A DNA stretch of 64,000 bases. Origin: Candidatus Poribacteria bacterium (GTDB lineage Bacteria; Poribacteria; WGA-4E; WGA-3G). The translations under genes and the position numbers were made by a program. Shown here one piece after another: positions 1-64,000 of this stretch (its first letter is position 1; each line of letters begins with the position of its first letter). The DNA is taken from contig CAXXLX010000001.1 of the NCBI GenBank assembly GCA_963665235.2, positions 3,104,001-3,168,000 of the forward strand. The letters are read 5' to 3'. The notes beneath the pieces are model-generated. The model ran no database searches. It saw only the letters and a list, made by a program, of their open reading frames with translations, and had not been told where the DNA came from.

Positions 1-6
1 TTGTGC

Positions 7-88
7 TTCTATAAAGATACCGCCCCGCTGGGGCTAGCTTGTGTTGTGTTGTTGTGTATTCTATAAAGATACCGCCCCGCTGGGGCTA
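7..88. repeat. Two direct copies (7-36, 59-88) of REP-like hairpin ttctataaagataccgccccgctggggcta
   Basis: Identical 30-mers with a gcccc/ggggc stem; a related reverse-complement copy lies at 5354-5380. Confidence 0.85.
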
Positions 89-90
89 GC

Positions 91-473
91 TTGTCTGGCG
101 TTCACATTAAACCTGTCGCCCCGATACGCCTAGTCCCAGTATTCAGGCAAGCAGCCTGCTCTTAAGGACGCTATATTTATAGAAGCAGATGTTTCCCCAA
201 CCCCTAGTCCCGTATTGTCTGGCGTTCACATTAAACCTGTCGCCCCGATACGCCTAGTCCCAGTATTCAGGCGCCCCTGCTGGGACGCTATATTTATAGA
301 AGCAGATGTTTCCCCAACCCCTAGTCCCGTATTGTCTGGCGTTCACATTAAACCTGTCGCCCCGATACGCCTAGTCCCAGTATTCAGGCAAGCAGCCTGC
401 TCTTAAGGACGCTATATTTATAGAAGCAGATGTTTCCCCAACCCCTAGTCCCGTAGGGACGATATATTTATAG
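91..473. repeat. Three tandem ~120-bp units (91-214, 215-331, 332-455) built on the tagtccc...ggacg(a/c)tatatttataga REP-like motif
   Basis: Units start ttgtctggcgttcacattaaacc at 91, 215 and 332; the last unit runs into canonical agtcccgtagggacgatatatttataga. Confidence 0.9.
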
Positions 474-855
474 AGAAAACGGACATTTATTTTCAAACTC
501 ACGTTTAAGTACAAAAATTTTACACACCCATGCAGGCGGGGGCCTGTAAAATTTTTGGAGGAGCAAAGGAGAGATAGAGGTCTGGAGGCGTGGAAAGCCA
601 GAATGACGAATCCGTTTTTCGGGGGTATGCCCTCGTTATAGGTCCCGTCTAAGTTTCGACCCTAAAATAGCACTCCGTCATTTTACAAACGGTGGCGAGG
701 TACACGGTAGATTAACACATAAGTACAAAATATTTACACACCCTCTCTTCACGAAATATTGGCACATCTTGAAAAAGTGTATCTTTTCAGATGAAAAATC
801 GTTTTATAATAGATAATGCGGATATGAAAACTTTGGAAGAACTTTCAATTTTAGA

Positions 856-2835
856 GTGGCAATTATGGAATCTTTTGAGCAACTCATCCAAAATTTAACG
901 GATGCAACGCAACCCATCGGAACCCGGCGGACAGCTGTTACAAAAATTGCTGAGATAGGTAACGATCAAGCCTTATCCTTTCTCCTTGACGCGCTAGGCG
1001 ATATAGCCCCGACCGTGCGGCGTGAGGCAGCGAATGCACTACAGCAATGCAATTTCCATGAGGCGGTCCCCGCACTTCTTCGCGCCCTAGAAACGGAGGA
1101 GAATGACCTAACGCGCTGGACGTTCATCGAAGTCCTCGGACACATCGGAACAGCCACAGCACTTCCCGTACTCCAAACCCTTTCAAACACCGAATCTCCG
1201 TTGACCCGAAGGGTAGTCCAGAAAAGCATAGACCAAATTATTGAACGGCATCCAAATGTAGGTCGAGTTGAACCTACAGAAACCCAGCAATTTTCGGAAG
1301 GGACAGCCGAAGTCTCGGAGACAGACAGCCACTTGGCCGCTGATATGTCACATCAGCAAACTTCACACCAAAACATACAGTCAGAAAAATCTGAGGACCT
1401 CTTTGAAAGTGCCTTCGAGGAAAATATTTATGACTTAGACAGTTCGGAAGCAGGGGACTCTGAAAATGCTGAAGAACAGATTAGCACAGGTAGGACTTTT
1501 TTTGACGATTCGGTTAACTCAGATGACGAAAACGTTTCCCCTGGAGGAGAGTCCACCCTCTCCCCACCGTTTAGAATCAAGGCACATTTGTATATAGAAG
1601 ATGGAGAAGAAGAGGCGGAGGATATAGAAAGGACTACTGTACTGGGCACTGAACAAGACGCAGCGACAAGCGAAACACAATTTGAGGACTTTCAAGATGA
1701 ACCAGCGTCATCCGATACGACTACAACATTCGCTGAAACTTTCATCGATGCGGAAACCAGTGATACACCGGACGCACAAGCACCCGAACTTGATACCGAA
1801 GACGACACAATGAAAGATGCCCAAACGCAGATCGAGAAACGTCCGGAGGATGCCGCTGCGCTCCCGGTTTTAGTGCCGAATACCTCCGTTGTCATATATG
1901 GGCAAGAGAAAACAGCACTTGCACCGAGCATCTTCGCCATCATGTTGCGTCCCGGTAGCTACCTTTCAAAACAGTGGGTTACCCGGACAAAGCTCTATCT
2001 CAGCTTATGTTGTTTACTCACTGCAGCAGCAATCATGTTGATATATTCACAGGTGCAACGTCAAACGCGCTCGCCTTATATCACTGGCTTTGAGATTGAG
2101 TTCGTTGGGGACCCCCAACGGTATTTAGATGAAGGTGATTTCCACTTCCAGCAGGGCAACTATCGACGGGCAATTGAAGCTTATGAACTCATTCGTGCGG
2201 TAGATACGTTGGCGGTCGATTTCTATAAGAATCTCGGTTTCGCCTATTTTCAGGAGAATCGATACGCTCTTGCAGCAGAGGCTTACGAATTCTTCCTTGA
2301 GGCACAACAGAACCAGACAGTCGAGCCTTTTGTAGCGGAGGCTTCGAACCGGGGCAGTTTACGGAGGTCTGAGGCACAACGCATGTCGGATAATTATAAA
2401 ATCTACAATGCCCTCGGGACAGCGTATTTGCATTTAGAGGACTTTCATGAAGCGTATCGTGCATATAAAGAAGCGATTGCCCTTGCCCCGAATGAAGCGG
2501 AGGCCTACAGCAACCTCGCCCTTCTCTATTCAGAGGGGTACCAACAGAAACCCCGTCTTGCCGAGGCTCTTGCACATACTGCCGTTAGGCTTAACCCAGA
2601 TGTGGCTCGCTATCACACTATGTTGGGCAGGCTACTCGCTAAGCGTGGCCAGGTTAATAAGGCAATAAGCACACTGGAACGCGCTATCCGTCTACAGAGT
2701 GATTATCTGCCTGCGTACTATCATTTGACAGCAGCTGCGCTAAAATCTAAACAGTCAAAGAAAGCATCTAAAGCTGTACAGAAGCTTGTTCAACTCAATC
2801 CCGCCTTTCTGCATCAACGTAAGCTCACGCGGTAA
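856..2835 (+). CDS. HEAT-repeat / acidic linker / transmembrane / TPR protein (start may be ATG 865)
   Basis: N-terminal HEAT-like repeats (VRREAANAL), long D/E-rich linker, hydrophobic helix LYLSLCCLLTAAAIMLIY, C-terminal TPRs (YNALGTAY, AYSNLALLY). Confidence 0.8.
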   Translation: MAIMESFEQLIQNLTDATQPIGTRRTAVTKIAEIGNDQALSFLLDALGDIAPTVRREAANALQQCNFHEAVPALLRALETEENDLTRWTFIEVLGHIGTATALPVLQTLSNTESPLTRRVVQKSIDQIIERHPNVGRVEPTETQQFSEGTAEVSETDSHLAADMSHQQTSHQNIQSEKSEDLFESAFEENIYDLDSSEAGDSENAEEQISTGRTFFDDSVNSDDENVSPGGESTLSPPFRIKAHLYIEDGEEEAEDIERTTVLGTEQDAATSETQFEDFQDEPASSDTTTTFAETFIDAETSDTPDAQAPELDTEDDTMKDAQTQIEKRPEDAAALPVLVPNTSVVIYGQEKTALAPSIFAIMLRPGSYLSKQWVTRTKLYLSLCCLLTAAAIMLIYSQVQRQTRSPYITGFEIEFVGDPQRYLDEGDFHFQQGNYRRAIEAYELIRAVDTLAVDFYKNLGFAYFQENRYALAAEAYEFFLEAQQNQTVEPFVAEASNRGSLRRSEAQRMSDNYKIYNALGTAYLHLEDFHEAYRAYKEAIALAPNEAEAYSNLALLYSEGYQQKPRLAEALAHTAVRLNPDVARYHTMLGRLLAKRGQVNKAISTLERAIRLQSDYLPAYYHLTAAALKSKQSKKASKAVQKLVQLNPAFLHQRKLTR

Positions 2836-2861
2836 ATAGCAGAAGGCCTCCGAGCTAATCA

Positions 2862-3458
2862 TTAAAGTAATGACAACACCTTAACTCTGAGTGTTTCTAC
2901 TTCTTCAGTGAGTGCGCCAATCATCTCATTCTGTTTCTGTATAAGTGCCGCAATCTGTTTCTCGGACTCTCTATCCTTAACTCTGAGTGTTTCTACTTCT
3001 TCAGTGAGTGCGCCAATCATCTCATTCTGTTTCTCCGATGTCCTATCCTTCATACTACGCCATACCATGATAAGCTGGGGTATACCTACGGCTAAGACTA
3101 TGAGAGCTATCAAAGCGAATACAAAGTTCGCGACCATTACGATCTGTTTTTCAACGCCGGTTAAACGTGCATCTAATCGCGCAAACCCCTCTTTCATAGA
3201 CACAATATCGGCTTTCATAGACATAATATCGGCTTTCATAGACACAATATCGGCTTTCATAGACATAATATCGGCTTTCATAGACACAATATCGGCTTTC
3301 ATAGACACAATATCGGCTTTTATAGGCGTGAGTTCCTTCTCAATTTCCTCTTTGACAATCGAGCGAATTTCTTTGAGGTCTTGAGGGGTCAACTGAGCGA
3401 AAGATGGCGGCGCAAGCACACACAAACAGACTGATAAACAGAAAAAAATTCTTAACAT
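2862..3458 (-). CDS. Exported/membrane coiled-coil protein with heptad repeats
   Basis: ATG at 3458 after an AGGAGG RBS; signal peptide ending SFA-Q, ADI(V/M)SMK x6, TM helix, duplicated C-terminal helix. Confidence 0.75.
   Translation of the reverse strand: MLRIFFCLSVCLCVLAPPSFAQLTPQDLKEIRSIVKEEIEKELTPIKADIVSMKADIVSMKADIMSMKADIVSMKADIMSMKADIVSMKEGFARLDARLTGVEKQIVMVANFVFALIALIVLAVGIPQLIMVWRSMKDRTSEKQNEMIGALTEEVETLRVKDRESEKQIAALIQKQNEMIGALTEEVETLRVKVLSLL
2879..3034. repeat. 60-bp direct repeat (2879-2938, 2975-3034), period 96 bp
   Basis: Encodes KQNEMIGALTEEVETLRVK twice. Confidence 0.9.
3191..3316. repeat. 6 x 21-bp in-frame tandem repeat ctttcatagaca(c/t)aatatcgg
   Basis: Copies start at 3191, 3212, 3233, 3254, 3275 and 3296. 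Confidence 0.95.
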
Positions 3459-3634
3459 GATTGATTTCCTCCTCCAAAATTTTTCTAAAAGCAATTATAC
3501 AGAATTTCTCCGATTAACGCAACATCAATTTTTTCCAAACAAATCAGGCATGAACCCCGCCAGCAGCATAAAAAAAAGACGAGGCACGAAACCCCGCCTA
3601 TGTAAAGAAGTTAAGATTTGAGGCGTTACAGCCC

Positions 3635-4714
3635 TCACCTCGCACAACGAAAACCGAAGAGAAAGTTCGCGGTCAGAGGCGTAACGGAGTTACGAGAGGC
3701 AGCCCGCACGTTTCGTACTGCATTGCTCCAAGAGCCACCACGCAAAACGCGGGAACTTTTAACACGTTTATATCTATTTATTAACGACTCGATACTATTC
3801 GCACCCGACAACGGATTCCGAGCAGGCGATGTCGAATAGAAATTGACGTTATACTCGTCCAAGCACCACTCCGAAACATTACCAATCATATCATGCAAAC
3901 CATAACGATTCGCAGTATATTTACCCACTACCGCGGTATCGCCAATATGCCTATCGTAGTTCGCTTTAGTGGAATCTATAGTGTTGCCCCACGGATATTT
4001 TAGACCTGCTAAACCGCCACGCGCAGCTTTCTCCCACTCCGCCTCTGTCGGCAGACGTTTGCCCGCCCACTCCGCGTAAGCCATTGCACCGTACCAACTT
4101 ACCATCGTAACAGGGTGATTCTCATACCCCGTTTTCACACGATATTTACCGGATGCAAACTCAATCCGAGAATGACGCTGACCAATATTGTACCATGGGG
4201 TCCCATCCTCAGCATGTGTGCCTTTAGCATTCAGAAACTCAGCATATTGGGCATTGGTGACCTCGTACTTATCCATGTAAAACGCATCTACATAGACAGA
4301 ATGGACAGGTTTCTCATGAAACACTCCACTGTTGCTTCCCATCTGAAATTTACCCGCGGAGATTCGTACCATGCCTTCAGGTGGTGACGAAACATCGGGT
4401 GCTGCAACAGTGTAGGTAAGTGAAATAGCACCATCATCCCACGTGAGGACAAGCTCCAACGTGCCTAGGGGAAAAGGACCCTTTATTGTCGCATTCATAC
4501 CAGAGATGGATAAGTTACCGTTATTCGCTTTCAGTCCTGTGGGGGTGCCGTTAAAAGTAACGATAATCTTCGTATCTGTTTGGATTGTGCGGCCATCTGC
4601 GGGAATTGCTTTGATAAACGACACCGTTTCTTCTGTCTCATCACAACCACTGAAGGCAATCGCAAGCCAAGTGACAAGCATAGCTATGCCTATGAAACGA
4701 AAATATTTTTTCAT
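3635..4714 (-). CDS. Lipoprotein with FGE-sulfatase (SUMF1/EgtB/PvdO) fold, probably non-catalytic
   Basis: Lipobox FSG-C; YEVTNAQY, RLPTEAEWEKAARGG, RGGSW and GFRCAR motifs; catalytic Cys pair absent after RGGS. Confidence 0.9.
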   Translation of the reverse strand: MKKYFRFIGIAMLVTWLAIAFSGCDETEETVSFIKAIPADGRTIQTDTKIIVTFNGTPTGLKANNGNLSISGMNATIKGPFPLGTLELVLTWDDGAISLTYTVAAPDVSSPPEGMVRISAGKFQMGSNSGVFHEKPVHSVYVDAFYMDKYEVTNAQYAEFLNAKGTHAEDGTPWYNIGQRHSRIEFASGKYRVKTGYENHPVTMVSWYGAMAYAEWAGKRLPTEAEWEKAARGGLAGLKYPWGNTIDSTKANYDRHIGDTAVVGKYTANRYGLHDMIGNVSEWCLDEYNVNFYSTSPARNPLSGANSIESLINRYKRVKSSRVLRGGSWSNAVRNVRAASRNSVTPLTANFLFGFRCAR

Positions 4715-4739
4715 AAAATGCTCACTCCTTACAGTCTAC

Positions 4740-5215
4740 TTGACATACTCTCCCAGCTAAAGCAAGGGAGATTCTTTTAAAAAGTTCCGCTACGCGTTAG
4801 CTATTGGATTGTGGTTTTCAGACGTGTGAACGTCAACGGAGATGCTTGGGCTGTTCCAAGTCTTACTGCCCCTAACTCAAAGGACAAGGTTTCCCTGCCC
4901 TCGTGCTTCGCACCTTCTTTATGCTTGTGAATCAGTGCTTTGGTATCCAATGCAGCATGACCCGTCTTTTGGATACCGAAAGCATTGCACAAAAATGTGG
5001 ATATTGACTGGGTATCGCCAGAACATCAGCACACAACCCTACCATAGGTTGAGGTTCGGAACTTCAACATTGGTGGCGTTGAAGGTGGTAATCCGAACCA
5101 CTGATGATATATATGTTATACCACATTTTAATGCAAAAGTCAAATTAAAAACATAAGCTTATGTTCCTACTACATCCCCCAGCTAAAGCACGGGGGTTTT
5201 GTAGCGGAAGATTTG
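4740..5215 (-). mobile_element. Non-autonomous IS200/IS605 derivative (476 bp)
   Basis: Minus strand starts TTTAT|caaatcttccgctacaaaacccccgtgctttagctgggggatgtagt, nearly identical to the IS left end at 49026; ends with hairpin ctcccttgctttagctgggagag then TCAA; no transposase. Confidence 0.85.
5116..5144 (-). promoter_or_regulatory. Sigma70-like promoter inside the IS605 derivative
   Basis: Minus strand TTGACT-N17-TATAAC, in the same position as TTGACA-N17-TATAAT in the full IS. Confidence 0.6.
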
Positions 5216-5221
5216 ATAAAT

Positions 5222-5566
5222 TACTATAGTTTGGACAATATCCGTGAGTCGGATCCCCGCTTTCAAAGCATCTCTGATTTTTCTCTAAGTGCCTCACACA
5301 AATGCAAACAGGAGAAAAATGGTTTCCGCCGATGGGTTTCCAAAGCGCGGTTTCCCCAGCGGGGCGGAATGTTTATAGAATGTTGGAAACCATTGAAAAC
5401 CATTGGAAACCTTTAGCAAGAGGGTTGTGATGCTAAGCATATCTCTGCCGCGCCTCAAAAACCTCTTCCCCTCTTCCACCCTTCCCCTCTTCCACCCTTC
5501 CACCCTTCCACCTATCCGTTTGACAAGAACGTTGGGTTCCCCCCTAAAATTGTCCAAACTATAGTA
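5222..5566. mobile_element. MITE-like cassette with 16-bp terminal inverted repeats flanked by TA
   Basis: TA-ctatagtttggacaat (5222-5239) ... attgtccaaactatag-TA (5549-5566); interior has a REP-like hairpin and 8-bp repeats. Confidence 0.7.
5462..5512. repeat. 8-bp polypyrimidine tandem repeat (cttccacc-like, about 6 copies)
   Basis: cctcttcccctcttccacccttcccctcttccacccttccacccttccacc. Confidence 0.8.
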
Positions 5567-5636
5567 TAAATTATAACAGATGTCACAAAAAATGCCAGAA
5601 ACAACCAGACACAAACACTATTCCGCTGAGCCGCAT

Positions 5637-8600
5637 TTAGCGCACGATGGAAAGTTTGCCCACGTGTCGCCCGGTTGCTGATTCAAGCACATAGATATAA
5701 ATACCGCTGCTGATGTCTGTAAGATGCCAAACCTTTCTGCACCGATCAATTGCTGTTGTAACAAGCGATGCGACCTGGTTTCCCCCGACATCATAGATTC
5801 TGATATGTGTTCCTTCAGGCAACCCCGAAAATGTCACTTGATTCTCGCGGGCTGGATTTGGATAGACACTTACCGCCGAGAGAGACTGCACAGGAAATTC
5901 CACCGCTAACATGCTTGCATCCGCTGCGATGTCAGCGCCGTAAATATCAGAGAGCTGCAACGTCTCAATTTGATAGCGGCTGTCTGTGTGACGAAGGGCA
6001 CCGGCTGGAAACGTTAGCACAACACGTCGACGCGAGTGCACCAAAATGGCGGATTGCGGGGCATAATTCTCATGCATGTTATCCGCTGTTCCGTTTGCTT
6101 GTCGGTGCAGGCGGTAACGTGCTGGCTGTGCAGCGGAACTGCTCATCGGTTTGTCAAACTGCAACAGAAGCTGATTCGGGGCAGAATAGACAGCCGAAGT
6201 CAACCTCGGCAACGGGGTCGGAACGACAGCAACCGCTGTGGATTGCGCACCGACATGCTCGCCGTTTAGTCCTTGTGATTCAATCACGTACCAATAGGTT
6301 TTGCCCGTTGTCAGTCCTGTATCGACGAAATATGTTTCTGAAATCCCTTTACGAATCGGTTTCAGCATCTCTGAGGCGTGCCGTCGGTGGATAGTATAGG
6401 TAATTGCCCCCAGTGCTGCCTGCCATTGGAGCCTGATTGATGTTTCACTAATCGGTTTTGCGGAAATTCCAGCCGGCGCGAGGGGACCGGTCTGTTGGGC
6501 ATCTTTAAAAACAGCGAGGGCATTTTCGTTGTTAAAAATCAACTCATTGGCACCGTCGTTATCCACATCAGCGACAACTATATTAAAGGTGTTAGTTGCT
6601 GGATGATGCCAGATGGGGTGGAAGTCAACCCCGTCGTATTGCACGAGGTAGAAGTTTGGCGGGGCAGCGATACACAGCTCATTCTGTCCATCGTTATTAG
6701 CATCTGCAATAGTTAGCGCGCCCCCTTGTAGGTCACGAATTCGTTGCTGCCATACTGCGCGATAGCTGTTGTTGCCGTCAGTCGTAAAAATTGTGAAAAG
6801 CCAATGCTGACGAGGAATATCAACTTCGGTAGTCCACACCTTCGCACCGACAGCAAACTCCGGTGTACCATCGCCAGTCAGGTCGCCTGCAGCCAAAAGG
6901 ACGGGGATGCCTTCAGGGAGCATGCCAACCCAGGTATGTCTGTATCGGTTATCTCCGGTGTTTTCGTAGATAAAGATTTCTGCGTCGCTATCACCTGTTA
7001 AAATTTCCATCTGTCCATCCGCGTCAAAATCATCTATAGCGAATCGGGTCGCTTCAATCTTATTTTTACCCTGCGTTGGATTTTCAAGGACAGTTGTGTT
7101 GCGATAGCTATTATCCCGCTCTGCTTCATAAACCCCGATAGCATCAATTCCATTATAACGATAACGAGAGAAAATTTCTGGTTTTCCATCTGCATCGCCA
7201 TCTAAAATTGTGCCGCCCCAGATTTCTGTCGTTTTCCAGATACGTTCTGTCGGGAATTCACCGGGGGCGGGTTGTTCAAGCAAAAATGTGCCTTCTGAGG
7301 AATTGCCCAAGATTTCCAGAAGGCCATCGCCATCGGTATCAGCAGTTCCCCAGAGCCGTGCTAATGGTAACCTTTCCTGAGGGGAAAAAACGTGTTTGTC
7401 CATTAGTTTGTATGTGCTATCATCATACGCCTCAAAAATTTGTAAGACTGTTTCCCCATCGGCATCCGTTCCCATGTCGATGAGCTCTAATTTTCCGTTT
7501 CCGTTCATATCTTCAGCGGCGGCAATCGGGTGCAAATCGTGTGCCACCGAGGCCACTTGCGAAAGATGAAACGGTTGAATGTACACATCTTGTACTGTAA
7601 TTGGATACAACGCGCCGTTGTTGTCATCAATCTGTTGCAAACCTGTTCGATTTTGAACTGTCAGACGGTACAGGTATTCACCGGGGGGCAAACCTACCTC
7701 GGACAGATAGGCGATATGTTGCCGATGCACCGATTCTGTAGTAGCAACCCGTAAGCGGTGAGAGTGGGAGATAGCTTCTACTGCTGGAAAAATCTCAATT
7801 TCTCCGCGTGCTGACACATCTGTTTGCCAGATAACAACCGAATCGACACGGTTTCCGGAGAACCATAGACTTGCCTCATGCTTGGAAATACGTGGTGGTG
7901 GGTGTGCTATTGGGACAACCACTTTGTCTCGGATAGTTTTTCCATCTCCATCTGCAACGCTGAGCCGTAGCGTATATATGCCTTCTGCTAATGCTGTAGC
8001 ATCCCACTCATGCAAAACAGCCTCAAACTTGGGGACCGTTTGCGGAATACCGATAGGATACCAGAGTGCGGGGGTTTCACTCATGCCGAATTCCAGCCAA
8101 TATTTAACGAATCTATTCCCGCCGGCACTTCCGAAAACCGCTATTTTCCCATCCTGCTGAATTTGAGGCACGGCAATATAAGCGGTAAGTGCTATCTGTT
8201 CAGTCAGCGCAGCATAAGCATCAAGGAGCCCGGCTCCAACAAGCGGTGTTAGGAACAGCTGCTGTGCAGTATTTATCAACGCCTGTCGTACAGTTGTGTT
8301 AGCGCACGTTGGATTTGCAGAAATCAGCAGGGCAGCGACACCGGACACGTGGGCTGCTGCCATTGAGGTCCCAGGGCGGGACTTGTACTCTTTAAGGTCT
8401 ATACTAAGAATACCTGCACCGGGTGCCGCGATATCGATGCTTGCGCCGAAATTAGAGCCGCCCCCTAATTGCCTATCCGCTTCGAGTGAGGCAACAGAAA
8501 TGACTGTTTTAAGTGCAGCTGGATAGTATGACCCCGCTTCCGCTGAATTCCCCGCTGCAGCGACCAGTACACACCCACGATGGTAGGCATACTCTACAGC

Positions 8601-9536
8601 ATCTTGTACAACAAATGCGTTTACTGTGTCACCCCAGCTCATATTAATCACGTGCGCGCCGTTGTCCGCTGCGTAAACGATAGCAGCAGCGACATCGTCG
8701 TTCTGTAAAAACCCGCCACCCCCGATGACAAACCCTGCTCGTAAAGGCATGAGACGGCATCCCCAGGCGATACCTGCAATTCCGATACCGTTGTTTGCTT
8801 CCGCAGCAATAATGCCGGAGACATGTGACCCGTGTCCTGTTTCATCTTCAGGTGTATTATCGCGTTCTGTCCAATCCCCTTGGCCGGGCAGTGTAGGAGC
8901 ATCGCTAAAATCCCAGCCATTGATATCGTCAATATAGCCGTTCGCATCATCATCAACGCCGTTGTCAGGAATTTCGTCGGGGTTCTGCCAAAGCTGGTCC
9001 CGAAACTCAGCGTGCCCACTCACGATACCGCTATCGACAACTGCCACTGTCACATCTGGTATTCCCTGTTCAATGGACCATACTTTCGGTAGGTTTAGCA
9101 TCTTCAGATTCCACTGTTCAGGGTATCGTGGGTCATTCGGCACAGTTTCATTACAGAACCGGTTGAGCCGATTCAGTTCAGCAGCTTCAATGGTGCTATG
9201 TTGGGCAAACTTCTGCTGCAACGGTTCCAATTTCCAACCTATCGGAAACTGAATGCGGTAGATGCGCCGAAGCTTTGGGTGTCGTCCACCGGGTGTAGAT
9301 GGCGCGAAAACAGGGGAAACGGATTCAGCCCCCAATTTTTTACTCAACGCACGAAGTTGCACAGCAGTCGCAGTGGGGTGTAAACGGACAATGAGTTCCC
9401 CGGGGGTGTAGGTGTACGTCATTTCGGCGAGACTATCTGAATAGGAGGGGGCAAAATCGAGGGGGCGTTCAGCAGCTTCCAGACTAATAGATATGAACAG
9501 CATTAGAAGATAGAGATAGACACTATTTTTCGTCAT
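5637..9536 (-). CDS. Secreted S8 subtilisin-like protease with FG-GAP/VCBS repeats, FN3-like domain and C-terminal secretion-type (T9SS-A/FlgD-like) domain
   Basis: Triad VAVVDSG, GHGSHVSG, GTSMAA; DxDGDG repeats; C-terminal VYPNP...IRIYD...SGIYIY...KLSIVR. Confidence 0.9.
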   Translation of the reverse strand: MTKNSVYLYLLMLFISISLEAAERPLDFAPSYSDSLAEMTYTYTPGELIVRLHPTATAVQLRALSKKLGAESVSPVFAPSTPGGRHPKLRRIYRIQFPIGWKLEPLQQKFAQHSTIEAAELNRLNRFCNETVPNDPRYPEQWNLKMLNLPKVWSIEQGIPDVTVAVVDSGIVSGHAEFRDQLWQNPDEIPDNGVDDDANGYIDDINGWDFSDAPTLPGQGDWTERDNTPEDETGHGSHVSGIIAAEANNGIGIAGIAWGCRLMPLRAGFVIGGGGFLQNDDVAAAIVYAADNGAHVINMSWGDTVNAFVVQDAVEYAYHRGCVLVAAAGNSAEAGSYYPAALKTVISVASLEADRQLGGGSNFGASIDIAAPGAGILSIDLKEYKSRPGTSMAAAHVSGVAALLISANPTCANTTVRQALINTAQQLFLTPLVGAGLLDAYAALTEQIALTAYIAVPQIQQDGKIAVFGSAGGNRFVKYWLEFGMSETPALWYPIGIPQTVPKFEAVLHEWDATALAEGIYTLRLSVADGDGKTIRDKVVVPIAHPPPRISKHEASLWFSGNRVDSVVIWQTDVSARGEIEIFPAVEAISHSHRLRVATTESVHRQHIAYLSEVGLPPGEYLYRLTVQNRTGLQQIDDNNGALYPITVQDVYIQPFHLSQVASVAHDLHPIAAAEDMNGNGKLELIDMGTDADGETVLQIFEAYDDSTYKLMDKHVFSPQERLPLARLWGTADTDGDGLLEILGNSSEGTFLLEQPAPGEFPTERIWKTTEIWGGTILDGDADGKPEIFSRYRYNGIDAIGVYEAERDNSYRNTTVLENPTQGKNKIEATRFAIDDFDADGQMEILTGDSDAEIFIYENTGDNRYRHTWVGMLPEGIPVLLAAGDLTGDGTPEFAVGAKVWTTEVDIPRQHWLFTIFTTDGNNSYRAVWQQRIRDLQGGALTIADANNDGQNELCIAAPPNFYLVQYDGVDFHPIWHHPATNTFNIVVADVDNDGANELIFNNENALAVFKDAQQTGPLAPAGISAKPISETSIRLQWQAALGAITYTIHRRHASEMLKPIRKGISETYFVDTGLTTGKTYWYVIESQGLNGEHVGAQSTAVAVVPTPLPRLTSAVYSAPNQLLLQFDKPMSSSAAQPARYRLHRQANGTADNMHENYAPQSAILVHSRRRVVLTFPAGALRHTDSRYQIETLQLSDIYGADIAADASMLAVEFPVQSLSAVSVYPNPARENQVTFSGLPEGTHIRIYDVGGNQVASLVTTAIDRCRKVWHLTDISSGIYIYVLESATGRHVGKLSIVR

Positions 9537-9784
9537 GATTTCCCGTAACCTTCGCAGTTTACCTTAGCGTAGCTCCCAGCTCTTACAAGTGTTTCCTGCA
9601 AAAATTGGATGTCCCTGGCGTAGGTCCTAAAAAACATTTGATTTTACTAAAAAATATGTTATAATATAGTCATTATAATAACATAAGGGTTAGATAAAAT
9701 GCAAAGCGAAACACGAAATCAAGATATCGACAACAAATATCATGTTAGAACGGACACGGTAGTAAACGGACAAGGGACCATCTT

Positions 9785-11422
9785 ATGAGAGCATCGGAAT
9801 TGACTGTAAAATGTCTAGAGAACGAAAAGGTAGATTATATTTTCGGAATACCGGGCGAGGAAAATCTGGATTTAATGGATGCACTGTTGGATTCTAGGAT
9901 TCAATTTATCCAGACGCGCGACGAACGTGGGGCTGCTTTCATGGCGGATGTTTACGGCCGTCTAACAGGTAAGGCAGGCGTGTGTCTCGCTACGCTGGGC
10001 CCCGGGGCGATGAACCTCGTTACGGGGGTTGCAGATGCGAACATGGATAGGGCTCCTATAGTGGCAATCACTGGACAAGCAGGTTTGGATAGGATGCACA
10101 AGGAATCGCATCAATACATAGACGCTGTGTCTGTGTTCAAACCGATGACGAAGTGGAACACGCTTATCCATCTACCGGAGATTATTCCAGAGTCTATCAG
10201 CAAAGCGTTCAAAACAGCAATCGGTGAAAAGCCGGGGGCTACGCACCTCGATTTTCCGGAGGATGTGGCAAAAATGGAAATCAGCGCGGACCCGGTCCCG
10301 CATGACTACCCGAGTGAGGCGGAACCTGTCGCTGCCTGTCTGGAACGCGCTGCACAATTGATTAATGATGCAAGACAACCGATTATCCTCGCCGGAAACG
10401 GGGTCATCCGACAGGATGCGGCACGTATGTTGACCCAATTTGCGGAGATGACGAATATTCCGGTCGCGAACACCTTTATGGGAAAAGGCAGCATTCCGTG
10501 GACCCATCGGCTTTCGCTGTTGAGCGTCGGATTGCAAGCAAACGATTTTGTTTCCTGCGGTTTTGACCGGGCGGACCTCGTTATCGCTGTCGGTTACGAT
10601 ATCGTTGAATACCACCCTCGCCTCTGGAACCCAAATCATGACAAAAAACTGGTACATATTGATACACAACCGAGTGAAACTGATGCCGCTTATGTCACGG
10701 ATGTGGAAATGGTTGGCAATATCAAACAGAGCCTCAAGCATCTGATGGCACAGGAAATTCATCCGAAAGATGCTGACTACGCTTCAAATACACTTCGAAG
10801 AATTATCCTGGACCAACTTGAGATGCACAGAGATGATACCGCATGCCCGATGAAACCGCAAAAGGTCTTGAGCGATGTCCGTTCCGTATTAGATACAGAT
10901 GACATTCTCATCTCCGATGTCGGCGCGCACAAAATGTGGATTGCCCGGATGTATCCGTGTTATCAACCGAATACGTGCATTATTTCCAACGGATTCGCCG
11001 CTATGGGCATTGCAATGCCGGGGGCTTTTGTCGCAAAACTTATCCACCCGGAACGCAACTGTTTGGCAATCTGCGGCGATGGCGGTTTCCTAATGAACTC
11101 ACAGGAGCTGGAAACCGCAATGCGAGTCGGTGTCCCTTATGTCACACTTATTTTTAATGATGAGGCTTATGGCCTCATTGAATGGAAACAGATGAACACC
11201 TTTGGCAGACCCGCACACATTGACTTCACTAATCCGGACTTCGTGAAGTACGCTGAAGCCTTTGGTGCAAAGGGGTATAGGGTACAGGAGAGCAGCGAAT
11301 TGGTGCCGATACTCAAGGATGCGTTCAACCAGAAGGTGCCATCGGTCATCGATTGTCCAGTGAATTACGACGAAAATCTACGATTAACTAACGAGCTTGG
11401 GAAGCTGACATGCCCCATATAG
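9785..11422 (+). CDS. Acetolactate synthase large-subunit-like TPP enzyme
   Basis: FGIPGEEN, RDERGAAFMA and GDGGFLMN motifs. Confidence 0.9.
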   Translation: MRASELTVKCLENEKVDYIFGIPGEENLDLMDALLDSRIQFIQTRDERGAAFMADVYGRLTGKAGVCLATLGPGAMNLVTGVADANMDRAPIVAITGQAGLDRMHKESHQYIDAVSVFKPMTKWNTLIHLPEIIPESISKAFKTAIGEKPGATHLDFPEDVAKMEISADPVPHDYPSEAEPVAACLERAAQLINDARQPIILAGNGVIRQDAARMLTQFAEMTNIPVANTFMGKGSIPWTHRLSLLSVGLQANDFVSCGFDRADLVIAVGYDIVEYHPRLWNPNHDKKLVHIDTQPSETDAAYVTDVEMVGNIKQSLKHLMAQEIHPKDADYASNTLRRIILDQLEMHRDDTACPMKPQKVLSDVRSVLDTDDILISDVGAHKMWIARMYPCYQPNTCIISNGFAAMGIAMPGAFVAKLIHPERNCLAICGDGGFLMNSQELETAMRVGVPYVTLIFNDEAYGLIEWKQMNTFGRPAHIDFTNPDFVKYAEAFGAKGYRVQESSELVPILKDAFNQKVPSVIDCPVNYDENLRLTNELGKLTCPI

Positions 11423-11507
11423 AAAAAGAACGCATAGCGTGTTTACTGCAAACGGAGCGGGGCAGAAAATGTGGTACGCGCTATGCAAATTAGAAAGGAA
11501 GTAAACA

Positions 11508-12548
11508 GTGACAGTTCCAACAATTGAGTGGGTAGATGGCAGGATTCAAATGATTGACCAAACGCTGCTGCCCAACGAATTCAAACAAATTTATTGTGAT
11601 GACCTCCCCTCGGTCTGGGAGGCGATTAAATCTTTGCGTGTCAGGGGCGCGCCCGCAATTGGCATAGCCGCTGCATTAGGCGCGGTCCTAGGGATTTGGG
11701 AGTCAACTGCCGAAACGTACGAAACGTTTGCAGCGGAACTCAAATCTGCTACGGATTACCTGGCCACCTCACGCCCAACAGCCGTTAATCTCTTTTGGGC
11801 ATTAGATAGGGTAAGCCGAACCGCCGAGGAAAACCGACACCTTCAAATACCCGCACTCAAAGAGAGATTGCTCGCTGAAGCGTTGGAGATTATAGAGGAG
11901 GATAGAGCGATGTGCCGTGCCATCGGGAAACACGGGATGGCACTCTTAAATGAAAACGATGCAATTTTAACCCATTGCAACGCTGGCGGATTGGCAACGT
12001 CCGACTACGGCACAGCGTTAGCCGTAATGTTCAGCGCGCATGAAGCTGGCAAAAATATTCAGGTTTACGCTGATGAAACCCGCCCGCTGTTGCAAGGCGC
12101 ACGGCTTACCACCTGGGAATTGATGCAGGCCGGTATTGACGTAACGCTTATCTGCGATAACATGGCAGCGCAGGTCATGAAGGAGGGAAAAATCCAATGC
12201 GTTATCGTCGGTGCGGACCGCATCGCAGCGAACGGTGACACCGCAAACAAAATTGGCACCTATAACGTGGCTATTTTGGCGGATGCACACGGCATACCCT
12301 TTTATGTTGCTGCACCGACCTCAACGTTGGACTACGCGCTTGAGACAGGGGCAGAGATTCCGATTGAGCAACGCGCAGCAGAAGAGGTAACCGAGGGATT
12401 CGGAAAATTGACTGCCCCTGAAGGTGTAAAGGTCTATAGTCCGGCATTTGATGTCACGCCGGCAGCATTGGTCACGGCAATTATTACCGAAAAAGGGGTG
12501 GCACACCCGCCCTATACAGCAAGCTTGAAGGCTTTTCAGACAGAATAG
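11508..12548 (+). CDS. mtnA: S-methyl-5-thioribose-1-phosphate isomerase
   Basis: VRGAPAIG, SRPTAVNL, THCNAG, DETRP and NKIGTY motifs. Confidence 0.95.
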   Translation: MTVPTIEWVDGRIQMIDQTLLPNEFKQIYCDDLPSVWEAIKSLRVRGAPAIGIAAALGAVLGIWESTAETYETFAAELKSATDYLATSRPTAVNLFWALDRVSRTAEENRHLQIPALKERLLAEALEIIEEDRAMCRAIGKHGMALLNENDAILTHCNAGGLATSDYGTALAVMFSAHEAGKNIQVYADETRPLLQGARLTTWELMQAGIDVTLICDNMAAQVMKEGKIQCVIVGADRIAANGDTANKIGTYNVAILADAHGIPFYVAAPTSTLDYALETGAEIPIEQRAAEEVTEGFGKLTAPEGVKVYSPAFDVTPAALVTAIITEKGVAHPPYTASLKAFQTE

Positions 12549-12560
12549 CTAAAAACCGTA

Positions 12561-13844
12561 TCACGCTGCCTTTTCAATATTTGCGCGGGTCCCCTCGACA
12601 TCAAAACAGGCGTATTGATTGGTCCGCATAATTTGCGTAGCAAACGCCATTGCCTGCTTTTCTGTGAAATACCCGTCCTCGATTTCTGCCTCAAGGGCGC
12701 GGCGGATTTCGTTCCGCGCTTGTATAGAGTATGCCATCGCACTTGTCGGCCACCCGGTGTCCCCACCGAAGGCAAACAGCTTATTTGAGGGCACTGCATG
12801 GATGCATCGGCGTAAGAAATCGCGTGAACTGTATGGGTCGATGCTCCATGCCCAGCAGAAATCAACCCAGATGTTGCGGTAGTGCTTGGCAAGAGCGACC
12901 AGTTCATCGTTATACGGGTAGGCGATGTGCATGAGTACAAACTTCGCGTCAAGATATCGCGCGAATAAAGCACACATATTCCCCGCTGGGATGCGGCTGA
13001 CAGGCATTCGGTCGTTGCCTGCGTAGTAGCCGGTATGAATTTTGAACGGGAGATTGTGTTCAATAGTCAGTTCAACCCCGCGTGCCCAGCACCAATCGCC
13101 GAGGCAGAGGCGCGTGGATTCATCTGCGGATTTTGTGAGCACAGCATCTAGCGCAGTAGCAGCATCGGCATCGGTTCGTTCGCTCCAGTCGAGCGTTCGG
13201 TTATAGGCATGCTGCGATTTTACGGCGATAGCACACGGTGCATGCTTCGCGAAAATTGCCGACAATGCGTTTTTCAAGGAGGCGAGGTCTTTAACTTCAA
13301 CACCGGTTTCCGCATGAATAGCACTCGGGTCAATTTGCCCGTTGCAGAAGGTTGCCCACGACAGGTCATAGAGGAAAAAATCTAATCCTGATGGGTCAGG
13401 CGGACAGGGCCAGCTGAAATCATCGGTTTGGATATGGTCGAGATTTGCAAGGTCGTGTAAGATATGATAACGTTTGCCTGGGGTGCGAAGCGTCTGCACC
13501 TTACCTTGTGCCTCAGCGAGCGCGTCCCCAGTTAGTTCATCAAGACCGTAGATATGTTTCGCGATGAGGCGTACAGCTTCGCCGTATCCTGTAAATTGCG
13601 TTGCTTCCCACGCCTCGCGAATTCCTTCGAATCGGTCTTTGATATCACGGGATGCGTCCATCAAATTTTTCATCGACTCCGGCGTGGCCCCGGCGGTGTT
13701 AAGGTCGGCTGGGACATAGTTTCCGAATAAATCTTGAAGGATATCGGGTCCGTTTTCGACCCAATCATTTTCTCTCCGCATGTGTTCATGCGTATCAACT
13801 AAGCGGATAGATTGAATATGATGTGTTAAATCTGTAGTTTCCAT
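12561..13844 (-). CDS. Amidohydrolase-family protein
   Basis: DTHEH metal motif, KIHTG, FGGDT; cat at 13842-13844 and tca at 12561 show the minus strand (track label + is wrong). Confidence 0.85.
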   Translation of the reverse strand: METTDLTHHIQSIRLVDTHEHMRRENDWVENGPDILQDLFGNYVPADLNTAGATPESMKNLMDASRDIKDRFEGIREAWEATQFTGYGEAVRLIAKHIYGLDELTGDALAEAQGKVQTLRTPGKRYHILHDLANLDHIQTDDFSWPCPPDPSGLDFFLYDLSWATFCNGQIDPSAIHAETGVEVKDLASLKNALSAIFAKHAPCAIAVKSQHAYNRTLDWSERTDADAATALDAVLTKSADESTRLCLGDWCWARGVELTIEHNLPFKIHTGYYAGNDRMPVSRIPAGNMCALFARYLDAKFVLMHIAYPYNDELVALAKHYRNIWVDFCWAWSIDPYSSRDFLRRCIHAVPSNKLFAFGGDTGWPTSAMAYSIQARNEIRRALEAEIEDGYFTEKQAMAFATQIMRTNQYACFDVEGTRANIEKAA

Positions 13845-14189
13845 GAAAATTCTCCTTCTTAAAAACGAAATCGGTCTGGTCTAGTAAATTTTGTACTTGA
13901 CAAATATATCAAATCATGATGTAATATATAGTGTCTTGACGAGCTAGCTACCTTTTTCGCGAGATTGAGTGTGATATTTCGCAATGTGTTTGCAGCAAAA
14001 CATCTGCGTTCCATTATACAGAAAAAGTGTTTTTGTGTCAAGAGAAACCTCCAATTTTCCAATTTGGCCGCGAGGCATATTCTCGTTGCTTTTCTGGAAG
14101 TATGCATTCTCCGAATGCTGGAAGCAACAGGAAAGCAACGCGTGCGACAACTTACTGAAACGAACGGAGGAAAACCACAGGAGCAGATA

Positions 14190-15110
14190 ATGCCTACAGG
14201 ACGGATTAAGTACTACAATTCGGATAAAGGGTTCGGCTTCATTGCACAAGATAGCAATGAAGAGGATGTCTTTTTACACAATTCCGCGATTAAACACGCG
14301 GAATACGAGGAGCTTCGCGTCGGTCAACGCGTTAAGTATAACGTCGTTGAAGGCGAGAAGGGCCTCGTTGCTAAAAACGTCGAAGTGTTGCTGACCTCAA
14401 CGGAACGGAGATGGCTGCGCCAAGGGAAAACGATTATACCCCGCGGCTACTCCGGATTTCCAGCCCAAAATCAGGAACAGCTTTTCAATGAAAATGAACC
14501 GTTGGTTGATAAAACCGACCCAGAGAACAGGACACCCGCACTCAAAACCACGTCACCCCCCGGAGATAAGCCCCCGCAAACCGATTCCCCTACATCCCAG
14601 ACTGAACCGATAGTAGAAGGTAAAGAGCAAACCTCCAAACGGTTGAGCTTCGGTGACCTGTATATCCTCAAACAGATCAATTTTGAGACCCCGATGTTTT
14701 TTGCATTGTATAACCACGAGCAAGTGCCTGCTACGGTATTAGAGATGACGCTCTCTACTTTTACGCTTAATTGCAGCGGAAAGGAGCAGGTCATTGCGAA
14801 AACGGACATAAAATATTGCTATAAAGACATCGACGCAGAGAACTTACGCGCACTGCTACGTTACAATGAAGAGGTCAAGGCGCGACAACTCAAAGCGACA
14901 GCTGCTCCCGAAGATGTCTATACGCTCGATGCTGAAACGGCTCAACACGCCCGAAAAGATGGAAATTCAATCAGGGTCACCCTCAGGGAGGGCGAAATCT
15001 TCCAAGGCACAGTTGACTGGATTAGTCCTTACGAGATTAAGATGGTCCTGGAAAACGGTTCTAAGGTTGTCGTGTTTCGGCACGCCCTCCACAATTTTGG
15101 AGTAGTATAA
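14190..15110 (+). CDS. Cold-shock domain protein fused to one clear and one probable Hfq/Sm-like domain
   Basis: ATG 14190 after AGGAG; GRIKYYNSDKGFGFI...VFLHNS (RNP1/RNP2); C-terminal IRVTLREGEIFQGTVDWISPYEI...VVVFRHALHNF resembles Hfq Sm1/Sm2. Confidence 0.8.
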   Translation: MPTGRIKYYNSDKGFGFIAQDSNEEDVFLHNSAIKHAEYEELRVGQRVKYNVVEGEKGLVAKNVEVLLTSTERRWLRQGKTIIPRGYSGFPAQNQEQLFNENEPLVDKTDPENRTPALKTTSPPGDKPPQTDSPTSQTEPIVEGKEQTSKRLSFGDLYILKQINFETPMFFALYNHEQVPATVLEMTLSTFTLNCSGKEQVIAKTDIKYCYKDIDAENLRALLRYNEEVKARQLKATAAPEDVYTLDAETAQHARKDGNSIRVTLREGEIFQGTVDWISPYEIKMVLENGSKVVVFRHALHNFGVV

Positions 15111-15111
15111 A

Positions 15112-15705
15112 ATGGCAACACATTCAGAACAGGTAATGGCTGCTTACAACGGACTCGTCGCTGAAATAACAAGAGATGTGCGCCGGTTGCGTGAAGAATA
15201 CGGACGTTTGCCGTGTCCGACAGATTGCTTTAAGTGCTGTCGCAATACGGCGACAATGCCCATAAGTGAAGTCGAAGCGCGCGACCTAAAGCGCGGTTTA
15301 GACGCTCTTCCGCAGCAGATACGCCGTCATATTCGTAAAAAGGCGGACCGGACAATTGCTGTCCTACAAGCAGCTGGGCATTCACAAGAAAAGATGGTCC
15401 AGGATGCAGGTATGGAGGCTATCCAGCTTGTCAAAGGGAAACCGGTCGGCGAGTGTCCGATGCTTATCGGGGGTGTTTGCAGTGTCTATGAACATCGTCC
15501 GGTGATATGCCGCGTGTGGGGTTATCCCATCGATAACGGCAATGAACTCAGCTGTTGTCATAAAACTTTCATCGGGCAACGGCAAAAGTTTAAACCGATA
15601 GATTACAGCGGGTATTGGCGGCGGTGTAAGACACTTAGCGAAGCACTAGGCGCGACCCAAAAAACACCGAACTGTTATCTCGTTTCGCGGCTGATAGAGA
15701 CATAG
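15112..15705 (+). CDS. YkgJ-family CxxxCxxCC cysteine-cluster protein
   Basis: CPTDCFKCC, CPML...CSVYEHRPVICR. Confidence 0.85.
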   Translation: MATHSEQVMAAYNGLVAEITRDVRRLREEYGRLPCPTDCFKCCRNTATMPISEVEARDLKRGLDALPQQIRRHIRKKADRTIAVLQAAGHSQEKMVQDAGMEAIQLVKGKPVGECPMLIGGVCSVYEHRPVICRVWGYPIDNGNELSCCHKTFIGQRQKFKPIDYSGYWRRCKTLSEALGATQKTPNCYLVSRLIET

Positions 15706-15750
15706 CTCCAACATGCTATGCAATGGATGCATGTGGCAACATCTGAACAG

Positions 15751-16065
15751 CTAAATATCTTCTGACGCGTTGAACTCGCGCAAAAAGGTGAAGGTATAAA
15801 TTCCGGTACGGTGCCCATCGCTCCAGAGAAGCCGAATCGCATAGCGGCCAACGCGCTGAATATCTACGATGTGCAGCTTCTCCCAAAACTCTTCAGTCGG
15901 TAACACCCGAAGCAGATCAGCGTTTTGTCGTTCCGCGTCGCACCGCGCGCACGGGCAGTTTTGCCGAAGAAGGCGGTAGGCGTGTTCACTCCGATGCCCA
16001 TCTTTCCATTGAATAGCGAGACTATTCGGCAAACGTTTGATTTCGGTAGGTTGTACATTCAGCAT
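15751..16065 (-). CDS. DUF971 / GBBH-N-like protein
   Basis: WKDGH...LRQNCPCARC...VGRYAI..WSDGH.TGIYTF. Confidence 0.85.
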   Translation of the reverse strand: MLNVQPTEIKRLPNSLAIQWKDGHRSEHAYRLLRQNCPCARCDAERQNADLLRVLPTEEFWEKLHIVDIQRVGRYAIRLLWSDGHRTGIYTFTFLREFNASEDI

Positions 16066-16144
16066 TTGAAGTCAAACGGGGTGTCAATCTTCAGCATCCG
16101 CATCGGGTGTCTCCAATTAACACAAACCCGTTTGTCCTCGTTGG

Positions 16145-16408
16145 TTACAGGAAGTAATCCGCGTTGATTTGTGTGAAATGTTCCCATTCATCCGGGACAT
16201 CTTCCTCCATGAAGATAGCCTCAACGGGGCATTCCGGTTCACATACCCCACAATCAATACATTCCTCCGGATCGATAAAGAGTTGATTGACCTCTTCATA
16301 TTCATCGGCTGCATCCGTCGGATGTGGGTGAATGCAATCCACGGGGCATACATCAACACACGCGTTATCTTTAACATCAATACAAGGTTCACAAATTACA
16401 TACGTCAC
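16145..16408 (-). CDS. 7Fe/8Fe-type ferredoxin
   Basis: CVDVCPVDCIH and CIDCGVCEPECP. Confidence 0.92.
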   Translation of the reverse strand: MTYVICEPCIDVKDNACVDVCPVDCIHPHPTDAADEYEEVNQLFIDPEECIDCGVCEPECPVEAIFMEEDVPDEWEHFTQINADYFL

Positions 16409-16615
16409 TGAAAAAATCCTCCTTTTTGTTAAAATTCAGCTATAGGTTTTCCGCTTGCATTCCGTTATAATAATACCATGTAGAATCCGGTTTGTCAAGT
16501 ACTATTTTAAAATTTACCACAACCAATACTTGACAACAAAATGTTTGTATCAGATAGTAAAATCCGCAAATATGTGAGCAAGCTGTGAGAAGTTGTATCA
16601 TTGCTGGGTTTTCTC

Positions 16616-17020
16616 TCATGAAAACGCAGCAAGAAAGTCTGCGGCTGTTAGGATCTGGATGTTCTGATAGTTTCCAAGTACTAGGAGATGGCGGTCCCCA
16701 GTAACAATATGAGTTGCTGCCCCTGCAACAGCACACTCAATGATTTTATTGTCGTCCGGATCCGCATCAACAACGTTGAGCGTGTTCCTAATCGTAACCA
16801 GTCGCATGAAATCAAGGAAGAACGCAATCCTATCTCTCGTTTGGATTGATGAGAAATTGAGCTTGGCAGAAAGTTTTTTTGCCAATTCATCTAAAATTTC
16901 TGCACAAGTCACTGCTTCAACACTGCCTCGTCGTGCTAGCTCAAGACAGTGATAGGGGGTTCCTCGCCAACCGGTCCCGGAGAAAAGGATATTTGTATCA
17001 AAAACAACTATTGGGTACAT
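16616..17020 (-). CDS. PIN-domain putative toxin
   Basis: VVFDTNIL, DPDDNKIIECA and IVTGDRHLL motifs. Confidence 0.9.
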   Translation of the reverse strand: MYPIVVFDTNILFSGTGWRGTPYHCLELARRGSVEAVTCAEILDELAKKLSAKLNFSSIQTRDRIAFFLDFMRLVTIRNTLNVVDADPDDNKIIECAVAGAATHIVTGDRHLLVLGNYQNIQILTAADFLAAFS

Positions 17021-17247
17021 TCGCGGTCTTCATGAATGAGGTCGTCAACAAAACGTTCACGCTCTTCCTCGTTCATCGCGTCCCAATCTAAACCTCGTGA
17101 GACACATAACTTCCGGAGCTGTGCTTCGGCATAGTCCATAAGTGCTGCTTGTTTAGGGTCTAATTTATTTGAATCGGCACGCGCGACTGCCTGCCCATTT
17201 TCAGGCAGGAGTTCTTGATTGCTTGTTGAGCCGACAGTTAAACTCAT
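17008..17247 (-). CDS. Small acidic protein overlapping the PIN gene, putative antitoxin
   Basis: ATG 17247 after AAGGAGG; 13-bp overlap with the toxin start. Confidence 0.65.
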   Translation of the reverse strand: MSLTVGSTSNQELLPENGQAVARADSNKLDPKQAALMDYAEAQLRKLCVSRGLDWDAMNEEERERFVDDLIHEDRECTQ

Positions 17248-17447
17248 CTCATTTTCCTCCTTCGTGAACCCGGTATCTTGTGTGAGCAGGTTTCCAAGAG
17301 ACCAGAAGTGCACTCCTAATTATCTTACTGCAATTATACATTGTCGCGTTGTATTCGTCAATTGCTTTCAGCGACTTTTAAAATTTCTGTGATTTTGACG
17401 CAATTAAATTCCGTACCAGCGGTCAAATGACGTTGTAGAATTTTGTC

Positions 17448-18251
17448 CTATTCCACGGCTACAATTGAAATCTTCCACCGGTCGGCTTGTTGGCAGAGGC
17501 GCGGCGAGTCCATAACAAAGGTCCGTTTTGCTTCAACGGCTAACACGCTATTTTTGGCAGAACGCAGCGTCTCGAGCGTTTGCATGCCGACTGTCGGAAC
17601 GTCAATCCGGAAGTCGTGGTGTTCCGCCGCAGCTTTCACGACTACAACGCCTTTGCCGCCCAGGGCAACGCCTCTCTGAATCGTAGCATCTGTCCCCTCA
17701 ACCGCCTCAATTGCAAGGATAACCTGATTTTTAATGACAACGGTTTGCCCGATATCCAAATTCGCCATTTGGCGAGCGACGGTTAGACCGCGTTCTATAT
17801 CTCCCCATTGTGCAGCGTTCGGTTCGCGCTCCGTTAAAACCCCCGGTTCAGGAAGCAGATGTCCAAGGAAATGGTCCTGCGTTAAGATAGAAATGCCCGC
17901 AGCTTGAAAGTGGTCAAGAATAGATGAAATCAGGGAGGCTGTTTTTTCCCGGCGATGTCGTGCCAAAAGCTTGAGGGCAGTCGCATCAAATTGGAACGGA
18001 CGTAACAGGATACTCCGCTCAACTTTACCGATAATGACAAGCTCCTTGACGTTTAAATCGAGAAGCGTTTGCGTGACCTTCTGAATTTGGCCGACCCCGT
18101 AGGCGTGCATCTCACACGGAATGCCAACGAAACGCTCGGCATCGCCTTTGGTAATTTGGATAATAACCAGGTCTCGCCCCTGTGCAATAGCTGCGCGTGC
18201 TACGAAAACAGGGAGCTCACCTGCTCCCGCGATGATGCCAAGTTTTTCCAC
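17448..18251 (-). CDS. lpxI: UDP-2,3-diacylglucosamine diphosphatase LpxI
   Basis: GTG start, LGIIAGAGELP, DIGQTVV, AIEAVEGTD, DVPTVG; the track's upstream extension is repeat DNA. Confidence 0.9.
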   Translation of the reverse strand: MEKLGIIAGAGELPVFVARAAIAQGRDLVIIQITKGDAERFVGIPCEMHAYGVGQIQKVTQTLLDLNVKELVIIGKVERSILLRPFQFDATALKLLARHRREKTASLISSILDHFQAAGISILTQDHFLGHLLPEPGVLTEREPNAAQWGDIERGLTVARQMANLDIGQTVVIKNQVILAIEAVEGTDATIQRGVALGGKGVVVVKAAAEHHDFRIDVPTVGMQTLETLRSAKNSVLAVEAKRTFVMDSPRLCQQADRWKISIVAVE

Positions 18252-18419
18252 GTCTCTTCTTCCGTTCTTGCAACCGATTAGCCCAATATAATAGGCGATA
18301 TGTTTATAGCATGTTGGAAACCGTTGGAAACCTTTAGCAAGGGAAAGAGGTAGATGCACGCTCATCAAACCGCGTATTGGAATCACAACCTCTTGCCAAT
18401 TGCCAATCGCTAATGTCCA

Positions 18420-19673
18420 TTAAGTATGCCGAATTGCCTCAATCGGGCTTAATTTGGCCGCCTGACTAGCTGGATAATAGCCGAAGAAGATGCCCACCGC
18501 AGCACCCGCAGCAACTGAAATAAGCATAGCCTCTAACGTAATCACAGAGGGCCAGGTAAATTCCCGCAGGAAAAATTTGCTTACCGCCCACGAAAAGCAC
18601 TTCCCGACTAACGTGCCTGTTACAATGCCTAACACGCTCCCCATCAGACACAGAAGGATGGACTCTGTCAGAAATTGGAGACGAATATGATAACTTTTCG
18701 CACCAACCGCCTTACGCAACCCAACCTCCGGTATCCGTTCCGTAACCGAGACTAACATAATATTGAGAATGCCGATGCCAGCGACAATTAACGATACCGA
18801 GGCGATAATAACTAGCACTAACTCTATGATAAAAATAGTTCTTTTCGCACTTTCAATGCCTTTCTTGGCACTCCACGTCCGAAAAAATGTATCATCCCCA
18901 CCATGGTTCCGGGTCAGAACAGTTTCAACCTCCTTAAGAGCCTGCTCTACTACATCGGGACTCTTCGCGCGAATCATAATCGCACCGACATGCGTACGCC
19001 CCCCAAAACGGATTTGTGCAGTCGTTATCGGAATGAAGATCATGTTGTCATCACTCTTCCCTACCTCTAATCCGTCACCACGGCTTTCCATAATACCAAT
19101 TACGGTAAAACGTTTTCTGTTCCGGCCATGGCTGATGCTGACCTCCTGCCCAATTGGGTCTATGCCTTTAAATTGCTCTTTCCAGACTTTTGAACCGATG
19201 ACACAAACTTTAGTCCAGAAGTTTAAATCTGTATCGGCGAGAAATCTGCCATACTCCGTATCCCATTGACGCACCTTTTGGTATTCAAACGTGGTGGCAC
19301 GCATGTAGGTTTGCTGATGTTTTCCCTCAACTTCAAAGTCTATGTAATGACTTCTTTCTACGGTAGCGACTTCAACGGAGGGACACTGCTCCTGAATATG
19401 GCGCAGGTCTCGCATCTCTAGGTAATGTGGGCTCGTATTGCGCCGCCAACGCCCATTTTTCTGGATATGCCCCGGACGGTAAACGCCGAACATGCTCGGC
19501 CCACCGATTTTGTCTATTTGACTCCTCATGAGCTTTTCTGCACCGGCACCGAAGGACATCATCGCAATGATGCCTGCAATGCCAATGGTAATCCCTAAAA
19601 GCGTTAAAATTGTGCGGAGCTTACTTGCACGGAGCACTGAAAACGCAGTAATCAGATTTTCTAAGAGTTTCAT
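18420..19673 (-). CDS. MacB/FtsX-family ABC transporter permease
   Basis: LRTILTLLGITIG, GIGILNIMLVSVTERIPEVGLRKAVGA and GYYPA motifs. Confidence 0.92.
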   Translation of the reverse strand: MKLLENLITAFSVLRASKLRTILTLLGITIGIAGIIAMMSFGAGAEKLMRSQIDKIGGPSMFGVYRPGHIQKNGRWRRNTSPHYLEMRDLRHIQEQCPSVEVATVERSHYIDFEVEGKHQQTYMRATTFEYQKVRQWDTEYGRFLADTDLNFWTKVCVIGSKVWKEQFKGIDPIGQEVSISHGRNRKRFTVIGIMESRGDGLEVGKSDDNMIFIPITTAQIRFGGRTHVGAIMIRAKSPDVVEQALKEVETVLTRNHGGDDTFFRTWSAKKGIESAKRTIFIIELVLVIIASVSLIVAGIGILNIMLVSVTERIPEVGLRKAVGAKSYHIRLQFLTESILLCLMGSVLGIVTGTLVGKCFSWAVSKFFLREFTWPSVITLEAMLISVAAGAAVGIFFGYYPASQAAKLSPIEAIRHT

Positions 19674-19782
19674 TTTTTTACCATATAGCCGTAGACGAAA
19701 AGATTTTTTTTGTTGCACCAATTCACGAAACGTGCTAAAATGATTTAGACGCATGTTCGCGAACCTACAGCAATCTAAACAA

Positions 19783-20388
19783 AACGTGAGTTTGAAAAAA
19801 GTTTTCACCTAGTATGAGGAGCGAGAAACCTTTGGTTTCCCGAATACTGGGTGCTAAGTCCGCTCCTTAGGGACGATATGTTTATAGGCATCTGGGTTTC
19901 CGCCCGGTCTCTTAGTCCCGTAGGGACGATATATTTATAGAAAGCCGTTTCCGCCCGGTCTCTTAGTCCCGTAGGGACGATATATTTATAGAAGGTCCGT
20001 TTCCGCCCGGTCTCTTAGTCCCGTAGGGACGATATATTTATAGAAAGCCGTTTCCGCCCGGTCTCTTAGTCCCGTAGGGACGATATATTTATAGAAAGCC
20101 GTTTCCGCCCGGTCTCTTAGTCCCGTAGGGACGATATATTTATAGAAAGCCGTTTCCGCCCGGTCTCTTAGTCCCGTAGGGACGATATATTTATAGAAAG
20201 CCGTTTCCGCCCGGTCTCTTAGTCCCGTAGGGACGATATATTTATAGAAGCCGTTTCCGCCCGGTCTCTTAGTCCCGTAGGGACGATATATTTATAGAAG
20301 GTCCGTTTCCGCCCGGTCTCTTAGTCCCGTAGGGACGATATATTTATAGAGGTTAGTGCAAACGGATATTTATTATCAAGCTCACGTT
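19783..20388. mobile_element. Inverted-repeat-bounded cassette enclosing the array
   Basis: aacgtgagtttgaaaa at 19783 versus ttatcaagctcacgtt ending at 20388; the same right-end motif ends at about 505. Confidence 0.55.
19896..20350. repeat. Tandem array of 9 near-identical 50-52-bp units, each with hairpin gtcccgtagggac
   Basis: Units start at 19896, 19947, 19999, 20050, 20101, 20152, 20203, 20253 and 20305; only the 4-6-bp linker varies; one degenerate unit precedes them. Confidence 0.95.
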
Positions 20389-20445
20389 AAACAAAGTATA
20401 CCACAAACCTTTAACTTATGCAAATTTTTTTAGAGGCAGCCAGTT

Positions 20446-22281
20446 GTGGGAACAAATCTCTCACAGATTTCAGACAGTTCTTTGCTTCTGTGGCCAGGAA
20501 TGCAAAAATCAACTGCACATCAAGCAGCATTAGCTAGGTGCGCCCGGTTTGAGAGTCCAGCGTGGATTCAATTGCCGGCCGACCTAATTAAGACGCGGTA
20601 TTGGTTAAAAGCCGTTGAATACACTTTTGACGAATCGGCGGCAGCAATAGCCATTCAGGGCCGTTTGCAACGGATTTTTGACGAATCGGACGAAAAAAGT
20701 CCGACCTTCACGCAATTTTATCTCATTGCACAACCGCACGCGGCTGCACCCTGCTATAACATTAGCGATTATGTGAAACAGTGCATGGATGGCGACCTTT
20801 CAGTTGCAGAACGGTTGTGTGGAAGAAAACTTATTCACATCTATCAGACTGAAACAGCTGCCGATGACCTGCTAAGCGATTCTGGCGTTGACCGGTTTAT
20901 CAAACGATTTCTCACACATTATGTGGAAATGTACGGTACAGCGGCTATCCTCGGTTTTACTTGTGAACTGCCGAGCTTCTTATCCGTATTAGCGGTAGAT
21001 GAAACGTCTGTCCCGTGGAGCCCCGCGATGTCAGAGGGAATTATCACCGAAGCCGCTGAAAGTAGACACAAACCTGCTGTGAACGCCCCTGAATACTTAT
21101 CAAATCAGCAACCTGCAACCCTGCCGCTCCTTTTTCATGAAACCTACGACTCGGCAGTTGTTCGAAGTAGCTATTGGCAGGCATTGACAGTACAATTCGC
21201 GAAATGTTTTATAAGAGGGCTCAGAAATTTCTGTCATCAGCACGGATTAAAATTTTCGGTCACGGTACAAGCAGGTGCAAAGACGCTAACGTTTGAGTTA
21301 AGCACATTACTATCAGAGATAGACTGTCCAATTCTACGCACCACGGTGTTGGATACGCCGAGACGTTTAGTTGTCGCAAAGTCGGTGTGTAGTCACGCGA
21401 AGCATGTCGGAATGTTGAGAAAAGGCCCGTCTATACTTTCACAGCGGCTCAGTGATGCAACCTTGGGTTTCAATCAGTGGGTGTCACCAAGTGCTGTGCC
21501 TCACGGAGCGGCCACTTTGACAACACTCTTCGCGACAGGACATCCCAAACGTGCAAGCTTGATGGTGTCGCCGACGCAAAGTCTCTGGATGAAACCCTCG
21601 GAGAAACAGTGGAATCACGTGACAAAAGCGTGGGGGTGGTTGTGTCAAACGGTGTGGCATTTGGGATACGATTTTCATATCGTTTCGGAGGCGCAGTTGA
21701 TTGATGCCACGGTAAATAGCGAAAAACGGGGGCTCAATTTCAACGGGGAGGTCTATCAACTTATTTTACTACCGAGCTGTATTTCGCTGCATGAAACGAC
21801 TGTGGAACGTTTAACAGCATTTACGAAGGCGAAGGGGCGGCTGCTTGTCAACGCACCCGCTCCTTATCTGCTCAATGGACGGATTGGACTTGAACCGTAC
21901 CCGTTGGAACACCTAATTTATAGGCGGCGCACCACGATATTGGACGGCCCCCTTGGCGAAAGGGAGACCGCCCTCAAAAAATTCCTTAGAAAATGGATGC
22001 CCTCCGTTATTTCACTCTATGCACGCCCGGCGAATCAACTCACGGAAGGTATTCAGGTCCATCACCGACAGGATGGGAACAGACACCTGTTCTACCTATT
22101 CAACACGACAGCAGAACCGATGGATACCTTGATTGAGATAGCAGGCGAAGCAGCCGCTGTTGATGAACTACAGATGCAGACAGGAAAACAGGTATCTATA
22201 GATGCCTGGCACGCCGATGGAAAAACATATATGAACTGCACGTTTGCCCCTGAACAGGGCAAATTACTTCTTGTTTCCTGA
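20446..22281 (+). CDS. Hypothetical protein; C-terminal half resembles glycoside-hydrolase accessory (class I GAT-like + beta-sandwich) domains
   Basis: GYDFHIVSEAQL, YQLILLP, HLFYLFN; similar in layout to GH106-like proteins. Confidence 0.5.
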   Translation: MGTNLSQISDSSLLLWPGMQKSTAHQAALARCARFESPAWIQLPADLIKTRYWLKAVEYTFDESAAAIAIQGRLQRIFDESDEKSPTFTQFYLIAQPHAAAPCYNISDYVKQCMDGDLSVAERLCGRKLIHIYQTETAADDLLSDSGVDRFIKRFLTHYVEMYGTAAILGFTCELPSFLSVLAVDETSVPWSPAMSEGIITEAAESRHKPAVNAPEYLSNQQPATLPLLFHETYDSAVVRSSYWQALTVQFAKCFIRGLRNFCHQHGLKFSVTVQAGAKTLTFELSTLLSEIDCPILRTTVLDTPRRLVVAKSVCSHAKHVGMLRKGPSILSQRLSDATLGFNQWVSPSAVPHGAATLTTLFATGHPKRASLMVSPTQSLWMKPSEKQWNHVTKAWGWLCQTVWHLGYDFHIVSEAQLIDATVNSEKRGLNFNGEVYQLILLPSCISLHETTVERLTAFTKAKGRLLVNAPAPYLLNGRIGLEPYPLEHLIYRRRTTILDGPLGERETALKKFLRKWMPSVISLYARPANQLTEGIQVHHRQDGNRHLFYLFNTTAEPMDTLIEIAGEAAAVDELQMQTGKQVSIDAWHADGKTYMNCTFAPEQGKLLLVS

Positions 22282-22353
22282 ATTTCCTTCATAATCCGCT
22301 TGACAGAATCTTAACTTTTGGGTATCTTATAGGAAAAACGGAAATGGGCTAAG

Positions 22354-25155
22354 ATGAAACGGACGATGAACTTTTCAAACAGTGGAACAGCATCAACAAA
22401 AGCAGGCGAAGAAGCCTCAACTGAAATGGTCTACATATCCGCTGGTGAATTCCGGATGGGCAGCAGAAAACGTCCTGCTGCAGCCCCTGTACATAATGTC
22501 TATCTTGACGAGTACTATATTGATATTTATGAGGTAACAAATGCCCAATTCAAGGCGTTCATTGATGCCAATCCGCAATGGGGCAAAGATAAGATTCCGA
22601 GCGAATATCATAACGGCAGCTATCTAAAACTGTGGAACGGAAATGACTACCCGAGCGGCAAAGCCAATCATCCGGTTGTTTACGTAAGCTGGTACGCTGC
22701 AATGGCATATTCACAGTGGGTTGGAAAACGACTTCCAACAGAGGCGGAATGGGAGAAAGCTGCCCGCGGGGGCGCGGTCGGCAAACGTTACGTGTGGGGC
22801 GATTCACCCGACCCGAGTAAGGCGAATTACATTAATAACGGGAATCCAGAATATACCGCACCTGTCGGGAGTTATCCGCCGAACGGATACGGATTGTATG
22901 ACATGGCGGGAAATGTGTGGGAACTGTGCCTAGATGAGTACGATGCAAAATTCTATAGTCGGTCCCCAGCTAAAAACCCGATAGCCGGTGCCGCTAATCT
23001 TGAAATGTTACTTGAGAATTTCATGGATGTTCGGACAGCTCGGGTTGCACGGGGCGGGTCATGGACAACGCCTGGGCCCGCGTATACGGCTGACCGTGGC
23101 AATGATTTGCCTACGAACACGAACGGTTGGCTCGGTTTCCGCTGTGCAAAAACTTTGACAACCCAGGAGAAAGCGGAATTGTCTAAACTGAACAGTAAAA
23201 AACGACAGGATTCTGCCCGGCAGCCATCAAAAGTCGACTTTGATAGTGAGGAATCGTTTCAGCAGGTCGCCCAAAACAGTAGAGACGGGGTCGCCTATAT
23301 AGAAGCAGTTTCCAGTACAATATTAACCTTGCCGTGGCACATGCATAAGCTGTTCACACATAAGCGCGGGGCGACGTATACTAATTTACATAGGTTTTTG
23401 TCGCGTATCCAAGAGGACACGCCTATTGGTATAGCGGGCACCGGTTTTTTTATCGCCCGCGATATGCTGGTAACCAATATTCACGTGGTTGTGGATGCGA
23501 AAACTATCGCCGCAAAACAGCTGGATAGTGAAAAACCCATCCTATATCCTATTGAAGGTGTCATGGCGTTTGACGAGAAAAATGACTTAGTTGTCCTAAA
23601 GGTTGCAGAAGAATGTCCTACACCGCTCAGCCTTGGTGACAGTGAAACCGTCCAAAGCGGCGAAAATGTTAGTATTGTGACGTATGTAGGTGGGGAATTC
23701 AATTATATAAAGGGAACTATTTGTAGCGAAGGCGGGAGTGATAGATTTCATCGGGTTAAAGCGAAACTCACACACGGGAACAGTGGAAGTCCGATGCTAA
23801 ACGGCAGGGGTGAAGTTATCGGTATAGCCGCTTCTGTCGAAAGAATGTCCGCTAGCACTGTAGCGGATGCCTCAGAATTCGCGAATGCGGTACCTTCAAA
23901 CCTCCTGAATTCGCTGCTTGAAAAGGCGGATAGCATTGAACCGTTCGAGGCATGGCGAAAGCGTCCATGTATACGCGCCTATGCTGTAAGTTTTCAAGGA
24001 GATACGCGGTTAAAAAAGCAAAAACACACCGCAGCACTAGCAAAATATGATGTGGCACTGAAGCATAACCCACATCTGATCCAAACTTATAACAATCGTG
24101 GCACAGCAAAATTGAAATTGGATGACTATGAGGGAGCTATAGCTGACTTTGATACCGTGCTTCAACACGATGCGGATTTAGCGTCTGTCTACACAAATCG
24201 CGCTATTGCGAAGATGTCCATATACGACTTAGAAGGGGCCTCAGAAGATATAGGTTTTGGGTTCCAATACCTCCGAGATTCTAAAAATTTCCAACTATAC
24301 CTGCTCCGTGCATGTGTAAAGAGTGCACTCGGGGATATATTAGAGGCAATGGAGGACATTGACAAATGCATTACGCTCAATCCGGATTTCGCTGAAGCCT
24401 ACATGATACGCGGAATGATTAAGAGCGAACAGGAGGACTATCACGAAGCTATCGTAAACGCTGAGAAAACTATCGAACTCAAACCGGAGTCTGAAATAGG
24501 ATATGCCAGCCGGTCAAGTGTGAAAAGATTACTCGGTAAATTTAACAATGCCCGTGGAAATATAGCGGATGCCGAGAAGCTTTATCAGGAGGCACTTGAA
24601 GATGCCGAAAAAGCTGTCCACCTCAAACCGAAGTCTTCTCTTTCGCTCTCTGCTCAAGGGAGGGCAAAGCAGCAGCTCGGGGAAGCTAAAGCTTCCAAGG
24701 GGGATATCGTTGGCGCGCGGGAATTGTATAAAGCAGCGATTACTGACCACACAAAGGCAATCCAGATTAAACCGAGGTCCCCTACAGGTTATAATGACCG
24801 TGGATGGGCAAATTATCTGCTCGGTCAATTAGAAACCGAACAGGGGAAAGCAGCGAGGGCACGAAAACACTACCGAGCGGCTATAGTAGATAGCAGTGAA
24901 GCCATCCGGATAGTGAAAAATGCATATTCTGCATATTCCTACCTTCACACTCGCGGGGCTGCAAAGGCTGCCCTCGAAGATTATGATGAGGCAATTGCGG
25001 ATTTTAGTGAAGCCATCCGGATTAAACCGGAATATGCCACAGCCTACCGAGACCGCGCAAAGGCAAAGGAGGTACTAGGCCAAAACGAAGCAGCGGAAGC
25101 CGACTATGAGAAAGCGAAAACGTTAGAGGCAGCTGCCGAAAAGAGGATACGCTAA
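22354..25155 (+). CDS. FGE-fold + trypsin-like serine protease + TPR fusion
   Basis: RLPTEAEWEKAARGG/GFRCAK; triad VTNIHVV, NDLVVL, HGNSGSP; many TPRs. Confidence 0.9.
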   Translation: MKRTMNFSNSGTASTKAGEEASTEMVYISAGEFRMGSRKRPAAAPVHNVYLDEYYIDIYEVTNAQFKAFIDANPQWGKDKIPSEYHNGSYLKLWNGNDYPSGKANHPVVYVSWYAAMAYSQWVGKRLPTEAEWEKAARGGAVGKRYVWGDSPDPSKANYINNGNPEYTAPVGSYPPNGYGLYDMAGNVWELCLDEYDAKFYSRSPAKNPIAGAANLEMLLENFMDVRTARVARGGSWTTPGPAYTADRGNDLPTNTNGWLGFRCAKTLTTQEKAELSKLNSKKRQDSARQPSKVDFDSEESFQQVAQNSRDGVAYIEAVSSTILTLPWHMHKLFTHKRGATYTNLHRFLSRIQEDTPIGIAGTGFFIARDMLVTNIHVVVDAKTIAAKQLDSEKPILYPIEGVMAFDEKNDLVVLKVAEECPTPLSLGDSETVQSGENVSIVTYVGGEFNYIKGTICSEGGSDRFHRVKAKLTHGNSGSPMLNGRGEVIGIAASVERMSASTVADASEFANAVPSNLLNSLLEKADSIEPFEAWRKRPCIRAYAVSFQGDTRLKKQKHTAALAKYDVALKHNPHLIQTYNNRGTAKLKLDDYEGAIADFDTVLQHDADLASVYTNRAIAKMSIYDLEGASEDIGFGFQYLRDSKNFQLYLLRACVKSALGDILEAMEDIDKCITLNPDFAEAYMIRGMIKSEQEDYHEAIVNAEKTIELKPESEIGYASRSSVKRLLGKFNNARGNIADAEKLYQEALEDAEKAVHLKPKSSLSLSAQGRAKQQLGEAKASKGDIVGARELYKAAITDHTKAIQIKPRSPTGYNDRGWANYLLGQLETEQGKAARARKHYRAAIVDSSEAIRIVKNAYSAYSYLHTRGAAKAALEDYDEAIADFSEAIRIKPEYATAYRDRAKAKEVLGQNEAAEADYEKAKTLEAAAEKRIR

Positions 25156-25175
25156 CGGTAAAAAGGTGAACTATT

Positions 25176-27188
25176 ATGACAGAAAAAATAGACGTAACAT
25201 TACAGCAAATTGGAGAAAAAGCACTCGCCGAATCTGTAGTCCGTTTAAAATCGAAACAGACTGATACCGACTCCGGGGAGCTTGTTGACTCACCACGTGG
25301 AACCGGGTTTTTTGTCGGGCCGAACCTGATTGTGACAAATATTCACTGTATGGTAGATGAACAATCCACTTGGGCAGAACTTACTAGCACGGGTGCAACG
25401 TTCCGTATCACGGGTGTCATTGCGTTTAATGGCGACAACGACCTCGTCATACTCAAAACAACAGGGGAAGGGGTACCGCTCCCAATTGCCGATAGTAGCA
25501 CAGTTCAAATCGACGACCTTGTTTGTGCAGCGGGGTACTCCGGCGGAGAAGAGGGAGAAGCTAAACAGAGCACTATTCACAGTTTTCGCCATAGCGATCA
25601 GCGTTTCCAAATTAGAGAATTCCTTGGGGGCGGATATAGTGGAAGTGCCCTGCTAAACCGAACAGGTGAAGTGATAGGCGTTATTGCCGCGGGTGCTATG
25701 TCATTTACGCGCAGCGGCGAGATTCTCTCCGGAAGCCACGCAGTTGCCTCGAACACGCTAGCCGACCTCCTTGCAAGCAAAACGAAAGTGCAAACGTTGG
25801 CGAAATGGCGGAAGCACCCACAGATACGCGCCTATAGTGAGAGTTCAAAAGGACAACAGGCAATGCTGGACGGACATGTCCTCTCCGCAATGAAACACTA
25901 TGATACTGCCCTTGAATTTAATCCAAATATGGTTGAGGTTTATGCCAATAGGGCGACTATAAAGGCAATGCTACTCCAATTCGATTCGGCACTGTCGGAC
26001 TGCGATGCGGCTATCAAAATCAATCCGGAATACGGTGAGGCATATAAAAACCGCGCCGCTATAAAGTTTACCCTCAAACGATACGAAGAGGCACTCGTAG
26101 ATTGGGCAGTTGTCATTAAACAGGAGCCTGAGTTCATTGAGGCATATAAAAATCGCGCCCTTATAAATGCTGACCTCCACCGATACGAAGAGGCACTCGC
26201 GGATTATGATGTGCTGCTCGAAATGCGGCCTGAATCGAGCAATTTCTACGTCTGGCGAGCAAGTTTGAAAACCTCCCTCGGCCGATACGAGGAGGCATTT
26301 GCCGATTATGAGGCTGCCTTAAAATTTGCACAAGATTGTACCCAAATCTTTTTCTGGCGTGCACGTACAAAAGTCTTGGCCGAAGACTATGCAGGTGCCC
26401 TCGAAGACCTAGATAGATTCAGTAGTCTAAATGCTCTACCAATCAGCATTTTCGATATTTACCGCCAGCGCGCACTTATCAAACAGAACCTTGATGACTA
26501 TGAAGGTGCCATAAAAGACTACGATACGGCTATTCAGAACAATCCCAAAGACGATGTTGCCTACTGCGACCGGGCCCTTACAAAACGGACCTACGGCATG
26601 ATTAAAGCAGAACTGGGCGATACGGTGGCAGCTCGAACCCTCTATCAAGAAGCTATTGAGGATTACACAGCATCCATCCAACTTGACCCCAAATACGAAC
26701 GAGTCTATAACAGTAGGGGATGGACAAAGTTCCTCCTTGGCGAACTAGAAATCAAGCGTGGGAATATAGAGGCGGGGAAAATGCTCTTTAAAGACGCAAT
26801 CCTCGATAGCGATGAGACAATTCGCCTACAATGGGATAACCCGAGTGCAGAACCCTACTACGCCACCGGAAAATCGAAGACTGCACTGGAGGATTATGAT
26901 AAGGCAATTGCAGATTTTAATGAAGCCATCCGGCTTGACCCCACAGTTTCACTATACTACGAAGGGCGCGCGGAGGTCTATGAGGCAGCCGGACAACACG
27001 AAGCCGCGAAAGCTGACTCTGAAAAGGCACAAGAACTAAAAGCAGCAGATGAAGCATCTGGACAACACAAGGCCGCGAAAGCCGACTTCGAAAAGACAAA
27101 GGAAATGACGGCAGCCGGACAACACGAGGCCGCGAAAGCCGACTTCGAAAAGGTAATGGAACTCGAAGCAGCACCTGAAAACGAATAG
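25176..27188 (+). CDS. Trypsin-like protease + TPR protein
   Basis: GTGFF, VTNIH, NDLVIL, GYSGSA; TPR array; triplicated C-terminal GQHEAAKADxEK. Confidence 0.88.
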   Translation: MTEKIDVTLQQIGEKALAESVVRLKSKQTDTDSGELVDSPRGTGFFVGPNLIVTNIHCMVDEQSTWAELTSTGATFRITGVIAFNGDNDLVILKTTGEGVPLPIADSSTVQIDDLVCAAGYSGGEEGEAKQSTIHSFRHSDQRFQIREFLGGGYSGSALLNRTGEVIGVIAAGAMSFTRSGEILSGSHAVASNTLADLLASKTKVQTLAKWRKHPQIRAYSESSKGQQAMLDGHVLSAMKHYDTALEFNPNMVEVYANRATIKAMLLQFDSALSDCDAAIKINPEYGEAYKNRAAIKFTLKRYEEALVDWAVVIKQEPEFIEAYKNRALINADLHRYEEALADYDVLLEMRPESSNFYVWRASLKTSLGRYEEAFADYEAALKFAQDCTQIFFWRARTKVLAEDYAGALEDLDRFSSLNALPISIFDIYRQRALIKQNLDDYEGAIKDYDTAIQNNPKDDVAYCDRALTKRTYGMIKAELGDTVAARTLYQEAIEDYTASIQLDPKYERVYNSRGWTKFLLGELEIKRGNIEAGKMLFKDAILDSDETIRLQWDNPSAEPYYATGKSKTALEDYDKAIADFNEAIRLDPTVSLYYEGRAEVYEAAGQHEAAKADSEKAQELKAADEASGQHKAAKADFEKTKEMTAAGQHEAAKADFEKVMELEAAPENE

Positions 27189-27220
27189 GAACACCGGTTG
27201 ACTCGCCAAAAGGAGAAAAA

Positions 27221-28780
27221 ATGACAGGCGGCACGATTTTTGTCGAATGTTTGAAAGCACAAGGCATCGAGGTAATTTTTGGGCTACCGGGAAACCACCT
27301 CGATACCGTTTACGAGGCACTACATAACAATCAAGATAGCATCCGGCACTATGTCACACGGCATGAAGGCGGAACCGCTTTTATGGCGGATGGATATGCA
27401 CGCGCTAGCGGTGAGGTCGGGGTCTGTATGACTGTTCCCGGACCGGGCGCGAACAACGCATCTATTGGGATATGTGAGGCATATACGGCGTGTTCACCGG
27501 TGCTTTGGATTACAGGGCAAAACCCATCTTACCTGGCACAGAAAGACCCCCGGAAAAGTTTTCACGGATTGAATCAGGCGGCGGCCTTCGCGCCGATGAC
27601 GAAGGATATGGAAATAGTGCACCGAGTTGAACAGATTCCGGGGGCAGTCAATCGTGCCTTTCGCGCGCTGCGCTCAGGCCGACCCGGACCTGTCCTAATG
27701 GAACTTGCAACTGACGCACTACAGGCGGTAGCCGAATTGCCAATCCCACCGAGAAACAACGGAATCCAGACAACAGCAAACCCCGCGGACATTGATGCAG
27801 CGGTAGCGTTAATTGGCGCATCGGAACGGCCGCTGATTGTCGCTGGCGGCGGTATTAACCATACGCGTGCAACCGCAGAGCTGCTTGAATTCGCACGGCT
27901 GATAGATGCCCCTATTGGAATGACAGGCATGGGCAAGGGGGCTGTTCCTGAAGATTCACCCTATTCAATCGGGCTCTTCCGCGATGGTGTTGGGCAAGCA
28001 GCGATGCAAGCGGCTGACCTCATTATTGCTATCGGCACACGATTTTCCTATCGCGATACAGGAAATTGGGCACTCCAAATCCCGCAACCGCTACTGCACA
28101 TTGAGGCGGATGTCGACGAAATTCACAAAGAATACCCCGCCACCGTTGGAATCGGAGCAGATCCGAAATTGGTACTACAGCAGCTAAACGAGGCATTGGA
28201 CAGCGAAAAACGTACCGGGGGCTGGGGCGAAGGGTTACGCCAACTTCGCCACCAATTCACGGCAATTGAACCGCCGAGAATCCTCCGGGAGATGCGCGAT
28301 GTTATGCCACGTGATGCTATCTTGTCCGTTGATGTCAATATTACCGGTTACGGGGCACTTTCGCATTTTCCGATGTATACCGCAGGCAGCTATATCTTTT
28401 CCGGCATATCTGTCGCTATGGGAATTGGGTTGACGGGTGCTATCGGCGCGCAGGTCGCCTATCCGGAACGGAAGGTTGTGGCACTCAGTGGAGATGGTGG
28501 TTTCCTGATGACCAGTCCAGACCTTGCAACAGCGGTGATGTACGAGCTGCCTATCGTCACCCTTGTGATGAACGATAATCAGTACACCTCAATTGAACGG
28601 GGACAACTTAGACGGTTCGGAAAACGCATCGGGGTGGAATTGGTTAACCCGGACTTCGTTCAGTTTGCTGAATCTTTCGGGGCAGTCGGGCTACGCGTCG
28701 AAACCCCTGACGATTTCAAACCGACCTTTGAAAAAGCACTCGCCTTGGATAAGCCGGTAGTCATTGAAGTTATAAAGTAG
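27221..28780 (+). CDS. Thiamine-pyrophosphate-binding protein (ALS-like family)
   Basis: FGLPG, RHEGGTAFMADGYAR and GDGGFLM motifs. Confidence 0.9.
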   Translation: MTGGTIFVECLKAQGIEVIFGLPGNHLDTVYEALHNNQDSIRHYVTRHEGGTAFMADGYARASGEVGVCMTVPGPGANNASIGICEAYTACSPVLWITGQNPSYLAQKDPRKSFHGLNQAAAFAPMTKDMEIVHRVEQIPGAVNRAFRALRSGRPGPVLMELATDALQAVAELPIPPRNNGIQTTANPADIDAAVALIGASERPLIVAGGGINHTRATAELLEFARLIDAPIGMTGMGKGAVPEDSPYSIGLFRDGVGQAAMQAADLIIAIGTRFSYRDTGNWALQIPQPLLHIEADVDEIHKEYPATVGIGADPKLVLQQLNEALDSEKRTGGWGEGLRQLRHQFTAIEPPRILREMRDVMPRDAILSVDVNITGYGALSHFPMYTAGSYIFSGISVAMGIGLTGAIGAQVAYPERKVVALSGDGGFLMTSPDLATAVMYELPIVTLVMNDNQYTSIERGQLRRFGKRIGVELVNPDFVQFAESFGAVGLRVETPDDFKPTFEKALALDKPVVIEVIK

Positions 28781-28859
28781 CGATTCACAAATTGTCGGTT
28801 TCGCTCCTTTCAACCCGACCTGCAATTGGCACAAAAAAAACAGAAAAGAGGAATTTGAT

Positions 28860-30062
28860 ATGCGAAAAAAGATAGGTGTTCTAACGGGGGGTGGTGATAC
28901 AAGTGCACTCAACGCTACCCTCAAAGGTATTGCATTGAGAGCCGAAGAACTCGGTTTCGAACTGGTAGGATTCATGGAGGGGTGGCGAGGCGTTTTGCAA
29001 GGCGGACGCTACTTTACCCTCACCCCTGACCTCATCGATGAGAACCAAGGCGGAACGCTTCTAAAAAGTTCACGGACCAACCTTATCGCAATGGATAAAC
29101 TAGATGAAGCCATTGAAAATCTGAAAAAATTGGACATCAGCGGACTCATTCCGATTGGCGGTGATGATACATTGACAGTCGGTACCGCCCTTTCAGAACA
29201 ATTCACAACGGCGTTCGTCACAAAGACGATTGATAACGATGTCGGTCTCAATCCGCCGTACGGGGATTCTGTCGATTACTCTAAGATGATTAACTATTTC
29301 TGCCCCGGCTTCCCAACAGCGGCGAGTCGTGTTATTGATGCAGTCCGCGATTTACGGACCACGACCTATTCACATGACCGCGTCATTATCGTTGAAGCGA
29401 TGGGACGAGATGCGGGGTGGTTGACACTGTCCGCAGCTTATGGACTGGCGGACCTTATCGTTGTACCAGAGGTGCCCTATCAACCGGATAGATTGGCGGA
29501 AGCAATCGGAAAAAAACATAAGGAGCAGGGAAATGTCATCGTCGTCGTCTCGGAAGGCATCCGAAATGATGCAGGTGAATTAATGATAACTTCACAGGCG
29601 GAACTTGACGCGTTCGGACACACGAAGCCGGGCGGATGTTCAGAAATTATCGTCGAAGCTATGAAGAAACGGCTCCCGGAGATTTCAAGTTCAGCGTTTC
29701 GTGCCCTGATACTTGGATATCTACAAAGGTGCGGCAGCCCGATACCTCTGGATAGAGACACCGCTATTAAAGCGGGAGCACTTGCGGTGCGTGCCCTCGC
29801 TGATGGTATGCGGGACGGTGTCGCGACGATTGCGCGAACGGATGCGGGTATAGAGCCTGCCCTGCTACCGCTGGACCAGGTGTTGAAACGGGATGAAACT
29901 GGACATGTTATCCGTCGAAGCCTTGACCCCCGTTTTTACGACAGTGAAAACTACCAGTTGTCACCTGCTGGTGCCGGGTATTTCCGGCCCCTCTTCGGTG
30001 ACCTCCCGCGTTGTGCGTTATCCTTAAGGGACCGGCGGATTGATATAGGCGAAATTGCATGA
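28860..30062 (+). CDS. 6-phosphofructokinase family, probably PPi-dependent
   Basis: TGGGD, GGDDT, KTIDND, EAMGRDAGW. Confidence 0.88.
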   Translation: MRKKIGVLTGGGDTSALNATLKGIALRAEELGFELVGFMEGWRGVLQGGRYFTLTPDLIDENQGGTLLKSSRTNLIAMDKLDEAIENLKKLDISGLIPIGGDDTLTVGTALSEQFTTAFVTKTIDNDVGLNPPYGDSVDYSKMINYFCPGFPTAASRVIDAVRDLRTTTYSHDRVIIVEAMGRDAGWLTLSAAYGLADLIVVPEVPYQPDRLAEAIGKKHKEQGNVIVVVSEGIRNDAGELMITSQAELDAFGHTKPGGCSEIIVEAMKKRLPEISSSAFRALILGYLQRCGSPIPLDRDTAIKAGALAVRALADGMRDGVATIARTDAGIEPALLPLDQVLKRDETGHVIRRSLDPRFYDSENYQLSPAGAGYFRPLFGDLPRCALSLRDRRIDIGEIA

Positions 30063-30132
30063 AAATATGCAGCGGGCGGTATTTGCACCGCCCGCCACCC
30101 TTTCTATATGTGCCTACAAATGCCTATTATCT

Positions 30133-30903
30133 TTATCGATGTGATGTGCCTCCAGCGCGTTTTAAGTCACCCCAACGCGTTGTCAATTTGCCACGCGCCT
30201 CAACTGGTAGGAGTGTGTCGACCCCATCGAGTAGACTGCTGATTTCGCCTTCGTCCAGGGCACGGGTGAAGACAGCTACGTCGTCCATTGCGCCTGCAAA
30301 TGTTTCACCATCGGACCCGCCAAGGCGGTATGTCTCATTGTTTCCGCGTGTTTCTTGGTAGTCGGTCTCCGCGACCTTCTCGCCGTTGGCATAAATTCTA
30401 AATTTATTACCATCGCTTGAAACGGCTACGTGTGTCCACTCATTCCCTTCGATGATGCCGTCTTCGGTCTGGCATAGGACTGTCCATCCACCGACCTGAC
30501 CACGCCAGGAGAGTAGCCTCTGATCTTTGTTCAAGAAGAGCGTATTGTGCCCAGCGGCCCCGGGGAGGCTTCGCCAGATATGCTCCCACGGGCTGCCCGT
30601 GAAATCCGGCTGTATCCAAGCCGAAAGTGTAAACGGGTCTGATTTGAAAATGTCTCCGTGAAGAGAGTCAGAGACTTTTAGCTCAACGTAAACGGTCGGA
30701 GGTAATTGAATAGCATCTCCGAATTTGCCTTTATCCCACTGGGCATCGCCTACAACTGTTCCATGGTTATCGTTTCCGGATGCGTCCTCTGGATTGCCGT
30801 TGAATGGGAAGTACGCCACTAAATCCGCATCTTCCGCGGTAATCCCTAAAGAGGTGCACATCAGTAAAAGAGTAAGTGCCAAAATTGACGTGAATAGTTT
30901 CAT
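30133..30903 (-). CDS. Secreted LamG/ConA-like jelly-roll protein
   Basis: Signal peptide, LVAYFPFNG, WTHVAV, MDDVAVFTRAL, C-terminal VEARGKLTTRWGDLK. Confidence 0.88.
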   Translation of the reverse strand: MKLFTSILALTLLLMCTSLGITAEDADLVAYFPFNGNPEDASGNDNHGTVVGDAQWDKGKFGDAIQLPPTVYVELKVSDSLHGDIFKSDPFTLSAWIQPDFTGSPWEHIWRSLPGAAGHNTLFLNKDQRLLSWRGQVGGWTVLCQTEDGIIEGNEWTHVAVSSDGNKFRIYANGEKVAETDYQETRGNNETYRLGGSDGETFAGAMDDVAVFTRALDEGEISSLLDGVDTLLPVEARGKLTTRWGDLKRAGGTSHR

Positions 30904-31463
30904 GAGAATTACTCCTTTTTCGCAAATGTCCACAATGCAAACAAAAAACCGCACTGAGACACTCCATAAAAAAGCGAAGTGTGCACGTGCGGGTATGTAA
31001 GGTATCGCAGCTTGTAACTCCTGCGACACTGCCTCGTGACAAAATAACAAATGTAAAATTATATAAGGGGGGGGGTAAACCGCTAGTTATAACACATCCG
31101 ATAGGGACGGGCCCAAAACATCCTAAAACGAATGACAGATATCGGATGCATTCATTTCTGAAGAGTGATCTGTTTTTCACTGTCGGGTCCCCCATAAAAT
31201 TTAAAGTCTATTCAAAAATTTCGCGCCATCACTCAAGAAAATAGCTTTTTGGGAAGGCACAAATTGAAATGGACTGCCTGTTCAGTATAGTGTATCAAAA
31301 AACCGTTTTTAGGGCAACCTTTCCTTTAAAGATTGACTATTTCTTCTTGAAAAAAATTCTCTTGCAAACTTAATCTAAATTGCGTATACTATATGCAATG
31401 TACATTAAACCGTGAAGTACAGAACTTACGTCCCCCGGAAACTACACAAGTGGAGGTATTTTT

Positions 31464-33626
31464 TTGACAGATAATTTATTAAGTGCTCTGAACGATGTCC
31501 AGCGTGAGGCTGTCCAACACACCGATGGCCCGCTGCTTATCTTATCCGGTGCGGGGAGCGGCAAAACACGTGTGATTACGCACCGTGTCGCATACCTGAT
31601 TAAACATCACGATGTTCCACCGTCCCGTATTCTTGCGGTAACATTTACGAACAAAGCGGCGAACGAGATGAAAACCCGGCTTGAGACGCTTCTGGAAACA
31701 GGTGTTAGCAAAAACCTGTGGGTCGCAACGTTCCATTCCACCTGTGCACGCATCCTGCGTCGAGATATTGAAAAATTGGAGCCGTATAACGGGCGTTTCA
31801 CAATTTACGATACAGGTGAGCAATATACCCTTATCAAAGGTATTCTTCGGGAACTCGGTTTGAGCGAAAAGACTCATAACCCGCGTGCTGTTCTCAGTCA
31901 TATCAGTCGCGTCAAAAACGATTTCCTAAAACCGACAGAGTACACTAACATCGCCAGCGGCTATTTTGAAAAAATTGTTGCGAGAGTCTACCCGGTGTAT
32001 CAGGAGACCCTTCGCGAAAATAATGCCCTCGATTTTGATGACCTACTCCTGTTTACTCTCGAACTGTTCGAAAAGTATCCAGAAACGTTGGAGTCCTATC
32101 AAGACAAATTCGAGTATCTCCTTGTAGACGAGTATCAAGACACGAACCAGTGCCAATATCAATTGGTCCGTTTTTTGGCGGGTAAAAAACAGAATATCTG
32201 TGTCGTCGGGGACGATGACCAGTCCATCTACTCCTTTCGCGGGGCAGACATCAAAAACATCCTCAACTTTGAGAAGGATTATCCGAATACCCATGTGCTC
32301 CGTTTAGAACAGAACTACCGGTCTACCAAAAATATTTTGGATGCCGCGTGGAGCGTTGTCCATAACAACAAGGCGCGAAAAGCGAAACGGCTCTGGACCG
32401 AAAAGGAGGACGGGGAGCTCATCTTGTGTTATGAAGCGGCCGATGAGAACGATGAGGCGGGTTATGTCGGCACACAAATTGAGGATTGGCATGCAGAAGG
32501 TGTTGATTACTCAGATTTCGCTATCTTTTACCGAACCAACGCGCAATCTCGTGTTTTTGAGGAGGCGTTCCTCGCTGCCAATATACCGTATCAGATTATT
32601 GGCGGTGTCGGCTTCTACGATAGGATGGAAGTAAAAGACCTGCTTGCTTACCTCCGCATCATGAGCAACCCGCATGACACAGTCAGTCTCCGGCGCATTA
32701 TCAACGTGCCGACTCGCGGTATCGGTGCGACAACAATCCAGAGGCTTGTCGAGTTTGCCCACAGTGAAGACATATCGCTTTTTGATACCCTAGAACGTGT
32801 TGCGGACGTTCCGAAAATCAGCAACAGTATACAGGCAAAGGTACGGAATTTCGCCAAAATCTTCACAAAGTTCGGCCCAGATGATCTCCCCTCTGACGCA
32901 CTGCACTATGTTTTAGAGACCACGGGTTATCTGACAAACCTTGAAAACCAGAAAACGATAGAGGCGCAGAATCGCGTTGAAAACATTGAGGAATTGATGA
33001 ACGCTGTCGCTGAATATGAGCACAACGCGGAGGAGCCGTCCCTTGCGGATTATCTGGAAACCGTTGCCCTCACAACAGATATAGATAAGATGGAAACGGA
33101 TAAGACAGATAGGGTGCCGTTGATGACCTTGCACAGCGCGAAAGGGTTGGAATTTCCTTTCGTCTTTATAGTCGGCATGGAGGAGAAATTTCTACCGCAT
33201 CAACGTGCGATTGCGAGTTTAACAGGGGATGAGTTAGAGGAAGAACGCCGCCTCTGTTATGTCGGTATCACGCGTGCAATGGAACAACTTTTTCTTGTAC
33301 ATGCCGAGCAGCGGCGAATGTACCGCGACTCAGAATATAGGAGCCCCTCGCGTTTCATCGATGAAATACCGCCACACCTCATCAAACACGTCGACCGATA
33401 CCGCTCTGCGTTCCGTGAAACAGAGCACCCGTACTATGCCGCGAAGCAGACGCACAATTACGAATTCGGGCAGGTTGTGTCCCATTCAAAATACGGAAGC
33501 GGAAAGATAACAGAGCTCAGACGCATTGGCGAAACTACATTTGTGACAGTTCAGTTTGAACAAGGTGACATCAGGGAATTCGTTGCTGCGTTGGCACCGC
33601 TGGAAATCGTTGAATCGGAAAAATAA
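31464..33626 (+). CDS. pcrA: ATP-dependent DNA helicase PcrA/UvrD
   Basis: GAGSGKT, VDEYQDTN, NYRST, TLHSAKGLEF and EERRLCYVGITRA motifs. Confidence 0.95.
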   Translation: MTDNLLSALNDVQREAVQHTDGPLLILSGAGSGKTRVITHRVAYLIKHHDVPPSRILAVTFTNKAANEMKTRLETLLETGVSKNLWVATFHSTCARILRRDIEKLEPYNGRFTIYDTGEQYTLIKGILRELGLSEKTHNPRAVLSHISRVKNDFLKPTEYTNIASGYFEKIVARVYPVYQETLRENNALDFDDLLLFTLELFEKYPETLESYQDKFEYLLVDEYQDTNQCQYQLVRFLAGKKQNICVVGDDDQSIYSFRGADIKNILNFEKDYPNTHVLRLEQNYRSTKNILDAAWSVVHNNKARKAKRLWTEKEDGELILCYEAADENDEAGYVGTQIEDWHAEGVDYSDFAIFYRTNAQSRVFEEAFLAANIPYQIIGGVGFYDRMEVKDLLAYLRIMSNPHDTVSLRRIINVPTRGIGATTIQRLVEFAHSEDISLFDTLERVADVPKISNSIQAKVRNFAKIFTKFGPDDLPSDALHYVLETTGYLTNLENQKTIEAQNRVENIEELMNAVAEYEHNAEEPSLADYLETVALTTDIDKMETDKTDRVPLMTLHSAKGLEFPFVFIVGMEEKFLPHQRAIASLTGDELEEERRLCYVGITRAMEQLFLVHAEQRRMYRDSEYRSPSRFIDEIPPHLIKHVDRYRSAFRETEHPYYAAKQTHNYEFGQVVSHSKYGSGKITELRRIGETTFVTVQFEQGDIREFVAALAPLEIVESEK

Positions 33627-33659
33627 CCGAAATAGCTGTCAGCAGTTGGAGGATTTTAT

Positions 33660-33962
33660 ATGGCAACTATCACTACAGAAGGCGTGACCCATGTTGCAAA
33701 CTTGGCACGTCTCGAATTTAACGAGGAAGAGATACAACATTTTACGGAACAACTCGCCCGAATTTTGGACTACATCGGGAAATTGAATGAACTAGAGACA
33801 ACTGACATTGAACCGACATCGCACATTCATCCGCTCCAAAATGTGACCAAGCCGGATGTCGTCAAACCCTTCAATCCGGACAAGGATGTTAATCTTCTCA
33901 AGAATGCACCGGATGCGGAATCGGGATATTTCGGTGTTCCCAGAGTAGTTGACACGACGTAA
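33660..33962 (+). CDS. gatC: Asp/Glu-tRNA amidotransferase subunit C
   Basis: HVANLARL...DIEPTSH...NAP...YFGVPRV, upstream of gatA. Confidence 0.93.
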   Translation: MATITTEGVTHVANLARLEFNEEEIQHFTEQLARILDYIGKLNELETTDIEPTSHIHPLQNVTKPDVVKPFNPDKDVNLLKNAPDAESGYFGVPRVVDTT

Positions 33963-33974
33963 GGAGAAAATTGA

Positions 33975-35438
33975 ATGTCGCTTTATCAATTGACAGCGCA
34001 TACGCTACACAAGAAACTTAAGGAGCGTGAAATTACCGCTGTGGAGCTAACGGAGTCTGTCTATAACCGCATTGATGCTGTGGAACCTCACGTCAAGGGC
34101 TACTTGGAGTTGACGAAAGAGCTCGCCTTGGAACAAGCAGCAGCAGCCGATGCGGGGTTTCAAAACGGTGACGATATGCCGTCGCTTGCAGGTATTCCTA
34201 TCGCTATCAAGGATGTGATATGTACCAAGGGTGTAAGAACAACGTGTGGTTCTAAAATCCTCAGAAACTTCGTGCCACCTTACGATGCCACTGTCATGAC
34301 GAAACTGCATCAGCAGGGAATTGTGATGCTTGGCAAAACGAATATGGACGAGTTTGCGATGGGGTCGTCCACCGAAAATTCAGCGTATCAGATTACGCAC
34401 AACCCGTGGAATTTGGAAACTATTCCTGGCGGTTCCAGCGGTGGTTCCGCTGCGGTTGTCTCAGCAGATATGGCAATCTGTTCGCTCGGTTCGGATACAG
34501 GTGGCTCCATACGTCAACCTGCGGCACTTTGTGGGGTTGTCGGCATGAAACCGACTTACGGGCGCGTTTCGCGCTACGGTCTGGTTGCATTCGCCTCCTC
34601 GCTTGACCAGATCGGACCGTTTACCAAGGATGTCACCGATTGTGCCCTGCTTCTCAACGCCATCTGTGGACATGACCCGATGGACTCCACCGCTGTTGAT
34701 GAGCCCGTGCCAGATTTCACACAGAGCCTAATCAACGATGTTAAGGGGTTGAAAGTTGGGGTACCTAAGGAGTATTTCACCGAGGGGTTAATGCAGGAGG
34801 TTGCAGACAAGGTAAACGCTGCGATTGCTGTGCTGGAAGAACACGGTGCGATTATTAATAAGGATATATCCCTCAAACATACCGAATATGCTATCGCTAC
34901 GTACTACATTATTGCCCCCGCTGAGGCGAGTGCAAACCTAGCACGATATGATGGGGTCCGCTACGGATACCGCACCGAAAAGCCGGAAGACCTGCTCAAC
35001 ATGTATAAAAAGACTCGAAGCGAAGGGTTCGGCCCCGAAGTCAAACGGCGCATTATGCTCGGCACCTTCGCGCTGAGCGCAGGGTATCAAGATGCATATT
35101 ACCGCAAAGCACAGAAGGTCCGGACGTTAATCAGAAAAGACTTCGATGCGGCCTTCGAAAAGGTTGACGTTATTGCAACGCCAACATCACCGACATCGGC
35201 ATTCAAAATCGGCGAACGGACCGAAGACCCACTGCAAATGTACCTCTCCGATGTCATGACGACCCCGGCGAGTCATGCAGGGTTACCAGGGATTTCTATC
35301 CCGTGTGGACTTACGACGGATGGGCTTCCTATTGGGTTACAGCTGCTCGCTAAACCCTTTGCCGAGGAGATGCTTTTGCGCGTCGCCTATAGCTTTGAAC
35401 AGAATACCGAACATCATAAACAGAAACCGAATTTATAG
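33975..35438 (+). CDS. gatA: Asp/Glu-tRNA amidotransferase subunit A
   Basis: [29 protein letters not shown] and SANLARYDG motifs. Confidence 0.96.
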
Positions 35439-35446
35439 GGAAATTT

Positions 35447-35932
35447 ATGAAAACATTGACAGCACCCCTTGGGGGTTTCATTGGTGCAATATTAGGCGGA
35501 ATCCTTTGGGCGAAATATATCCAATGGACCGGTACAACCGCGGGATTCATCGCCCTCGGTGTCGGTTTACTGACTGGGGTAGGTATGTTGTTTAGTAGTA
35601 CCCGCGCTATTGAACCTGATGCGAAAGGACAGTGGTTTATCGTCTCTATTACCGCTGCGATTTTCGCTATTATTGGTATCTTTATCGGGAAATATCTCGA
35701 TGTCCAATGGAATGCACTCACACATATTACGGAACAATTGATGCTGGAGCGGGAATTGACGTTTCAACAAGCGAAACCTTACGCCCAAACGATACTCGGC
35801 GGTAGTTCAAAATGGGAGCTTATGCAACAACGTATGGACCGGTTTGATTTCATCTACGGTGGTGCAGCGGCTCTTATTGCTTTTTACATTCCATCCATGC
35901 AACGGTTACGAAACTATTTTTACCGAAATTAA
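35447..35932 (+). CDS. Hypothetical membrane protein
   Basis: Three to four Gly-rich hydrophobic helices; operonic position. Confidence 0.7.
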   Translation: MKTLTAPLGGFIGAILGGILWAKYIQWTGTTAGFIALGVGLLTGVGMLFSSTRAIEPDAKGQWFIVSITAAIFAIIGIFIGKYLDVQWNALTHITEQLMLERELTFQQAKPYAQTILGGSSKWELMQQRMDRFDFIYGGAAALIAFYIPSMQRLRNYFYRN

Positions 35933-35950
35933 ATAAAAGTGAGGTGAGAA

Positions 35951-37390
35951 ATGAAAAAAAACTATTTTCACATAATATTATTAACATTCTTAATTGTGGC
36001 TTTTCTGCCACTTCACGGGAATTTGGAAGAACATGAAGAACATATAGGGACAGAAGATACGGCAAAGACATCTACGGATACGCTGCTAGAGAATTTCGCG
36101 CTGCTTTCAGAAATTGTCGCATTTATTGAACAGGAGCATCTCGATAATCCAGATTCAAAGGAGCTCATGGAGGGCGCGATACGAGGGATGCTTCGCACCC
36201 TGGACCCCTATAGTCAATATATTCCGGACTATCTAGCATTCCGTATGCAGAATCGCGGCAACTATGGGGGGCTCGGTATGACTGTTGGAATTCGAGATGA
36301 TGTACTCACCGTCATAACGCCGTTCAAAGGAAATCCAGCTGCGCTGGCTGGCGTGCAAAACGGCGATATCATCAGTCATATTGAAGGTGAACCCACAGCT
36401 GTGATGAGCTTGAGCGAAGCGGTTGAACAGTTGCGTGGTGAACCCGGCACCGCTGTCTCTATTACGATTATCCGTCCGAAGGAAAGCCGCCCGATAGAAC
36501 TCACCATCACGCGGGAGGTCATTCATATCCCCAACGTCGAAAAAGCGATTATCGGCGATAACATCGGGTACATTAAAATCAATCAATTCCTTCAGACAAC
36601 CGCCAACGATGTAGATAGCGTGTTTACCGAATTTGAATCACACCCCCTCCGCGGCATTATCCTTGACCTGCGGTCCAACCCCGGTGGCCTTTTAACCGCG
36701 GCGGTTGATATCGCCAGCGATTTTCTGGAACCCGGCCAACTTGTTGTTTACAGCCAGGGGACCGAAGCCCGTGAGGACTACGCCGCTAAGGGACAGGCAA
36801 GAGATAAATTTCCTTTGATTGTTTTGGTCAATGGCGGAAGTGCTAGTGCATCCGAAATTGTCTCTGGGGCCATCAAAGACCACGGACGCGGCATCGTCAT
36901 GGGCAGTAAAACCTTCGGAAAAGCCTCTGTCCAACGCGTCTTCCCCCTCAGTGATTCCAAAGCCGCAGTGAAATTGACCGTGGCGCGTTACTACACACCG
37001 AAAGGTGTAAATATCGATAAAATCGGAGTCATGCCCGATGTCGAATCCGCAGGGTTTAGCAGCTCCGAATGGGGACTCATGCAGTCCAAACTGGAAAATC
37101 ATGAGGAACTCAAGGCATTCGTTGAGAAACATGGCGACGACGTTCTGGCAAAACTCTATGACGCAGAACACGCCCCACGGGACGACCGCCAAGCCATCAG
37201 GCTCCTGCGGAGTTATCAACGGCTCGTCGACGCACTCGCTGAAGAACAGATTATCCTCAGTGATATCGGAATTAAGTATGCCATCGCGGAGATTACCGAA
37301 AATATCAGCGATGAACTTGAGCATGACCCGCAAATCCTCGACGCAATGGCGCAATTGAAAGTGCTTGAACTGTTCGGCAATCAGAATTAA
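35951..37390 (+). CDS. ctpA: S41 carboxyl-terminal processing protease with PDZ domain
   Basis: [20 protein letters not shown] and TFGKASVQ motifs. Confidence 0.9.
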
Positions 37391-37437
37391 TTTCCATAGC
37401 GCGAACGTCAGGGGACAGAATAAGGAGAAAAAATTTG

Positions 37438-38895
37438 GTGAACCTACAAACGCCGCTTCCAAATTACATTAACAACACTTGGCAGGAATCTGTGGCAGCG
37501 GAACTGCTCGATGTTACGAATCCTGCCACCGGCGAAGTGCTAACCCAAGTCCCGCTCTCTCCTGCCGATGAGGTGCATCAGGCGGTGACCGCCGCCGAAA
37601 CTGCCTTTGACACCTGGCGACGCACACCGCCTGTTCAACGTGTTCAATACCTCTTTACGCTGAAAACCCTTTTAGAGGAAAACTTGGACGACATTGCCCA
37701 AACAATTACCTCGGAATGTGGAAAAACGATTGCCGAAGCAAAAGGTGAAATGCGGCGCGCCATCGAAAATGTTGAGGTCGCCTGCGGAATTCCTACGCTT
37801 ATGCAGGGCACAAACTTAGAGGATATCGCCACCGGTATTGACGAATTTATGATTCGTCAACCGGTCGGTGTTTGTGCTGCCATCGTACCCTTCAATTTCC
37901 CCGGCATGATTCCCTTCTGGTTTCTGCCTTACGCAATTGCTTGCGGCAACACCTATATCGTCAAACCCTCCGAAAAGGTGCCGCTGACTATGCAAAAGGT
38001 GTTTCAACTGCTTGAACAAACAGGACTTCCAGCGGGCGTTGTCAACCTCGTTAACGGCGGGCAGGAGACGGTGAACGCCATTTTGGAGCATCCCGACATC
38101 CGCGCCATCAGCTTCGTCGGTTCAACGGCTACTGCAAAAACTATCTATGCCAAGGCAGCGGCAAACGGGAAACGGGTTCAATGCCAAGGCGGCGCGAAAA
38201 ATCCACTCATTATCCTACCCGATGCTGACCCGCAGTTTACTGTCAAGGCTACGGCTGATAGTGCATTTGGTTGTGCTGGACAACGTTGCCTCGCTGCCTC
38301 GCTTGCCTTCACCGTTGGCGGGGCACAGAACTGGTTTCCGAAAGCCATCACGAATACTGCAACTGACCGAGTCGTCGGTAACGGGTTAGATGAAGTGGTA
38401 GAGATGGGACCTGTCATCTCCCCTGAAAGCAGAAACCGAATTGAGGGGCTCATTCAAGCAGGTATAGAGGAGGGTGCGCGTGTCCTCGTTGATGGCCGCT
38501 ATCCGAGCATACCCGATGGTGAAAACGGCAACTTCATCCGCCCAACAATTTTGAGTGAACTTAACCCTGAGGGCGACATCGCAAAAACCGAAATCTTTGG
38601 ACCGGTCTTAGGGCTCATCCACGTTCAAACGATTGACGACGCAATTGCACTTATCAATAGCGGAAGTTACGGCAACATGGCGTGTCTCTTTACAAGCAGC
38701 GGGGCAGCAGCGCGTAAGTTTCGTTACGAAGCGCACATCGGCAATATCGGAATTAACATCGGGGTTGCTGCCCCGATGGCGTTCTTTCCATTTAGCGGTT
38801 GGAAGGACAGCTTTTTTGGCGACCTGCACGGCCAGAGCTGGGATGCCGTCGATTTCTTCACACAGAAAAAGGTTGTCGTGGAGAGGTGGTACTAG
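37438..38895 (+). CDS. mmsA: CoA-acylating methylmalonate-semialdehyde dehydrogenase
   Basis: [27 protein letters not shown] and [13 protein letters not shown] motifs. Confidence 0.9.
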
Positions 38896-38973
38896 TTTGG
38901 TGCCCCCTCTCTCCCGCAGGCGTGAAGGGTTAGCGAGCTAAATACTTCTATTTACCAAAAAGGAAATAAACCA

Positions 38974-40599
38974 TTGCCAAAAAAGAAAACCGAAGCAGAC
39001 ACAACCCAACCCACACTCCCGTTCCCATCTGAGAATGAGGAGCATCTGGATATCTCTACGCTTGAAACATGGCTCCTAGATGCTGCAAATACTATCCGAG
39101 GCGCGAGCGACGCACCCAAATTCAAGGATTTCATTTTACCCCTCATCTTCTATAAACGTCTCTCCGATGTGTTTGATGACGAGTTCTAAAAACAGATAAC
39201 AGAATTCGGCGATGAAGAATCCGCAAGCGAAATTGTTGAAGCGGACCATGAGGACGCGCTCAAAGCCGAACGTAACCCAATTGTCCGTTTTTACATTCCG
39301 CAGAAGTATAGCTGGGAAACACTTCGCAACCACCCCGCAGCCGGTCACTTGGGGGAGTTTGTCACCGAAGCGATGCGTGAGGTAGCACGTCTTAACCCGC
39401 CATTGCAAGAGGTCCTGGATGTGAAGGACTTCAACGAAACCCAAAGCGGACAGCGAACGCTCGATGAGGAACGACTGGAGGCGTTAATTGAGGTGCTGAG
39501 CAGGCATCGCCTTGGATTGCAAGATACGGAGCCTGATATCCTCGGACGCGCGTATGAATATCTGTTACGCAAGTTCGCTGAAGGACAAGGACAGAGCGCA
39601 GGTGAGTTCTATACCCCGAAGGAGGTCGGGTGGTTAATGGCACGTCTCATTAACCCGGAACCCCGCACGACTATTTGCGATCCGGCCTGTGGTTCGGGTG
39701 GTCTACTTATCAAACCTCGGCTGCTGTTTGAGCAGACACACCCAGATAAAAAGAGCCAAGCCCCGAAAATCTACGGACAGGAACTGACTCCCACAACCTA
39801 CGCCATGGCGAAGATGAACGCCTTTCTGCACGACTTTATCGGCGCGAATATTCATATAGGCGATACCTTTCGCAACCCCCAGTTCGTTGATAGCAATTCA
39901 AAACTACAACGTTTCGATTATGTGCTCGCGAATCCGATGTGGAATCAGGAGGGGTATGACGATGCTTTTTATGCAAACGACCGTTGGGGACGGTTCACGT
40001 ATGGAATCTCCCCAAATTCATCGGCTGATTGGGGATGGGTCCAGCACATGCTTGCTTCTCTGGAAGATAACGGACGCGCGGCGATTGTACTTGATACCGG
40101 GGCTGTCTCTCGCGGTTCCGGTAGTAGGCAGGCTAATCGGGAGCGCGATATTCGTAAAAAATTTGTTGAAAACGATTTGATTGAAGCGGTGATTCTCCTG
40201 CCTGAAAATCTGTTTTACAACACAAGCGCGCCGGGCATCATTTTACTCCTAAATCGAAACAAACCCGCAGAACGCAAAGAACAGAGCTTGCTTATCAACC
40301 TTTCCAAATATTTCATAAAAGGGAAGCCTAAAAACATCTTAACCGACGAAGGAATTGAGGCAGCTATTGAGGTATATCAAGCGTGGGAGTCTCGGGAGAA
40401 GTTGAGTAACGTTATCACACTATCGGATGCGCAGAAAACTGATTACAACCTGAGCCCCTCCCAGTTTGTGGATGTAGGTGACAAGATAGAACACCGTCCA
40501 GTGAACGAAATTCTATCGGACTTAACAGAGGCACGTATCGCCCGCGAAAAAGCAGATGAGACATTGAATAAGGTGTTGGCACAGCTTGGTTTACAGTAA
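38974..40599 (+). pseudogene. hsdM: Type I R-M methyltransferase HsdM with one in-frame TAA at 39187-39189
   Basis: Frame continues across the stop; GEFYTP, DPACGSGG and ANPMWN motifs. Confidence 0.88.
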
Positions 40600-40672
40600 A
40601 AGGCAATTAGTAGTTTCGAACTTAATAAATTTTTACTTGACAATTAAAGTGAATATACGATAGAATATAGGT

Positions 40673-40876
40673 ATGAATATATAGATTGATTAAGATTGGC
40701 GATGCTGCTGAGCCCCTCCGGTGTGTATAGGTTGGACAAGTGTTGCCGATTCATTAGCTGTCAATGATACGCACTATCCAACGGTAGGATATGCCTGGGT
40801 TGATAACCGTAACCAAAAGACGGATTTGGAACGACAATCGGAAATGCTGTTCCTGTTCAACTATCAAAGATTATAG
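40673..40876 (+). pseudogene. Remnant of IS607-family serine transposase (MerR-HTH start + resolvase start)
   Basis: Fragments RLIKIGDAAEPL and PTVGYAWVDNRNQKTDLERQSEML, cf. consensus YARVSS.DQK.DLERQ. Confidence 0.65.
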
Positions 40877-40912
40877 GCGCGAGTATACAGAAACATGTAA
40901 AGGAGAACGCAA

Positions 40913-42960
40913 ATGGATGCTCCTAAATATCGTATGAATATCAGCAATACCGTCCTGTATCATCTCGGTATTAATCTTTATAGTAATGTCCCTGCTGCTT
41001 TGTCCGAAGTAGTAGCGAATTCTTGGGACGCTGATGCAACAAATGTTGATATTCAAATAGAAGGAGACACAATTACTATCACCGACGATGGACACGGCAT
41101 GACGTTCGATGATATCAATGGCAAGTACCTTGAGATTGGATATGAACGACGAAAGGCTGAAGAACAAGGGGCAGCTGTAACGGCTCATTACGGACGCGAG
41201 GTTATGGGCAGGAAAGGCATTGGCAAACTTTCACTTTTTTCAATTGCTAAAATTATTAAGGTTGAAACTTTTAAAGACGGTTCACGAAATGGGTTTGTGA
41301 TGTCAATAGATGAAATTGAGAAACATATTAAACAGAATAAATCCGCAACCTTATGAACCAACACCTCTGCCCGAATCTGAAATGGTACTTGATAGCAAAG
41401 GGACGCGAATTGTTCTTACGGAGCTAAAAAAGCGGGTTACCATAGCTACTCCTGATTATGTAAAGAAAAGGCTTGCGCGCCGGTTCAGCATCATTGGTTC
41501 TGAAAATGATTTCACGGTTTGTGTTAATGAATCTCCCATTAGTATTACAGACCGTGATTACTTTCATAAACTTCAGTATCTCTGGCACTATGGGGATGGA
41601 AGTGAGAAGTATGTAAATTTATGCAACAATTTGGAGAATCCTGAACATAACGAAAAAAGAGATGGGGCAATCCAGTATGAGCGTAAAAGATGAGGATAAT
41701 ATTGAAAATTTGATCCTGTTAAGAGGTTGGATTGGAACTGTTCCGGAAGCCGAAGGAACTGACAGACACAAATGTACACGATCAAAGAAGATATAAACGA
41801 AAATCTCAATAAGATTGTAGTCATGGTTCGCGGTAAACTTGCCCAGGAAAACATCCTTGACGATATTCAGAGCAATCGGGATTCTATACCATGAATACCT
41901 TATTGGCGAAATTCATGCGGATTTCTTGGATATGGATAATTTGGATGATATTGCAACGACCAATCGACAAGAAATTATTAAAGACAATCTGAGATATGAC
42001 ACACTTAAGGAATGGGTTAGAAAAGAATTGTATCATATTCGGGATAAATGGGATGAGTGGCGCAAACAGATAACAAAAGATGAAGTTATGCAAAGTCCTG
42101 CACTTAAGGAATGGCTTGAGGAATTAGAACCCGGAATACAGGAACAAGCAGAGTCACTTTTTGATAAAATAAAGCAATTTCGGATAGATGAATACGATGA
42201 TAGAATGCTGCTCTATAAACAGGCAGCTTTGGCGTTTGAGCAGCTTCGAAATAGGGGAGCTCTCGAACAGTTGAAAAAAATAACAGTAGAAAATATTCCA
42301 GTCTTCATGGAGATTTTAGGTAATTTTGATGATGTTGAAATATCATTATATTATCAAATGATTCAAGATAGACTAAAGATCATTACTAAATTGCAAGAGA
42401 TAACAGATGCTAACGCTGTGGAACGGGTTGTTCAGGAGTTCTTTACGATCACTTGTGGTTATTGGATCCCTCATGGGATAGAGCGACAGAAACACCTATA
42501 ATGGAGAAAAATGTCAAAACGGAGTTTGGTAAGCTTAATGCTAATACTTACGGATACGGAAAAAAGGGGGCGTTTTGACATCAAGTATAAAAAGACCTCT
42601 GGGAAGCACATTATCATAGAACTCAAACGCTCCGGTAGAACATTGGATGAATTTGAACTATTAGCACAAGTTGATAATTACAGAAACGCTTTAGAAAAAC
42701 TTGTGGCGGAAACAGGAAAAAACGAACCTGTTGAGGTGATCTGTATCGTTGGTAAACCTCTCAAACAGTGGACCACTCCGGAAAAAGCAGAGGAATCTAG
42801 AGAATCTATGGCGGCCAGAAATATACGCGTCATTTACTATCAAGAACTCATTGAAAATTCTTATCAAAGTTATAAGAGCTTTTTAGAAACATATCCAGAA
42901 GCAGGCAGGGTTTCTCGGCTTATCAAAAACATTAGAGATGAAGAACAGAAAGTTGATTAG
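40913..42960 (+). pseudogene. Frameshifted MORC/GHKL ATPase + PD-(D/E)xK nuclease (HgiDII-like restriction enzyme)
   Basis: LSEVVANSWDA, DDGHGM, GRKGIGKL; conserved-looking blocks GWIGTV, KIVVMVRGKLAQE and DHLWLLDPSW in shifted frames; C-terminal RFDI...IIIELKR. Confidence 0.78.
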
Positions 42961-43002
42961 ACAGGTTTTTAACGCTGCTCGGAATAAATAGGAAAGGAAA
43001 AC

Positions 43003-44270
43003 ATGAACAAATTAAATTTACCAGCACATTGGAAAGTGGCAAGACTATCTAATCAGCAGCTATTCAGTTTTGAAAATGGTATTTGGAAAGGAAAAAAAGA
43101 ACCCTTTGAAGAGTGTGCTGTTGTAAGAAATACCAATTTTACCAGCGATGGATACCTTGATTTAACAGATGTAGCCATCTTATCTATAGAGCAGCGGCAT
43201 TTAACCAAGAAAAGTCTGAAATGGGGCGATATAATTATCGAGCGTTCTGGAGGCGGTCCTGAACAACCTGTTGGTAGAGTTGTGTTTTTTGACCTCAATG
43301 ATGGAACATACTGTTTTAGTAATTTCACAAGTCGTTTGAGGGTACTTGATAAAAGCATGATATGTCCTACCTACCTTTTTTTCTACCTTCTGTATTTTCA
43401 TGCTACAGCGCTTTTGAATCTGAAAGTCTACAAATAAGGACCACCGGTATAATCGACATCTATAGGTATTTGCGAGAGATTATTCAGAATCTAGTATGTC
43501 CCCTGCCCTCACTTCCCGAACAGCGCGCTATCGCCCACATCTTACAGACAATCCAAGAGGCAAAGTTTACCCGACAACGCGAAATTGCATTAGAGCGCGA
43601 ACGCAAAGCGGCATTGATGGCGCACCTCTTTTCACACGGCACGAAGGGTGAACCCCGCAAGCAGACAGAAATAGGCGAAATTCCTGAGAGTTGGGGGGTT
43701 GTTCAACTCAAAGAGATAGCCAATTTAAGGCGTGAGAATGTAAAACCTGAAGATAATCAGAACCTAAATTTTGTGGGACTTGAGCACATTGATTCGGGGG
43801 AGAGCATTCTAAAACGTTGGGGAGATGCTGCGGCGATGAAAAGTGCGAAAAATCGTTTTTATCCTGATGATGTCTTATATGGAAAGTTACGAGCTTATTT
43901 GGATAAAACAGTTATAGCTGAAATGGAGGGAATCTGCTCTACCGATATTCTTGTTTTTACTGCAAATTCAAAAATAGTCCCAAGATTTTTAGTTTATCTT
44001 TTGCATACTGAAGTGTTCGTGAATCATGCGGTATCAACATCAACAGGAATAAGCCATCCAAGGACCTCATGGAATTCTTTAGGAAAATTCACCTGCGCGC
44101 TTCCTCCGCTTTCCGAGCAATATGCCATTGCTGCCGTTTTTCAAGCGATTGATAAAAAAACAGCAGCCCTTGAACGAGAAGTTGAACTTATAGATGAACT
44201 CTTCCACGCCATGCTTGACGAACTAATGATGGGGCAGCGGCCTGCTGTGCCGCTGATTGATGCACCGTGA
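43003..44270 (+). pseudogene. hsdS: Type I R-M specificity subunit HsdS, frameshifted near 43400-43480
   Basis: LPAHWK, LPSLPEQRAI, TEIGEIPESW, LPPLSEQ; split over two frames. Confidence 0.85.
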
Positions 44271-44471
44271 CAGAACATTTTACGCGCTCGCTCGTTGCAA
44301 TTTTGCTTGTAAAGTGCTATAATTTGATAAATCACATTCATGGAGGCAAAAACATGTCATCAGCTGCAGCCGAGGCGAACATTACCCCTGAGGTGTCCCT
44401 CGACTCGGAACGCCGGTACAAGATATCTATGCACGCCTCACATTATCCGATTAAAATATTGGAGGTCCGAG

Positions 44472-45734
44472 ATGGTTTTAAAATCGATCCGTTTAAAAAA
44501 CGTCAAATGTTTTTCTGATATTGCTCTATCATTTGAAGACGAGGGTGGCGATATCCGCAAGTGGACACTACTTCTCGCTGAAAATGGTGCTGGCAAGAGT
44601 ACGTTGCTGAAAGCCATCGCCCTTGCAACTGCGGGAAGTGATGCCATAGCTGATCTGTTAGGGAAACCTTCCGATTGGATTCGGTATCGGACCAGAGGAT
44701 GTGAAATCTCAGCCGTTTTGGGTACAAAGGAAGGAGAAGAGCGGGAGGTTCGCTTACAGCTTGAGTCTAAAGATACTCGGGCGGATATCATCGTAAAAAA
44801 TAGAGAACATCTCGCGTGGCTTGATAATGCCCTAAACCGAAAAAACAGAGACTATTTTGTTGTAGGCTGTGGGGCATCGCGACGGTTCCATACGGTAAAC
44901 AGCAGGAGAACAAAGACATCGGGATTTACGAGCAAAAGAGCCCAACGCGTCGCGACCCTATTTGATCTCGACGCAACCCTTACGCCAATTGATGGATGGG
45001 TAATGGATATGGACTACCTTGAAAACTGGACTGGGCGGGAAACTGTTCTAGGGGTGCTCAGCAATTTGTTACCGGAAATAAAGTTTGACAGTATTGATAA
45101 GCGGAGTGGTCATCTGCTGTTTCAGACACCGGATGGAATTGTGCCGTTACACTCCCTCAGTGACGGGTATCTTGCAATGGCGGCTTGGATAGGGGACCTA
45201 TTATTCCAAGTTTTAGACACCTTCGAGGACTTACAGAAAGAACCACTTACTGCAAGGGGGCTGCTTCTCATTGATGAGGTTGACCTGCATCTCCATCCAA
45301 AGCGGCAACGCGAACTGCTCTCGTTTCTCAATAAATGGTTACCGAATTTTCAATTCATTGTAACAACGCACTCACCTATGACAGCTCAACAGGCAGGCGA
45401 AGGGGAACTCTACTGCCTGATGCGCGAAGCCGGGGACATTCAAATCTATCCGTTTGCTGGTCCCCCGAAAATGCTTCTTTTACACCAATTGGTGATGACC
45501 CCCGCGTTTGGATTGGATACTGATGAATCAAAAGAGATTGAGGATATGAAGAATCGATACCGCTACCTCCGGGACAAAGCGGAAAAATCGGTTGAGGAAC
45601 GTGAGGAACTGAAGCAGCTGACCGAGCTGCTCACTGAGCTCCCTATTGGCGATAGATCAAATATAGGTGTTTCTGAAAAACACGCGGAACTTTTGCGAAA
45701 AATTGAGAAGGAATTGCGGGAGGGGAAAGTGTGA
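44472..45734 (+). CDS. AAA_21/ABC-type ATPase, Septu PtuA-like
   Basis: GGAGG RBS at 44461; ENGAGKS, LSDG, LLLIDEVDLHLHP, TTHSP. Confidence 0.88.
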   Translation: MVLKSIRLKNVKCFSDIALSFEDEGGDIRKWTLLLAENGAGKSTLLKAIALATAGSDAIADLLGKPSDWIRYRTRGCEISAVLGTKEGEEREVRLQLESKDTRADIIVKNREHLAWLDNALNRKNRDYFVVGCGASRRFHTVNSRRTKTSGFTSKRAQRVATLFDLDATLTPIDGWVMDMDYLENWTGRETVLGVLSNLLPEIKFDSIDKRSGHLLFQTPDGIVPLHSLSDGYLAMAAWIGDLLFQVLDTFEDLQKEPLTARGLLLIDEVDLHLHPKRQRELLSFLNKWLPNFQFIVTTHSPMTAQQAGEGELYCLMREAGDIQIYPFAGPPKMLLLHQLVMTPAFGLDTDESKEIEDMKNRYRYLRDKAEKSVEEREELKQLTELLTELPIGDRSNIGVSEKHAELLRKIEKELREGKV

Positions 45735-46609
45735 TACCCTTGAAGAGGAGCCGTTCCGAGAAGGACATCTACCCCAACTTTCACGGCAAGGCAAAGAGAA
45801 CTTTTGAAAAGGAATTGCTGCTCAACCAGAGGCGTATCATGCGCGGCGAAATTCGAAAACACACTTTCAATAGCGAGCGCTGGAAAAAAGCGAAAAAACA
45901 ATTGCTTGCCGAGACAGGCGGTAAATGTGCCTACTGCGAAGTATCAATTTCAGAGGCCGCGTTCGGGGATGTTGAACATTATCGCCCCAAGAGTAAGTAT
46001 TGGTGGCTCGCTTACTGCTATGACAATTATCTTGCCTCATGTCAACTGTGCAATCAGAAGTACAAGAAAGATGCTTTTCCTGTCCAAAATTGGCGGATGT
46101 GGCAACCTATAATTTGGAGCGACATATCAGACGAATTTATAGCGGCTATAACAGGGACAATCGCGCCCGACCCGTTGAATAAAACGCAGGTTAACGCCTT
46201 CATCCACCGCCATGAACAGGAACGTCCACTTCTGCTCAACCCTTATTTCGATGATCCTTCTGAATACTTTGCATGGAGAGCTGATGATGTACTGAGAGAA
46301 GTTGAAATCACTGCTAACCCTGACAGTCCGGAAGTTGAAACCATTGCTAACACAAGAAACCGTGAAGTTGAGTCTATTGCTGCAGCATCCATTGATCACT
46401 ATGGTTTGAATCGTAAGGAACTCAGAAATCGCAGATACAGGATTTACAAGCAGTATAGAAGATTCAAACAAATACTTGAAGATAATGGAATCAGTCCAGA
46501 AACTCGGAACCTGAGTATAAGTGCTATAGAAGAAATGAAGGCACCGGATGCCAGATTCGCAGGTATGATTCGGTACTTTGATGAACTTCCTTCTAAATCT
46601 GAACCTTGA
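45731..46609 (+). CDS. HNH endonuclease, Septu PtuB-like
   Basis: KCAYCE, DVEHYRPK, CQLCNQKYK, PLLLNPY; GTGA overlap with the ATPase. Confidence 0.88.
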   Translation: MIPLKRSRSEKDIYPNFHGKAKRTFEKELLLNQRRIMRGEIRKHTFNSERWKKAKKQLLAETGGKCAYCEVSISEAAFGDVEHYRPKSKYWWLAYCYDNYLASCQLCNQKYKKDAFPVQNWRMWQPIIWSDISDEFIAAITGTIAPDPLNKTQVNAFIHRHEQERPLLLNPYFDDPSEYFAWRADDVLREVEITANPDSPEVETIANTRNREVESIAAASIDHYGLNRKELRNRRYRIYKQYRRFKQILEDNGISPETRNLSISAIEEMKAPDARFAGMIRYFDELPSKSEP

Positions 46610-49098
46610 ATTGGAATATATTGCCCTATTCGTATAATTCGGAGACAACTATGTCTGAACGTTCCGCAGTCCAAGAGCCGATGCTCCAATACGCCGATGA
46701 AATAGGTTGGGAGTTTATCCCTCCATCAGAAGCGATGCAGATGCGTGGAGGTAATACCGCAGTGCTCTATTTTATCGATGTCTTGAGGACGCAACTCTTG
46801 AAACTCAACGCAGGTGTCATAGACGAAGTTAATTGCGATGAGATTATGCGGCAGCTGAGTATTCTCAAAGCGACCCTTGAGGGAAATTGGGAAGCCTTGT
46901 TGTGGATGCGCGGTGAAAAGTCAATTTTTGTTCCAAGCCAAAACCGCGAGCGCAATGTCACCCTAATTGATTTTGAAACCCCGACAATAATCGATTTCAC
47001 GTCACCGATGAATGGGAACAGCGAGGTGTTGTTCACACCAACCGCGCCGATGTTGTGTTTTTAATCAACGGCATCCCGGTGGCAGTCGTAGAGGCGAAAT
47101 CTGCTAAGAAGACAGATGGGGTAGCACTCGGTGTTGAACAGGTACGCCGTTACCACGACGAGACACCGGAGATGTTCACCACCGCGCAACTCTTCGGTGT
47201 CACACAACTGCTGGACCTCTTCTACGGCGTGACGTGGAACACCAGCCGCAAAAATCTGTTCAACTGGAAAATCGACGAACCCACCAACTACGAGCAGAAG
47301 GTTAAGACCTTCTTCGAGCGCGAACGTCTTTTGCAGGTGCTGCAGCAGTCCATTATCTTCCAGAGCAGAGACGACCAGCTCACCAAAATCGTGTTGCGTC
47401 AACACCAGACGCGTGCAGTGGAGAAAGTGATTGAGCGGGTTCACAATCCGGACAAACGGCGCGGGCTTGTCTGGCATACACAGGGCAGCGGTAAAACCCT
47501 CACGATGATAACCATTGCTGCTCGTCTCCTCCGCGGCGGAGAACAGACAGAAAAACCCACCGTGCTGATGGTCGTTGACCGCAATGAATTAGAGAGCCAA
47601 CTTTTTAAGAATATCACCGGTTATGGCATTACGACACCTGAGGTTGCAGAGAGTAAAGCGGCTTTAGAGAGAATCTTAGCCTCCGATTACAGAGGTTTGG
47701 TCGTATCAATGATTCATAAATTCGACAAGCGTCCGGCAAATCTTAACACCGGTGAGAACGTGATAGTATTGATAGACGAGGCGCACCGCACTACCGGCAG
47801 CAATTTTGGAAATTATCTGATGGCAGCTCTGCCTAACGCAACCTATATCGGTTTTACTGGAACACCTATCGATAGACTTTCTAAAGGTGAGGGAACGTTT
47901 AAGGTGTTCGGTGTAGATGATGAACAGGGGTATCTTGATAAATATGCAATCGCTGCATCTATTGAAGATGGCACAACTGTCTCGTTGAATTACGCGCTTG
48001 CCCCATCCGGTTTGCAGGTTGATTCTGACATATTAGACCGGGAATTTCTAAATCTTGCAGCATTGGAGGGCGTTAGTGACCTTGATGAACTGAACGCCAT
48101 TCTTGAACGTGCTGTCAATCTGAAAGCGATGATGAAAACCTCTGAGAGGGTAGATGGCATTGCAAAATACGTTGTCCAACATTTCCAAGACACTATAGAA
48201 CCGATGGGTTTCAAGGCGTTTCTGGTGGCTGTAGACCGTGAGGCGTGTGCTTCGTATAAAAAGGCATTGGATAAATATCTACCATCGGAATATTCGGAGG
48301 TTGTCTATTCCTCAAACAATAGAGATTCCGAGTTGATGAAAACGTATCACCACACATCGGCGCAGGAGAAGGAAATTCGTAAGCGATTCATTGACAAAAC
48401 ATCACAACCGAAGATTTTGATTGTAACTCAGAAATTGTTGACTGGCTTCGACGCGCCGATTCTTTACTGCATGTACCTCGATAAACCGATGCGCGACCAT
48501 GTGTTATTACAAGCAATTGCCCGTGTTAACCGACCCTACGAAGACGAAGATGGTTTGGTAAAACCCGCTGGTTTCGTCTTAGATTTTGTCGGCATCTTCG
48601 AAAACCTTAAAAAAGCACTCGCTTTCGATTCCGATGAAGTAGCGAGTGTGATTCAGAATATTGATGTGCTCGAAGCGGCTTTCGCCAAACGCATCCGCGA
48701 AGACGCAGCGGCATATTTACCCTTCACTAAAGGTTGGGATGATAAGGCGAAAGAACGAGCCATTGAACATTTTGAGGATAAGGACAAGCGAGAGGTTTTC
48801 TTCAAATTCTTCAGGGGGTTACAAAATCTCTATGACATTCTTTCACCGGATGCCTTCTTACGCGAATTCATAGCGGACTATCAGGCATTGGCAACCCTTT
48901 ATGGACTGATTCGTACCGCCTATTCCGATCGGATCTACGTTGATAAGGAGTTAACCGCCAAGACGCAAGAACTGTTGCAGGAGCATACGGAGAGCAATCC
49001 GTTTGAAGTGCCAGGGGCCGTTTATCAAGTCTTCCGCTACAAAACCCCCGTGCTTTAGCTGGGGGATGTAGTCGCGGCGCATGTACTAAAATTTTAAT

Positions 49099-49127
49099 TT
49101 GACATTCTACTAAAAATGAGGTATAAT
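49099..49127 (+). promoter_or_regulatory. Consensus sigma70 promoter for tnpA-tnpB
   Basis: TTGACA-N17-TATAAT. Confidence 0.75.
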
Positions 49128-49160
49128 ATATATATAATCTAACATAAAAAGGTTTTTAAA

Positions 49161-49574
49161 ATGAAGTTAGAAACACCCGAGTTAGTATATCAAAAGACAC
49201 GTTCCTCTACATACGCCTGTGAGTATCATATCATTTGGTGTACGAAATACAGGCGCACGGTTTTGTCTACTGAAATCCAAAATAGGTTTAAAGACCTTGT
49301 CTTAGAATCTCAAGATAAATACGGTTACGTTGTCCGTGCGGTGGAAACCATGACGGACCACGTGCATTTGTTGATTAGCATTCCTCCCACGGGAGCTGTT
49401 GGTATCATGATTGGCAAGATAAAAGCAATGACGGCAAAAGTGTTACGTGAGGAGTTTCCACACTTAAAATCAAGACTTCCGAATTTGTGGACACGCTCCT
49501 ATTTTGTTGCCTCTACAGGCGGTGTAACCCTCGATGTTTTAAAGCAGTATGTAGCAGATCAAAAAGGTGTATAG
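49161..49574 (+). CDS. tnpA: Y1 HUH transposase
   Basis: YHIIWCTKYR, DHVHLL, LWTRSYF, KQYV..Q. Confidence 0.95.
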   Translation: MKLETPELVYQKTRSSTYACEYHIIWCTKYRRTVLSTEIQNRFKDLVLESQDKYGYVVRAVETMTDHVHLLISIPPTGAVGIMIGKIKAMTAKVLREEFPHLKSRLPNLWTRSYFVASTGGVTLDVLKQYVADQKGV

Positions 49575-50785
49575 TGCGAAACACAAAACACAAACTTTTT
49601 CACGATAAGACCTTAAAGCGTCTACATGACGACCTAAATATCTGTGGTGTTGTGCGAAATCACTTCATCGCCCTATCTATGCGATATTACCGTCGCTACG
49701 GTAAGGGTTTGTCGTATGGCAAAATGTCTGCGCACCTAACAAAACTAAAGAAACTGAAGAAGTATGCCCATTGGAATATTCCGTATTCCTGGGCGTTACA
49801 AAATGTGGTGAAACGCCTTGCTCAATCTTTTAGAGACATGCGGACGCACAAACGCGGGCACCCCCAATTCAAGAAATGCCACAAGCACAAAGGCATGACG
49901 TTTCGCGGTGAACAGGTGAAAATAGAAAAGTTGCTTGCCCCACAAAAGCACGAAAGAAATAATCCTACCTATAAAATTCGCCTAAACGGACACTGGTATC
50001 GTTTTGCTTTGCATCGCGAGATAAAAGGTGAAATTAAAGAAGTTCACGTCACCCGTGACGCACTCGGAGCCCTCTATATCACACTCACTGAAGACTATAG
50101 CGAAGTCCTACCCGAGCCCAAGACAGGTAAAGCTGAAGGGTTTGATATGGGTATCAAAGATTTCCTGACTGGCAGTGATGGTAAACGATATATGTCTCCT
50201 ATGTTCTACAAACAGAACGCGAAAGACTTAGCCAAGGCACAAAGGGCGTATTCACGCAAGGTTTCAGGTTCTAATAATCAAGCACGAAGTCGGCAGCAAG
50301 TTGCACTTATCCATAAGCGGACTGTGAATCAGAGAATAGACCACCATTGGAAACTTGCTATTGACCTCTGTCGGCAGTTTGATATTCTGTTCTTTGAAGA
50401 CCTAAATCTTAAGGGCATGAAACAGATTTTAGGGAAACAAGTATCGGACCTTGCTTTTGGTGAGTTCATGCAAAAACTGAAACACCAAGCGAAAAAGCGG
50501 ATACGTTTTGTGCTGAAGATTGACCGTTGGATACCCACAACAAAAACCTGTTCTGTTTGCGGAGATAAAAACGAAACACTCACGTTAGCAGATAGAGAAT
50601 GGACCTGTCCGAGTTGCTATACGCATCTTGACAGAGACCACAACGCTGCTATCAATATTCTTAAGGAGGGGGTAGCCTCCTTTGGGTTAGGTATTGTAAG
50701 ACCTATTGTTTTGTTCAACAAAATTGTAGGCATCACCGTTGAAGCCACCAGTCGGCTTCTGAATTCCACAAATGCTTTCGTCTAA
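49574..50785 (+). CDS. tnpB: RNA-guided endonuclease TnpB
   Basis: GTG overlaps the tnpA stop; RuvC GFDMG, FEDL, DRDHNAA; zinc finger CSVC/CPSC. Confidence 0.93.
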   Translation: MRNTKHKLFHDKTLKRLHDDLNICGVVRNHFIALSMRYYRRYGKGLSYGKMSAHLTKLKKLKKYAHWNIPYSWALQNVVKRLAQSFRDMRTHKRGHPQFKKCHKHKGMTFRGEQVKIEKLLAPQKHERNNPTYKIRLNGHWYRFALHREIKGEIKEVHVTRDALGALYITLTEDYSEVLPEPKTGKAEGFDMGIKDFLTGSDGKRYMSPMFYKQNAKDLAKAQRAYSRKVSGSNNQARSRQQVALIHKRTVNQRIDHHWKLAIDLCRQFDILFFEDLNLKGMKQILGKQVSDLAFGEFMQKLKHQAKKRIRFVLKIDRWIPTTKTCSVCGDKNETLTLADREWTCPSCYTHLDRDHNAAINILKEGVASFGLGIVRPIVLFNKIVGITVEATSRLLNSTNAFV

Positions 50786-51321
50786 CATAGGACGGAAGCC
50801 CCCAGGCTTTAGCTGGGGGTCTATCACGAATTGAACGCGGACACCTTGCACAAAATGGATCAGAGCGATGCATCCGATACGGTCAAGGTGCAGAATTTAA
50901 GGAGGGTATTGCATCAGACGGTAGCAGACGAAGGCAAATCAAAACCTTTCCTCATCTCAATTGGTGAACGCGCAGAAGCGGTTGCAGAGGTTTATGAAAA
51001 TCGTCAGGTTGGAACGCAAGACATTTTAGCTGAATATAGGAGGTTAGCTGAAGAAGTTTCACGCGCTACAAGAGAACAGAATCAGATGGATATGGACCAG
51101 AATACCTATGCGGTCTATACGGTTCTCAGAAATGCTATAGAAGATGTTAACCCAGAGCAGGCGCGAGCCGTTAATCAGGTGTTTGCAGAATTTCCCGATT
51201 ATCGGTGGGATGACCATCAACAAAACCAGTTACGGAGGACACTCTACAAAACATTGAGACCCACTATCGGTAACGAAAACCTAATCGAAACGACGAACAA
51301 ATTGTTGAGGTTAGAACGCGT

Positions 51322-51636
51322 ATGAACACCGATAGAGCGGATTTGAAAGGAGCAGTGCGGCAGTGGGCAGTCCACATCGGTGTTGAGGTACGAGAGATTC
51401 ATCTACGGCACATGCAACGGAAGTGGGCATCTATATCCACGAACGGACGTTTAACCCTCAACACAGAGCTGCTCAGCATGCCCGAAACGTTGACAGAATT
51501 CGTGATTGTCCATGAGTTGGTACATCTGCTTGTCCCGAATCACGGCAAGTTGTTTAAGGGGTATATGTCCGCGTATCTGCCGGATTGGGAGGAACGGCAG
51601 TTCCGTTTAAAATCGTTATCTGTGGAGAACGTTTGA
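51322..51636 (+). CDS. YgjP/DUF45-like zinc metallopeptidase (short form) downstream of hsdR
   Basis: MQRKWAS, VHELVHL..PNHGKLF. Confidence 0.85.
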   Translation: MNTDRADLKGAVRQWAVHIGVEVREIHLRHMQRKWASISTNGRLTLNTELLSMPETLTEFVIVHELVHLLVPNHGKLFKGYMSAYLPDWEERQFRLKSLSVENV

Positions 51637-51735
51637 AAAAACTTTGATGCAGCGAATAAAATATGTTAAACTCTAAACGTAACGAAACATTTTACCTTTA
51701 CTGACCTCTTTTGCAGAAAAAATGTTGCAAGTATT

Positions 51736-52704
51736 ATGAAATCAAAATATAGCAAATCTCTACTCATTTCAATTGTACTACACCTCGGCATCGGCCTCAT
51801 AGGTTTCTTTTACTGGTTCGGCACCAACCCGATGGACGACACGCCAAGCATTGAAGCACTCTTTGTCCAGGCAGAAAAGCCGAAACCGAAACGGATACCG
51901 CCACCAAAACGTCCGCAAGTGCAACGCAAAACGACACGTCAGGTGAGCGAACCGAAACTGAAAATTCTCACGAGCAATCAACCGGCAACATACCGCGGAA
52001 TTGTTTCAGCTGCTGAGCCGACCGAGTTTCAACCGGTCGGTAAACTGAATCTGGCGGAAAGCGTCGAGCCCATGCCGACCCAAATTGAATTTCAAGAGAT
52101 ACCCCGCATACAGCGCGGCGTTGAACAGCCTATCAAGAAACAGCCAGAGACGGAAACCCGCTATAAGAGCCGTTTGGTTAAGTTCATTGAAGCGCAACCG
52201 GGCCCGCAAAGCATCGTCTACTGCGTCGACCTATCTAACAGCATGCAAGATTTGCCCGCCCATAAACTCAAAAAGATTATTGACCTCATGCGCAACTCGT
52301 TGACATTCCTTGAACCGCACGACCGCTTTAATATCATGGCGTTTAGTGCTGAATTAGTTATCTATCAGAAGCAGTTTGTCCCAGTGACAGCGGAGACGGT
52401 GACCGCCTCGGCAGTGTATTTAGCGAACATCACATCTCACATTCACACAGATGGTGCTGACCACGATATGCTAACAGCGTTGACAGAAACGGCAAAAACC
52501 GCGCCCACTATCGTTGTGCTCTTTAGCGATGGAATTCCGACCAGTATTGCTGTACCAAACCTCACGTTGATAAGCAGGCATGCTGAAGGGAATGGACAGA
52601 TTTTTGCTATGAGCATCGGGATGGCACCCGATTTTCCCGGTGCAGTGATGCTAAAGCAGCTTGCCACTGTGAGTAAAGGCGACTTTTGGCTTGTCGATAG
52701 GTAA
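51736..52704 (+). CDS. Membrane-anchored von Willebrand A domain protein
   Basis: SIVLH TM anchor, Pro/Lys-rich linker, MIDAS DLSNSM, LFSDG. Confidence 0.82.
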   Translation: MKSKYSKSLLISIVLHLGIGLIGFFYWFGTNPMDDTPSIEALFVQAEKPKPKRIPPPKRPQVQRKTTRQVSEPKLKILTSNQPATYRGIVSAAEPTEFQPVGKLNLAESVEPMPTQIEFQEIPRIQRGVEQPIKKQPETETRYKSRLVKFIEAQPGPQSIVYCVDLSNSMQDLPAHKLKKIIDLMRNSLTFLEPHDRFNIMAFSAELVIYQKQFVPVTAETVTASAVYLANITSHIHTDGADHDMLTALTETAKTAPTIVVLFSDGIPTSIAVPNLTLISRHAEGNGQIFAMSIGMAPDFPGAVMLKQLATVSKGDFWLVDR

Positions 52705-52752
52705 AAAAGTCGTAGGCGGACACCGTTGCACCGTAACAAGAGAAATAACCGC

Positions 52753-54540
52753 ATGTCCCCATCATCAATTCACACGCGTGCAGAGAAAATTGCTGAAGGA
52801 TTGTATCCGCACCAAATAGAGGGTATCGCCTTTCTGCTTGGTCGTCGCCGCGCGCTTCTTGCTGACGATATGGGGCTCGGCAAAACCCGACAATCTATCA
52901 TCGCCATGGTTGAAGCGGAAGCGGAGGGCCCCTATCTCGTTATATGTCCGGCTTCTGTCAAACGGAATTGGGCACGCGAAATCCAAATCGTGCTTCCGAC
53001 AGCCAACCCCACTATTGTCGGCCCCGCACCGCTTCCATCAAATAATTACCGAGACTGGATTATCATCAACTACGCGCTGCTCGGTAAACATATAGAGGGT
53101 CTCCTCACATTTGACTGGAAAGGGGTTGTTTTTGACGAGGCGCATTACCTGAAAAATCATCAGAGCCAGCGCAGCCGGAACGCTACCAAACTACTCAAAG
53201 CGATTCCGCATGAGCCGATAGTCCACGCCTTAACCGGCACCCCGATGACGAATCGGCCCCGCGACCTTTTCCCACTCTTGCAATTAACAAATCACCCACT
53301 CGGCAAAAGTTTTCTCAGCTTCGCCAAGCGTTACTGTGATGCCTATCAGGGGGAATACGGTTTGGTAGCCGATGGCGCAAGCAATATTGAGGAATTAACT
53401 GTCCAGCTTCACGGAGTCATGCTGCGCCGCACTAAAAATGAGGTATTGGACCTACCCCCAAAGGTGCGAACGTGGTTGGATGTTGAACTGCACCCTTACG
53501 CCATTCAACACTTCAATAGTGCGGTCCGTGAGTTTCTGACCAAATTTGATGCAGCTGCACCTGTCGAGGCTTCTGAGGCGGAGCCGGAAAATTCGGGGCG
53601 GCGGCACGCTGTCGGTCGGTTAACCACTGCCCGCCGAAAGCTCGCCTTTGCCAAATGCAGGCAGACCACCAAGTTCGTCGAAAACGCCTTAGAACAGGGT
53701 GAAAAGGTTATCCTCTTCACTAATTTTCTCAATACAATGGAACGTTTCCACAAGCATTTCGGTGACCGAGCCGTTTTCGTCTCTGGTGAAGTGTCCGCCG
53801 AAGAACGACAAAATCGGGTTGACCAATTTCAAAACGACAAAAACGTCAGACTTTTCATCGCCAATATGCACACCGCCGGGGTAGGGATAAATCTAACGGC
53901 AGCACGCCAAATCGTCTTCAACGATTTAGATTGGGTTCCCGCAAATCACTGGCAGGCAGAAGACCGTGCTTACCGCATCGGGCAGACCGGAACTGTTAAC
54001 GTCACCTATATGATAGCGCGCGGCACGGTAGATGAATTTGTCAAAACTGTGCTGGAAACCAAAGCAGCACTTATGGCTGCTGTCGTTGAAGGCACACTGC
54101 TGATACCGAATAGCGAAGGTGAGGTGCAAACCGATGTCCTCAGCGAACTCAAGCGGATGATGAACATCCTCTCCGTACATGCCACCGATGTTGCGGAGAC
54201 AGAGCTGCACGGTGTACTCCAAAAAGCGAGCGACACCTATCTTGAAGAGAACGTCTCACATCTCAAGGAAGCTGCTCGGGTGCAGCTACGTCCCTATTCC
54301 GAAGAAGCCATCCGTACCTTAGTCCAAGTCCTCGCCGGTCCGAAGCGGCAGTGCTATCGTGTTGAGAGTTCATCACAAAACGGCAAGTTTTACACGTTGG
54401 AGGTTGTCGGGGTGGATGTGACCTGCGATTGTCCGGGCTTTACGCACCGCGGGAGCTGCCGACATGTCAGGCCTCTGAAAGCTGCGCTCGTTGCAGAAAA
54501 ACCACCCCCAGAAGAATATAGGAACGTTTCATCCGATTAG
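52753..54540 (+). CDS. SNF2-family helicase with C-terminal SWIM zinc finger
   Basis: LADDMGLGKT, DEAH, LTGTP, QAEDRAYRIGQ; CDCPGFTHRGSCRH. Confidence 0.9.
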   Translation: MSPSSIHTRAEKIAEGLYPHQIEGIAFLLGRRRALLADDMGLGKTRQSIIAMVEAEAEGPYLVICPASVKRNWAREIQIVLPTANPTIVGPAPLPSNNYRDWIIINYALLGKHIEGLLTFDWKGVVFDEAHYLKNHQSQRSRNATKLLKAIPHEPIVHALTGTPMTNRPRDLFPLLQLTNHPLGKSFLSFAKRYCDAYQGEYGLVADGASNIEELTVQLHGVMLRRTKNEVLDLPPKVRTWLDVELHPYAIQHFNSAVREFLTKFDAAAPVEASEAEPENSGRRHAVGRLTTARRKLAFAKCRQTTKFVENALEQGEKVILFTNFLNTMERFHKHFGDRAVFVSGEVSAEERQNRVDQFQNDKNVRLFIANMHTAGVGINLTAARQIVFNDLDWVPANHWQAEDRAYRIGQTGTVNVTYMIARGTVDEFVKTVLETKAALMAAVVEGTLLIPNSEGEVQTDVLSELKRMMNILSVHATDVAETELHGVLQKASDTYLEENVSHLKEAARVQLRPYSEEAIRTLVQVLAGPKRQCYRVESSSQNGKFYTLEVVGVDVTCDCPGFTHRGSCRHVRPLKAALVAEKPPPEEYRNVSSD

Positions 54541-54571
54541 GCGAAAGCATATCCAGCCGCTAAAAAACCCC

Positions 54572-55594
54572 CTAACGAATCCGATACCGCTCCACAGCGT
54601 CCATATCCAGACTGATACCCAGCCCCGGGGCATCTGATAGGTTTATAGCACCGTTTGAGAGGTCCATACTACCGCCAGATAGGTCATCAATGCGGATGTG
54701 TGGCAGTTCGTCAATCGGCATTGTGCAGTTCGGCACTGTACATACGAGATGCGCAGCGAAGGTCGACGCAACACATGAACCGAACGCGAAGAGCTGCACC
54801 CAAATCGGTATATCCGCAGCCTCGGCAACGGCTGCACTTTTGCGAAGGCCCGCGACATTCCCGAACGTATTCACCGCATCCACCGCATCGGCGCGGATGT
54901 TTTTCAAAACCTCTTGGGGTCCCCCGATATGCCGAGCGACTGGGACCTCTACCTTCTCCCGAAGCTGCCGATACCAGGACAAATCTTCAAACCGAATCGG
55001 GTCTTCATAAACCTCTATGTTATACGGCAGCAGCTCCTGTGCTAATCGGAGCCCCGTTTCCAAATCGCCAAACTCCGTATTCGGGTCAACGCGAATCTGA
55101 AAGTCTGGCCCGCATGCCTCCGTGATTAGGCGTGCCGTTTCAACGATATTCGCGCTGCGCGCCTTGAGTTTATGCACTCGAAACCCTAGGTCCGCTGCGC
55201 GTTCCGCCTCTGCTGCTGTTGCCTCTGGTGGCATCGGCGGCGACCAATAGGCAAGTTCAACACTATCCCTACATTTCGCGCCGATTAACTTATAAGCAGG
55301 TACACCGAGGGCCTGCCCTGCCAAATCATAAAAAGCGGACTGAAGCGCGAATCCCTCGGAAGCAAGGTCGATATCCCAAAGATTTCTGCCGACATACCTA
55401 TCCGCAATAGAATCCGCTTGGTCCGTAATATCGCCATGCGCCGCAGCACTTTCCCCTAAGCCTACTAGGCCTTCATCTGTGTGCACCCAAATTAAGGTTG
55501 TTGGATATTCCATGCCCGAGTGTTCCTGTATCGCAGGAATGAACGGGATAGAAACAGTACGGTATTCAATAGATGTAATTTTCATGGGTTGCAT
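54572..55594 (-). CDS. Mandelate racemase/muconate lactonizing enzyme family
   Basis: TDEGLVGLGE, YDLAGQ, HKLK, VDPN, YEDP, PGLG. Confidence 0.88.
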   Translation of the reverse strand: MQPMKITSIEYRTVSIPFIPAIQEHSGMEYPTTLIWVHTDEGLVGLGESAAAHGDITDQADSIADRYVGRNLWDIDLASEGFALQSAFYDLAGQALGVPAYKLIGAKCRDSVELAYWSPPMPPEATAAEAERAADLGFRVHKLKARSANIVETARLITEACGPDFQIRVDPNTEFGDLETGLRLAQELLPYNIEVYEDPIRFEDLSWYRQLREKVEVPVARHIGGPQEVLKNIRADAVDAVNTFGNVAGLRKSAAVAEAADIPIWVQLFAFGSCVASTFAAHLVCTVPNCTMPIDELPHIRIDDLSGGSMDLSNGAINLSDAPGLGISLDMDAVERYRIR

Positions 55595-55697
55595 CTCCTT
55601 GACATATTAGATATTGACAAGAGTCGTCTAACAATTTTCTACATTACAAATATTATAGCACAATGTCAACTTATTGCAATCGTTTTGCAATTTAAAC

Positions 55698-55727
55698 TTG
55701 ACGTACCCACAAAATTAATGCTATACT
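55698..55727 (+). promoter_or_regulatory. Putative sigma70 promoter of the Argonaute operon
   Basis: TTGACG-N18-TATACT with TG extension, about 110 bp upstream of the TTG start. Confidence 0.5.
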
Positions 55728-55838
55728 CAATTTCAGTGGGACGAGCCTGTTAGTTGAAAACCCTTCGGGGCGGTATGTGTCCCGTAATATTCAGATTTGG
55801 CATTAGCATTTACCACAAAATCTTGAGAGGACAGCATT

Positions 55839-58601
55839 TTGGTATTTCAAACGGCAACTATTGGACGCTTACGTTCACTCTTTTCACAGGGCCCCGAGCC
55901 GATTTTCCTGCTGGGTGCTGGTGCTTCTGTTAAATCGGGTATTCCACTATCACATGATATGGTGGAAAAAATCGCTAGATGGGGGTACTGCCTTGATAAC
56001 GGCTTGGAGCCGAAAGACCCACGCCCACGGCGTAGCGACTGGTACCCGTGGTTGAGAAGGCAGAAGTGGTATCGAGAGGATTGGGAATTGGTGGCGCACT
56101 ACCCCGCAGCTGTAGAAAATACGCTTCGACCCCGTCAAACCCGAAAAGATTTCTTTCTGGACATCCTAAAGACACAGGTGGAACCGAGTAGCGGTTATAA
56201 GCATCTTGCGGAACTTATGGCGCGGGAACACGTTCGTACCGTGCTCACCACAAATTTTGATACAATTTTGCAAGATGTGTGCAAAGCAAACAAGCGGCCC
56301 CACCATATAGAGGTCATCCAGACAACGTCTGACTATACGAAATTATCAACGAGTCTGCCATACTCACAGCTCGTCTATCTGCACGGTTCCGTTGAACATT
56401 ACACCGACAAGAACACTGTTGCTGAAATAAACGAAGAACTGCACCCGGACCTTGTATCAAAGGTGCTGCCATTTTTAAGAGACCACCCGTTGATTGTCAT
56501 AGGTTATCGAGGGGCGGAACCTTCTATCATGAAGCATCTTCTTATTGATAATGCAGCGGCGGCAGAGGGATATCGACACGGCATCTATTGGTGCGCGCGA
56601 AATTATACAGAAGATTCTGACAGTCTCACTCCGTTCGTACATGAACTCGCCGGAGAGATTCAAGCAAACTTTCAGGTTGTCCCTATTGATGGATTTGATG
56701 AAGTAATGGAGGACTTATGGCATCACGTTCAACAGCACGTGCAGGATTATCATCAACCGCAAGTCCACACGGTTACAGAAGAATCGCCATCGCTTCCCCA
56801 TGATTTCAAGAAACTCACCGACGCTACGCTAGATGATTTTGATTGGCCCCCTATGAGAGTTCGACTATTGCAGTACTGCCAAACGACCGTATTACAAATA
56901 CCACCTGTAGGTGTTAGGAACGACGATTGGTTTACGCAACTATTGTGTAATCAACATCTCGCTTCACGGACAGAAGAGGGGAACATTTTCCCAACGGTGG
57001 GGGGGTACTTACTCTTTGCTGAAACCCCACAGCACCAAATCCAAACTGCTCAAGTCGTAGTACGTCTAAAGGGAGATGCAAAGTGGCTCAGAACTGTTTT
57101 CGATATCTCCGAGGGGGAGACAGAGCAGATAATCGTAGGGAACCTTTGGGCCCAACTTGAAGATATATATACCCTATTTTCCCGTGTCAACCGCGGGTTC
57201 GTCCTAAAAGGCGGGCGACACTCAAAAAATGTGTCCCCCTATCCGCCAGATGCTTTGAGAGAGATAGTTGTCAATGCACTTGTGCACCGTGACTACAAGA
57301 AAGATGCACCCATCCTGATTGAAATTGAGCAGACCTATATTCGTGTCCACAATCCAGGCGGATTGGTTCAAGATGTTGTAGACCAGATGAGAGGAACATC
57401 CCAAGAAGAGATAAAAAGCGTGTTTGAAACAAAAATCAAAGGTGGAAACAGCATCCAAGGTTACCGAAACCCGGTGGTAGCAGACCTGTTCTACGGGGCA
57501 GCGGAAATGGAGAAGGCAGGCTCTGGACTATCAAAGGTATGGCAGGCAAGCGAGGAGAACAACAATGAAGTGAGCTTTGGACCTGTGGATAACAACACCG
57601 CTTTTGAAATAACAATCTCCCGGCGCCCAGAAGTCGTTGACGATACTACGGGAACTGCCTATAGGGAGGATAATTTCGACCGCTACGCGAGCAATCTCCT
57701 TGAGGTCAGCAGCTTCCCTGAGGTCGTTTGGCACGCTGGCACCGACGCACGAAAAATAGGGGAGGTGTGGGACAAAACCGGTGCAGACTGGTTGCCACCG
57801 TTTATGCTCTATGCTGAAAGACTTTTCACTTTCGACATGCTTTCCACACCCGCCAATCCGCTCTATCCTATAATAGACGCTAACGATATAGCGAAGATGA
57901 CTGTTGACGAATTTATCGACGTTCACGGTGAACAACGTTTCGTCTGGCTCCTCAATACGTGTTTTTTCAGACATCTTGAGGCACAAGGACTATGGGTAGA
58001 CAAAACGCGAAAACGTGCATATTTTCCTAAAACCGATGAAAATGCTCGAGAGGTCACCTATCAGGCGCGTGTGCGCCGTGCCACCCGAAAAGTGGTGAAA
58101 AAGAGAAAAAATTATTGGGAGCATAAATCCTTTTGGTTTCGGTTTGAACGTTTCGGTGATTTTTGGGCACTTGTCCTACTTCCCAGTTATGTTTTCACTA
58201 CTGATGGAGAAGATGCACGTTTACCAAGGGATTTGGTTAACAAATTTTCCAATAGGCACCAAAGTCGCGACTATAACAATGTTGTCCACAATGACCTTGT
58301 GTTCTGGACACAAGTGCTTTCAGGTGGAAAACAGGGCACTTTTGCACTCAATACAGGGCAAGCTGACACGATTGCAGCAAACGAAATTCATCAACTCAGC
58401 AGACCCCAAATCCGGATTACAGCAAACCTGTCTGCAACCGAAGGGCTCGATTTCAAGGCTGATGCGCGGGGCATTGAACGCTCTGATAAGTTGGATACTA
58501 CCCAATTGGAGGCGGAATTCTCACAGGCTGTTTCACAATTGGCGGAGGAAGAAGATGTTAATTCAGATGGAACTTACCCATTTACCGCCTCCCGAAATTG
58601 A
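55839..58601 (+). CDS. SIR2-like (DHS-like) + HATPase/RecG-C-like + APAZ protein, short pAgo partner
   Basis: LLGAGAS..SGIP, TTNFD, LHGS, IGY; ALREIVVNALVHRDY, NPGGL, RNP, EKAGSG; ASNLL, YWEH, LPSYVFTTDG. Confidence 0.8.
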   Translation: MVFQTATIGRLRSLFSQGPEPIFLLGAGASVKSGIPLSHDMVEKIARWGYCLDNGLEPKDPRPRRSDWYPWLRRQKWYREDWELVAHYPAAVENTLRPRQTRKDFFLDILKTQVEPSSGYKHLAELMAREHVRTVLTTNFDTILQDVCKANKRPHHIEVIQTTSDYTKLSTSLPYSQLVYLHGSVEHYTDKNTVAEINEELHPDLVSKVLPFLRDHPLIVIGYRGAEPSIMKHLLIDNAAAAEGYRHGIYWCARNYTEDSDSLTPFVHELAGEIQANFQVVPIDGFDEVMEDLWHHVQQHVQDYHQPQVHTVTEESPSLPHDFKKLTDATLDDFDWPPMRVRLLQYCQTTVLQIPPVGVRNDDWFTQLLCNQHLASRTEEGNIFPTVGGYLLFAETPQHQIQTAQVVVRLKGDAKWLRTVFDISEGETEQIIVGNLWAQLEDIYTLFSRVNRGFVLKGGRHSKNVSPYPPDALREIVVNALVHRDYKKDAPILIEIEQTYIRVHNPGGLVQDVVDQMRGTSQEEIKSVFETKIKGGNSIQGYRNPVVADLFYGAAEMEKAGSGLSKVWQASEENNNEVSFGPVDNNTAFEITISRRPEVVDDTTGTAYREDNFDRYASNLLEVSSFPEVVWHAGTDARKIGEVWDKTGADWLPPFMLYAERLFTFDMLSTPANPLYPIIDANDIAKMTVDEFIDVHGEQRFVWLLNTCFFRHLEAQGLWVDKTRKRAYFPKTDENAREVTYQARVRRATRKVVKKRKNYWEHKSFWFRFERFGDFWALVLLPSYVFTTDGEDARLPRDLVNKFSNRHQSRDYNNVVHNDLVFWTQVLSGGKQGTFALNTGQADTIAANEIHQLSRPQIRITANLSATEGLDFKADARGIERSDKLDTTQLEAEFSQAVSQLAEEEDVNSDGTYPFTASRN

Positions 58602-60042
58602 ATTTGGTTCGCCGGTCATCTCTACCGATTTGAAAATCGGACTTACTGAAGCAGGCCCGTTCGACCTGCGTTTCGGGGCCGCTCACAAAAAAGAAATTCG
58701 CGTTGGGCTCGTCGGAAATGCCGAAATGCTAAAGCAGGCGCAGCAATGGCTTAAACGTTGTCAGGCGCACATCCCATCGGAATTGGACACTGAAGGCTCC
58801 ACACAACATAAGGCGTTTCCCGGATTTGAACCTATTTTCCGTGCCTCACTTGTAGTGAACGAGCAATGGACAGAACTAATTGGAGATAATGAGCTTGAGG
58901 CGGCACTCTCAAAAAATAATCCATCCCGTTTTGAGGCGGTGTTAGCACGTTATGCAAACGCAGCCGAGAAACTCGCTGATAACACCAATATCCCCCCCGA
59001 TGTTGTGATATGTTGTTTGCCTGACGAAGTCGTCCAAACCTGTTCGAGCATATCAAAATCCTTGACTCCACAGCAGCGGAAACTCATTAAGAGGCGACAA
59101 GCTGAACGTGAACAGGGACAACTCGTTTTATTTGACGACATAGAAGAGACAGAAACTGATCTGCTGAATCGGGATTTCAGACGTGCTTTAAAAGCCCGGA
59201 CCATGAAATTTGGTATGCCAATTCAGATTGGGACAAATCGTCTGTTTGAAGATCAGGACACTAATCAGGATGCTGCTACGCGAGCGTGGAACATGAGCGT
59301 GGCACTCTATTACAAAGCGGGCGGGATACCGTGGCGTTATAAAACAACAGGTCCAGAAACCTGCTTTGTCGGTATCAGTTTTCATCACCTGCGAACGCCA
59401 ACAAAACATATTGTCTACGCTAGCTTAGCACAAGCGTTTTCAAGTCGTGGCGAAGGGTTTGCACTTCGCGGAGAACCCATCCCTTGGAAGGAAAAACAGG
59501 GCAGAAATGTTCATCTAACTGCTGAACAAGCAACCAAACTTGCAGGTCAAGTCCTTCAAGAATACAGTGAACAGACAGGCGGAAATCCGAAGCGGGTTGT
59601 GCTTCATAAAACATCAAAATTTGATGACTCGGAACAGGAAGGCTTTAAACACGGTTTTCGCGATATTCCGATAGTTGAATTAATTAATATTATGCCGACA
59701 CACTTTCGGCTCTTGACATACGGCGCGTATCCACCGACAAGAGGAACTTTTTGTACGGTGAATAAGACAGCCACATATCTGTTCACCACAGGTTACATGC
59801 CTGAATGGCGAACATATCCCGGTCCCCACATCCCTGCCCCCGTCCGGCTTGTAAGCGATGATAATGTCGACATGCATCAGGTCGCTGCTGATATCCTAGG
59901 TCTTGCCCGGATGAATTGGAATACTGCAAGCATGAGCAGTGGTCATCCTGTGACGCTCTATTTTTCCCGTCGCGTTGGGGGTATTATGGCAGAAGTAGGA
60001 GAAAACGAACAGCCGCATCCCTCTTTCCGGTACTATATATAG
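58555..60042 (+). CDS. Short prokaryotic Argonaute (MID-PIWI, catalytically inactive), 495 aa
   Basis: ATG 58555 after GGAGG; FRRALKA, PIQI, YYKAGGIPW, CFVGISF, VVLHKTS, YPPTRGT, LARMNWN, PVTL. Confidence 0.9.
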   Translation: MLIQMELTHLPPPEIEFGSPVISTDLKIGLTEAGPFDLRFGAAHKKEIRVGLVGNAEMLKQAQQWLKRCQAHIPSELDTEGSTQHKAFPGFEPIFRASLVVNEQWTELIGDNELEAALSKNNPSRFEAVLARYANAAEKLADNTNIPPDVVICCLPDEVVQTCSSISKSLTPQQRKLIKRRQAEREQGQLVLFDDIEETETDLLNRDFRRALKARTMKFGMPIQIGTNRLFEDQDTNQDAATRAWNMSVALYYKAGGIPWRYKTTGPETCFVGISFHHLRTPTKHIVYASLAQAFSSRGEGFALRGEPIPWKEKQGRNVHLTAEQATKLAGQVLQEYSEQTGGNPKRVVLHKTSKFDDSEQEGFKHGFRDIPIVELINIMPTHFRLLTYGAYPPTRGTFCTVNKTATYLFTTGYMPEWRTYPGPHIPAPVRLVSDDNVDMHQVAADILGLARMNWNTASMSSGHPVTLYFSRRVGGIMAEVGENEQPHPSFRYYI

Positions 60043-60199
60043 CGATTAGCAATTAGCACTTGGCGATTGGAAACCAGAGGTTGTGATTCTAAGAGGAACT
60101 CTGAAGCGCGTCAGAGGTTTCTCCTCGAGTGTACACACCCTAAAATCCGTGTCCTCTGTGTTCTCCGCACTAATCCGCAATTCTGAACACGCGCCAAAT

Positions 60200-60247
60200 C
60201 CACTCTTCCACTCTTCCATCCTTCCATTCTTCCATCCTTCCATCTAT
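60200..60247. repeat. 8-bp tandem repeat (cttccatc-like), same class as 5462-5512
   Basis: ccactcttccactcttccatccttccattcttccatccttccatc. Confidence 0.75.
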
Positions 60248-60355
60248 CATTATGACAAAACTGTACACACCCCTGCACATTTTCTGCTTGACATATCTCT
60301 GAAAATTTTCTAAAATAGATATAGTCAAACCGAAATAGAAAGGAAAAACAGAGAT

Positions 60356-61711
60356 ATGCCACAAAAACCTAATGTCATTGTCTTTTTCACGGACCAACAG
60401 CGATGGGACACTTCCGGCTTACACGGCAACCCACTTGATCTCACGCCTAACTTCGATCGGATGGCACAACGGGGCACCCACATACGTCGCTCCTTTACGT
60501 GTCAACCTGTCTGCGGGCCCGCACGTTCATGTCTCCAAACCGGATTATATGCCACAAGCACGGGCTGTTTTCGAAACGGTATCCCGTTATCACCTGAACT
60601 CAAAACGCTTGCACACCATTTCAGCGAGGCGAACTACGCCACCGGATACATCGGAAAGTGGCACCTCTATAGCGGAGGCACTGGCCCCGGTCCTGTGCCT
60701 GCTGAGCATCGCGGGGGATACGATTATTGGTTAGCCTCCAACGTACTGGAATTCACCTCCGATGCCTATCAGACAACACTCTACGATAACGATAATCAAC
60801 CTGTTGACCTGCCCGGCTATCGCGTGGATGCCTTAACCGATGCTGTGATTCGCTACGTCGATACGCATAAAAACGAACCCTTCTATCTATTCACGTCATA
60901 CATTGAACCGCATCACCAAAACCATTTGGACGATTATCCGCCGCCGGATGGGTATCGGGAGAGGTATACAGGGAAGTGGATACCCCCTGATCTTGCCGCC
61001 CTCGGCGGCTCGACACACCAGCACCTCGGTGGCTACTACGGTATGGTAAAAAGATTGGACGAAGCACTCGGTAGACTTTTAGACGCGCTGAAGAGCTTAC
61101 ATCTGCTTGATAACACTATCCTTCTTTTTACCTCCGACCACGGGTGTCATTTCAAAACGCGCAACAGTGAATACAAACGTTCATGTCATGAGAGCTCCAT
61201 CCGTGTTCCGACAGCGTTCCACGGACCTGGGTTTATCGGCGGGGGGCAGGTTCAGGAGCTTGTCAGCCTCGTCGATCTGCCGCCGACACTGCTTGATGCT
61301 GCAGGATTATCAGTACCCGCTGAAATGCAAGGACGTTCTATCCTGCCGCTGCTGCGTGATGAAACTGACGCGTGGCCGGAGGAGGTTTTCGTCCAAATTA
61401 GCGAGGCACAGGTAGGACGAGCTGTTCGCACCCAACGTTGGAAATACGGTGTAGATGCCCCGAAAAAAAGCGGGGGAAGAGACGCTGGCTCCGACCAGTA
61501 CGAGGAGCAATACCTTTACGACCTCCAAGCCGACCCCTACGAGTTACGGAATCTCATCGGGTTGCGTTCGCATGAAAATGTCGCTGCGGTCATGCGGGAA
61601 CGGCTCATTCAGCGGATGGTGGAAGCAGGCGAAGATGCACCGACAATCACGCCAGCCACACCACAAGGCAGTGGACAACGCAGCGTCTCCGATGCGGAAG
61701 CACGGAGCTAA
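60356..61711 (+). CDS. Cys-type sulfatase
   Basis: PNVI..FTDQQR, CGPARSCLQTG, GKWHL, SDHG. Confidence 0.93.
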   Translation: MPQKPNVIVFFTDQQRWDTSGLHGNPLDLTPNFDRMAQRGTHIRRSFTCQPVCGPARSCLQTGLYATSTGCFRNGIPLSPELKTLAHHFSEANYATGYIGKWHLYSGGTGPGPVPAEHRGGYDYWLASNVLEFTSDAYQTTLYDNDNQPVDLPGYRVDALTDAVIRYVDTHKNEPFYLFTSYIEPHHQNHLDDYPPPDGYRERYTGKWIPPDLAALGGSTHQHLGGYYGMVKRLDEALGRLLDALKSLHLLDNTILLFTSDHGCHFKTRNSEYKRSCHESSIRVPTAFHGPGFIGGGQVQELVSLVDLPPTLLDAAGLSVPAEMQGRSILPLLRDETDAWPEEVFVQISEAQVGRAVRTQRWKYGVDAPKKSGGRDAGSDQYEEQYLYDLQADPYELRNLIGLRSHENVAAVMRERLIQRMVEAGEDAPTITPATPQGSGQRSVSDAEARS

Positions 61712-61723
61712 TAAGGAGAAACA

Positions 61724-62869
61724 ATGAAAATTACAGACGTTAAAACCCTAGTGATGGGGACAAGTTGGCGCAACTTAACCTTCGTTAAAGTTGAAACCGA
61801 TGAAGGTTTGACAGGTATCAGCGAGGTGCGAATGAACAACCGGACGGATGCCCTCGTTGCGTATATTGATGGCGCGAAACGTCGACACATCATCGGCAGC
61901 GACCCGTTCAATACGGAAGACCTCTACCAACGCATGTTCCGAGATGACTACGGACGGGCCGGTGAAATCGTAGCGACCGGCATCAGCGTTGTGGAAATTG
62001 CATGTTGGGATATTATCGGTAAGGCATTGAACCAACCTGTCTATCGCTTGCTCGGTGGAAAGTGCCGAGATGAAATTAAGGCTTATGCAAACGGGTGGTA
62101 TCGTGTCGAACGAACCCCGGCGGAATTTCATGCCGCCGCCAAAAAGGTGCTCGAAAAAGGATATAAAGCACTCAAGTTCGACCCGTTCGGGGCAGGTTAT
62201 TATGAGCTCTCTTACGAGGAAAAGTTGAGATCTGTTTCACTTGTTGAAGCGGTGCGGGATTCTGTCGGGCCCGATGTGGAAATCCTCGTCGAAATGCACG
62301 GTAGGTTCAGTCCTTATACAGCGATAGAGATTGCCGCAGAATTGGAGAAATTTCAACCGAGCTGGGTGGAAGAGCCTGTACCCCCGGATAACATCGCAGC
62401 ACTTGCCAAGGCAGCCGATAAAATTAACCTGCCTGTCGCCACCGGCGAAAGACTTCACAACAAATATGAGTATCGCGAACTGATAAACCTACAGGCAGCC
62501 GATATTCTCCAACCCGATATTACACAAACAGGGGGTTTTTTGGAAACAAAGAAAATCGCCGCAATGGGGGATATGTGTTATATGACTGTGGCACCCCATA
62601 ACGTCGGCGGTACGGTTTCTACTGCAGCTGCTTTACATCTCGCTGCCTGCACAACCAACTTCAAAATCCAGGAGAATTTCAACGACTTTTCTGAAGCATG
62701 GGTTAAGGAGGCAGCGACAGGATGCCCCGAAGTCATCGATGGTTATTTCAGCTTGCCGAACGGGCCCGGGCTCGGCATGGAATTGAATGAAGACCTTATC
62801 GCTGAACATCCCTATCGTGAAGGGTCATTCAACCTTTGGGAAGACGATTGGCACAAACGGGAGTATTAG
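61724..62869 (+). CDS. Enolase-superfamily acid-sugar dehydratase (galactonate dehydratase-like)
   Basis: WDIIGK, YANGW, KFDPF, EMHGR, EEP, TGE, APHN. Confidence 0.88.
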   Translation: MKITDVKTLVMGTSWRNLTFVKVETDEGLTGISEVRMNNRTDALVAYIDGAKRRHIIGSDPFNTEDLYQRMFRDDYGRAGEIVATGISVVEIACWDIIGKALNQPVYRLLGGKCRDEIKAYANGWYRVERTPAEFHAAAKKVLEKGYKALKFDPFGAGYYELSYEEKLRSVSLVEAVRDSVGPDVEILVEMHGRFSPYTAIEIAAELEKFQPSWVEEPVPPDNIAALAKAADKINLPVATGERLHNKYEYRELINLQAADILQPDITQTGGFLETKKIAAMGDMCYMTVAPHNVGGTVSTAAALHLAACTTNFKIQENFNDFSEAWVKEAATGCPEVIDGYFSLPNGPGLGMELNEDLIAEHPYREGSFNLWEDDWHKREY

Positions 62870-62870
62870 A

Positions 62871-63284
62871 ATGAGACAGACAACGGAAATTGAACTTACA
62901 AATTTGGGAGACGTAGTTTTGGCAAACAGAGATATTATTACCCCCGAAGAGGTTCGCAGTGTGGTAGTTGAAGATGCCCTCGTTGATACGGGGGCAACAC
63001 GGTTATCTTTACCGAAACCGATCATTGAACAACTCGGTTTGACCCCCTTCGACACATTGAAAGCGAGAACCTCGAATGGCATCGTAGACCGGACCCTTTA
63101 TTCAGCAGTTCAATTCACTGTATTGGGTCGGACAGGTTCGCTGCCTGTAACGGACCTACCATCGGATGCCCCTGTACTTGTTGGACACATGGTTTTAGAA
63201 CAATTGGACCTCTGTTTAGATATCAGAAAAGGGCTCATCTATAACCCAGAGCACGACAACGAATGGATTGACGAGGCGTGGTAA
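62871..63284 (+). CDS. Retropepsin-like (clan AA) aspartyl protease
   Basis: ALVDTGAT and VLVGHMVLEQLD motifs. Confidence 0.85.
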   Translation: MRQTTEIELTNLGDVVLANRDIITPEEVRSVVVEDALVDTGATRLSLPKPIIEQLGLTPFDTLKARTSNGIVDRTLYSAVQFTVLGRTGSLPVTDLPSDAPVLVGHMVLEQLDLCLDIRKGLIYNPEHDNEWIDEAW

Positions 63285-63287
63285 AAA

Positions 63288-64000
63288 ATGAGTTTTCATT
63301 ATAAAGATGGGTATCTCTACTGTGAAGAGCTGCGAATTAAAGACATCCAGGAAGAGGTGCCCTACAGTCCATTTTATCTCTATAGCCTTGCGCAGCTTGA
63401 GGCGAACTATACCGCATACCAGAAAGCCCTTGAAGGCGTTGACTCAATCATCGGTTATGCGATTAAAGCAAATAACAACCTCCCCCTTCTCAAACGGCTC
63501 AGCGCGCTAGGGAGCGGTGCCGTGCTTGTCAGCGGAAACGAATTGCTGATGTCGCTCGCCGCAGGGTTTGACCTAAAACGCACTATTCTAAACGGCAACG
63601 GGAAAACGTTCGAAGAACTTCGCCTTGCAGTTGAGCACGGCGTGCTTATCAATATCGACAGCGAATTCGATCTGCAGCATATTCAACAGACAGCAAAGCA
63701 GCTTGACACATCCGCCAATGTGTTAATTCGCATCAATCCAGACGTAGACCCGGAGGTGCATCCGTATGTCTCCACAGGCATGAAAAATTCTAAGTTCGGC
63801 ATACGCAATGAACGTTTGGATTGGTTTTTAAACGAAATTCGCAAAGACACGTTGTTAAATTTGGTCGGGGTTCACTGCCACCTCGGGTCGACCATCAAGA
63901 AGGTGCGAATCTTCCGGGATGCTACCGAAATCATGCTCGCCTTCGTCCGTGCTATTCAAGCGGAGGGTTTCTCCTTACGTTATCTGAACATCGGCGGCGG
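63288..64000 (+). CDS. lysA: Diaminopimelate decarboxylase, truncated by the window end
   Basis: Translated by eye: PFYLYS, YAIKAN, VSGNE, RINPDV, SKFG, HCHLGS, LNIGG. Confidence 0.92.
   Translation, partial: MSFHYKDGYLYCEELRIKDIQEEVPYSPFYLYSLAQLEANYTAYQKALEGVDSIIGYAIKANNNLPLLKRLSALGSGAVLVSGNELLMSLAAGFDLKRTILNGNGKTFEELRLAVEHGVLINIDSEFDLQHIQQTAKQLDTSANVLIRINPDVDPEVHPYVSTGMKNSKFGIRNERLDWFLNEIRKDTLLNLVGVHCHLGSTIKKVRIFRDATEIMLAFVRAIQAEGFSLRYLNIGG

Follow-up and report, generated by a model that had tools for sequence, protein, structure and literature searches.

A two-gene operon lies on the plus strand at positions 55839 to 60042 of the window (the whole 64,000-nucleotide stretch of Candidatus Poribacteria DNA that was analyzed). 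Gene 1 encodes a large partner protein and gene 2 a short Argonaute (pAgo). From 5' to 3', the features of the locus are:

55698..55727, plus strand: sigma-70-like promoter-like site (TTGACG, 18 nt, TATACT, with TG upstream of the -10)
55825..55831, plus strand: Shine-Dalgarno-like GAGAGGA, 7 nt 5' of the gene 1 TTG, from reading the sequence
55839..58601, plus strand: gene 1, SIR2 - GHKL - APAZ partner protein, 920 aa, TTG start
55839..56738, plus strand: SIR2 domain, aa 1-300, with cofactor loop G26-S38 and catalytic N139 and H182
56790..57023, plus strand: N-terminal subdomain of the central module, aa 318-395 (model m596338562027, pLDDT 93)
57024..57638, plus strand: Bergerat-fold GHKL ATPase-like domain, aa 396-600 (Pfam PF13749, VIA-align, Foldseek)
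57690..58424, plus strand: APAZ domain, aa 618-862 (profile and Foldseek matches)
58428..58598, plus strand: disordered C-terminal tail with the acidic patch AEEEDVNSD (pLDDT <50 at aa 864-920)
58544..58549, plus strand: Shine-Dalgarno GGAGGA within the end of gene 1, 5 nt 5' of the pAgo ATG
58555..60042, plus strand: gene 2, short pAgo (MID-PIWI), 495 aa, ATG start
60099..60116, plus strand: weak terminator-like hairpin, 57 nt 3' of the pAgo stop (6 pairs, poor T tract)

The initial annotation had described two intact, overlapping reading frames, and the ORF list and ortholog starts confirmed them, with a 47-bp overlap at 58555-58601. The open frame of the pAgo spans 58144..60042, of which the ATG at 58555 yields the 495-aa product, and in each gene the ortholog consensus starts where the predicted protein does. 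The internal GGAGGA is a candidate element for translational coupling of the pAgo to gene 1. The promoter proposed earlier is present as a consensus match (10/12 hexamer positions), but as the outcome of a consensus scan only it is weak evidence, with 10 such sites in the region against 6.7 +/- 3.1 in shuffles. Terminator-like sites were likewise no commoner here than in shuffles.

All previously quoted motifs were located in the two translations; those of gene 1 are GAGAS (26-30), TTNFD (137-141), LHGS (181-184), REIVVNALVHRDY (474-486), NPGG (505-508), RNP (543-545) and EKAGSG (558-563). Sequence and fold searches backed the suggested order of SIR2, GHKL-like ATPase and APAZ modules. The PADLOC profile PDLC02402 (Aga_SIR2-PNTD1-PNTD2) matched gene 1 with 1028 bits, aligning aa 8-906 with profile positions 2-869 of 876, and PDLC02418 (Aga_SIR2-Kinase-PNTD1-PNTD2) scored 738 bits. 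Pfam placed SIR2_2 at aa 134-257 (8e-10), and a family profile matched GsSir2 of SPARSA (8in8_B, 8jkz_A) over aa 15-305 (E 7.6e-21). In pairwise alignment, N139 and H182 correspond to GsSir2 N142 and H186, described in the accessible part of PMC11452484 as crucial for NADase activity. Both residues are invariant in 42/42 close orthologs, and 90% or more of 50 distant members retain them. Some family members bear an extra N-terminal enzyme domain (PNP_UDP_1, Metallophos or Trypsin_2). With a pTM of 0.37, the full-length model of gene 1 does not fix how the three modules are placed relative to one another.

The C-terminal region had been called APAZ-like, and Foldseek indeed matched it to APAZ chains while recovering a GHKL-like central module. 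With the full-length model as query, 9qbp_A (TMt 0.63, E 8.4e-14) and 9om4_A (TMt 0.70, E 9.4e-14) ranked ahead of the SPARTA APAZ chains; E-values against SPARTA and SPARDA chains ranged from 1e-8 to 1e-13. With the family profile, the SPARHA HNH-APAZ (9om4_A) reached E 2.4e-23, and SPARDA DREN-APAZ proteins about 6e-9.

Gene 2 matched the PADLOC pAgo_I model PDLC02376 over its full length (510 bits). In a PDB sequence search, its closest chain was the SPARHA Ago (9om4_B, 5.4e-71), followed by SPARDA (9jsb_A, 3.6e-49) and SPARTA chains (3.3e-48 to 4e-45), with the SPARSA GsAgo (8in8_C) reaching only 1.4e-20. The corresponding scores were 243 bits for the SPARHA Ago, 157-171 bits for the SPARTA and SPARDA pAgos and 76 bits for GsAgo, a ranking against solved chains that puts the pAgo, putatively, in clade S2B and apart from SPARSA. 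As first suggested, the MID-PIWI protein is catalytically dead: DEDX is absent, and VGISF (272-276) and the HKT of LHKTS (350-354) are identical to the aligned positions of the nuclease-dead AcaAgo. Its RK-type 5'-phosphate pocket, R209/K213/Q224/K254, is invariant in 12/12 orthologs. R209, K213 and D207 align with AcaAgo R180, K184 and D178, which, according to the accessible part of PMC12738770, secure the guide in SPARHA by its 5'-phosphate and first base.

The central 283-aa module is built on a GHKL fold, on which VIA-align and Foldseek agree. HATPase_c_4 (PF13749) was detected at aa 490-577 (1.5e-6; 28.6 bits, with a Pfam cut-off of 26 bits). The best structural match was DIP2311 of Corynebacterium diphtheriae (PDB 3lmm, chain A), with Z 21.8 over 233 aligned residues (chain residues 173-410). 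Among the matches listed, DIP2311 was the only solved structure sharing the N-terminal subdomain (residues 173 onward). The remaining 49 listed were nearly all histidine-kinase CA, PDK or anti-sigma-kinase domains (Z 6.3-8.6), and these kinase-type matches cover model residues 79-283. The landmarks comprise the N-box E475/N479, NPGG, RNP, the GSG at 561-563 and a lid insertion at about aa 515-535. Across 50 family members with 28-46% identity to the query, E475, N479, H483, G507, N544, G561 and G563 are invariant in 50/50, against a mean column identity of just 26%; for E475, N479 and H483 the invariance extends to 43/43 pAgo-linked and stand-alone homologs. This conservation argues for a working nucleotide site rather than a mere spacer. 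In pAgo-linked forms, the lid segment linking NPGG to RNP is longer by one helix, of about 15-20 residues; among the rows listed, this insertion was present in 13 pAgo-linked and absent from 30 stand-alone sequences. In classical GHKL proteins, the G1-box aspartate contacts adenine; its counterpart is Asn505 in gene 1 and Ser in most stand-alone homologs. PF13749 domains normally lack this aspartate, yet the RzAgo domain of this family binds ATP.

Comparison with characterized systems placed the sensor and the effector near different relatives. SPARSA (S1A/S1B; Geobacter sulfurreducens GsSir2/Ago, PDB 8in8, 8jkz, 8y80) likewise carries SIR2 N-terminal to APAZ beside a co-encoded nuclease-dead MID-PIWI pAgo, and GsSir2 is the closest solved SIR2, with its cofactor loop and catalytic Asn/His kept in gene 1. 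However, the SPARSA partner measures about 585 aa against 920 aa here, because of the GHKL module between SIR2 and APAZ, and its pAgo and APAZ are distant: sequence and family-profile searches with gene 1 gave no match to the GsSir2 APAZ. The acidic tail of gene 1 is a further difference, since the accessible part of PMC10899771 reports such tails in S2A and S2B and not in S1B. SPARHA (HNH-APAZ, S2B; Acidithiobacillus caldus, PDB 9om4) provides both the closest solved pAgo and the closest solved APAZ, and shares the guide-anchoring residues, VGISF, HKT and the two-gene operon; its effector, in contrast, is an HNH DNase activated in filaments. SPARTA (TIR-APAZ, S2A) and SPARDA (DREN-APAZ, S2B) share the sensor logic and APAZ fold, and tails of the gene 1 type have been reported for SPARTA, whereas both carry other effector domains and lack the GHKL module.

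The closest parallel for the central module comes from RzAgo of Runella zeae, a long-B pAgo with an N-terminal "Schlatpase" (SLFN_AlbA_2 plus PF13749 GHKL) described in bioRxiv 10.64898/2026.05.29.728809. In the accessible text of this preprint, the GHKL domain likewise sits between effector and sensor, its N-terminal subdomain and Bergerat fold are of similar size (about 300 aa), and its ExxxN pair E314/N318 is the equivalent of E475/N479. According to the same text, the domain binds and hydrolyzes ATP, with Mg and the gamma-phosphate coordinated by E314/N318, and RzAgo dimers become tetramers via the ATP lid in response to ATP or ATP-gamma-S. RzAgo differs in being a single chain with PAZ, whose effector is an SLFN tRNA nuclease rather than SIR2. 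SLFN_AlbA_2 is not detectable in gene 1 by Pfam or by comparison with a paralog, and since the SLFN domain reportedly supplies about 60% of the RzAgo interdimer interface, the oligomer may differ. Relative to DIP2311 and other COG2865-type Schlatpases, gene 1 retains the middle part only, without AlbA_2 and the C-terminal wHTH; its lid helix sets it apart from the stand-alone forms. SLFN-APAZ partners of short pAgos are mentioned in the preprint, and the word SIR2 has no occurrence in its main text.

The operon had been described as standing alone among catabolic genes. This holds for its immediate neighbors, a minus-strand MR_MLE enolase-family gene (54572-55594) and a sulfatase gene (60356-61711), but not for the wider setting: a defense island just upstream, at 39.3 to 54.5 kb, carries a type I RM system, Septu PtuA/PtuB and a VWA plus SNF2 helicase pair. 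Gene 1 and the pAgo are the only genes common to 13/13 loci, which represent four or more phyla. Full-length orthologs occur in Poribacteria, Blastocatellia, Sphingomonadaceae, Rhodobacterales and Bacteroidota, and were present in 4/40 relatives, with one additional decayed copy. In one relative the site is empty, with the same genes on either side; the operon itself is a ~4.4-kb indel in a variable position beside the island. Its GC content is 0.45-0.48, compared with 0.51-0.54 in the flanks. The occurrence among relatives, empty site, low GC and nearby island constitute a defense-type distribution. The genome also encodes stand-alone paralogs of the central module, such as a 460-aa SLFN_AlbA_2 + HATPase_c_4 + DIP2311-like_C protein.

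Overall, we consider it probable that the locus encodes an S2B two-gene short-Argonaute defense system whose effector combines a SIR2 NADase, a PF13749 GHKL domain and APAZ, acting in five steps. The APAZ of gene 1 and the MID-PIWI pAgo would form a heterodimer, as both proteins are homologous to solved SPARHA, SPARDA and SPARTA chains and their genes are coupled and overlapping. The pAgo pocket would then load 5'-phosphorylated small RNA guides and recognize complementary invader DNA, as every characterized short pAgo does, with the acidic tail presumably holding back the resting complex as in SPARTA. Target binding may drive pAgo-pAgo assembly into tetramers or filaments, by comparison with SPARHA and SPARDA, the closest characterized relatives. 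Assembly would unite the SIR2 domains and, judging from SPARSA, allow NAD+ hydrolysis via N139/H182 and hence abortive infection. Finally, the GHKL domain may bind ATP via E475/N479, adding, between sensor and effector, a further self-association surface that depends on nucleotide. This last step, drawn from the RzAgo PF13749 domain, is the least certain of the mechanism.

The same defense system could retain its NADase output with the GHKL module as a nucleotide-independent scaffold, a rigid spacer or constitutive dimerization element that sets the APAZ-SIR2 geometry while ATP plays no regulatory part. Asn505 fits this reading, as do the truncation of the module, whose alignment to the 460-aa paralog is confined to residues 144-378, and the ability of SPARSA, SPARTA, SPARDA and SPARHA, in the accessible accounts, to function without it. 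Yet invariant E475, N479 and glycine motifs in so divergent a family are hard to reconcile with a mere spacer, and PF13749 reportedly binds and hydrolyzes ATP in RzAgo; we regard a scaffold as unlikely. The toxic output might also be something other than plain NAD+ depletion, with GHKL as a PDK- or anti-sigma-factor-kinase-like protein kinase or SIR2 as a signal-maker or ADP-ribosylator. The structural neighbors of the module are kinases (histidine-kinase CA, PDK2, BCK, SpoIIAB), PADLOC names a sister model "SIR2-Kinase", and the extra N-terminal enzyme domains of some members imply that outputs may be layered. However, a Z of about 8 means common fold, not common function, neither a phospho-acceptor nor a DHp-like element was observed, the SPARSA NADase is the nearest of the solved SIR2 domains and its catalytic pair is conserved, and PF13749 in RzAgo is described as an ATPase switch and not a kinase, all of which make this very improbable.

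Quite improbable too, if slightly less so, is that the operon is a recently acquired passenger, intact by sequence yet silent or non-functional here. The decayed copy in a relative (G014) has an internal deletion and a stop codon, and the type I RM and type II-like REase genes of the same island are both broken. A look-up of RNA datasets listed none containing the locus, which weighs neither way. Against this, both ORFs of the operon are full length, with intact starts, Shine-Dalgarno sites, and catalytic and pocket residues.

The architecture had been catalogued before: Ryazansky 2018 lists it as og_40, "RecG/DHS-like-APAZ", in clade S2B, matching the bioinformatically noted DHS/RecG-like APAZ clade named in the initial annotation, and a full-length PADLOC model already exists. 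Our literature search found no functional, biochemical or genetic study of the SIR2-GHKL-APAZ family, in line with the earlier statement. The locus is thus an additional member of an already catalogued short-Argonaute type. The "ATP-sensing or oligomerisation layer" proposed for it has a precedent in RzAgo and would apply to the gene 1 system by analogy only. In the two-gene defense system that we favor, such a layer would let the NADase fire only if target DNA and ATP were both present.

The candidate immune unit consists of two genes on the forward strand, which are listed here with the signals that precede them.

55698-55727, forward strand: sigma-70-like site, consensus match
55825-55831, forward strand: Shine-Dalgarno-like GAGAGGA, ahead of the gene 1 start
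55839-58601, forward strand: gene 1, partner protein of 920 aa, TTG start
58544-58549, forward strand: Shine-Dalgarno-like GGAGGA, ahead of the gene 2 start
58555-60042, forward strand: gene 2, short prokaryotic Argonaute (pAgo) of 495 aa, ATG start

The ORF list and the translations reproduced the two intact, overlapping reading frames proposed in the initial annotation, with an overlap of 47 bp, and every motif that it had quoted was found at its given place in the translations of both genes. The consensus starts of the orthologs fall on the residues matching 55839 for gene 1 and 58555 for gene 2. The frame of gene 2 is already open from 58144, and a 632-aa product beginning at the TTG at that position was considered; it was dropped because the orthologs begin at the ATG equivalent to 58555, with GGAGGA just before it. 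Sigma-70-like sites are only slightly more frequent in the region than in shuffled sequences (10 observed versus 6.7 +/- 3.1). No RNA sequencing run containing the locus was listed; the five runs listed are of unrecorded kind and from two studies.

Several searches agreed on the anatomy of gene 1. Pfam placed a SIR2_2 domain at aa 134-257 (8e-10), and the PADLOC model PDLC02402, "Aga_SIR2-PNTD1-PNTD2", covered nearly the whole protein (aa 8-906 versus profile positions 2-869 of 876, 1028 bits), with its sister model "Aga_SIR2-Kinase-PNTD1-PNTD2" scoring 738 bits. We also searched solved structures, both with the single sequence and with a profile of 42 orthologs. The profile matched, from the N-terminus to the C-terminus, GsSir2 of the SIR2-APAZ system SPARSA (aa 15-305, E 7.6e-21), the uncharacterised protein DIP2311 (PDB 3lmm; aa 441-515, 2e-7), and the HNH-APAZ protein of SPARHA (9om4_A; aa 623-840, 2.4e-23), followed by the DREN/DUF4365-APAZ proteins of SPARDA. 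An AlphaFold model of the full-length protein separated the modules as follows.

aa 1-300: SIR2 domain
aa 302-318: linker
aa 320-596: central module
aa 597-618: linker
aa 620-860: APAZ domain
aa 864-920: disordered C-terminal tail with an acidic patch

When this model was searched with Foldseek, all matches listed were APAZ-bearing partner chains of SPARDA, SPARHA, SPARSA, or the TIR-APAZ system SPARTA (best 8.4e-14), with TMt values of 0.63-0.71 for APAZ-sized chains. The succession of SIR2, ATPase-like, and APAZ modules that had been read from the sequence is borne out by the sequence and fold searches taken together. In the SIR2 domain, the alignment equates N139 and H182 with GsSir2 N142 and H186, and G26-S38 with the GsSir2 cofactor loop G25-A37. 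In GsSir2, NAD+ hydrolysis depends critically on N142 and H186, and the loop forms the nicotinamide pocket (PMC11452484).

The contacts between domains in the full-length model were too uncertain to read (pLDDT 69.5, pTM 0.37), which led us to fold the central module by itself. For this we used aa 318-600, aligned with 13 homologs that are linked to a pAgo and 30 that stand alone, the latter comprising 29 of 70 non-ortholog loci and one paralog from the genome of the window itself. The resulting model was of high quality (pLDDT 93.2, pTM 0.90). Against 48,161 representative chains, VIA-align matched it to DIP2311 with a Z of 21.8 over 233 aligned residues (chain residues 173-410), and nearly all of the other 49 matches listed were histidine-kinase CA, PDK/BCK, or anti-sigma-factor kinase domains (Z 6.3-8.6, model residues 79-283). 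Similarly, Foldseek returned 3lmm_A (5.5e-13) and then CpxA, PDK2, CheA, and others (1e-4 to 1e-2). Because of these matches, aa 396-600 are predicted to adopt the alpha/beta sandwich of the Bergerat (GHKL) fold. In the same model, aa 318-395 form an apparent N-terminal subdomain, shared only with DIP2311 among the matches listed. Pfam recognised HATPase_c_4 (PF13749) at aa 490-577 (1.5e-6), with 28.6 bits just exceeding the gathering cut-off of 26, and the same family was matched at E <= 0.01 in all 42 orthologs.

In other proteins, this ATPase accompanies a Schlafen (SLFN) domain. The aa 326-590 region of gene 1 aligns (25% identity, E 2e-16) with residues 144-378 of a 460-aa stand-alone paralog, downstream of that protein's Schlafen/AlbA_2 domain and upstream of its C-terminal wHTH. 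We searched for the SLFN_AlbA_2 domain of the Schlatpase supradomain and found none in the whole of gene 1 at E <= 0.1, and none in aa 300-616 at E <= 1. An AlbA_2 domain inside the central module was accordingly rejected, there being no Pfam match and the alignment being confined to the part of the paralog that follows AlbA_2. Judging from these alignments, the central module therefore corresponds to the ATPase half of an SLFN-ATPase pair, in which SIR2 holds the usual position of SLFN. The pAgo-linked forms carry an extra lid helix of ~15-20 residues between the NPGG and RNP motifs.

Conservation of the module was examined in two alignments. E475 and N479, the ExxxN pair for Mg and the gamma-phosphate, are invariant in both (50 of 50 and 43 of 43 proteins). 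In the alignment of 50 family members, which share 28-46% identity with the query and have a column identity of 26% on average, H483, G507, N544, G561, and G563 are invariant as well, and N139, D141, and H182 of the SIR2 domain are retained in at least 90% of the proteins. By this measure, conservation in the family is stricter for the predicted ATP-site residues than for the SIR2 catalytic pair. Since the nucleotide-site residues were strictly kept while the family diverged to a column identity of about 26%, the module is probably more than a spacer. A complex prediction for two central modules with two ATP and two Mg (score 0.00, mark 0.42) spoke neither for nor against self-association.

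Stand-alone relatives of the module also occur outside the operon. The genome of the window encodes a 460-aa protein of the "Schlatpase" type (SLFN_AlbA_2, HATPase_c_4, and DIP2311-like_C; L002:1018-2400, at about 3.40 Mb of G000:C1) and further such relatives elsewhere, and most genomes of its relatives hold several matches to the central module of gene 1.

The product of gene 2 has MID and PIWI domains only, with neither an N nor a PAZ domain. It aligns along its full length with the PADLOC model pAgo_I (aa 5-495, 510 bits) and, over aa 6-495, with short pAgos from SPARDA and SPARTA. The initial annotation described it as lacking the DEDX residues, and indeed, by motif reading, VGISF (S275) and HKT (T353) are identical to nuclease-dead AcaAgo, the Argonaute of SPARHA, at the aligned positions. 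R209, K213, Q224, and K254 are invariant in all 12 orthologs and constitute a predicted 5'-phosphate pocket of the RK type, which is one of the two 5'-phosphate motif types typical of short pAgos (PMC6299218). The spacing of the pocket residues (+4, +11, +30) fits the Y/R-K-Q-K motif for 5'-phosphate binding and is close to the +4, +11, +28 of RsAgo, where the pocket consists of Y463, K467, Q478, and K506 (PMC6299218). [quoted passage not shown]

Among solved chains, the pAgo scored best against the SPARHA Argonaute 9om4_B (5.4e-71, 243 bits), followed by SPARDA 9jsb_A (3.6e-49, 171 bits) and the SPARTA chains (3.3e-48 to 4e-45, 157-168 bits), and reached only 1.4e-20 and 76 bits against GsAgo of SPARSA. 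The APAZ domain of gene 1 likewise matches HNH-, DREN-, and DUF4365-APAZ proteins, with no match to the APAZ part of GsSir2. These two score rankings, both made against solved chains, favour placing the sensor half of the system (pAgo and APAZ) in clade S2B rather than in clade S1, where the SIR2 systems belong. Like SPARSA, the system has a SIR2 effector in which the catalytic Asn and His are present. However, SPARSA has a two-module SIR2-APAZ partner, or a fusion of it to the pAgo, whereas here a 283-aa GHKL module lies between SIR2 and APAZ, and the pAgo and APAZ do not appear to belong to the S1 lineage.

The three-module protein defines a sizeable family. A word-indexed search with gene 1 returned 474 proteins at E <= 1e-3, and 119 of the 120 matches listed are 874-954 aa long and align over at least 90% of the query (55-93% identity). 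The few named matches are from Candidatus Poribacteria or are called [quoted passage not shown]. In the alignment of gene 1 with 41 of the listed proteins, all 42 carried both SIR2_2 and HATPase_c_4. Among species-representative genomes, 10 of the 80 loci kept encode the three-module protein (four in Candidatus Poribacteria, two in Blastocatellia, and one each in Sphingobium mellinum, Sphingopyxis indica, Shimia biformata, and Pontibacter litorisediminis); the remaining 70 comprise 69 whose match is confined to the central module or its surroundings and one whose match is confined to the SIR2 domain. Four of 40 relatives of the genome of the window hold a full-length ortholog, and one more holds a decayed copy. 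In that copy (L008, on G014:C63, from a relative of the same family), gene 1 matches only over aa 1-587, with an in-frame TAG, and the pAgo only over aa 335-495, so that an internal deletion must span the junction of the two genes.

At each of the 12 distinct ortholog loci, gene 1 is directly followed by the pAgo. ORF clustering of the window and these 12 loci revealed no conserved third gene; the other clusters common to the loci, which were candidates for one, proved to be antisense shadow ORFs inside gene 1 or gene 2. The system is thus a two-gene unit with a patchy distribution across phyla, found at a variable site.

An exhaustive search with aa 318-920 of gene 1 recovered 91 clusters at 50% identity (E <= 1e-30). 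We picked 25 of the 150 listed proteins for a contiguous GHKL and APAZ match and a spread of lengths. SIR2_2 and HATPase_c_4 were found together in 19 of these, which are all the whole partners scanned, and the remaining six (P0127, P0135, P0139, P0153, P0216, and P0228; GHKL-APAZ proteins of 581-662 aa) had HATPase_c_4 with no detectable SIR2. These six may come from truncated gene calls or split genes, or may represent a form that lacks SIR2. Three proteins have four modules, with an extra domain N-terminal to SIR2-GHKL-APAZ: PNP_UDP_1 (the nucleoside phosphorylase/nucleosidase superfamily), Metallophos, or Trypsin_2 (P0126, P0131, and P0152). Another three, P0124, P0173, and P0148, have 220-400 N-terminal residues with no domain assignment ahead of the shared modules.

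The operon had been described as standing alone, a view that its surroundings contradict, since restriction-modification, Septu, and other candidate defense genes lie upstream. They run in the order hsdM, a broken type II-like restriction enzyme gene, hsdS, Septu ptuA/ptuB, hsdR, and a VWA and SNF2 pair, after which a single MR_MLE gene precedes the operon.

39349-40599: hsdM, intact
40913-42960: four consecutive ORFs (147, 127, 220, and 149 aa) matching successive parts of one ~700-aa PADLOC "REase_II" model, PDLC03419
43003-43437 and 43362-44270: hsdS, two overlapping ORFs
44340-46609: Septu pair between hsdS and hsdR, PtuA (464 aa, PDLC00295, 425 bits) and PtuB (292 aa, PDLC00339, 118 bits)
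46606-47064, 47055-49058, and 50831-51325: hsdR, three pieces
49487-50785: IS605-family TnpB/OrfB gene, inserted before the last hsdR piece
51736-54540: VWA protein (322 aa), then SNF2 helicase (604 aa)

[quoted passage not shown] The SNF2 helicase matches the helicase part of the ZorD and DpdE models (200 and 153 bits) and has no nuclease part, and PADLOC called no system for the VWA and SNF2 pair, which may be another defense pair. On the other side of the operon, the end of an MR_MLE gene is overlapped by a 165-aa ORF (62787-63284) whose product has a retropepsin-like aspartyl protease domain (gag-asp_proteas, 1.1e-6).

The sulfatase gene downstream of the operon is single-copy and 86-91% identical in all 15 relatives of the same family. 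The interval between SNF2/VWA and this sulfatase was different in every relative examined. In G007 (L095), one of 11 relatives' loci examined, the site is empty, the MR_MLE ortholog and the sulfatase being 315 bp apart; in G003 (L102), the VWA gene adjoins the sulfatase; and in G012 (L101, G012:C1:876000-889000), about 12 kb of other genes intervene, encoding 976- and 1136-aa proteins with no Pfam matches, a lectin, an FGE-sulfatase, a D12 methyltransferase, and a 384-aa protein. The interval behaves as a variable hotspot. The GC content of the operon is 0.45-0.48, compared with 0.51-0.54 in the flanks. The gene 1/pAgo operon forms an accessory cassette, located at a variable site.

In short Argonautes, the workings of four classes of effector have been established, namely SIR2, TIR, DREN, and HNH. 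Other classes have been recognised by bioinformatics, as the initial annotation noted for a DHS/RecG-like APAZ clade: Ryazansky et al. (2018) catalogue the architecture as og_40, Finocchio et al. (2024) list "RecG/DHS-like" as one of the effectors of S2B and also describe the acidic tail (PMC10899771), and the SPARHA paper mentions "additional uncharacterized effectors" in S2B (PMC12738770). Koopal et al. described the DHS-like domain as a predicted NAD/FAD binder, the sections of the article covered here reporting no test of this (PMC9097488). In the literature searched, the "RecG/DHS-like-APAZ" branch of clade S2B is named only in lists. Full-text literature, a scope that leaves out many subscription journals and supplements, yielded no characterisation of the SIR2-GHKL-APAZ architecture, in agreement with the initial annotation, which knew of none. 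Given a dedicated PADLOC model and the mentions in reviews, the locus belongs to a type of system that is already catalogued yet uncharacterised.

The closest precedent for the central module comes from a May 2026 preprint on RzAgo, a long SLFN-pAgo (bioRxiv 10.64898/2026.05.29.728809). Its PF13749 GHKL domain hydrolyses ATP and binds it specifically, with E314 and N318 holding the gamma-phosphate and Mg, and ATP or ATP-gamma-S converts dimers to tetramers, a step that relies mostly on the GHKL domain with its lid and turns on the SLFN nuclease. The preprint refers to short pAgos with SLFN-APAZ partners, and "SIR2" does not occur in its main text. The "RecG-like" part of the branch is the same PF13749 GHKL ATPase that drives ATP-dependent tetramerisation of this long Argonaute.

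Computation provides the parts of the system and their closest relatives, the conserved SIR2 pair, the ExxxN and glycine motifs of the GHKL module, the 5'-phosphate pocket of the pAgo, and the two-gene unit. A plausible course of events can be outlined from them. The APAZ domain of gene 1 and the pAgo would form a stable heterodimer, as suggested by their homology to both chains of 9om4 and by the gene overlap. The pAgo would use an RNA guide and a DNA target, and target binding would induce a higher-order assembly, as in SPARHA and SPARDA. Assembly would then activate SIR2 as in SPARSA, depleting NAD+ and causing abortive infection, and the acidic tail may restrain the complex, as in SPARTA. 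The least certain step is the second firing condition that ATP-dependent self-association of the GHKL module might impose, as in RzAgo. The initial annotation had guessed at an ATP-sensing or oligomerisation layer between target recognition and NAD+ cleavage, which seems reasonable by analogy and now has a precedent in RzAgo. Two points count against this step, however: in the PF13749 family, Asn or Ser takes the place of the classical G1 aspartate, and the RzAgo oligomer also leans on its SLFN domain, which is absent from gene 1.

We offer only tentatively, and with more doubt than conviction, the idea of a two-input AND gate, in which pAgo assembly on invader DNA and ATP-dependent GHKL self-association would both be needed for an active SIR2 NADase oligomer. 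SIR2-GHKL would then be an ancient, fixed effector-switch cassette, onto which some lineages bolted a second enzymatic warhead (a nucleosidase/phosphorylase, a metallophosphoesterase, or a trypsin-like protease).

The window offers a clean, intact example of the "RecG/DHS-like-APAZ" branch, which for the field is a good experimental target and a sensible next one, rather than a surprise. The cultured carriers Sphingobium mellinum DSM 7458, Pontibacter litorisediminis KCTC 52252, Shimia biformata JCM 18818, and Sphingopyxis indica DS15 make it testable whether NADase-type abortive infection is licensed by ATP besides target DNA. If the AND gate is true, this would be the first short-Argonaute system with an output gated by the nucleotide state of the cell.
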